From assembly GCA_030390025.1 (NCBI GenBank), contig JASTWF010000330.1, positions 496,001 through 537,009 on the forward strand: DNA of 41,009 bases, in the 5' to 3' direction. The DNA is from Squalus acanthias (Eukaryota). The notes beneath the pieces were generated by a model. It was not told the origin of the DNA. It ran no database searches and worked only from the letters and a program-made list of their open reading frames with translations. The position numbers and the translations under genes are program-made. Shown in pieces: positions 1 through 41,009 of this stretch (positions within the stretch are counted from its first letter, which is position 1; each line of letters opens with the position of its first letter).

Positions 1-51
1 AGTCACATTAGGTGAACATTCTGTACAAAATGGACCGAACGAGACAGATAC

Positions 52-147
52 CTGAGACTGCAGACCCCACTGGGATAGTGAATGAACGGTCAGTGGATTC
101 TCGAGTCGACTGTTCCTCGGGTTCCTGTGCTGTGAGTGTTTCCTGAT
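52..147 (-). CDS. Repeat exon, type A: DQETLTAQEPEEQSTRESTDRSFTIPVGSAVS
   Basis: Minus strand ...ctttattacag|ATCAGG...TCTCAG|gtatct; 96 nt. Confidence 0.72.
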
Positions 148-3100
148 CTGTAATAAAGGAAGAGAGACAGGGGAGAGTGTAGAGTGGAGAAACCAGAACA
201 GGTCATCAGGCTGGTACTGGAGCCAATCACAATCCCACTCACTCACTGCGTCCGACTGCACTCAGTCTCCTCATCCCACTGCCCTAGTCTCCTCATTCCA
301 TTCCACAAAATATTCTCATCCCATTCCCCACAGTCTACTCATCCCACTCCCATCAGTCTCATCATCTCACTCCCCACAGTCACATCATCCCACTCCCCTC
401 GATCTCCTCATCCCACTCCCCTCAGTCTCGTCATCCCACTCTCCTCAGTCTCCTCATCCCACTCCCCTCGGTCTCCTCATCCCACTCCCCTGAGTCTCCT
501 CATTCCATTCCCCTCAGCCTCCTGCTCCCACTCCCCTCAGTCTCCTCATCCCACTCCCCTCAGTCTCCTCATCCCGCTCCCCTCAGTCACAACACCCACT
601 CATTCAGTAAGAGACTGGATGAGCTTTTCAGGAGTCACATTGGGTGAACAGACTGAACACAATGGACCGAACGAGACAGATACCTGAGACTGCAGACCCC
701 ACTGGGATACTGGATGAACGGTCAGTGGATTCTCGAGTCGACTGTTCCTCGGGTTCCTGTGCTGTGAGTGTTTCCGGATCTGTAATAAATGAAGAACGAC
801 AGGGGAGAGTGTAGAGTGGAGAAAACCAGAACAGGTCATCAGGCTGGAACTGGAGCCAATCACAATCCCACTCACTCACTGCGTCCGAATACCTGCAGTG
901 TCTTCATCCAGCTCCCCTTAGATTCCTCATACCATTCCACAAAATATTCTCATCCCATTCCCCACAGTCTCCTCATTCCACTCACCTCAGTCTCCTCATC
1001 ACATTCCCCTCTGTCTCTACATCCAACTCCCCTCAGTCTCCTCATCCCACTCCCCTCAGTCTCCTCATTCCATTCACCTCAGTCTCCTACTCCCACACCC
1101 CTCAGTCTCCACATCCCACTCCCCACAGTCACTTCATCCCACTCCCCTCTGTCTCCTCATCCCACTCCCCTCAATCTCCTCATTCCATTCCCTTCAGCCT
1201 CCTACTCCCACTCCCCTCAGTCTCCACATCCCACTCCCCTCAGTCTCCACATCCCACTCCCTTCAGTCTCCTCATCCCACTCCACACAGTCTCCTCAACC
1301 CACTACCCTCAGTCACAACAACCACTCACTCAGTAAGAGACTGAATGAGCTTTTCAGGAGTCACATTGGGTGAACAGACTGTACACAATGTACCGAACAA
1401 GACAGATACCTGAGACTGCAGACCCCACTGGGATGGTGAATGAACGGTCAGTGGATTCTCGAGTCGACTGTTCCTCGGGTTCCTTTGTTTTGGATATGGC
1501 CGGATCTGTAATAAAGGAAGAGAGACATGGGAGAGTGCAGAGTGGAGAAAACCAGAACAGGTCATCAGGCTGGTACTGGAGCCAATCATAATCCCACTCA
1601 CTCACTGCGTCCGACTCCCTTCAGTCTCATCATCCCACCCCCCTCAGCCTCCTCATCCAGCTCCCCAAAGTCCCCTCATCCAGCTCCCCTCAGTCTCCTC
1701 ATCCCATTACCCTCAGTCACCTCACCCCACTCCCCCCATCTCCTCATTCCACTCCCCTCAGTCTCCTCATCCCACTCCCCTCAGTCTCAACATCCCTCTC
1801 CCCTCCGTCTACTCATCCCATTCCCTTCAGTCTCGTCATCCACACTCCCTTCAGTCTCCTCATTCCACACCCCTCAGTCTCCTCATCCCACACCCTTGAG
1901 TCTCCTGTTCCCACTCCCCTCAGTATCCTCATCCCACTTCCCTCAATATCCACATGCCACTCCCCTCAGTCTCCTCATCCCGCTGCCCTCAGTCACGAAA
2001 TCCAATCACTCAGTAAGAGACTGGATGACCTTTTCAGGAGTCACATTAGGTGAACATTCTGTACAAAATGGACCGAACGAGACAGATACCTGAGACTGCA
2101 GACCCCACTGGGATAGTGAATGAACGGTCAGTGGATTCTCGAGTCGACTGTTCCTCGGGTTCCTGTGCTGTGAGTGTTTCCTGATCTGTAATAAAGGAAG
2201 AGAGACAGGGGAGAGTGTAGAGTGGAGAAACCAGAACAGGTCATCAGGCTGGTACTGGAGCCAATCACAATCCCACTCACTCACTGCGTCCGACTGCACT
2301 CAGTCTCCTCATCCCACTGCCCTAGTCTCCTCATTCCATTCCACAAAATATTCTCATCCCATTCCCCACAGTCTACTCATCCCACTCCCATCAGTCTCAT
2401 CATCTCACTCCCCACAGTCTCATCATCCCACTCCCCTCGATCTCCTCATCCCACTCCCCTCAGTCTCGTCATCCCACTCTCCTCAGTCTCCTCATCCCAC
2501 TCCCCTCGGTCTCCTCATCCCACTCCCCTGAGTCTCCTCATTCCATTCCCCTCAGCCTCCTGCTCCCACTCCCCTCAGTCTCCTCATCCCACTCCCCTCA
2601 GTCTCCTCATCCCGCTCCCCTCAGTCACAACACCCACTCATTCAGTAAGAGACTGGATGAGCTTTTCAGGAGTCACATTGGGTGAACAGACTGAACACAA
2701 TGGACCGAACGAGACAGATACCTGAGACTGCAGACCCCACTGGGATACTGGATGAACGGTCAGTGGATTCTCGAGTCGACTGTTCCTCGGGTTCCTGTGC
2801 TGTGAGTGTTTCCGGATCTGTAATAAATGAAGAACGACAGGGGAGAGTGTAGAGTGGAGAAAACCAGAACAGGTCATCAGGCTGGAACTGGAGCCAATCA
2901 CAATCCCACTCGCTCACTGCGTCCGAATACCTGCAGTGTCTTCATCCAGCTCCCCTTAGATTCCTCATACCATTCCACAAAATATTCTCATCCCATTCCC
3001 CACAGTCTCCTCATTCCACTCACCTCAGTCTCCTCATCACATTCCCCTCTGTCTCTACATCCAACTCCCCTCAGTCTCCTCATCCCACTCCCCTCAGTCT

Positions 3101-6100
3101 CCTCATCCAGCTCCCCTCAGTCTCCTCATACCACTCCACACAGTCTCATCATCCCACTCCGCTCCGTCTCCTCATCCCACTCCCCTCAGTCTGATCATTC
3201 CATTCCCCTCAGCCTCCTACACCCAATCCCCTCAGTCTCCAAATCCCAATCCCCTCAGTCTCCACATCCCACTCCCCTCAGTTTGCTCATCCCACTCCCC
3301 ACAGTCTCCTCATCCCACTCCCCTCAGTCTCCTCATCCCACTACCCTCAGTCACAACACCCACTCACTCATAAGAGACTGGATGAGCTTTTCAGGAGTCA
3401 CATCGGTTGAACAGACTGTACACAACGGACCGAACGAGACAGATACCTAAGACTGCAGACCCCACTGGGACAGTGGATGAACGGTCAGTGGATACTCGAG
3501 TCGACTGTTCCTCGGGTTCCTGTGTTTTGGATATGTCCGGATCTGTAATAAAGGAAGAGAGACATGGGAGAGTGTAGAGTGGAGAAAACCAGAACAGGTC
3601 ATCAGGCTGGTACTGGAGCCAATCATAATCCCACTCATTAACTGCGCCCGACTCCCTTCAGTCTCATCATCCCACTCCCCTAGTCTCCTCATACCATTCC
3701 ACAAAATATCCTCATCCCATTCCCCACAGTCTCCACATTCCACTCAACTGTGTCTCCTCATCCCACTCCCCTTAGTCTCCTCATCCCACTCCCCTCTGTC
3801 TCCTCATCCCACTCCCCTCTGTCTAATCATCCAGTTCCCCTCAGTCTCCTCATATCACTCCCTTCAGTCTCCTCATCACACTCCCCTCAGTCTCCTCATA
3901 ACACTCCCCACAGTCACCTCATCCGACTCCCCTCAGTCTCCTCATCCCACTCCACACAGTCTCCTCATGCCACTCCCCTTAGTCTCCTCATCACACTCCC
4001 CTTAGTCTCCTCATCACGCTCCCCTCAGTCTCCTCCTCCCACTCCCATCATTCTCATCATCCCACACCCCACAGTCACCTCATCCCACTCCCCTCGGTCT
4101 CCTCATCACACTCCCCTCAGTCTCCTCATTCCATTCCCCTCAGCCTCCTGATCCCACTCCCCTCAGTCTCCTCCTCCCACTCCCATCAGTCTCATCATCC
4201 CACACCCCACAGTCACCTCATCCCACTCCCCTCGTTCTCCTTATCACACTCCCCTCAGTCTCCTCATCCCACTCCCATCAGTCTCCTTATCCCACTCCCC
4301 TCACTCTCCACCTCCCACTCCACTCAGTCTCCTCATTCCATTCCCCTCAGTCTCCTCCTCCCACTCCCCTCAGTCTCCTCATCACACTCCCCTCAGTCTC
4401 CTCGTCACACTCCCCTCAGTCTCCACATAACCCTCCACACAGTCTCCTCTTCCCACTCCCCTCAGTCTCCTCATCCCACTCCCCTCAGTCTCCTCATTCA
4501 GCTCCCCTCAGTCTCCTCGTCCCACTCCTCTCAGTCTCCTCATCCCACTCCCCTCAGTCTCCACATCCCACTCCCCACAGTCTCCTCATCCCACTTCCCT
4601 CAGTCTCCTCATCCAGCTCCCCTCAGTCTCCTCTTCCCACTCCCCTCTGTCTCATCATTCCACTCCCCTCTGTCTCCTCATCCCACTCCGCTCAGTCTCC
4701 TCATTCAGCTCCCCTCAGTCACAACACCCATTCACTCAGTAAGGGACTGGATGATCTTTTCAGGAGTCACAATGGTTGAACAGACTGTACACAATGGACC
4801 GAACGAGACAGACACCTGAGGCTGCAGACCCCACTGGGATAGTGGATGAACGGTCAGTGGATTCTCGAGTCGACTGTTCCTCGGGTTCCTGTGTTTTGGA
4901 TATGTCCGGATCTGCAATTAAGGAAGAGAGACATGGGAGAGTGTAGAGTGGAGAAAACCAGAACAGGTCATCAGGCTGGTACTGGAGCCAATCAAAATTC
5001 CACTCACTCATTGCGCCCGACTCCCTTCAGTCTCATCATCCCACTCCCCTAGTCTCCTCATACAATTCCACAAAATATTCCCATCCCATTCCCCACAGTC
5101 TCCACATTCCACTCAACTGTGTCTCCTCATCCCACTCCCCTTAGTCTCCTCATCCCACTCCCCTCTGTCTCCTCATCCCACTCCCCTCAGTCTCCTCAAA
5201 CCACTCCCTTCAGTCTCCTCATCACACTCCCCTCAGTCTCCTCATAACACTCACCACAGTCACCTCATCCGACTCCCCTCAGTCTCCTCATCACACTCCA
5301 CACAGTCTCCTCATGCCACTCCCCTTAGTCTCCTCATCCCACTCCCCTCAGTATCCTCATTCCATTCCCCTCAGCCTCCTACTCCCACTCCCCTCAGTCT
5401 CCACATCCCACTCCCCTCAGTCTCCACATCCCACTCCCCTCAGTCTCCTCATCCCACTCCACACAGTCTCCTCATGCCACTCCCCTTAGTCTCCTCATCC
5501 CACTCCCCTCAGTCTCCTCATTCCATTCCCCTCAGCCTCCTACTCCCACTCCCCTCAGTCTCCACATCCCACTCCACTCAGTCTCCTCATCCCACTCCCC
5601 TCAGTCTCCTCATCCCGCTCCCCTCAGTCACAACACCCACTCATTCAGTAAGAGACTGGATGAGCTTTTCAGGAGTCACATTGGGTGAACAGACTGAACA
5701 CAATGGACCGAACGAGACAGATACCTGAGACTGCAGACCCCACTGGGATACTGGATGAACGGTCAGTGGATTCTCGAGTCGACTGTTCCTCGGGTTCCTG
5801 TGCTGTGAGTGTTTCCGGATCTGTAATAAATGAAGAACGACAGGGGAGAGTGTAGAGTGGAGAAAACCAGAACAGGTCATCAGGCTGGAACTGGAGGCAA
5901 TCACAATCCCACTCACTCACTGCGTCCGAATACCTGCAGTCTCTTCATCCAGCTCCCCTTAGATTCCTCATACCATTCCACAAAATATTCTCATCCCATT
6001 CCCCACAGTCTCCTCATTCCACTCACCTCAGTCTCCTCATCCCATTCCCCTCTGTCTCTACATCCAGCTCCCCTCAGTCTCCTCATCCCACTCCCCTCAG

Positions 6101-9100
6101 TCTCCTCATCCAGCTCCCCTCAGTCTCCTCATACCACTCCACACAGTCTCATCATCCCACTCCCCACAGTCACCTCATCCCACTCCGCTCCGTCTCCTCA
6201 TCCCACTCCCCTCAGTCTGATCATTCCATTCCCCTCAGCCTCCTACTCCCAATCCCCTCAGTCTCCAAATCCCACTCCCCTCAGTCTCCACATCCCACTC
6301 CCCTCAGTTTGCTCATCCCACTACCCTCAGTCACAACACCCACTCACTCATAAGAGACAGGATAAGCTTTTCAGGAGTCACATCGGTTGAACAGACTGTA
6401 CACAACGGATCGAACGAGACAGATACCTAAGACTGCAGACCCCACTGGGACAGTGGATGAACGGTCAGTGGATACTCGAATCGACTGTTCCTCGGGTTCC
6501 TGTGTTTTGGATATGTCCGGATCTGTAATAAAGGAAGAGAGACATGGGAGAGTGTAGAGTGGAGAAAACCAGAACAGGTCATCAGGCTGGTACTGGAGCC
6601 AATCATAATCCCACTCACTCACTGCGCCCGACTCCCTTCAGTCTCATCATCCCACTCCCCTAGTCTCCTCATACCATTCCACAAAATATTCTCATCCCAT
6701 TCCCCACAGTCTCCACATTCCACTCAACTGTGTCTCCTCATCCCACTCCCCTTAGTCTCCTCATCCCACTCCCCTCTGTCTAATCATCCAGTTCCCCTCA
6801 GTCTCCTCATATCACTCCCTTCAGTCTCCTCATCACACTCCCCACAGTCACCTCATCCGACTCCCCTCAGTCTCCTCATCCCACTCCACACAGTCTCCTC
6901 ATGCCACTCCCCTTAGTCTCCTCATCACACTCCCCTTAGTCTCCTCATCACGCTCCCCTCAGTCTCCTCCTCCCACTCCCATCATTCTCATCAGCCCACA
7001 CCCCACAGTCACCTCATCCCACTCCCCTCGGTCTCCTCATCACACTCCCCTCAGTCTCCTCATTCCATTCCCCTCAGCCTCCTGATCCCACTCCCCTCAG
7101 TCTCCTCCTCCCACTCCCATCAGTCTCATCATCCCACACCCCACAGTCACCTCATCCCACTCCCCTCGTTCTCCTTATCACACTCCCCTCAGTCTCCTCA
7201 TCCCACTCCCATCAGTCTCCTTATCCCACTCCCCTCACTCTCCACCTCCCACTCCACTCAGTCTCCTCATGCCATTCCCCTCAGTCTCCTCCTCCCACTC
7301 CCCTCAGTCTCCTCATCACACTCCCCTCAGTCTCCTCGTCACACTCCCCTCAGTCTCCTCATAACCCTCCACACAGTCTCCTCTTCCCACTCCCCTCAGT
7401 CTCCTCATCCCACTCCCCTCAGTCTCCTCATTCAGCTCCCCTCAGTCTCCTCGTCCCACTCCCCTCAGTCTCCTCATCCCACTCCCCTCAGTCTCCACAT
7501 CCCACTCCCCACAGTCTCCTCATCCCACTTCCCTCAGTCTCCTCATCCAGCTCCCCTCAGTCTCCTCTTCCCACTCCCCTCTGTCTCATCATTCCACTCC
7601 CCTCTGTCTCCTCATCCCACTCCGCTCAGTCTCCTCATTCAGCTCCCCTCAGTCACAACACCCATTCACTCAGTAAGGGACTGGATGATCTTTTCAGGAG
7701 TCACAATGGTGGAACAGACTGTACACAATGGACCGAACGAGACAGACACCTGAGGCTGCAGACCCCACTGGGATAGTGGATGAACGGTCAGTGGATTCTC
7801 GAGTCGACTGTTCCTCGGGTTCCTGTGTTTTGGATATGTCCGGATCTGCAATTAAGGAAGAGAGACATGGGAGAGTGTAGAGTGGAGAAAACCAGAACAG
7901 GTCATCAGGCTGGTAATGGAGCCAATCAAAATCCCACTCACTCATTCCGCCCGACTCCCTTCAGTCTCATCATCCCACTCCCCTAGTCTCCTCATACAAT
8001 TCCACAAAATATTCCCATCCCATTCCCCACAGTCTCCACATTCCACTCAACTGGGTCTCATCATCCTACTCCCCTTAGTCTCCTCATCCCACTCCCCTCT
8101 GTCTCCTCATCCCACTCCCCTCAGTCTCCTCAAACCACTCCCTTCAGTCTCCTCATCACACTCCCCTCAGTCTCCTCATAACACTCCCCACAGTCACCTC
8201 ATCCGACTCCCCTCAGTCTCCTCATCCCACTCCACACAGTCTCCTCATGCCACTCCCCTTAGTCTCCTCATCCCACTCCCCTCTGTCTCCTCATCCCACT
8301 CCCCTCAGTCTCCTCATACCACTCCCTTCAGTCTCCTCATCCGTCTCCCCTCAGTCTCCTCTTCCCACTCCCCTCAGTCTCCTCCTCCCACTCCCATCAG
8401 TCTCCTCATAACACTCCCCACAGTCACCTCATCCCACTCCCCTCAGTCTCCTCATCACACTCCCCTCAGTCTCCTCATCCCACTCCCCTCAGTCTCCTCA
8501 TCCCACTCCACTCAGCCTCCTCATCCCACTCCCCTCAGTTCCCTCATCCCACTCCCCTCAGTCTCCTGATTCAGCTCCCCTCAGTCTCCTCATCCCACGC
8601 CCCTCAGTCTCCCCATCCCACTCCCCTCAGTCTCCTCATCCCACTCCCCTCTGTCTCCTCATCACACTCCCCTCAGTCTCCTCATCCCACTCCCCTCAGT
8701 CTCCTCATTCCACTCCCCTCAGTCCCCTCATCCCACTCCCCTCAGTCTTCTCATCCCACTCCCCTCAGTCTCCACATCCCACTCCACACAGTCTCCTCAT
8801 TCCACTCCCCTCAGTCTCCACATGCCACTCCACACAGTCTCCTCATCCCACTCCCCTCAGTCTCCACATCCCACTCCCCTCAGTCTCCTCATCGCACTCC
8901 CCTCAGTCTATTCATCCCACTCCCCTCTGTCTCTTCATTCCACTCCACACAGTCTCCTCATCCCACTCCCCACATTCTCCTCATCCCTATAGCCACAGTC
9001 TCCTCATCCCAATCCCCTCAGTTTCCTCAGCCCACTCCCCTTTTTCTCCTCTTCCCACTCCCCTCAAGCTACTCATCCCACTCTCCTCATCACACTCCCC

Positions 9101-10009
9101 ACAATCACCTCCTCCCACTCCCCTCAGTCTCCTCGTCCCACTCCCCTCAGTACCACATCCCACTCCCCACAGTCTCCACATCCCACTCCCCACAGTCTCC
9201 TCATCCCACTTCCCTCAGTCTCCTCATCCAGCTCCCCTCAGTCTCCTCTTCCCACTCCCCTCTGTCTCCTCTTCCCACTCCCCTCTGTCTCCTCATCCCA
9301 CTCCCCTCAGTCTCCTCATTCCACTCCCCTCAGTCCCCTCATTCCACTCCCCTCAGTCTACTCATCCCACTCCCCTCAGTCTCCACATCCCACTCCACAC
9401 AGTCTCCTCATCCCACTCCCCTCTGTCTCCTCATTCCACTCCCCTCAGTCCCCTCATTCCACTCCCCTCAGTCTTCTCATCCCACTCCCCTCAGTCTCCA
9501 CATCCCACTCCACACAGTCTCCTCATCCCACTCCCCTCTGTCTCCTCATCCCACTCCCCTCAGTCTCCTCATTCAGCTCCCCTCAGTCTCCTCATTCAGC
9601 TCCCCTCAGTCTCCTCGTCCCATTCCCCTCAGTCTCCTCCTCCCACTCCCCTCAGTCTCCTCATCACACTCCCCTCAGTCTCCTCCTCCCACACCCCTCA
9701 GTCTCATCATCACACTCCCCACACTTTCCTCATCCCACTTCCCACAGTCTCCTAATCCCACTCCACTCAGTCTCCACATCCCACTCCCCTCAGTCTCCTC
9801 ATCCCTCTACCCTCAGTCACAATACCCACTCACTCAGTAAGAGACTGGATGAGCTTTTCAGGAGGCACATTGTGTGAACAGACTGTACACAATGGACCGA
9901 ACGAGACAGATACCTGAGACTGCAGACCACACTGGGATAGTGGATGAACGGTCAGTGGATTCTCGAGTCGACTGATCCTCGGGTTCCTGTGTTGTGGATG
10001 TGTCCGGAT
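52..10009 (-). CDS. Partial spliced gene: 11 tandem 96-nt phase-1 exons encoding a 32-aa S/T/E/P-rich (mucin-like) repeat region; start and stop lie outside the window
   Basis: All 11 copies have a pyrimidine tract + CAG upstream and GT downstream on the minus strand, are exactly 96 nt with no indels, and have no stop in the phase-1 frame (junction codon G|AT = Asp). Phase 0 has TAG in two copies; phase 2 has TGA in all. The product class is inferred from composition only (about one third Ser/Thr, acidic, no Cys). Confidence 0.72.
684..779 (-). CDS. Repeat exon, type B: DPETLTAQEPEEQSTRESTDRSSSIPVGSAVS
   Basis: tttattacag|ATCCGG...TCTCAG|gtatct; 96 nt; in frame with ORF 628..879(-). Confidence 0.72.
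780..845 (-). promoter_or_regulatory. Representative 3' splice signal (candidate branch point, pyrimidine tract, CAG); repeated in every cassette
   Basis: Minus strand cctgatgacctgttctggttttctccactctacactctcccctgtcgttcttcatttattacag: about 60 nt free of AG, pyrimidine-rich, with yTnAy-like CTGAT at its 5' end. Confidence 0.6.
1410..1505 (-). CDS. Repeat exon, type C: DPAISKTKEPEEQSTRESTDRSFTIPVGSAVS
   Basis: tttattacag|ATCCGG...TCTCAG|gtatct; 96 nt; in frame with ORF 1354..1605(-). Confidence 0.72.
2090..2185 (-). CDS. Repeat exon, type A: DQETLTAQEPEEQSTRESTDRSFTIPVGSAVS
   Basis: Same as 52..147 at offset 2038; AG/GT intact. Confidence 0.72.
2722..2817 (-). CDS. Repeat exon, type B: DPETLTAQEPEEQSTRESTDRSSSIPVGSAVS
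   Basis: Same as 684..779 at offset 2038; AG/GT intact. Confidence 0.72.
3447..3542 (-). CDS. Repeat exon, type D: DPDISKTQEPEEQSTRVSTDRSSTVPVGSAVL
   Basis: tttattacag|ATCCGG...TCTTAG|gtatct; the TTA G end is Leu in phase 1 but a stop in phase 0. Confidence 0.7.
   Translation of the reverse strand: MRTYPKHRNPRNSRLEYPLTVHPLSQWGLQS
4816..4911 (-). CDS. Repeat exon, type E: DPDISKTQEPEEQSTRESTDRSSTIPVGSAAS
   Basis: ttaattgcag|ATCCGG...CCTCAG|gtgtct; flanks diverge from other types but AG and GT are kept. Confidence 0.7.
5725..5820 (-). CDS. Repeat exon, type B: DPETLTAQEPEEQSTRESTDRSSSIPVGSAVS
   Basis: tttattacag|...|gtatct; 96 nt; in frame with ORF 5669..5920(-). Confidence 0.72.
6427..6522 (-). 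CDS. Repeat exon, type D variant: DPDISKTQEPEEQSIRVSTDRSSTVPVGSAVL
   Basis: tttattacag|...TCTTAG|gtatct; 96 nt; in frame with ORF 6371..6622(-). Confidence 0.7.
   Translation of the reverse strand: MRTYPKHRNPRNSRFEYPLTVHPLSQWGLQS
7750..7845 (-). CDS. Repeat exon, type E: DPDISKTQEPEEQSTRESTDRSSTIPVGSAAS
   Basis: ttaattgcag|...CCTCAG|gtgtct; 96 nt; in frame with ORF 7694..7945(-). Confidence 0.7.
9914..10009 (-). CDS. Repeat exon, type F (first in transcript order): DPDTSTTQEPEDQSTRESTDRSSTIPVWSAVS
   Basis: tttattacag|ATCCGG...TCTCAG|gtatct; 96 nt; in frame with ORF 9858..10109(-). Confidence 0.72.
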
Positions 10010-10114
10010 CTGTAATAAAGGAAGAGAGACATGGGACAGTGTAGAGTGGAGAAAACCAGAACAGGTCATCAGGCTGGTACTGGAGCCGATCACAATCCCA
10101 CTCACTCACTGTGT

Positions 10115-13100
10115 CCCACTCCTCTCACTTACTGTGTCCCACTCCCATCAGGAACTGTGTCCCACCCCCATCAGGAACAGCGTCTAACTCTCCTCAGGAA
10201 CCGCCTCCCACTCCCCTCAGGAACCGTGTCCCACTCACCTCAGGAACCGTGTCCCACTCCCCTCAGGAACTGTGTCCCACTCCCCTCAGGAACTGTGTCC
10301 CAATCCCCTCAGGAACTGTGTTCCACTCCCCTCAGGATCTGTGTCCCACTCCCCACAGGTACTGTGTCCCACTCCCCTCAGGAACTGTGTCCCACTCCCC
10401 TCAGGAACTGCATCCCAATCCCCTCAGGAACTGTGTCCACTCCCCTCAGGAACTGTGTCCACTCCCCTCAGGAACTGTGTCCCTCTCCCCTCAGGAACTG
10501 TGTCCCACTTCCCTCAGGAACTGTGTCCCACTCCCCTCAGGAGCTGCGTCCTACTCCCCTCAGGAACTGTGTCCACTCCCCTCAGGAACTGTGTCACACT
10601 CCCCTCAGGAACTGTGTCCCTCACCCCTCAGGAACTGTGTCCACTCCCCTCAGGAACTGTGTCCCTCTCGCCTCAGGAACTGTGTCCCTCTCCCCTCAGG
10701 AACTGTGTCCACTCCCCTCAGGAACTGTGTCCCACTCCCCTCAGTAACTGCGTCCCACTCCCCTCAGGAACTGTGTCCCTCTCCCCTCAGGAACTGTGTC
10801 CCACTTCCCTCAGGAACTGTGTCCTCTCCCCTCAGGAACTGTGTCCCCCTCCCCTCAGGAACTGTGTCCCACTCCCCTCAGGAACTGTGTCCCACTCCCC
10901 TCAGGAACTGTGTCCTCTCCCCTCAGGAACTGTGTCCCACTCCCCTCAGGAACTGTGTCCACTCCCCTCAGGAACTGTGTCCACTCCCCACAGGAACTGT
11001 GTCCCTCTCCCCTCAGGAACTGTGTCCCACTCCCCTCAGTAACTGCGTCCCACTCCCCTCAGGAACTGTGTCCACTCCACTCAGGAACTGTGTCCCACTC
11101 CCCTCAGGAACTGTGTCCCCCTCCCCTCAGGAACTGTGTCTCACTCCCCACAGGAACTGTGTCCCACTCCCCGCAGGAACTGTGTCCCACTCCCCACAGG
11201 AACTGTGTCCCACTCCCCACAGGAACTGTGTCCCACTCCCCACAGGAACTGTGTCCCACTCCCCACAGGAACTGTGTCCCACTCCCCACAGGAACTGTGT
11301 CCCACTCCCCACAGGAAAAGTGTCCCACTCCCCACAGGAACTGTGTCCCACTCTCCACAGGAACTGTGTCCCACACCCCTCAGGAACTGTGTCCACTCCC
11401 CTCAGGAACTGTGTCCCTCTCCCCTCAGGAACTGTGTCCCATTCCCCTCAGGAACTGTGTCCCACTCCCCTCAGGAACTGTGTCCCACTCCCCTCAGGAA
11501 CTGTGTCCCACTCCCCTCAGGAACTGTGCCCCACTCCCATCAGGAACTGCGTCCAACTCTCCTCAGGAACCGCTTCCAACTCCCCTCAGGAACCGGGTCC
11601 CACTCCCCTCAGGAACTGTGTCCCAATCCCCTCAGGAACTGTGTCCCACTCCCCTCAGGATTTGTGTCCCACTCCCCACAGGAACTGTGTCCCATTCCCC
11701 TCAGGAACTGTGTCCCAATCCCCTCAGGAAATGTGTCCCACTCCCCTCAGGATCTGTGTCCCACTCCCCACAGGTACTGTGTCCCACTCCCCTCAGGAAC
11801 TGTGTCCCACTCCCCTCAGAAACTGCATCCCAATCCCCTCAGGAACTGTGTCCACTCCCCTCAGGAACTGTGTCCACTCCCCTCAGGAACTGTGTCCCAC
11901 TCCCCTCAGGATCTGTGTCCCACTCCCCACAGGTACTGTGTCCCACTCCCCTCAGGAACTGTGTCCCACTCACCACAGGAACTGTGTCCCACTCCCCTCA
12001 GGAACTGTGTCCCACTCCCCTCAGAAACTGCATCCCAATCCCCTCAGGAACTGTGTCCACTCCCCTCAGGAACTGTGTCCACTCCCCTCAGGAACTGTGT
12101 CCCACTCCCCTCAGGATTTGTGTCCCACTCCCCACAGGAACTGTGTCCCACTCCCCTCAGGAACTGTGTCCCACTCCCTCAGGAACTGCGTCCCAATCCC
12201 CTCAGGAACTGTGTCCACTCCCCTCAGGAACTGGGTGCCACTCCCCTCAGGAACTGCGTCCCACTCCCCTAAGGAACTGTGTCCACTCCCCTCAGGAACT
12301 GTGTCCCACTCCCCTAAGGAACTGTGTCCACTCCCCTCAGGAACTGTGTCCCACTCCCCTCAGGAACTGTGTCCCTCTCCCCTCAGGAACTGTGTCCACT
12401 CCCCTCAGGAACTGTGTCCCACTCCCCTCAGGAGCTGAGTCCTCTCCCCTCAGGAACTGTGTCCCACTCCCCTCAGGAACTGTGTCCACTCCCCTCAGGA
12501 ACTGTGTCCCACTCCCCTCAGGAACTGTGTCCCTCTCCCCTCAGGAACTGTGTCCCACTCCCCTCAGGAACTGTGTCCCTCTCCCCTCAGGAACTGTGTT
12601 CCACTCCCCTCAGGAACTGTGTCCCTCTCCCCTCAGGAACCGTGTCCCACTCCCCTCAGGAACTGTGTCCCTCTCCCCTCAGGAACCGTGTCCCACTCCC
12701 CTCAGGAACTGTGTCCACTCCCCTCAGGAACTGTGTCCACTCCCCTCAGGAACTGTGTCCCTCTCCCCTCAGGAACTGTTTCCCACTCCCCTCAGGAAAT
12801 GTGTCCGACTCCCCTCAGGAACTGTGTCCCACTCCCCTCAGGAACTGTGTCCCACTCCCCTCAGGAACTGTGCCCCACTCCCATCAGGAACTGCGTCCAA
12901 CTCTCCTCAGGAACCGCCTCCCACTCCCCTCAGGAACCGGGTCCCACTCCCCTCAGGAACTGTGTCCCAATCCCCTCAGGAACTGTGTCCCACTCCCCTC
13001 AGGATCTGTGTCCCACTCCCCACAGGAACTGTGTCCCACTCCCCTCAGGAACTGTGTCCCACTCCCTCAGGAACTGCGTCCCACTCCCCTCAGGAACTGT

Positions 13101-16100
13101 GTCCACTCCCCTCAGGAACTGTGTCCCACTCCCTCAGGAACTGTGTCCCACTCCCTCAGGAACTGTGTCCCACTCCCCACAGGAACTGTGTCCCACTCCC
13201 TCAGGAACTGTGTCCCACTCCCCTCAGGAGCTGCGTCCCACTCCCCTCAGGAACTGTGTCCACTCCCCTCAGGAACTGTGTCACACTCCCCTCAGGAACT
13301 GTGTCCCTCACCCCTCAGGAACTGTGTCCACTCCCCTCAGGAACTGTGTCCCTCTCGCCTCAGGAACTGTGTCCCTCTCCCCTCAGGAACTGTGTCCACT
13401 CCCCTCAGGAACTGTGTCCCACTCCCCTCAGTAACTGCGTCCCACTCCCCTCAGGAACTGTGTCCCTCTCCCCTCAGGAACTGTGTCCCACTTCCCTCAG
13501 GAACTGTGTCCTCTCCCCTCAGGAACTGTGTCCCCCTCCCCTCAGGAACTGTGTCCCACTCCCCTCAGGAACTGTGTCCCACTCCCCTCAGGAACTGTGT
13601 CCTCTCCCCTCAGGAACTGTGTCCCACTCCCCTCAGGAACTGTGTCCACTCCCCTCAGGAACTGTGTCCACTCCCCACAGGAACTGTGTCCCTCTCCCCT
13701 CAGGAACTGTGTCCCACTCCCCTCAGTAACTGCGTCCCACTCCCCTCAGGAACTGTGTCCACTCCACTCAGGAACTGTGTCCCACTCCCCTCAGGAACTG
13801 TGTCCCCCTCCCCTCAGGAACTGTGTCTCACTCCCCACAGGAACTGTGTCCCACTCCCCGCAGGAACTGTGTCCCACTCCCCACAGGAACTGTGTCCCAC
13901 TCCCCACAGGAACTGTGTCCCACTCCCCACAGGAACTGTGTCCCACTCCCCACAGGAACTGTGTGCCACTCCCCACAGGAACAGTGTCCCACTCCCCACA
14001 GGAACTGTGTCCCACTCTCCACAGGAACTGTGTCCCACACCCCTCAGGAACTGTGTCCACTCCCCTCAGGAACTGTGTCCCTCTCCCCTCAGGAACTGTG
14101 TCCCATTCCCCTCAGGAACTGTGTCCCACTCCCCTCAGGAACTGTGTCCCACTCCCCTCAGGAACTGTGTCCCACTCCCCTCAGGAACTGTGCCCCACTC
14201 CCATCAGGAACTGCGTCCAACTCTCCTCAGGAACCGCTTCCAACTCCCCTCAGGAACCGGGTCCCACTCCCCTCAGGAACTGTGTCCCAATCCCCTCAGG
14301 AACTGTGTCCCACTCCCCTCAGGATTTGTGTCCCACTCCCCACAGGAACTGTGTCCCATTCCCCTCAGGAACTGTGTCCCAATCCCCTCAGGAAATGTGT
14401 CCCACTCCCCTCAGGATCTGTGTCCCACTCCCCACAGGTACTGTGTCCCACTCCCCTCAGGAACTGTGTCCCACTCCCCTCAGAAACTGCATCCCAATCC
14501 CCTCAGGAACTGTGTCCACTCCCCTCAGGAACTGTGTCCACTCCCCTCAGGAACTGTGTCCCACTCCCCTCAGGAACTGTGTCCCACTCCCCTCAGAAAC
14601 TGCATCCCAATCCCCTCAGGAACTGTGTCCACTCCCCTCAGGAACTGTGTCCCACTCACCACAGGAACTGTGTCCCACTCCCCTCAGGAACTGTGTCCCA
14701 CTCCCCTCAGAAACTGCATCCCAATCCCCTCAGGAACTGTGTCCACTCCCCTCAGGAACTGTGTCCACTCCCCTCAGGAACTGTGTCCCACTCCCCTCAG
14801 GAACTGTGTCCCACTCCCCTCAGGAACTGTGTCCCACTCCCCTCAGAAACTGCATCCCAATCCCCTCAGGAACTGTGTCCACTCCCCTCAGGAACTGTGT
14901 CCCACTCACCACAGGAACTGTGTCCCACTCCCCTCAGGAACTGTGTCCCACTCCCCTCAGAAACTGCATCCCAATCCCCTCAGGAACTGTGTCCACTCCC
15001 CTCAGGAACTGTGTCCACTCCCCTCAGGAACTGTGTCCCACTCCCCTCAGGATTTGTGTCCCACTCCCCACAGGAACTGTGTCCCACTCCCCTCAGGAAC
15101 TGTGTCCCACTCCCTCAGGAACTGCGTCCCAATCCCCTCAGGAACTGTGTCCACTCCCCTCAGGAACTGGGTGCCACTCCCCTCAGGAACTGCGTCCCAC
15201 TCCCCTAAGGAACTGTGTCCACTCCCCTCAGGAACTGTGTCCCACTCCCCTAAGGAACTGTGTCCACTCCCCTCAGGAACTGTGTCCCACTCCCCTCAGG
15301 AACTGTGTCCCTCTCCCCTCAGGAACTGTGTCCACTCCCCTCAGGAACTGTGTCCCACTCCCCTCAGGAGCTGAGTCCTCTCCCCTCAGGAACTGTGTCC
15401 CACTCCCCTCAGGAACTGTGTCCACTCCCCTCAGGAACTGTGTCCCACTCCCCTCAGGAACTGTGTCCCTCTCCCCTCAGGAACTGTGTCCCACTCCCCT
15501 CAGGAACTGTGTCCCTCTCCCCTCAGGAACTGTGTTCCACTCCCCTCAGGAACTGTGTCCCTCTCCCCTCAGGAACCGTGTCCCACTCCCCTCAGGAACT
15601 GTGTCCCTCTCCCCTCAGGAACCGTGTCCCACTCCCCTCAGGAACTGTGTCCACTCCCCTCAGGAACTGTGTCCACTCCCCTCAGGAACTGTGTCCCTCT
15701 CCCCTCAGGAACTGTTTCCCACTCCCCTCAGGAAATGTGTCCGACTCCCCTCAGGAACTGTGTCCCACTCCCCTCAGGAACTGTGTCCCACTCCCCTCAG
15801 GAACTGTGCCCCACTCCCATCAGGAACTGCGTCCAACTCTCCTCAGGAACCGCCTCCCACTCCCCTCAGGAACCGGGTCCCACTCCCCTCAGGAACTGTG
15901 TCCCAATCCCCTCAGGAACTGTGTCCCACTCCCCTCAGGATCTGTGTCCCACTCCCCACAGGAACTGTGTCCCACTCCCCTCAGGAACTGTGTCCCACTC
16001 CCTCAGGAACTGCGTCCCACTCCCCTCAGGAACTGTGTCCACTCCCCTCAGGAACTGTGTCCCACTCCCTCAGGAACTGTGTCCCACTCCCTCAGGAACT

Positions 16101-19100
16101 GTGTCCCACTCCCCACAGGAACTGTGTCCCACTCCCTCAGGAACTGTGTCCCACTCCCCTCAGGAACTGCGTCCCAATCCCCTCAGGAACTGTGTCCACT
16201 CCCCTCAGGAACTGGGTGCCACTCCCCTCAGGAACTGCGTCCCACTCCCCTAAGGAACTGTGTCCACTCCCCTCAGGAACTGTGTCCCACTCCCCTCAGG
16301 AACTGTGTCCCTCTCCCCTCAGGAACTGTGTCCCACTCCCCTCAGGAGCTGAGTCCTCTCCCCTCAGGAACTGTGTCCCACTCCCCTCAGGAGCTGAGTC
16401 CTCTCCCCTCAGGAACTGTGTCACACTCCCCTCAGGAACTGTGTCCCACTCCCCTCAGGAACTGTGTCCACTCCCCTCAGGAACTGTGTCCCACTCCCCT
16501 CAGGAACTGTGTCCCTCTCCCCTCAGGAACTGTGTTCCACTCCCCTCAGGAACTGTGTCCCTCTCCCCTCAGGAAACGTGTCCCACTCCCCTCAGGAACT
16601 GTGTCCCTCTCCCCTCAGGAACCGTGTCCCACTCCCCTCAGGAACTGTGTCCACTCCCCTCAGGAACTGTGTCCACTCCCCTCAGGAACTGTGTCCCTCT
16701 CCCCTCAGGAACTGTTTCCCACTCCCCTCAGGAAATGTGTCCGACTCCCCTCAGGAACTGTGTCCCACTCCCCTCAGGAACTGTGTCACACTCCCCTCAG
16801 GAACTGTGCCCCACTCCCATCAGGAACTGCGTCCAACTCTCCTCAGGAACCGCCTCCCACTCCCCTCAGGAACCGGGTCCCACTCCCCTCAGGAACTGTG
16901 TCCCAATCCCCTCAGGACCTGTGTCCCACTCCCCTCAGGATCTGTGTCCCACTCCCCACAGGAACTGTGTCCCACTCCCCTCAGGAACTGTGTCCCACTC
17001 CCTCAGGAACTGCGTCCCAATCCCCTCAGGAACTGTGTCCACTCCCCTCAGGAACTGGGTGCCACTCCCCTCAGGAACTGCGTCCCACTCCCCTCAGGAA
17101 CTGTGTCCACTCCCCTCAGGAACTGTGTCCCACTCCCCTCAGGAACTGTGTCCCTCTCCCCTCAGGAGCTGAGTCCTCTCCCCTCAGGAACTGTGTCCCA
17201 CTCCCCTCAGGAACCGTGTCCCACTCCCCTCAGGAATTGTGTCCCTCTCCCCTCAGGAACCGTGTCCCACTCCCCTCAGGAACTGTGTCCACTCCCCTCA
17301 GGAACTGTGTCCACTCCCCTCAGGAACTGTGTCCCTCTCCCCTCAGGAACTGTTTCCCACTCCCCTCAGGAACTGTGTCCGACTCCCCTCAGGAACTGTG
17401 TCCCACTCCCCTCAGCAACTGTGTCCTCTCCCCTCAGGAACTGTGTCCCACTCCCCTCAGGAACTGTGTCCACTCCCCTCAGGAACTGTGTCCCACTCCC
17501 CTCAGGAACTGTGTCCCACTCCCCTCAGGAACTGCGTTCCACTCCCCTCAGGAACTGTGTCCACTCCCCTCAGGGACTGTGTCCCACTCACCTCAGGAAA
17601 TGTGTCCCACTCCCCTCAGGAACTGTTTCCCACTCCCCACAGGAACTGTGTCCCACTCCCCACAGGAACTGTGTCCCACTCCCCAAAGGAACTGTGTCCC
17701 ACTCCCCACAGGAACGGTGTCCCACTCCCCTCAGGAACTGTGTCCACTCCCCTCAGGAACTGTGTCCCTCTCCCCTCAGGAACTGTGTCCACTCCCCTCA
17801 GGAACTGCGTCCCACTCCCCTCAGGAACAGTGTCCCACTCCCCTCAGGAACTGTGTCCACTCCCCTCAGGAACTGTGTCCCACTCCCCTCAGGAACTGTG
17901 TCCCACTCCCCTCAGGAACTGTGTCCACTCCCCTCAGGAACTGTGTCCCTCTCCCCTCAGGAACAGTGTCCCACTCCCCTCAGGAACTGTGTCCACTCCC
18001 CTCAGGAACTGTGTCCCACTCCCCTCAGGAACTGTGTCCACTCCCCTCAGGAACTGTGTCCACTCCCCTCAGGAACTGTATCCCTCTCCCCTCAGGAACT
18101 GTATCCCACTCCCCTCAGGAACTGTGTCCCTCTCCCCTCAGGAACAGTGTCCCACTCCCCTCAGGAACTGTGTCCACTCCCCTCAGGAACTGTGTCCCAC
18201 TCCCCTCAGGAACTGTGTCCACTCCCCTCAGGAACTGTGTCCCACTCCCCTCAGGAACTGTGTCCACTCCCCTCAGGAACTGTGTCCACTCCCCTCAGGA
18301 ACTGTATCCCTCTCCCCTCAGGAACTGTGTCCCTCTCCTCTCCGGAACTGTGTCCACTCCCCTCAGGAACTGTGTCCCACTCCCCTCAGGAACTGTGTCT
18401 CACTCCCCTCAGGAACTGTGTCCCTCTCCCCTCAGGAACTGTGTCCCACTCCCCTCAGGAACTGTGTCCCACTCCCCTCAGGAACTGTGTCCCTCTCCCC
18501 TCCGGAACTGTGTCCACTCCCCTCAGGAACTGTGTCACACTCCCCTCAGGAACTGTGTCCCACTCCCCTCAGGAACTGTGTCCACTCCCCTAAGGAACTG
18601 TGTCCCACTCCCCTCAGGAACTGTGTCCCACTCCCCACAGAAACTGTAACCCTCTCCCCTCAGGAACTGTGTCCACTCCTCTCAAGAACTGTGTCCACTC
18701 CCCTCAGGAACTGTGTCCCACTCCCCTCAGGAACTGTGTCCACTCCCCTAAGGAACTGTGTCCCACTCCCCTCAGGAACTGTGTCCCACTCCCCACAGAA
18801 ACTGTAACCCTCTCCCCTCAGGAACTGTGTCCACTCCTCTCAAGAACTGTGTCCACTCCCCTCAGGAACTGTGTCCCACTCCCCTCAGGAACTGTGTCCA
18901 CTCCCCTCAGGAACTGTGTCCACTCCCCTCAGGAACTGTGTCCACTCCCCTCAGGAACTGTGTCCACTCCCCTCAGGAACTGTGTCCACTCCCCTCAGGA
19001 ACTGTGTCCACTCCCCTCAGGAACCGTGTCCACTCCCCTCAGGAACTGTGTCCCAATCCCCTCAGGAACTGTGTCCCACTCCCCTCAGGATCTGTGTCCC

Positions 19101-22100
19101 ACTCCCCTCAGGAACTGTGTCCCACTCCCTCAGGAACTGCGTCCCAATCCCCTCAGGAACTGTGTCCACTCCCCTCAGGAACTGGGTGCCACTCCCCTCA
19201 GGAACTGTGTCCCACTCCCCTCAGGAACTGTGTCCCACTCCCCACAGGAACTGTGTCCCACTCCCCTCAGGAACTGTGTCCCACTCCCTCAGGAACTGCG
19301 TCCCAATCCCCTCAGGAACTGTGTCCACTCCCCTCAGGAACTGGTGCCACTCCCCTCAGGAACTGCGTCCCACTCCCCTCAGGAACTGTGTCCACTCCCC
19401 TCAGGAACTGTGTCCCACTCCCCTCAGGAACTGTGTCCCTCTCCCCTCAGGAGGTGAGTCCTCTCCCCTCAGGAACTGTGTCCCACTCCCCTCAGGAACC
19501 GTGTCCCACTCCCCTCAGGAATTGTGTCCCTCTCACCTCAGGAACCGTGTCCCACTCCCCTCAGGAACTGTGTCCACTCCCCTCAGGAACTGTGTCCACT
19601 CCCCTCAGGAACTGTGTCCCTCTCCCCTCAGGAACTGTTTCCCACTCCCCTCAGGAACTGTGTCCGACTCCCCTCAGGAACTGTGTCCCACTCCCCTCAG
19701 GAACTGTGTCCTCTCCCCTCAGGAACTGTGTCCCACTCCCCTCAGGAACTGTGTCCACTCCCCTCAGGAACTGTGTCCCACTCCCCTCAGGAACTGTGTC
19801 CCACTCCCCTCAGGAACTGCGTTCCACTCCCCTCAGGAACTGTGTCCACTCCCCTCAGGAACTGTGTCCCACTCACCTCAGGAAATGTGTCCCACTCCCC
19901 TCAGGAACTGTTTCCCACTCCCCACAGGAACTGTGTCCCACTCCCCACAGGAACTGTGTCCCACTCCCCAAAGGAACTGTGTCCCACTCCCCACAGGAAC
20001 TGTTTCCCACTCCCCACAGGAACGGTGTCCCACTCCCCTCAGGAACTGTGTCCACTCCCCTCAGGAACTGTGTCCCTCTCCCCTCAGGAACTGTGTCCAC
20101 TCCCCTCAGGAACTGCATCCCACTCCCCTCAGGAACAGTGTCCCACTCCCCTCAGGAACTGTGTCCACTCCCCTCAGGAACTGTGTCCCACTCCCCTCAG
20201 GAACTGTATCCCTCTCCCCTCAGGAACTGTGTCCCTCTCCTCTCCGGAACTGTGTCCACTCCCCTCAGGAACTGTGTCCCACTCCCCTCAGGAACTGTGT
20301 CCCACTCCCCTCAGGAACTGTGTCCACTCCCCTAAGGAACTGTGTCCCACTCCCCTCAGGAACTGTGTCCCACTCCCCACAGAAACTGTAACCCTCTCCC
20401 CTCAGGAACTGTGTCCACTCCTCTCAAGAACTGTGTCCACTCCCCTCAGGAACTGTGTCCCACTCCCCTCAGGAACTGTGTGCACTCCCCTCAGGAACTG
20501 TGTCCACTCCCCTCAGGAACTGTGTCCACTCCCCTCAGGAACTGTGTCCACTCCCCTCAGGAACTGTGTCCACTCCCCTCAGGAACTGTGTCCACTCCCC
20601 TCAGGAACCGTGTCCACTCCCCTCAGGAACTGTGTCCCTCTCCCCTCAGGAACTGTGTCCACTCCCCTCAGGAACTGTGTCCCTCTACCCGCAGGAACTG
20701 TGTCCCTCTCCCCTCAGGAACTGTGTCCCTCTCCCCTGAGGAACTGTGTCCCACTCCCCTCAGGAACTGTGTCCACTCCCCTCAGGAACTGTGTCCACTC
20801 CCCTCAGGAACTGTGTCCCACTCCCCTCAGGAACTGTGTCCCTCTCCCCTCAGGAACTGTGTCCCACTCCCCTCAGGAACTCTGTCCCTCTCCCCTCAGG
20901 AACTGTGTTCCACTCCCCTCAGGAACTGTGTCCCTCTCCCCTCAGGAACCGTGTCCCACTCCCCTCAGGAACTGTGTCCCTCTCCCCTCAGGAACCGTGT
21001 CCCACTCCCCTCAGGAACTGTGTCCACTCCCCTCAGGAACTGAGTCCACTCCCCTCAGGAACTGTGTCCCTCTCCCCTCAGGAACTGTTTCCCACTCCCC
21101 TCAGGAACTGTGTCCGACTCCCCTCAGGAACTGTGTCCCACTCCCCTCAGGAACTGTGTCCTCTCCCCTCAGGAACTGTGTCCCACTCCCCTCAGGAACT
21201 GTGTCCACTCCCCTCAGGAACTGTGTCCCACTCCCCTCAGGAACTGTGTCCGACTCCCCTCAGGAACTGTGTCCCACTCCCCTCAGGAACTGTGTCCTCT
21301 CCCCTCAGGAACTGTGTCCCACTCCCCTCAGGAACTGTGTCCACTCCCCTCAGGAACTGTGTCCCACTCCCCTCAGGAACTGTGTCCCACTCCCCTCAGG
21401 AACTGCGTTCCACTCCCCACAGGAAATGTGTCCACTCCCCTCAGGAACTGTGTCCCACTCCCCTCAGGAACTGTGTCCCACTCCCCTCAGGAACTGCGTT
21501 CCACTCCCCTCAGGAAATGTGTCCACTCCCCTCAGGAACTGTGTCCCACTCACCTCAGGAAATGTGTCCCACTCCCCTCAGGAACTGTTTCCCACTCCCC
21601 ACAGGAACTGTGTCCCACTCCCCACAGGAACTGTGTCCCACTCCCCAAAGGAACTGTGTGCCACTCCCCACAGGAACTGTGTCCCACTCCCCACAGGAAC
21701 GGTGTCCCACTCCCCTCAGGAACTGTGTCCACTCCCCTCAGGAACTGTGTCGCTCTCCCCTCAGGAACTGTGTCCACTCCCCTCAGGAACTGCGTCCCAC
21801 TCCCCTCAGGAACAGTGTCCCACTCCCCTCAGGAACTGTGTCCACTCAACTCAGGAACTGTGTCCCACTCCCCTGAGGAACTGTATCCCTCTCCCCTCAG
21901 GAACTGTGTCCCTCTCCCCTCCGGAACTGTGTCCACTCCCCTCAGGAACTGTGTCCCACTCCCCTCAGGAACTGTGTCCCACTCACCTCAGGAAATGTGT
22001 CCCACTCCCCTCAGGAACTGTTTCCCACTCCCCACAGGAACTGTGTCCCACTCCCCACAGGAACTGTGTCCCACTCCCCAAAGGAACTGTGTCCCACTCC

Positions 22101-25100
22101 CCACAGGAACTGTGTCCCACTCCCCAAAGGAACGGTGTCCCACTCCCCTCAGGAACTGTGTCCACTCCCCTCAGGAACTGCGTCCCACTCCCCTCAGGAA
22201 CAGTGTCCCACTCCCCTCAGGAACTGTGTCCACTCCCCTCAGGAACTGTGTCCCACTCCCCTCAGGAACTGTATCCCTCTCCCCTCAGGAACTGTGTCCC
22301 TCTCCTCTCCGGAACTGTGTCCACTCCCCTCAGGAACTGTGTCCCACTCCCCTCAGGAACTGTGTCTCACTCCCCTCAGGAACTGTGTCCCTCTCCCCTC
22401 AGGAACTGTGTCCCACTCCCCTCAGGAACTGTGTCCCACTCCCCTCAGGAACTGTGTCCCTCTCCCCTCCGGAACTGTGTCCACTCCCCTCAGGAACTGT
22501 GTCACACTCCCCTCAGGAACTGTGTCCCACTCCCCTCAGGAACTGTGTCCACTCCCCTAAGGAACTGTGTCCCACTCCCCTCAGGAACTGTGTCCCACTC
22601 CCCACAGAAACTGTAACCCTCTCCCCTCAGGAACTGTGTCCACTCCCCTCAAGAACTGTGTCCACTCCCCTCAGGAACTGTGTCCCACTCCCCTCAGGAA
22701 CTGTGTCCACTCCCCTCAGGAACTGTGTCCACTCCCCTCAGGAACTGTGTCCACTCCCCTCAGGAACTGTGTCCACTCCCCTCAGGAACTGTGTCCACTC
22801 CCCTCAGGAACTGTGTCCACTCCCCTCAGGAACTGTGTCCACTCCCCTCAGGAACCGTGTCCACTCCCCTCAGGAACTGTGTCCCTCTCCCCTCAGGAAC
22901 TGTGTCCACTCCCCTCAGGAACTGTGTCCCTCTCCCCGCAGGAACTGTGTCCCTCTCCCCTCAGGAACTGTGTCCCTCTCCCCTCAGGAACTGTGTCCCA
23001 CTCCCCTCAGGAACTGTGTCCACTCCCCTCAGGAACTGTGTCCACTCCCCTCAGGAACTGTGTCCCACTCCCCTCAGGAACTGTGTCCCTCTCCCCTCAG
23101 GAACTGTGTCCCACTCCCCTCAGGAACTCTGTCCCTCTCCCCTCAGGAACTGTGTTCCACTCCCCTCAGGAACTGTGTCCCTCTCCCCTCAGGAACCGTG
23201 TCCCACTCCCCTCAGGAACTGTGTCCCTCTCCCCTCAGGAACCGTGTCCCACTCCCCTCAGGAACTGTGTCCACTCCCCTCAGGAACTGTGTCCACTCCC
23301 CTCAGGAACTGTGTCCCTCTCCCCTCAGGAACTGTTTCCCACTCCCCTCAGGAACTGTGTCCGACTCCCCTCAGGAACTGTGTCCCACTCCCCTCAGGAA
23401 CTGTGTCCTCTCCCCTCAGGAACTGTGTCCCACTCCCCTCAGGAACTGTGTCCACTCCCCTCAGGAACTGTGTCCCACTCCCCTCAGGAACTGTGTCCGA
23501 CTCCCCTCAGGAACTGTGTCCCACTCCCCTCAGGAACTGTGTCCTCTCCCCTCAGGAACTGTGTCCCACTCCCCTCAGGAACTGTGTCCACTCCCCTCAG
23601 GAACTGTGTCCCACTCCCTCAGGAACTGTGTCCCACTCCCCTCAGGAACTGCGTCCCACTCCCCTCAGGAACTGTGTCCACTCCCCTCAGGAACTGTGTC
23701 CCACTCCCCTCAGGAACTGTGTCCCACTCCCCTCAGGAACTGTGTCCCACTCCCCTCAGGAACTGTGTCCCACTCCCCACAGGAACTGTGTCCCACTCCC
23801 CTCAGGAACTGTGTCCCACTCCCCTCAGGAACTGTGTCCCACTCCCCTCAGGAACTGTGTCCCACTCCCCTCAGGAACTGTGTCCACTCCCCTCAGGAAC
23901 TGTGTCCCTCTCCCCTCAGGAACTGTGTCCACTCCCCTCAGGAACTGTGTCCCACTCCCCTCAGGAACTGTGTCCCACTCCCCTCAGGAACTGTGTCCCA
24001 CTCCCCTCAGGAACTGTGTCCCACTCCCCTCAGGAACTGTGTCCCACTCCCCTCAGGAACTGTGTCCACTCCCCTCAGGAACTGTGTCCCACTCCCCTCA
24101 GGAACTGTGTCCCACTCCCCTCAGGAACTGTGTCCCACTCCCCTCAGGAACTGTGTCACACTCCCCTCAGGAACTGTGTCCCACTCCCCTCAGGAACTGC
24201 GTCCCACTCCCCTCAGGAACTGTGTCCACTCCCCTCAGGAACTGGTGTCCACTCCCCTCAGGAACTGTGTCCCACTCCCCTCAGGAACTGTGTCCACTCC
24301 CCTCAGGAACTGTGTCCCACTCCCCTCAGGAACTGTGTCCCTCTCCCCTCAGGAACTGTGTCCCTCTCCCCTCAGGAACTGTGTCCCACTCCCCTCAGGA
24401 ACTGTGTCCCACTCCCCTCAGGAACTGTGTCCCTCTCCCCTCAGGAACCTGTGTCCCACTCCCCTCAGGAACTGTGTCCACTCCCCTCAGGAACTGTGTC
24501 CACTCCCCTCAGGAACTGTGTCCCACTCCCCTCAGGAACTGTTTCCCACTCCCCTCAGGAACTGTGTCCCACTCCCCTCAGGAACTGTGTCCCACTCCCC
24601 TCAGGAACTGTGTCCACTCCCCTCAGGAACTGTGTCCCACTCCCCTCAGGAACTGTGTCCACTCCCCTCAGGAACTGTGTCCCACTCCCCTCAGGAACTG
24701 TGTCCCACTCCCCTCAGGAACTGCGTTCCACTCCCCTCAGGAACTGTGTCCACTCCCCTCAGGAACTGTGTCCCACTCACCTCAGGAAATGTGTCCCACT
24801 CCCCTCAGGAACTGTGTCCCACTCCCCTCAGGAACTGTGTCCCACTCCCCTCAGGAACTGTGTCCCACTCCCCAAAGGAACTGTGTCCCACTCCCCACAG
24901 GAACTGTGTCCCACTCCCCACAGGAACGGTGTCCCACTCCCCTCAGGAACTGTGTCCACTCCCCTCAGGAACTGTGTCCCTCTCCCCTCAGGAACTGTGT
25001 CCACTCCCCTCAGGAACTGCATCCCACTCCCCTCAGGAACAGTGTCCCACTCCCCTCAGGAACTGTGTCCACTCCCCTCAGGAACTGTGTCCCACTCCCC

Positions 25101-28100
25101 TCAGGAACTGTATCCCTCTCCCCTCAGGAACTGTGTCCCTCTCCTCTCCGGAACTGTGTCCACTCCCCTCAGGAACTGTGTCCCACTCCCCTCAGGAACT
25201 GTGTCCCACTCCCCTCAGGAACTGTGTCCACTCCCCTAAGGAACTGTGTCCCACTCCCCTCAGGAACTGTGTCCCACTCCCCTCAGGAACTGTGTCCCTC
25301 TCCCCTCAGGAACTGTGTCCACTCCCCTCAGGAACTGTGTCCACTCCCCTCAGGAACTGTGTCCCACTCCCCTCAGGAACTGTGTCCACTCCCCTCAGGA
25401 ACTGTGTCCACTCCCCTCAGGAACTGTGTCCACTCCCCTCAGGAACTGTGTCCACTCCCCTCAGGAACTGTGTCCACTCCCCTCAGGAACTGTGTCCACT
25501 CCCCTCAGGAACTGTGTCCACTCCCCTCAGGAACTGTGTCCCTCTCCCCTCAGGAACTGTGTCCACTCCCCTCAGGAACTGTGTCCCTCTCCCCGCAGGA
25601 ACTGTGTCCCTCTCCCCTCAGGAACTGTGTCCCTCTCCCCTCAGGAACTGTGTCCCACTCCCCTCAGGAACTGTGTCCACTCCCCTCAGGAACTGTGTCC
25701 ACTCCCCTCAGGAACTGTGTCCCACTCCCCTCAGGAACTGTGTCCCTCTCCCCTCAGGAACTGTGTCCCACTCCCCTCAGGAACTCTGTCCCTCTCCCCT
25801 CAGGAACTGTGTTCCACTCCCCTCAGGAACTGTGTCCCACTCCCCTCAGGAACCGTGTCCCACTCCCCTCAGGAACTGTGTCCCACTCCCCTCAGGAACC
25901 TGTGTCCCACTCCCCTCAGGAACTGTGTCCCACTCCCCTCAGGAACTGTGTCCACTCCCCTCAGGAACTGTGTCCCTCTCCCCTCAGGAACTGTGTCCCA
26001 CTCCCCTCAGGAACTGTGTCCGACTCCCCTCAGGAACTGTGTCCCACTCCCCTCAGGAACTGTGTCCACTCCCCTCAGGAACTGTGTCCCACTCCCCTCA
26101 GGAACTGTGTCCACTCCCCTCAGGAACTGTGTCCCACTCCCCTCAGGAACTGTGTCCCGACTCCCCTCAGGAACTGTGTCCCACTCCCCTCAGGAACTGT
26201 GTCCTCTCCCCTCAGGAACTGTGTCCCACTCCCCTCAGGAACTGTGTCCACTCCCCTCAGGAACTGTGTCCCACTCCCCTCAGGAACTGTGTCCCACTCC
26301 CCTCAGGAACTGCGTCCCACTCCCCTCAGGAACTGTGTCCACTCCCCTCAGGAACTGTGTCCCACTCCCCTCAGGAACTGTGTCCCACTCCCCTCAGGAA
26401 CTGTGTCCCACTCCCCTCAGGAACTGTGTCCACTCCCCTCAGGAACTGTGTCCCACTCCCCTCAGGAACTGTGTCCCACTCCCCTCAGGAACTGTGTCCC
26501 ACTCCCCTCAGGAACTGTGTCCCACTCCCCTCAGGAACTGTGTCCCACTCCCCTCAGGAACTGTGTCCCACTCCCCACAGGAACTGTGTCCCACTCCCCT
26601 CAGGAACTGTGTCCCACTCCCCTCAGGAACTGTGTCCACTCCCCTCAGGAACTGTGTCCACTCCCCTCAGGAACTGTGTCCACTCCCCTCAGGAACTGCG
26701 TCCCACTCCCCTCAGGAACTGTGTCCCACTCCCCTCAGGAACTGTGTCCACTCCCCTCAGGAACTGTGTCCCACTCCCCTCAGGAACTGTGTCCCACTCC
26801 CCTCAGGAACTGTGTCCCACTCCCCTCAGGAACTGTGTCCACTCCCCTCAGGAACTGTGTCCCACTCCCCTCAGGAACTGTGTCCCACTCACCTCAGGAA
26901 ATGTGTCCCACTCCCCTCAGGAACTGTTTCCCACTCCCCACAGGAACTGTGTCCCACTCCCCACAGGAACTGTGTCCCACTCCCCAAAGGAACTGTGTCC
27001 CACTCCCCACAGGAACTGTGTCCCACTCCCCACAGGAACGGTGTCCCACTCCCCTCAGGAACTGTGTCCACTCCCCTCAGGAACTGTGTCCCTCTCCCCT
27101 CAGGAACTGTGTCCACTCCCCTCAGGAACTGCGTCCCACTCCCCTCAGGAACAGTGTCCCACTCCCCTCAGGAACTGTGTCCACTCCCCTCAGGAACTGT
27201 GTCCCACTCCCCTCAGGAACTGTATCCCTCTCCCCTCAGGAACTGTGTCCCTCTCCTCTCCGGAACTGTGTCCACTCCCCTCAGGAACTGTGTCCCACTC
27301 CCCTCAGGAACTGTGTCCCACTCCCCTCAGGAACTGTGTCCCTCTCCCCTCAGGAACTGTGTCCCACTCCCCTCAGGAACTGTGTCCCACTCCCCTCAGG
27401 AACTGTGTCCCTCTCCCCTCCGGAACTGTGTCCACTCCCCTCAGGAACTGTGTCACACTCCCCTCAGGAACTGTGTCCCACTCCCCTCAGGAACTGTGTC
27501 CACTCCCCTCAGGAACTGTGTCCCACTCCCCTCAGGAACTGTGTCCCACTCCCCACAGAAACTGTAACCCTCTCCCCTCAGGAACTGTGTCCACTCCCCT
27601 CAGGAACTGTGTCCACTCCCCTCAGGAACTGTGTCCCACTCCCCTCAGGAACTGTGTCCACTCCCCTCAGGAACTGTGTCCACTCCCCTCAGGAACTGTG
27701 TCCACTCCCCTCAGGAACTGTGTCCACTCCCCTCAGGAACTGTGTCCACTCCCCTCAGGAACTGTGTCCACTCCCCTCAGGAACTGTGTCCACTCCCCTC
27801 AGGAACTGTGTCCACTCCCCTCAGGAACTGTGTCCCTCTCCCCTCAGGAACTGTGTCCACTCCCCTCAGGAACTGTGTCCCTCTCCCCTCAGGAACTGTG
27901 TCCCTCTCCCCTCAGGAACTGTGTCCCACTCCCCTCAGGAACTGTGTCCCACTCCCCTCAGGAACTGTGTCCACTCCCCTCAGGAACTGTGTCCACTCCC
28001 CTCAGGAACTGTGTCCCACTCCCCTCAGGAACTGTGTCCCTCTCCCCTCAGGAACTGTGTCCCACTCCCCTCAGGAACTGTGTCCCTCTCCCCTCAGGAA

Positions 28101-31100
28101 CTGTGTCCACTCCCCTCAGGAACTGTGTCCCTCTCCCCTCAGGAACTGTGTCCCACTCCCCTCAGGAACTGTGTCCCTCTCCCCTCAGGAACTGTGTCCC
28201 ACTCCCCTCAGGAACTGTGTCCACTCCCCTCAGGAACTGTGTCCACTCCCCTCAGGAACTGTGTCCCTCTCCCCTCAGGAACTGTGTCCCACTCCCCTCA
28301 GGAACTGTGTCCGACTCCCCTCAGGAACTGTGTCCCACTCCCCTCAGGAACTGTGTCCTCTCCCCTCAGGAACTGTGTCCCACTCCCCTCAGGAACTGTG
28401 TCCACTCCCCTCAGGAACTGTGTCCCACTCCCCTCAGGAACTGTGTCCGACTCCCCTCAGGAACTGTGTCCCACTCCCCTCAGGAACTGTGTCCCTCTCC
28501 CCTCAGGAACTGTGTCCCACTCCCCTCAGGAACTGTGTCCACTCCCCTCAGGAACTGTGTCCCACTCCCCTCAGGAACTGTGTCCCACTCCCCTCAGGAA
28601 CTGCGTTCCACTCCCCTCAGGAACTGTGTCCACTCCCCTCAGGAACTGTGTCCCACTCACCTCAGGAACTGTGTCCCACTCCCCTCAGGAACTGTTTCCC
28701 ACTCCCCTCAGGAACTGTGTCCCACTCCCCTCAGGAACTGTGTCCCACTCCCCTAAGGAACTGTGTCCCACTCCCCTCAGGAACTGTGTCCCACTCCCCA
28801 CAGGAACTGTGTCCCACTCCCCTCAGGAACTGTGTCCACTCCCCTCAGGAACTGTGTCCCTCTCCCCTCAGGAACTGTGTCCACTCCCCTCAGGAACTGC
28901 GTCCCACTCCCCTCAGGAACAGTGTCCCACTCCCCTCAGGAACTGTGTCCACTCCCCTCAGGAACTGTGTCCCACTCCCCTCAGGAACTGTATCCCTCTC
29001 CCCTCAGGAACTGTGTCCCTCTCCCCTCCGGAACTGTGTCCACTCCCCTCAGGAACTGTGTCCCACTCCCCTCAGGAACTGTGTCCCACTCCCCTCAGGA
29101 ACTGTGTCCCTCTCCCCTCAGGAACTGTGTCCCACTCCCCTCAGGAACTGTGTCCCACTCCCCTCAGGAACTGTGTCCCTCTCCCCTCCGGAACTGTGTC
29201 CACTCCCCTCAGGAACTGTGTCACACTCCCCTCAGGAACTGTGTCCCACTCCCCTCAGGAACTGTGTCCACTCCCCTAAGGAACTGTGTCCCACTCCCCT
29301 CAGGAACTGTGTCCCACTCCCCACAGAAACTGTAACCCTCTCCCCTCAGGAACTGTGTCCACTCCCCTCAAGAACTGTGTCCACTCTCCTCAGGAACTGT
29401 GTCCCACTCCCCTCAGGAACTGCGTTCCACTCCCCTCAGGAACTGTGTCCACTCCCCTCAGGAACTGTGTCCCACTCACCTCAGGAAATGTGTCCCACTC
29501 CCCTCAGGAACTGTTTCCCACTCCCCACAGGAACTGTGTCCCACTCCCCACAGGAACTGTGTCCCACTCCCCAAAGGAACTGTGTCCCACTCCCCACAGG
29601 AACTGTGTCCCACTCCCCACAGGAACGGTGTCCCACTCCCCTCAGGAACTGTGTCCACTCCCCTCAGGAACTGTGTCCCTCTCCCCTCAGGAACTGTGTC
29701 CACTCCCCTCAGGAACTGCGTCCCACTCCCCTCAGGAGCAGTGTCCCACTCCCCGCAGGAACTGTGTCCACTCCCCTCAGGAACTGTGTCCCACTCCCCT
29801 CAGGAACTGTATCCCTCTCCCCTCAGGAACTGTGTCCCTCTCCTCTCCGGAACTGTGTCCACTCCCCTCAGGAACTGTGTCCCACTCCCCTCAGGAACTG
29901 TGTCCCACTCCCCTCAGGAACTGTGTCCCACTCCCCTCAGGAACTGTGTCCCACTCCCCTCAGGAACTGTGTCCCACTCCCCTCAGGAACTGTGTCCCAC
30001 TCCCCTCAGGAACTGTGTCCACTCCCCTCAGGAACTGTGTCCCACTCCCCTCAGGAACTGTGTCCCACTCCCCTCAGGAACTGTGTCCCACTCCCCTCAG
30101 GAACTGTGTCCCACTCCCCTCAGGAACTGTGTCCCACTCCCCTCAGGAACTGTGTCCCACTCCCCTCAGGAACTGTGTCCCACTCCCCTCAGGAACTGTG
30201 TCCACTCCCCTCAGGAACTGTGTCCCACTCCCCTCAGGAACTGTGTCCACTCCCCTCAGGAACTGTGTCCACTCCCCTCAGGAACTGTGTCCCACTCCCC
30301 TCAGGAACTGTGTCCACTCCCCTCAGGAACTGTGTCCCACTCCCCTCAGGAACTGTGTCCCACTCCCCTCAGGAACTGTGTCCCACTCCCCTCAGGAACT
30401 GTGTCCCTCTCCCCTCAGGAACTGTGTCCCTCTCCCCTCAGGAACTGTGTCCCTCTCCCCTCAGGAACTGTGTCCCTCTCCCCTCAGGAACTGTGTCCCA
30501 CTCCCCTCAGGAACTGTGTCCCTCTCCCATCAGGAACTGTGTCCCACTCCCCTCAGGAACTGTGTCCCACTCCCCTCAGGAACTGTGTCCACTCCCCTCA
30601 GGAACTGTGTCCCACTCCCCTCAGGAACTGTGTCCCACTCCCCTCAGGAACTGTGTCCCTCTCCCCTCAGGAACTGTGTCCACTCCCCTCAAGAACTGTG
30701 TCCACTCCCCTCAGGAACTGTGTCCCACTCCCCTCAGGAATTGTGTCCACTCCCCTCAGGAACTGTGTCCACTCCCCTCAGGAACTGTGTCCACTCCCCT
30801 CAGGAACTGTGTCCACTCCCCTCAGGAACTGTGTCCACTCCCCTCAGGAACTGTGTCCACTCCCCTCAGGAACTGTGTCCACTCCCCTCAGGAACTGTGT
30901 CCACTCCCCTCAGGAACTGTGTCCCTCCCTCAGGAACTGTGTCCACTCCCCTCAGGAACTGTGTCCACTCCCCTCAGGAACTGTGTCCCACTCCCCTCAG
31001 GAACTGTGTCCCTCTCCCCTCAGGAACTGTGTCCCACTCCCCTCAGGAACTGTGTCCCACTCCCCTCAGGAACTGTGTCCACTCCCCTCAGGAACTGTGT

Positions 31101-34100
31101 CCACTCCCCTCAGGAACTGTGTCCCACTCCCCTCAGGAACTGTGTCCCACTCCCCTCAGGAACTGTGTCCCACTCCCCTCAGGAACTGCTGTCCCTCTCC
31201 CCTCAGGAACTGTGTTCCACTCCCCTCAGGAACTGTGTCCCACTCCCCTCAGGAACCGTGTCCCACTCCCCTCAGGAACTGTGTCCCTCTCCCCTCAGGA
31301 ACTGTGTCCCACTCCCCTCAGGAACTGTGTCCACTCCCCTCAGGAACTGTGTCCACTCCCCTCAGGAACTGTGTCCCTCTCCCCTCAGGAACTGTGTCCC
31401 ACTCCCCTCAGGAACTGTGTCCGACTCCCCTCAGGAACTGTGTCCCACTCCCCTCAGGAACTGTGTCCTCTCCCCTCAGGAACTGTGTCCCACTCCCCTC
31501 AGGAACTGTGTCCACTCCCCTCAGGAACTGTGTCCCACTCCCCTCAGGAACTGTGTCCGACTCCCCTCAGGAACTGTGTCCCACTCCCCTCAGGAACTGT
31601 GTCCTCTCCCCTCAGGAACTGTGTCCCACTCCCCTCAGGAACTGTGTCCACTCCCCTCAGGAACTGTGTCCCACTCCCTCAGGAACTGTGTCCCACTCCC
31701 CTCAGGAACTGCGTTCCACTCCCCTCAGGAACTGTGTCCACTCCCCTCAGGAACTGTGTCCCACTCACCTCAGGAAATGTGTCCCACTCCCCTCAGGAAC
31801 TGTTTCCCACTCCCCACAGGAACTGTGTCCCACTCCCCACAGGAACTGTGTCCCACTCCCCAAAGGAACTGTGTCCCACTCCCCACAGGAACTGTGTCCC
31901 ACTCCCCACAGGAACGGTGTCCCACTCCCCTCAGGAACTGTGTCCACTCCCCTCAGGAACTGTGTCCCTCTCCCCTCAGGAACTGTGTCCACTCCCCTCA
32001 GGAACTGCGTCCCACTCCCCTCAGGAACAGTGTCCCACTCCCCTCAGGAACTGTGTCCACTCCCCTCAGGAACTGTGTCCCACTCCCCTCAGGAACTGTA
32101 TCCCTCTCCCCTCAGGAACTGTGTCCCTCTCCCCTCCGGAACTGTGTCCACTCCCCTCAGGAACTGTGTCCCACTCCCCTCAGGAACTGTGTCCCACTCC
32201 CCTCAGGAACTGTGTCCCTCTCCCCTCAGGAACTGTGTCCCACTCCCCTCAGGAACTGTGTCCCACTCCCCTCAGGAACTGTGTCCCTCTCCCCTCCGGA
32301 ACTGTGTCCACTCCCCTCAGGAACTGTGTCACACTCCCCTCAGGAACTGTGTCCCACTCCCCTCAGGAACTGTGTCCACTCCCCTAAGGAACTGTGTCCC
32401 ACTCCCCTCAGGAACTGTGTCCCACTCCCCACAGAAACTGTAACCCTCTCCCCTCAGGAACTGTGTCCACTCCCCTCAAGAACTGTGTCCACTCCCCTCA
32501 GGAACTGTGTCCCACTCCCCTCAGGAACTGCGTTCCACTCCCCTCAGGAACTGTGTCCACTCCCCTCAGGAACTGTGTCCCACTCACCTCAGGAAATGTG
32601 TCCCACTCCCCTCAGGAACTGTTTCCCACTCCCCACAGGAACTGTGTCCCACTCCCCACAGGAACTGTGTCCCACTCCCCAAAGGAACTGTGTCCCACTC
32701 CCCACAGGAACTGTGTCCCACTCCCCACAGGAACGGTGTCCCACTCCCCTCAGGAACTGTGTCCACTCCCCTCAGGAACTGTGTCCCTCTCCCCTCAGGA
32801 ACTGTGTCCACTCCCCTCAGGAACTGCGTCCCACTCCCCTCAGGAGCAGTGTCCCACTCCCCGCAGGAACTGTGTCCACTCCCCTCAGGAACTGTGTCCC
32901 ACTCCCCTCAGGAACTGTATCCCTCTCCCCTCAGGAACTGTGTCCCTCTCCTCTCCGGAACTGTGTCCACTCCCCTCAGGAACTGTGTCCCACTCCCCTC
33001 AGGAACTGTGTCCCACTCCCCTCAGGAACTGTGTCCCTCTCCCCTCAGGAACTGTGTCCCACTCCCCTCAGGAACTGTGTCCCACTCCCCTCAGGAACTG
33101 TGTCCCTCTCCCCTCCGGAACTGTGTCCACTCCCCTCAGGAACTGTGTCACACTCCCCTCAGGAACTGTGTCCCACTCCCCTCAGGAACTGTGTCCCACT
33201 CCCCTCAGGAACTGTGTACCCTCTCCCCTCAGGAACTGTGTCCACTCCCCTCAGGAACTGTGTCCACTCCCCTCAGGAACTGTGTCCCACTCCCCTCAGG
33301 AACTGTGTCCACTCCCCTCAGGAACTGTGTCCACTCCCCTCAGGAACTGTGTCCACTCCCCTCAGGAACTGTGTCCACTCCCCTCAGGAACTGTGTCCAC
33401 TCCCCTCAGGAACTGTGTCCACTCCCCTCAGGAACCGTGTCCACTCCCCTCAGGAACTGTGTCCCTCTCCCCTCAGGAACTGTGTCCACTCCCCTCAGGA
33501 ACTGTGTCCCTCTCCCCGCAGGAACTGTGTCCCTCTCCCCTCAGGAACTGTGTCCCTCTCCCCTCAGGAACTGTGTCCCACTCCCCTCAGGAACTGTGTC
33601 CCTCTCCCCTCAGGAACTGTGTCCCACTCCCCTCAGGAACTCTGTCCCTCTCCCCTCAGGAACTGTGTTCCACTCCCCTCAGGAACTGTGTCCCTCTCCC
33701 CACAGGAACCGTGTCCCACTCCCCTCAGGAACTGTGTCCCTCTCCCCTCAGGAACCGTGTCCCACTCCCCTCAGGAACTGTGTCCACTCCCCTCAGGAAC
33801 TGTGTCCACTCCCCTCAGGAACTGTGTCCCTCTCCCCTCAGGAACTGTTTCCCACTCCCCTCAGGAACTGTGTCCGACTCCCCTCAGGAACTGTGTCCCA
33901 CTCCCCTCAGGAACTGTGTCCTCTCCCCTCAGGAACTGTGTCCCACTCCCCTCAGGAACTGTGTCCACTCCCCTCAGGAACTGTGTCCCACTCCCCTCAG
34001 GAACTGTGTCCCACTCCCCTCAGGAACTGTGTCCCACTCCCCTCAGGAACTGTGTCCACTCCCCTCAGGAACTGTGTCCCACTCCCCTCAGGAACTGTGT

Positions 34101-37100
34101 CCACTCCCCTCAGGAACTGTGTCCCACTCCCCTCAGGAACTGTGTCCCACTCCCCTCAGGAACTGCGTTCCACTCCCCTCAGGAACTGTGTCCACTCCCC
34201 TCAGGAACTGTGTCCCACTCACCTCAGGAACTGTGTCCCACTCCCCTCAGGAACTGTGTCCCACTCCCCTCAGGAACTGTGTCCCACTCCCCTCAGGAAC
34301 TGTGTCCCACTCCCCTCAGGAACTGTGTCCCACTCCCCTCAGGAACTGTGTCCCACTCCCTCAGGAACTGTGTCCCACTCCCCTCAGGAACTGTGTCCAC
34401 TCCCCTCAGGAACTGTGTCCCTCTCCCCTCAGGAACTGTGTCCACTCCCCTCAGGAACTGTGTCCCACTCCCCTCAGGAACTGTGTCCCACTCCCCTCAG
34501 GAACTGTGTCCCACTCCCCTCAGGAACTGTGTCCCACTCCCCTCAGGAACTGTGTCCCACTCCCCTCAGGAACTGTGTCCCACTCCCCTCAGGAACTGCG
34601 TTCCACTCCCCTCAGGAACTGTGTCCACTCCCCTCAGGAACTGTGTCCCACTCCCCACAGGAACTGTGTCCCACTCCCCACAGGAACGGTGTCCCACTCC
34701 CCTCAGGAACTGTGTCCACTCCCCTCAGGAACTGTGTCGCTCTCCCCTCAGGAACTGTGTCCACTCCCCTCAGGAACTGCGTCCCACTCCCCTCAGGAAC
34801 AGTGTCCCACTCCCCTCAGGAACTGTGTCCACTCCCCTCAGGAACTGTGTCCCACTCCCCTCAGGAACTGTATCCCTCTCCCCTCAGGAACTGTGTCCCT
34901 CTCCCCTCCGGAACTGTGTCCACTCCCCTCAGGAACTGTGTCCCACTCCCCTCAGGAACTGTGTCCCACTCCCCTCAGGAACTGTGTCCCACTCCCCTCA
35001 GGAACTGTGTCCCACTCCCCTCAGGAACTGTGTCCCACTCCCCTCAGGAACTGTGTCCCACTCCCCTCAGGAACTGTGTCCCACTCCCCTCAGGAACTGT
35101 GTCCCACTCCCCTCAGGAACTGTGTCCCACTCCCCTCAGGAACTGTGTCCACTCCCCTCAGGAACTGTGTCCCACTCCCCTCAGGAACTGTGTCCCACTC
35201 CCCTCAGGAACTGTGTCCCACTCCCCTCAGGAACTGTGTCCCACTCCCCTCAGGAACTGTGTCCACTCCCCTCAGGAACTGTGTCCCACTCCCCTCAGGA
35301 ACTGTGTCCCACTCCCCTCAGGAACTGTGTCCCACTCCCTCAGGAACTGTGTCCACTCCCCTCAGGAACTGTGTCCCACTCCCCTCAGGAACTGTGTCCC
35401 ACTCCCCTCAGGAACTGTGTCCCTCTCCCCTCAGGAACTGTGTCCCACTCCCCTCAGGAACTGTGTCCCACTCCCCTCAGGAACTGTGTCCCTCTCCCCT
35501 CCGGAACTGTGTCCACTCCCTCAGGAACTGTGTCACACTCCCCTCAGGAACTGTGTCCCACTCCCCTCAGGAACTGTGTCCCACTCCCCCTAAGGAACTG
35601 TGTCCCACTCCCCTTCAGGAACTGTGTCCCACTCCCCTCAGGAACTGTATCCCTCCCCCTCAGGAACTGTGTCCACTCCCTCAATAACTGTGTCCCACTC
35701 CCCTCAGGAACTGTGTCCCACTCCCTCAGGAACTGTGTCCACTCCCCTCAGGAACTGTGTCCACTCCCCTCAGGAACTGTGTCCACTCCCCTCAGGAACT
35801 GTGTCCCACTCCCCTCAGGAACTGTGTCCCACTCCCCTCAGGAACCTGTGTCCACTCCCCTCAGGAACTGTGTCCACTCCCCTCAGGAACTGTGTCCACT
35901 CCCCTCAGGAACTGTGTCCACTCCCCTCAGGAACTGTGTCCACTCCCCTCAGGAACTGTGTCCCACTCCCCCTCAGGAACTTCCCCCCAGGAACTGTTCC
36001 ACTCCCCTCAGGAACTGTGTCCCACTCCCCTCAGGAACTGTGTCCCCTCCCCTCAGGAACTGTGTCCACTCCCCTCAGGAACTGTGTCCACTCCCCTCAG
36101 GAACTGTGTCCCACTCCCCTCAGGAACTGTGTCCCTCTCCCCTCAGGAACTGTGTCCCACTCCCCTCAGGAACTGTGTCCCACTCCCCTCAGGAACTGTG
36201 TCCACTCCCCTCAGGAACTGTGTCCCTCTCCCCTCAGGAACTGTTTCCCACTCCCCTCAGGAACTGTGTCCGACTCCCCTCAGGAACTGTGTCCCACTCC
36301 CCTCAGGAACTGTGTCCTCTCCCTCAGGAACTGTGTCCCACTCCCCTCAGGAACTGTGTCCACTCCCCTCAGGAACTGTGTCCCACTCCCCTCAGGAACT
36401 GTGTCCGACTCCCCTCAGGAACTGTGTCCCACTCCCCTCAGGAACTGTGTCCTCTCCCCTCAGGAACTGTGTCCCACTCCCCTCAGGAACTGTGTCCACT
36501 CCCCTCAGGAACTGTGTCCCACTCCCCTCAGGAACTGTGTCCCACTCCCCTCAAGGAACTGTGTCCACTCCCCTCAGGAACTGTGTCCACTCCCCTCAGG
36601 AACTGTGTCCCACTCCCCTCAGGAACTGTGTCCCACTCCCTCAGGAACTGTGTCCCCACTCCCCTCAGGTACTGTGTCCCACTCCCCTCAGGAACTGTGT
36701 CCCACTCCCCTCAGGAACTGTGTCCACTCCCCTCAGGGAACTGTGTCCACTCCCCTCAGGAAACTGTGTCCCACTCCCCTCAGGAACTGTGTCCACTCCC
36801 CTCAGGAACTGTGTCCACTCCCCTCAGGAAACTGTGTCCACTCCCCTCAGGAACTGTTGTCCACTCCCCTCAGGAACTGTGTCCCACTCCCCTCAGGAAA
36901 CTGTGTCCACTCCCCTCAGGAACTGTGTCCCACTCCCCTCAGGAACTGTGTCCCACTCCCCTCAGAACTGTGTCCACTCCCCTCAGGAACTGTGTCCACT
37001 CCCCTCAGGAACTGTGTCCACTCCCCTCAGGAACCGTGGTCCACACCCCTCAGGAACTGTGTCCCTCTCCCCTCAGGAACTGTGTCCACTCCCCTCAGAG

Positions 37101-40100
37101 AACTCTGTCTCTCCCCTCAGGAACCTTGTCCCACTCCCCTCAGGAACTGTGTCCCTCTCCCCTCAGGAACTGTGTCCCACTCCCCTCAGGAACTGTGTCC
37201 CACTCCCCTCAGGAACTGTGTCCCACTCCCCTCAGGAACTGTGTCCCACTCCCCTCAGGAACTGTGTCCCACTCCCCTCAGGAACTGTGTCCCACTCCCC
37301 TCAGGAACTGTGTCCCACTCCCTCAGGAACTGTGTCCCACTCCCCTCAGGAACTGTGTCCACTCCCCTCAGGAACTGTGTCCACTCCCCTCAGGAACTGT
37401 GTCCCACTCCCCTCAGGAACTGTGTCCCACTCCCCTCAGGAACTGTGTCCACTCCCCTCAGGAACTGTGTCCCTCTCCCTCAGGAACTGTGTCCACTCCC
37501 CTCAGGAACTGTGTCCCACTCCCCTCAGGAACTGTGTCCCACTCCCCTCAGGAACTGTGTCCACTCCCCTCAGGAACTGTGTCCCACTCCCCTCAGGAAC
37601 TGTGTCCCTCTCCCCTCAGGAACTGTGTCCCTCTCCCCTCAGGAACTGTGTCCCACTCCCTCACGAACTGTCCCACTCTCCCCTCAGGAACTGTGTCCAC
37701 TCCCTCAAGGAACTGCTGTCCCTCTCCCTCAGGAACTGTGTCCCACTCCCTCAGGAACTGTGTCCACCTCCTCCCTCAGGAACTGTGTCCCACTCCATCA
37801 GGAACTGTGTCCCACTCCCCTCAGGAACCTGTGTCCACTCCCCTCAGGAACTGTGTCCACTCCCCTCAGGAACTGTGTCCACTCCCCTCAGGAACTGTGT
37901 CCACTCCCCTCAGGAACTGTGTCCCACTCCCCTCAGGAACTGTGTCCGACTCCCCTCAGGAACTGTGTCCCACTCCCCTCAGGAACTGTGTCCTCTCCCT
38001 CAGGAAACTGTGTCCACTCCCCCTCAGGAACTGTGTCCACTCCCCTCAGGAACTGTGTCCCATCCCCTCAGGAACTGTGTCCACTCCCCTCAGGAACTGT
38101 GTCCCACTCCCTAGGAACTTGTCCCTCTCCCCTCAGGAACTGTGTCCCACTCCCCTCAGGAACTGTGTCCACTCCCCTCAGGAACTGTGTCCACTCCCCT
38201 CAGGAACTGTGTCCCACTCCCTCAGGAACTGTGTCCACTCCCCTCAGGAACTGTGTCCCACTCCCCTCAGGAACCTGTGTCCACTCCCCTCAGGAACTGT
38301 GTCCCTCTCCCCTCAGGAACTGTGTCCACTCCCCTCAGGAACTGTGTCCCACTCCCCTCAGGAACTGTGTCCCACTCCCCTCAGGAACTGTGTCCCTCTC
38401 CCCCTCAGGAACTGTGTCCCACTCCCCTCAGGAACTGTGTCCCACTCCCCTCAGGAACTGTGTCCACTCCCCTCAGGAACTGTGTCCCACTCCCCTCAGG
38501 AACTGTGTCCACTCCCCTCAGGAACTGTGTCCCACTCCCCTCAGGAACTGTGTCCCACTCCCCTCAGGAACTGTGTCCCACTCCCCTCAGGAACGTGTCC
38601 CACTCCCCTCAGGAACTGAGTCCACCTCCCTCAGGAACTGTGGTCCACTCCCCTCAGGAACTGTGTCCCTCTCCCCTCAGGAACTGTTTCCCACTCCCCT
38701 CAGGAACTGTGTCCGACTCCCCTCAGGAACTGTGTCCCACTCCCCTCAGGAACTGTGTCCCTCTCCCCTCAGGAACTGTGTCCCACTCCCCTCAGGAACT
38801 GTGTCCACTCCCCTCAGGAACTGTGTCCCACTCCCCTCAGGAACTGTGTCCCACTCCCCTCAGGAACTGTGTCCCACTCCCCTCAGGACTGTGTCCCACT
38901 CCCCTCAGGAACTGTGTCCCACTCCCCTCAGGAACTGTGTCCACTCCCCTCAGGAACTGTGTCCCACTCCCTCAGGAACTGTGTCCCACTCCCCTCAGGA
39001 ACTGTGGTCCACTCCCCTCAGGAACTGTGTCCCACTCCCCTCAGGAACTGTGTCCTCAGATACTGTGTCCCCTCAGGAACTGTGTCCCACTCCCCTCAGG
39101 AACTGTGTCCCACTCCCCTCAGGAACTGTGTCCCACTCCCCTCAGGAACTGTGTCCCTCTCCCCTCAGGAACTGTGTCCCACTCCCCTCAGGAACTGTGT
39201 CCCACTCCCCTCAGGAACTGTGTCCCACTCCCCTCAGGAACTGTGTCCACTCCCCTCAGGAACTGTGTCCCACTCCCCTCAGGAACTGTGTCCCTCTCCC
39301 TCAGGAACTGTGTTCCCCACTCCCCTCAGGAACTGTGTCCACTCCCTCAGGAACTGTGTCCCACTCCCCTCAGGAACTGTGTCCCACTCCCCTCAGGAAC
39401 TGTGTCCACTCCCCTCAGAACTGTGTCCCGACTCCCTCAGAACTGTGTCCCACTCCCCTCAGGAACTGTGTCCCTCTCCCCTCAGGAACTGTGTCCACTC
39501 CCTCAGGAACTGTGTCCACTCCCCTCAGGAACTGGTCCCACTCCCCTCAGGAACTGTGTCCACTCCCTCAGGAACTGTGTCCCACTCCCCTCGAGGAACT
39601 GTGTCCCACTCCCCTCAGAGAACTGAGTCCCACTCCCTCAGAACTGTGTCCCACTCCCCGCAGGAACTGTGTCCCACTCCCCTCAGGAACCTGTGTCCCA
39701 CTCCCTCAGGAACTGTGTCCACTCCCCTCAGGAACTGTGTCCACTCCCCTCAGGAACTGTGTCCACTCCACCTCAGGACTGTGTCCCACTCCCCTCAGGG
39801 AACTGTTTCCCACTCCCCTCAGGAACTGTGTCCACTCCCCTCAGAACTGTGTCCCACTCACCTCAGGAAATGTGTCCCACTCCCCTCAGGAACTGTTTCC
39901 ACTCCCCACAGGAACTGTGTCCCACTCCCCTCAGGAACTGTGTCCCACTCCCCAAAGGAACTGTGTCCCACTCCCCACAGGAACTGTGTCCCACTCCCCT
40001 CAGGAACGGTGTCCCACTCCCCTCAGGAACTGTGTCCACTCCCCTCAGGAACTGTGTCCCTCTCCCCTCAGGAACTGTGTCCACTCCCCTCAGGAACTGC

Positions 40101-41009
40101 GTCCCACTCCCCTCAGGAACGTGTCCCACTCCCCGCAGGAACTGTGTCCACTCCCCTCAGGAACTGTGTCCCACTCCCCTCAGGAACTGTATCCCTCTCC
40201 CCTCAGGAACTGTGTCCACTCCTCTCCGGAACTGTGTCCACTCCCCTCAGGAACTGTGTCCCACTCCCCTCAGGAACTGTGTCCCACTCCCCTCAGGAAC
40301 TGTGTCCCTCTCCCCTCAGGAACTGTGTCCCACTCCCTCAGGAACTGTGTCCCACTCCCCTCAGGAACTGTGTCCCTCTCCCCTCCGGAACTGTGTCCAC
40401 TCCCCTCAGGAACTGTGTCACACTCCCCTCAGGAACTGTGTCCCACTCCCCTCAGGAACTGTGTCCACTCCCCTAAGGAACTGTGTCCCACTCCCCTCAG
40501 GAACTGTGTCCCACTCCCCACAGAAACTGTACCCTCTCCCCTCAGGAACTGTGTCCACTCCCCTCAAGAACTGTGTCCACTCCCCTCAGGAACTGTGTCC
40601 CACTCCCCTCAGGAACTGTGTCCACTCCCCTCAGGAACTGTGTCCACTCCCCTCAGGAACTGTGTCCACTCCCCTCAGGAACTGTGTCCACTCCCCTCAG
40701 GAACTGTGTCCACTCCCCTCAGGAACTGTGTCCACTCCCCTCAGGAACCTGTGTCCACTCCCCTCAGGAACTGTGTCCCTCTCCCCTCAGGAACTGTGTC
40801 CACTCCCCTCAGGAACTGTGTCCCTCTCCCGCAGGAACTGTGTCCCTCTCCCCTCAGGAACTGTGTCCCTCTCCCCTCAGGAACTGTGTCCCACTCCCCT
40901 CAGGAACTGTGTCCCACTCCCCTCAGGAACTGTGTCCCACTCCCCTCAGGAACTGTGTCCCACTCCCCTCAGGAACTGTGTCCCACTCCCCTCAGGAACT
41001 GTGTCCCTC
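10115..41009 (+). repeat. Satellite satB, 23-bp unit CCCACTCCCCTCAGGAACTGTGT with frequent 22-bp variant; ~31 kb, roughly 1,350 units, runs off the right edge
   Basis: Uninterrupted tandem repeat read directly from the sequence; no unique sequence or cassette copy was seen inside it. Copy number is estimated as length divided by ~22.7. Confidence 0.99.

Follow-up and report, generated by a model that had tools for sequence, protein, structure and literature searches.

A minisatellite-embedded array of 96-nt cassettes in Squalus acanthias probably encodes the stalk of a secreted D10C protein

Stalk exons in the window

The window (the whole 41,009-nt stretch of Squalus acanthias DNA analysed here) carries a series of repeat cassettes on its minus strand between 52 and 10009. 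A rescan bore out the original prediction of eleven 96-nt AG…GT units, with the correct length, a (T/G)CAG-type AG before and GT after in 11/11. The cassette scan placed stalk exon 1 (96 nt, phase 1-1) at 9914..10009, exon 2 at 7750..7845, exon 3 at 6427..6522, exon 4 at 5725..5820, exon 5, identical in exon sequence to exon 2, at 4816..4911, exon 6 at 3447..3542, exon 7 at 2722..2817, exon 8 at 2090..2185, exon 9 at 1410..1505, exon 10 at 684..779 and exon 11 at 52..147, all on the minus strand. The introns between them are 536-2068 nt long and contain a 23-bp minisatellite (261..9818, repeat analysis). Each acceptor has an AG-free zone of 61-62 nt, 79-85% pyrimidine at -42..-4 and a YTNAY motif at about -60, as exemplified before exon 1 (10010..10074, minus strand), and these zones are the 11 longest AG-free runs within 1-10100. 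When the eleven cassettes were joined, phase 1 had 0 stops vs. 2 in phase 0 and 11 in phase 2, so it is the sole open frame, as had been proposed. The 11 copies represent 7 distinct exon sequences that originated by recent block duplications. The exon flanks are as conserved as the exons, and therefore invariance within the window alone is weak evidence. The encoded stalk of 352 aa contains 42% P+T+S, 33% S+T and 21% D+E, and is thus a P/T/S-rich repeat of the mucin PTS kind, moderately rich and unusually acidic.

We compared positions 2060-2860 of the window with contigs of four runs of relatives: X1 and X2 (study P1), X3 (study P2) and X4. The contigs are mostly 80-95% alike and come from other organisms or paralogues, none from this locus, and the RNA status of the runs is a guess. 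Contigs of the probable RNA runs X1, X2 and X3 stop at 2090 (exon 8) or 2722 (exon 7) and continue with another exon start. In record 21 of run X3 (depth 120) two units follow each other at a spacing of 96, the intron being absent, and among the loose ends in runs X1 and X2 the end of a uromodulin/GP2-type D10C exon is joined to the first repeat exon. Contigs of run X4 span the introns, as expected of DNA. The check for spliced junctions that the original prediction had called for thus found homologous units spliced at the predicted boundaries in relatives, in the contigs of three runs that are probably RNA; judged by these junctions, each tandem repeat is one symmetric exon, spliced head to tail.

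Among 132 distinct cassettes, a set that excludes 9 partial matches (a LINE-split pair and fragments) and N-containing matches, 107 are 96 nt long and the others measure 81 (21), 93 (1) or 95 nt (3), the three 95-nt cassettes all lying within one gene, which also has stops. A phase-1 stop occurs in 1/132, while the other five frames are interrupted in 13, 129, 110, 130 and 79. The stalk exons are under little amino-acid constraint, with no third-position excess and a dN of 0.23 vs. a dS of 0.29. A protein search with the repeat unit, a weak search with a short low-complexity query, gave 6 candidates, none at E<=0.01. The proposed one-exon-per-repeat, S/T-rich, phase-1 stalk is supported by the spliced contigs of relatives, by frame conservation among paralogues and by annotated shark proteins with the repeat.

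The array beyond the window and its candidate gene

Eleven cassettes lie inside the window, as predicted, but the array is larger: 7 further cassettes directly below window base 1 (G000:C2562:485414-495467) bring the window's block to 18, and the scaffold has a total of 45 close cassette copies arranged in blocks. The cassettes of the window are 92-95% identical to those of the neighbour gene, and likewise to blocks A1 and A2. Both orientations, which had been named as the mark of a dispersed element, do occur on the scaffold; every flip, however, coincides with a 500-N assembly gap. Inverted gene pairs as the cause of the opposite orientations at 406-485 kb were rejected because all three flips are N gaps. 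Upstream of exon 1 a second 23-bp minisatellite extends over 31 kb to the scaffold end (10108..41007) with no unique island. It is likely an expanded intron, and its unit also fills introns in neighbouring blocks. A hidden exon in this satellite was rejected, as no 100-nt bin departs from the repeat unit.

The 31-kb satellite and the scaffold end separate the window's block from any head, and a gap separates it from any tail; a search of the scaffold above 178.5 kb found no X or Y tail exon. The strongest candidate for the head is located on the same scaffold, about 115 kb past the start of the window, in a plus-strand gene with a signal exon at C2562:344363 and D10C exons at 372279-380265. 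Its exons are intact with proper splice sites, it matches PF23283 at E 8.9e-11, and its N-H-T aligns with the N65 sequon of GP2. The first stalk exon of this gene is split by a LINE. The block somewhat more likely than not belongs to this gene and was placed inverted after a gap, in which case the D10C of the candidate head would be linked to the window's exons. Ownership by a close third copy or haplotype is possible, though not the likelier case, and that by the head-to-head neighbour gene is doubtful. A stalk with all 45 close copies would reach about 1,440 residues, and the window would then contain a segment of a stalk among the longest observed.

The host protein family

The host is a shark family of about 100 genes encoding predicted secreted, uromodulin/GP2-like proteins. 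The family layout consists of a signal peptide, 1-3 D10C, stalk exons and a C-terminal module of about 60 aa of type X or Y. We found at least 150 D10C exon matches, along with 53 X and 45 Y tail exons. The first D10C exon was located by tblastn; a conserved 125-bp segment upstream of the D10C units was tried and proved not to be this exon. The D10C of a family member matches that of GP2/uromodulin at E 1.5e-24, and the repeat exon lies downstream of the D10C exons with the same phase and splice flanks as in shark/ray D10C-stalk models. All named homologues (20 among 31 matches) are from sharks and rays, many with similar repeats. Pfam detected PF23283 (D10C) in 8/8 homologues and no ZP, VWD or SEA domain in the same 8/8; a ZP module with GPI anchor was likewise absent from the paralogues and homologues, the window's own tail being missing from the assembly. 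No hydrophobic segment followed the first DPC motif in any of 21 proteins (maximum KD19 1.37; the whole protein was taken where the motif is absent). In four paralogues the stalk continues through tail exons X1, X2 and X3, and the stop codon was read in C977. Instead of the flanking Ig or transmembrane domains of the original prediction, the parts that flank the stalk are thus a signal peptide, one or more D10C heads of the uromodulin/GP2 type and a C-terminal module that is short and soluble.

For the C-terminal modules, a search with the X-tail region returned only the query itself, and in atlas searches with the two tails every lead stayed below 0.9 and no fold could be named. Profiles of the X and Y tails match each other weakly (probability 39%, E 3e-4). 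AlphaFold2 modelled a Y-type homologue at a mean pLDDT of 64.7, with the stalk below 50 and one tail helix at 190-208. As a tentative lead, the tail module may have a half-SEA fold.

Stalk size is set by whole-exon duplication; in five genes whose stalk was traced end to end, the count runs from 5 units to about 38. Of the two routes of length tuning that had been suggested, copy number is therefore borne out, while exon skipping appears only in automatic models of other sharks: models of Carcharodon LOC121274779 are short by exactly 32, 33 or 65 stalk residues, and a Pristiophorus model pair differs by 32 aa.

The head loops show excess amino-acid change and diversifying selection. For this analysis we used 61 D10C cassettes, i.e. 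60 fetched of the at least 150 copies, mostly better matches, and the candidate head; after removal of 9 failing intactness, 2 in-frame-shortened and 1 duplicate, 49 distinct intact D10C b+c cassettes remained. Their pN was 0.145, pS 0.101 and the intron value 0.074. The CI of pN minus intron was 0.023-0.119, while that of pN minus pS alone (-0.003 to 0.089) touches zero. Comparison of M1a vs. M2a gave a 2dL of 312.8 and ω≈5.8 on 22% of codons, a fit made with our own code and fixed branch proportions, and one that gene conversion can inflate. No significant positive-selection class was found in the tail exons (p 0.52, 0.27), for which 20 X and 20 Y, each with a reference, served as short controls drawn mostly from the better matches. 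With cysteines numbered after PMC8930769 and an alignment of a family member, the heads depart from the ten-cysteine, five-disulfide D10C pattern: C3 and C6 are absent in 49/49, and C9 is present in 36/49, the candidate head being among the 13 copies that lost it.

Proposed function, alternatives and known systems

We consider it quite probable that the window units are spliced exons of the stalk of a secreted D10C protein whose head likely binds microbes in mucus. Each spliced exon would add 32 residues to a likely O-glycosylated stalk of the predicted secreted protein; with 33% S+T and 21% D+E the stalk may form a disordered spacer keeping the head away from the tail, and exon skipping would yield shorter forms with the frame kept. 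The likely targets of the hypervariable D10C head are microbial surfaces or adhesins in mucus, where it would act as a decoy or binder like GP2 and uromodulin; a variable patch may shift the target between paralogues, and the tail module may oligomerise. By analogy, the family as a whole would have a defence role. A more far-reaching version is a germline repertoire of about 100 secreted D10C binders with loops variable like antigen-binding sites and stalks whose reach depends on 0 to about 50 skippable exons, in which X- and Y-type chains from tail-to-tail gene pairs would be joined by their C-terminal modules into two-headed, antibody-like innate molecules on the uromodulin fold; this we regard as speculative and improbable.

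The same exons and protein could have a reproductive or structural job instead (egg jelly, egg case, seminal or skin matrix), with a head recognising gamete or self proteins. Diversifying selection is also typical of gamete-recognition proteins. D10C is usually found in ZP-module matrix proteins, and a proteomics paper on shark skin mucus has 0 mentions of uromodulin or GP2 in its main text. Nevertheless, about 100 paralogues diversifying in one genome would better match pathogen-facing families than one-to-one gamete pairs, and the nearest tested relatives are antibacterial according to the available parts of PMC8930769 and PMC11415648, so that we hold such a job to be unlikely. There is a similarly small chance that the exons, though genuine in origin, now make up an orphan or pseudogene remnant that satellite recombination has amplified and that has ceased to contribute spliced exons to a protein. 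Although no head or tail is linked to the block and the candidate gene has a LINE inside its first stalk exon, the head exons of that gene are intact with proper splice sites, and a LINE-broken symmetric exon is skippable in frame. Defects do occur in the family, as intactness failed in 9/61 D10C cassettes (a distant paralogue among the nine) and both stops and frameshifts interrupt the C977 gene; recent duplication, too, is able to keep frames open without selection. Yet 0 close copies of blocks A1, A2 and A3 are among the 10 defective cassettes (counted without two intron-only fragments and one gap-cut copy), despite 5-8% divergence.

It is very improbable, and already largely refuted, that the cassette is part of a higher-order satellite without coding function and that its splice signals arose by chance. 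The satellite setting, higher-order repeats, conserved flanks and both orientations would agree with it, but exon-to-exon junctions occur in contigs from two studies, indels come in multiples of three with a stop in only one of the 132 cassettes, the same peptide is found in annotated proteins and the orientation flips fall at gaps.

Spliced stalk exons of a secreted D10C protein, the reading we prefer, resemble several known systems. Automatic shark and ray models in RefSeq/UniRef that are named 'uromodulin-like', 'GP2-like', 'OIT3-like' or 'uncharacterized' (e.g. XP_041038052.1, XP_067834704.1, XP_041038350.1) share the signal peptide, D10C head(s), 30-33-aa S/T/E repeats, short X/Y tail and absence of ZP, and their isoforms differ by whole repeats; the models seen have 0 to about 5 repeats, whereas the window's block has 18 and the locus 45 close copies. 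A literature search, largely of papers outside subscription, returned no description of the family, and the supplements of PMC10707392 and PMC11415648 may list such proteins. The exon-per-repeat layout is already known, whereas the host family would be new. The contrast originally drawn with single-exon classical mucins is correct, but the available part of PMC1552070 describes for chicken Muc13 a PTS domain with one repeat per exon and proposes length control via alternative splicing. Muc13, by the same source, is a transmembrane SEA mucin, in contrast to the D10C heads, soluble tail and minisatellite introns found here.

On ZP filaments the D10C is known to act as a fixed glycan decoy; here it is filament-free, on an adjustable stalk, in about 100 copies and with diversifying loops. 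D10C as a variable recognition fold, and the anti-microbe mucus tools of sharks, are now directly testable. The coding exons are hidden in satellite and scrambled at assembly gaps, and entire stalk units are passed over in automatic gene models of sharks; hidden and scrambled in this way, these genes are likely under-counted and truncated in shark annotations. Teleost omcins (zebrafish omc1-15) are, in the available part of PMC11415648, likewise an expanded cluster of multi-D10C genes, and the D10C+ZP relative omc5 protects against E. coli. Omc5 contains EGF and ZP and is predicted to carry a GPI anchor, the omcins number 15 genes vs. about 100 in the shark family, and that part of the paper mentions no mucin stalk, which the shark family has. 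The decoy module of human GP2/uromodulin (PDB 7P6R, 6TQK), in which a high-mannose glycan binds FimH, is homologous in its D10C, and N65, whose role in GP2 is taken from the accessible part of PMC8930769, is kept as a sequon in the candidate head. Unlike the human proteins, the shark family has no EGF, ZP or GPI found, has lost the C3-C6 pair, carries two extra Cys in the first D10C exon and combines a long exon-built stalk with hypervariable heads. Where UMOD has N275, the single shark head that was aligned carries E.

Cassettes of the window and of scaffold C2562

The window spans 496001-537009 of scaffold G000:C2562, whose final 41 kb it forms; the genome measures 3.7 Gb. Its eleven minus-strand cassettes are embedded in a 23-bp satellite of a second type, which fills most of window 261-9818 as the introns between them. 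In all 11, an AG is followed by 96 nt and then GT, and the eleven longest AG-free runs within window 1-10100 (61-62 nt) are those preceding the 11 acceptors. Joined, the cassettes contain no stop in phase 1 vs. 2 and 11 in the other phases; the predicted 96-nt AG/GT units open only in phase 1 are thus real, and we are almost certain that they are genuine exons. Because the 11 comprise only seven distinct exon sequences, and 2-3.3 kb blocks are repeated at 93-94% identity, the window by itself is weak evidence of selection. Beyond the array, a 23-bp satellite (window 10108-41007; 1360 copies, 92% matches) runs uninterrupted for 31 kb to the scaffold end and is likely an unusually long intron.

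Outside the window, the 166-496 kb portion of C2562 was examined. Close copies form blocks A1 (388.6-406.7 kb, plus strand; 13 copies, the final one cut by a gap), A2 (460-480.5 kb, plus strand; 14 whole copies and two fragments) and A3 (485.4-506 kb, minus strand; 18 copies, 11 of them inside the window), and a more distant type makes up block B (407-458 kb, minus strand; 12 whole and three truncated cassettes). Occurrence in both orientations, which as part of a dispersed element with frequent indels was named beforehand as a sign against exons, was indeed seen, but all three changes along the array coincide with 500-N gaps (406762, 459647, 484812) and are therefore read as scaffolding. The intron pattern typical of close copies gave 30 matches genome-wide, every one on C2562, and in a tree the window cassettes are intermixed with those of A1 and A2. 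At best, they are 92-95% identical to cassettes of A1, A2 and the neighbour gene; for block B and the six stretches of other scaffolds, the corresponding value is 75-83%.

In three type-B cassettes (C2562:437986-449543; period about 5.7 kb), invading satellite has removed the acceptor together with the 5′ half. A near full-length LINE with broken frames, presumably CR1-like, is inserted directly after the last A2 cassette (C2562:480618-484588; L002:4618-8588), and further LINE pieces lie at 381.2-383.8 kb and 489.6-490.8 kb.

Splicing in relatives and constraint on the stalk

No sequencing run containing half of the query's words was found. Contigs of four runs, X1-X4, whose RNA status is a guess, were compared with window 2060-2860 at 80% likeness. 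Contig cover was concentrated on the exons in X1 and X2, both from a single study, as well as in X3, from a second study, with shallow extra cover on the acceptor flank (window 2168-2248) in X2 and X3. Contigs break at window 2090 or 2722, where the start of another repeat exon follows; one X3 contig with a depth of 120 carried two repeat units spaced 96 letters apart, and loose ends in X1 and X2 had the end of a D10C exon (uromodulin/GP2-type head domain) directly before a repeat exon start. X4 contigs cover introns, and the 23-bp satellite was matched by all runs. The spliced X1-X3 contigs stem from relatives or paralogues, other than the window locus, and it is in these that junctions of the proposed kind between 96-nt segments were recovered, at 2090 and 2722.

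The frame was tested in 132 distinct cassettes from eight stretches. One had a stop in phase 1 vs. 13, 129, 110, 130 and 79 in the other five frames. As to indels across the 96 nt, the other half of the sign against exons named beforehand, the length was 96, 81 or 93 nt, all multiples of three, in 129 of 132. Three 95-nt cassettes and the sole phase-1 stop all belong to the C977 gene, whose tail also has a stop; ten cassettes show some defect. In the 60-nt flanks, length varies freely: changes that are not multiples of three affected 31 upstream and 13 downstream copies, which share ancestry, so that the events are not independent. Codon positions are equally variable and dN/dS is about 0.8: stalk exons retain frame and composition, not exact sequence, as expected of a spacer.

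Host gene, paralogues and shark homologues

Upstream of A1, the plus-strand candidate gene has a signal-peptide exon (C2562:344363) and three D10C exons (372279, 379931 and 380101), all open and in phases leading into a phase-1 repeat exon; its head matches Pfam PF23283 (E 8.9e-11). Head to head with it lies the minus-strand neighbour gene (signal exon C2562:281256, tail exon 178409), with two D10C and 38 repeat matches, mostly of 81 nt. A search for X and Y exons (the two tail types) found none on C2562 above 178.5 kb, hence the end of the plus-strand gene is missing. We slightly favour assigning the window's block to this gene, and the block is very probably active. Since the neighbour-gene stalk flanks (C2562:219309-259190) are 92-95% like those of the window, exchange between both genes seems likely. 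That stalk consists mostly of an 81-nt variant with a 15-nt in-frame deletion, amplified after the deletion. The first repeat exon of the candidate gene is interrupted by a LINE, truncated (C2562:384884-385790; L012:8884-9790) and with a short exon-sequence duplication on both sides.

Paralogues on C977, C702, C2484 and C2450 carry 5-23 repeat exons and then three small exons (type X tail), followed by a stop as read in C977; in the C3432 paralogue two other exons lie downstream of the repeats (type Y tail). This range bears out the suggested tuning of a one-exon-per-repeat stalk by copy number. The layout is already known from chicken Muc13, for which the splicing-based tuning idea was also published (PMC1552070). 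Genome-wide exon matches (at least 150 D10C, 53 X and 45 Y, on 29 scaffolds) point to a family of about 100 genes, some broken. The C977 paralogue (559547-584973; 23 stalk cassettes, three frameshifts, two stops, splice sites lost) is likely a pseudogene. On the 208-Mb scaffold, a D10C exon with a different intron (G000:C3:150366660-150367054; L130) is possibly the ancestral locus of the family, or a separate one. In three paralogues (L050/L051 and L038/L039 regions), a 125-bp segment conserved at about 90% lies immediately ahead of every first D10C exon, at a distance of about 6-8 kb from the b exons further downstream; read on its opposite strand, it shows an acceptor and a donor separated by 22 nt.

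A protein search with the D10C exon gave 31 matches, 11 of them unnamed short ENA proteins; the 20 named homologues are all from sharks and rays. Their order is signal peptide, one to three D10C, S/T/E repeats in most and a short tail, with D8C alone above the Pfam cut-off in eight of eight. The expected signal peptide thus lies upstream, but D10C heads stand in place of Ig, and no transmembrane or C-terminal hydrophobic stretch was found in any of 21 homologues. For Carcharodon, there are automatic isoform models from which precisely one or two stalk units are missing, and for Pristiophorus one that is a single unit short; among nine pairs of such models, four differ by whole units, one by a 27-aa pre-tail segment and four N-terminally only. 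Tuning by exon skipping, as originally proposed, finds support in these whole-unit differences, all from loci other than the window.

Head diversification, tails and proposed role

The candidate head keeps the sequon aligned with GP2 N65, a site that bears oligomannose and helps GP2 to bind FimH (PMC8930769). The C3-C6 pair is absent in 49/49 D10C copies examined. Across 49 distinct intact D10C b+c cassettes, non-synonymous divergence was 0.145 vs. 0.074 in the enclosed intron, about twofold (the difference was zero or negative in 7 of 5000 bootstrap draws), and diversity exceeded 0.5 at 23/160 first and second codon positions vs. 0/75 intron sites. Our own M1a/M2a fit gave 2dL 312.8, with ω 5.8 on 22% of codons and 17 selected sites, which may be inflated by gene conversion and multi-base changes; it gave 188.4 for 20 random head cassettes, and 1.3 and 2.6 for controls of 20 X and 20 Y exons. 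These sites cluster at the lost C3 and just behind it, behind C4, within the loop from C5 to C7 and in the vicinity of C9; they would be near each other judging from published disulfide links rather than coordinates. The 93-nt b-c intron (C2562:380008-380100; L012:4008-4100), often free of in-frame stops, is less divergent (0.074) than the exons flanking it; its retention would preserve the frame.

The window probably encodes part of a secreted, stalked, microbe-binding protein. Judging from the block duplications, the stalk would grow by unequal exchange inside satellite introns, and gain, loss or skipping of any stalk exon would leave the frame intact. GP2, uromodulin and zebrafish omc5, taken with the selection pattern, suggest a defence role. 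D10C expansions are known from teleost omcins, whose clusters have an antibacterial role and of which omc5 retains ZP and GPI (PMC11415648). The shark family would resemble omcins and uromodulin-GP2 decoys in mode of action, but differs from ZP-module decoys in ZP, GPI and cysteine pattern. Judged by titles and abstract openings, no published description of it was found.

Among 15 tail neighbours less than 45 kb apart, nine are convergent X-Y pairs, seven of them 11-14 kb apart. These possibly reflect a heterodimer, or one duplicated block, which would explain them too. Tail oligomerisation is a lead only; the X-Y profile match was weak, and SEA is a candidate for the tail fold. On scaffolds C2450, C3476, C702, C977 and C2562, where the two C2562 genes are arranged head to head, X and Y tail exons often point towards one another at distances of 11-21 kb, with one pair at 42 kb.

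Follow-up and report, generated by a model that had tools for sequence, protein, structure and literature searches.

How did one exon of a shark gene come to stand in an array of copies, and can the exchange that founded the array still be read in its introns? Unequal crossing-over between repeats is a textbook mechanism, and later exchange as a rule wipes out the breakpoints at which exon arrays began. The question is raised by a stretch of 41,009 nucleotides from Squalus acanthias (contig JASTWF010000330.1, positions 496,001 to 537,009), hereafter the window. It holds eleven repeat exons, each enclosed in a cassette, and all 11 are intact: they lie on the minus strand, have AG and GT bounds, measure 96 nt, a length divisible by three, share phase 1-1 and keep a stop-free frame, as symmetric exons do. 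The exons and the unique intron flanks of a cassette are as follows.

52..147, minus strand: repeat exon of cassette 1, 96 nt, AG..GT, phase 1-1, open
684..779, minus strand: repeat exon of cassette 2
1410..1505, minus strand: repeat exon of cassette 3
2090..2185, minus strand: repeat exon of cassette 4, identical to cassette 1
2722..2817, minus strand: repeat exon of cassette 5
3447..3542, minus strand: repeat exon of cassette 6
4816..4911, minus strand: repeat exon of cassette 7
5725..5820, minus strand: repeat exon of cassette 8
6427..6522, minus strand: repeat exon of cassette 9
7750..7845, minus strand: repeat exon of cassette 10
9914..10009, minus strand: repeat exon of cassette 11, the earliest visible copy in transcript order; both ends are a splice joint in a relative's contig
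9838..9913, no strand assigned: unique donor-side intron flank, cassette 11 as example; all copies have an equivalent
10010..10089, no strand assigned: unique acceptor-side intron flank of cassette 11, from the comparison of flanks across cassettes

The array thus comprises at least eleven copies, and more are assumed leftward of the window. Its cassettes fall into six types, 4–10% apart, and 18 of 19 changes among the multiplied exon copies alter an amino acid.

The cassette exons are genuine, and the shark gene to which they belong encodes a secreted D8C-domain protein (GP2/uromodulin-like) with a mucin-like stalk. The stalk is built of 32-residue repeats rich in Ser, Thr, Pro and Glu, one exon each; the D8C exon of the window's own gene would, judging from the homologues, lie outside the window. 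A D8C domain (PF23283) followed by 2–5 repeats was found in 14 of the 14 proteins examined, from four shark genera, in searches that favour multi-copy matches; the window, with 11 repeats and more leftward, exceeds these annotated models in copy number. The same 32-residue repeat occurs in Pristiophorus (P0002, P0003, P0011, P0016), Heptranchias (P0008, P0012, P0017), Heterodontus (P0006, P0009, P0013, P0014) and Carcharodon (P0018), with mean identities to the window copies of 0.61, 0.53, 0.54 and 0.42, respectively, and it starts directly behind a D8C domain ending YCT-D. All of these are automatic RefSeq or UniRef models, named 'uncharacterized', 'GP2-like', 'uromodulin-like' or 'mucin-like'. 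P0010 was dropped as a spurious match. Pfam found no ZP module in the two proteins scanned (P0002 gave D8C only, P0001 nothing), and no long protein of 607–2,000 aa with many repeats was present among 6,695 candidates, which is weak evidence. The repeats group by gene or lineage (7 label changes against 30.6 after shuffling, 0 of 200 shuffles), in a tree of 32 columns where support for the window group is just 68/82 and the Heterodontus repeats group partly by position. Multi-exon arrays therefore appear to be old, clustering by genus.

Contigs from 4 of 16 runs of relatives were compared; they are short and show presence only, and their depth gives no copy number. In organism E, record 9 holds a window-like exon that differs at 5 of 96 positions, with one diverged repeat exon before it and the beginning of another diverged one after it. 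Its joints fall at the predicted exon ends, three different repeat exons being spliced consecutively, and the contig is probably RNA. The deepest contig of this organism carries a single window-like exon; in low-depth contigs a window-like exon follows the end of another, and the type may not be single there. In an organism E contig, five upstream bases are compatible with a D8C exon ending in C-T-D, although an acceptor would match them too. A head-to-tail exon joint (10009 to 9914) was seen in two contigs of run X11, a relative whose RNA status is guessed, with cover confined to the exon. These data and the 2–5 repeats in D8C proteins of four genera do not support, as worded, one claim of an earlier, sequence-only reading of this DNA, that there was a single ancestral exon. 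Before the amplification the gene already carried several diverged repeat exons, as relatives show; the window exon type was one member of an older array, and at most one exon type was single.

Between and beyond the cassettes lie two minisatellites. As that reading had described, satA (for example 550-572) and satB (for example 10253-10275) are both 23-mers with an identical 14-base core and different 9-base tails; the tails are alike at 2 of 9 bases. They are arranged as follows.

Within 252..9837, plus strand: the ten satA arrays that separate the cassettes; of 314 unit rows, 146 are distinct
252-607, 885-1333, 1611-2013, 2290-2645 and 2923-3370, plus strand: satA arrays 1-5
3648-4739, 5017-5648, 5926-6350, 6628-7673 and 7951-9837, plus strand: satA arrays 6-10
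10115..41009, plus strand: satB array of ~1,360 units, ~1 change per unit, running off the window

No satA tail or non-satellite insert was found in the ~1,360 satB units within the window, nor any satB unit inside the satA arrays. Divergence is greatest in the first satB units (6, 4, 1, 4 and 6 changes, against ~1 further in). The present satB array is younger than the cassette radiation, because it contains internal exact duplications of 578-1,287 bp while cassette types differ by 4–10%. A satB-like 8-mer arose once inside satA (3744, 5113, 6724).

The right flanks of the cassettes join the two satellites. In cassettes 1-10 an 11-base short core leads to a 7-mer, a full core and a satA tail; in cassette 11 the same seed is followed by the 31-kb satB array.

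1593..1633, plus strand: example hybrid junction; short core of 11 bases, 7-mer 1604-1610, core 1611-1624, satA tail 1625-1633
234, 867, 2272, 2905, 3630, 4999, 5908, 6610 and 7933, plus strand: starts of the other hybrid junctions
10097..10137, plus strand: terminal junction of cassette 11; same seed leading to a degenerate satB unit

A satB-like 7-base tail precedes the core in 11 of 11 right flanks. Compared with the last seven bases of the satB tail, the 7-mer has no mismatch in cassette 11, one in six cassettes, two in two, three in one and four in one. Matches within one mismatch are rare elsewhere (4 of 7,024 7-mers in satA arrays and 3 of 245 in unique cassette), and the in-phase match is beyond chance (about 0.1–1%), counted as one event. 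The tail after the junction resembles satA in all ten of cassettes 1-10, with 0-2 mismatches to A and 6-7 to B, whereas that of cassette 11 resembles satB (2 mismatches to B, 6 to A). In the seed itself, an A-like tail stands next to a B-like one. The eleven-cassette pattern, ten copies passing through a satB-like tail and a core into satA and the last into satB, was recovered in 11 of 11. The term 'satB/satA hybrid' holds for the junction itself and not for a whole unit: the hybrids contain just 7 of the 9 satB tail bases, and a complete satB unit occurs in 0 of 10. Hybrids do lie within 1590..10140, the span first assigned to them, but three (245, 878 and the array they start) are left of 1590.

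Aligned across the right flanks, the switch occupies an identical position in 10 of 10 copies, which bears out the claim that one hybrid junction is common to all descendants. The ten visible internal introns descend from one hybrid intron, as the diagnostic units common to all show, and the identical switches are the record of one event. A single switch in all copies is, however, predicted equally by any common-descent model. Nor is the location of the switch in the core evidence, because adjacent units that differ only in their tails have nowhere else to switch than within the core or at its border. At the switch the cores are degenerate (2-5 mismatches).

Both junction types recur outside the window. 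In organism D one contig leads from the seed to a core and satB tail and three lead to a core and satA tail, with the same switch in 3 of 3. The satB-type core there has G at position 3, as in the window's satA-type junctions, which suggests that shared ancestry reaches into the core. In organism B the sole contig over 10090-10137 (record 23, depth 39.4) differs at 9 of 122 bases. Four of these lie left of the junction; it is satB-type, since 5 differences remain and a satA unit needs at least 8, a satB unit 4. A donor-side contig of this organism (record 16, depth 50.5) carries the left copy of a motif, M, described below, and both depths exceed the 2-15 of the other compared contigs. No satA-type junction was found among the organism B contigs compared, a weak hint from presence-only data. 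Paralogous cassettes of organisms A and B follow the acceptor-side flank to ~10077-10087 and then continue into non-satellite sequence. In organism A the depth is 1,509 at 10101-10111 and 113 at 10123-10133 (7%), near 1 in 11, but this lends no support here, contig depth being no copy number.

A single crossover between the introns on either side of the exon would account for the junction, a reading to which we give about an even chance; the junction then probably marks where crossing-over first duplicated this exon. The starting point would be a gene with several diverged repeat exons, as seen in relatives. One of these exons would have had sister 23-bp minisatellites, satB in its upstream intron, where it still stands, and satA, presumably, in its downstream intron. 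Out of register, the satB intron would then have recombined at its first full core with one of the cores in the satA intron, which doubled the exon and created a hybrid intron, the ancestor of all ten visible internal introns. Further growth was by ordinary unequal crossing-over of whole cassettes in blocks of two to three, with exchange inside the unique cassette as well, and satB would afterwards have expanded and homogenised independently to more than 31 kb. Against the crossover, the hybrids hold no complete satB unit, only a 7-mer behind a truncated core, the satB array of today postdates the cassette radiation, the window-like exon type may not be single in organism E, and a later collapse to one exon would mimic organism B.

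The edges of the arrays carry a further signature, motif M.

10090..10108, plus strand: motif M (TCACAATCCCACTCACTCA), right copy
227, 860, 1586, 2265, 2898, 3623, 4992, 5901, 6603 and 7926, plus strand: equivalents of the right copy
9817..9836, plus strand: left copy of motif M, which differs from the right one by 1 edit

Equivalents of the left copy close all ten satA arrays (1-4 edits), so that M, 19-20 bp long, brackets every satA array; it directly precedes the 7-mer, and its tail resembles the last satA unit. Within 3 edits it is found at 9 of 10 satA array ends, but in just 2 of 293 satA units from array interiors and in none of 1,343 satB units. Its presence at both ends points to an older shared history of the satellite introns, and because M also closes the satA arrays on the far side, the crossover model has to assume that the two introns go back to an older common origin. 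Two other roles for M were considered. A first exon duplication through its two copies would join the flanks by a single M with neither 7-mer nor satA, an arrangement that is unseen; M as target-site duplication of an inserted cassette is disfavoured, the cassette having unspliced intron flanks of its own gene.

M is better accommodated by satellite turnover, which we consider a serious contender, though less probable than the crossover. Short direct repeats are described as sites between which minisatellites can arise (PMC3389668, with reference to Haber and Louis 1998), and the window is alike in that each satA array is bracketed by a direct repeat otherwise absent, those two satA units aside, from satA and satB; the repeats of the birth model as described there measure 5-10 bp, whereas M is nearly a whole degenerate unit and may be a relic terminal unit. 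A 23-bp minisatellite would have been born between M copies in an intron of an array with at least two window-type exons, and unequal exchange would have spread that intron. The edges (M, 7-mer, first core) would be relics while the interiors turned over separately, satA filling the internal introns and satB, grown from the edge 7-mer and core, the first, and the 'junction' would be an edge of homogenisation. The adjacent A-like and B-like tails of the seed, the divergence of the first satB units, the old genus-clustered arrays and the single shared switch all agree with this. But satB matches satA in its 23-bp period and 14-base core despite an 18-bp seed unit, which requires a common 23-bp ancestor or recombination; the satB-type junction common to organisms B and D is not a late local product; and the missing satA-type junction in organism B, like the single window-like exon in the deepest organism E contig, speaks for the crossover. 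The evidence cannot yet tell a crossover scar from satellite turnover. The earlier proposal of an unequal crossover in the core founding the first duplicate is partly supported: by the one switch (window and organism D), the satB-type junction of organisms B and D, the lack of a satA-type junction among the organism B contigs compared and the organism E contig with one window-like exon, but not by the core location. It leaves M at both array ends unexplained.

We regard as improbable a compound intron that contracted, with a satB block beside the acceptor flank and then satA, from which, in the lineage that later spread, a core-to-core deletion took away every B tail but one; the first intron meanwhile enlarged its B block. 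The scar would then date no exon duplication. Such a deletion and a crossover yield identical sequence, and the satB-type depth in organism B is near that of the donor side, which would mean, if many copies are represented, that most cassettes there begin with satB; contig depth, however, is no copy number. It must also be set against ~1,360 satB units without a satA tail (the far satB end is outside the window) and satA arrays without a satB unit. Chance likeness of the 7-mer in ordinary cassette sequence, or mis-assembly of repeats, is very unlikely: although the 8-mer inside satA shows that such likeness can arise and blocks 99.8% identical could be mis-assembled in exact copy number, the in-phase match is too improbable, the six cassette types are too distinct, and it is largely refuted by one independent organism that has both junction types and a second that has the exon-exon joint.

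Whichever event founded the array, its later growth was by multi-cassette blocks with breaks inside satA, shown for two blocks.

2564-5349 / 5567-8283, no strand assigned: three-cassette block duplication, 99.0% identical, breakpoint 5350..5566 in satA array 7
1-1068 / 2039-3106, no strand assigned: block, 99.8% identical, end 1046..1068 at a perfect satA unit, arrays 2 and 5

Array 7 is itself a hybrid junction made by block duplication: its head is array 10-type (98.0% identical to the array 10 head, 85.5% to that of array 4) and its tail array 4-type (98.8% to array 4, 93.9% to array 10). Both mapped block ends lie inside satA (2/2), but satA makes up 72% of the target 1-10096, and target size alone would give this result in half of all cases. 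Recombination also reaches the unique cassette: position 9943 takes part in 8 incompatible site pairs, which point to exchange or recurrent change in the exon. The label 'minisatellite-driven' was consequently not sustained, satA breakpoints being no commoner than the target share predicts.

The locus is a tidy example of a known process. In the protein-repeat systems described in PMC5100051, as here, phase 1-1 exons encode one repeat each, blocks duplicate with hybrid junctions, copies are closer within a gene or genus than between them, and the product is a disordered, probably host-defence protein; the window differs in that its introns are almost wholly minisatellite and that the contrast between first and internal introns leaves a readable boundary. 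As reported in PMC12783039, earthworm metallothioneins combine intronic minisatellites with exon duplications, with no breakpoint linking them. In human GP2 and uromodulin the decoy module described is a beta-hairpin with D10C/D8C (PMC8930769); the PF23283 D8C is shared with the shark homologues, although the window itself has no D8C exon and the shark function is putative. Teleost omcins are described as a family that has expanded locally in fish, changes fast and is linked to defence against bacteria (PMC11415648), and the shark D8C family would be comparable in expansion and pace, its defence role being putative. A literature search, with subscription journals mostly outside it, found nothing on exon arrays of the shark D8C family or on a two-satellite hybrid intron.

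On a more speculative reading, which as a whole is less likely than not, one sister-minisatellite crossover may have made one immune-decoy stalk exon the founder of a dozens-copy array, its breakpoint readable within ~11 bases in every descendant intron and across species, and the copies may then have diversified mainly at amino-acid-changing sites. This would make the locus a natural and datable example of satellites invading introns and thereby lifting the copy number of an exon an order of magnitude above that of paralogues free of satellites. If the amended model is true, the locus retains the founding breakpoint of an exon array, and the shark D8C family, which is very large and has cassettes with and without satellite-filled introns, would permit a direct test of the effect of minisatellites on copy number.

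The window holds two satellite landscapes, one interrupted by unique cassettes and one continuous, built from the sister minisatellites satA and satB:

1-10,096: 11 copies of a ~250-bp unique cassette, with satA (23-bp unit) arrays between them
10,097 to window end: single satB array, 23-bp unit, ~1,360 copies, 92% matches
3739-3761, 5108-5130 and 6719-6741: satA variant unit with an 8-base look-alike of the satB tail, out of phase, within its core

On the minus strand, each cassette carries a segment of 96 nt bounded by AG and GT (phase 1-1), open in frame in 11/11 copies and encoding a 32-residue repeat rich in Ser, Thr, Pro and Glu. These segments are real spliced repeat exons: in relative organism E, sampled as contigs that are probably RNA, cover does not extend beyond the exon, and in two contigs the predicted splice ends are joined, 10009 running back to 9914. 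Since cassette 11 (numbering is left to right) adjoins satB and the exons lie on the minus strand, it comes first among the visible copies in the order of transcription; its upstream intron is occupied by satB and the internal introns by satA. Codon 27 is Trp in cassette 11 only (window 9929) and Gly in the other ten copies.

The exon peptide matches a sawshark protein at 74% identity, the longer cluster member of which has a D8C domain (PF23283) directly ahead of the repeats. Protein searches yielded 18 proteins, and 14 were used after exclusion of the partial near-duplicates P0001, P0004 and P0005 and the spurious match P0010. Two to five repeats were found in 14/14, although such searches favour multi-copy proteins and single-repeat genes may exist unseen. 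The four genera represented (Pristiophorus, Heptranchias, Heterodontus and Carcharodon) together cover both main shark lineages, so the multi-exon stalk is old and predates the hybrid intron described below; the single ancestral exon proposed by the sequence-only reading is not borne out. In a tree of 50 extracted fragments, five of which were off register or not genuine repeats, repeats grouped by genus (7 label changes versus 30.6 when shuffled, on a short alignment with weak supports). Such genus-wise clustering is the expectation under concerted evolution (PMC5100051).

The satA and satB units are identical at 14/14 core bases and share 2/9 tail bases. The order of elements is the same in 11/11 cassette right flanks: motif M (19-20 bp, its last 11-12 bases forming a short core), a 7-mer and a full core. 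The 7-mer matches the end of the satB tail perfectly in cassette 11, with one mismatch in six cassettes, two in two, three in one and four in one. The tail that follows the full core is satA in 10/10 internal introns and satB after cassette 11, which confirms the proposed hybrid boundaries. Chance likeness or artefact is very improbable as their source: 7-mers within one mismatch of the junction 7-mer are rare inside satA (4/7,024) and in the unique cassette (3/245), so the in-phase satB likeness is not fortuitous. No satA tails were found inside the window's satB array and no satB units inside satA arrays, except the 8-base look-alike common to three arrays; a complete satB unit is absent from every hybrid. 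Cores at the switch carry 2-5 mismatches. The ten identical switches count as a single event passed on by descent, and one ancestral internal intron had a satB-like head and a satA body. The junction is intronic, ~100 bases from the acceptor, with no sign of any function seen.

Contigs from 4 of 16 listed runs were compared with window 9815-10140; they are short and show presence only, and the matches listed comprise 32 of 462 pieces. In organism D, one contig passes from the seed (M with short core, plus 7-mer) to a core and satB tail, and three pass to a core and satA tail with an identical switch. At position 3 the satB-type core has the G seen in 10/10 window satA junctions, so common ancestry reaches into the core. 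Organism B provided a single contig over 10090-10137, satB-type by mismatch count (5 differences left for the junction versus at least 8 for satA and 4 for satB), and one spanning the donor flank and carrying the left M. The deepest contig of organism E (record 9, 222 bases), read by eye, contains a repeat exon that has diverged and opens with DPKTVPN (13 differences in 76 aligned bases), then one that is window-like (5 differences in 96), then the first part of a third (DTETPLTQ), an order that places the window-type exon once within an older array of diverged exons. Counter to this single-copy reading, two low-depth contigs have a window-like exon after the end of another. Separately, run X7 of organism D (record 24, against window 9815-10116) includes a cassette without 9907-10044, that is, the entire exon and both splice sites, an exon-less relic between satA arrays.

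Paralogous cassettes in organisms A and B track the acceptor flank to ~10077-10087 and continue into non-satellite sequence (in A, two rows with 17 and 6 contigs); M and the satellites begin at the point where this homology ends. Runs X1 and X5 contain many paralogous cassettes with the same exon and acceptor flank and other, non-satellite intron on both sides (window 9907 and 10077-10087). In organism A the acceptor has more than 10x the summed depth of window-type flanks, a hint that the family is very large.

Every satA array has motif M at its two ends; the M at the array start is the right end of a cassette, and the M at the array end is the left end of the next. Nine of ten array ends fall within 3 edits of the right-hand M of cassette 11 (edits 1, 2, 2, 3, 3, 3, 3, 3, 3 and 4), compared with 2/293 interior satA units and 0/1,343 satB units; counted as one event, this likeness has p ~ 0.01. 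Unrelated introns on the two sides of the hybrid would make it a coincidence. Two histories account for it naturally: either the upstream and downstream introns are themselves old paralogues with one ancestral satellite between two Ms, or an internal intron was the satellite's birthplace. Minisatellite birth between direct repeats was reportedly treated by Haber and Louis in 1998. Flanking direct repeats are a described birth pattern of minisatellites (PMC3389668).

The hybrid intron could, at about even likelihood, have come from a crossover between the upstream satB intron and a downstream satA intron. The first full core of the former would have paired with a core of the latter, and exchange between core positions 4 and 14 would have doubled one exon type and left the hybrid as an internal intron. 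The founding crossover of the sequence-only reading is partly supported, in amended form: the common switch and the intron with satB-like head and satA body stand, the single-exon start does not, and minisatellite drive is unsupported. The switch does fall in the common core, as proposed, but its position cannot choose between this crossover and its rivals, because the tail is the only difference between adjacent A and B units. A less probable though serious alternative is a history of satellite turnover that started from a common seed, in which the junction marks a homogenisation edge. The satB array has kept homogenising on its own, with ~1 change per unit, the first units most divergent, and internal exact duplications of 578-1,287 bp. 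Its degenerate edge block (10138-10230) recurs in five further copies at 11,506-16,785 (region 11506-16900) spaced ~1.0-1.6 kb apart, forming a higher-order repeat close to where satB starts. Units of 22 bases are frequent (287/1,363 without one C). A compound satB-satA intron that later lost its B block is unlikely.

Later growth was by blocks. Six cassette types are 4-10% apart, with 0-0.9% within type. A duplication of cassettes 5-7 gave rise to 8-10 (99.0% identity across 2,694 aligned bases), with the junction at 5350-5566 within array 7, a satA array whose head is 98.0% identical to array 10 versus 85.5% to array 4 and whose tail is 98.8% identical to array 4 versus 93.9% to array 10. 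Cassettes 1-2 equal 4-5 at 99.8%, the match stopping at a perfect satA unit. Both block ends lie inside satA, which therefore hosts crossovers, and block duplication proceeded through it. However, satA makes up 72% of the region, where 2/2 block ends in satA are unremarkable, and the four-gamete test is failed by 8 site pairs, all involving exon position 9943, suggesting exchange, or one recurrent change, within the unique cassette; for both reasons the claim that minisatellites drove exon duplication is unsupported. The third unit (297-319 and equivalents) is a distinctive, A-rich form of satA in 9/10 arrays; only array 3, whose units are the most individually diverged, lacks this variant.

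Symmetric-exon duplication by unequal crossing-over between repeats is already known; open-access text yielded no literature on the exon arrays of this shark family, nor on hybrid introns built from two satellites. Among the 11 exon copies (52-147 to 9914-10009) there are 19 distinct changes, 18 amino-acid-altering and 1 silent, where 28-31% would be expected to be silent (P = 0.009-0.017); over the six types, pN is 0.105 and pS 0.016, and the 11 copies have no stops or indels. Six of the 19 changes are concentrated in codons 2-6 and may have been introduced by conversion, so the excess of replacement changes is only a hint of diversifying selection on the exon copies. Judging by PMC8930769 and PMC11415648, the array probably encodes a longer O-glycosylated stalk beneath a D8C decoy-like head.
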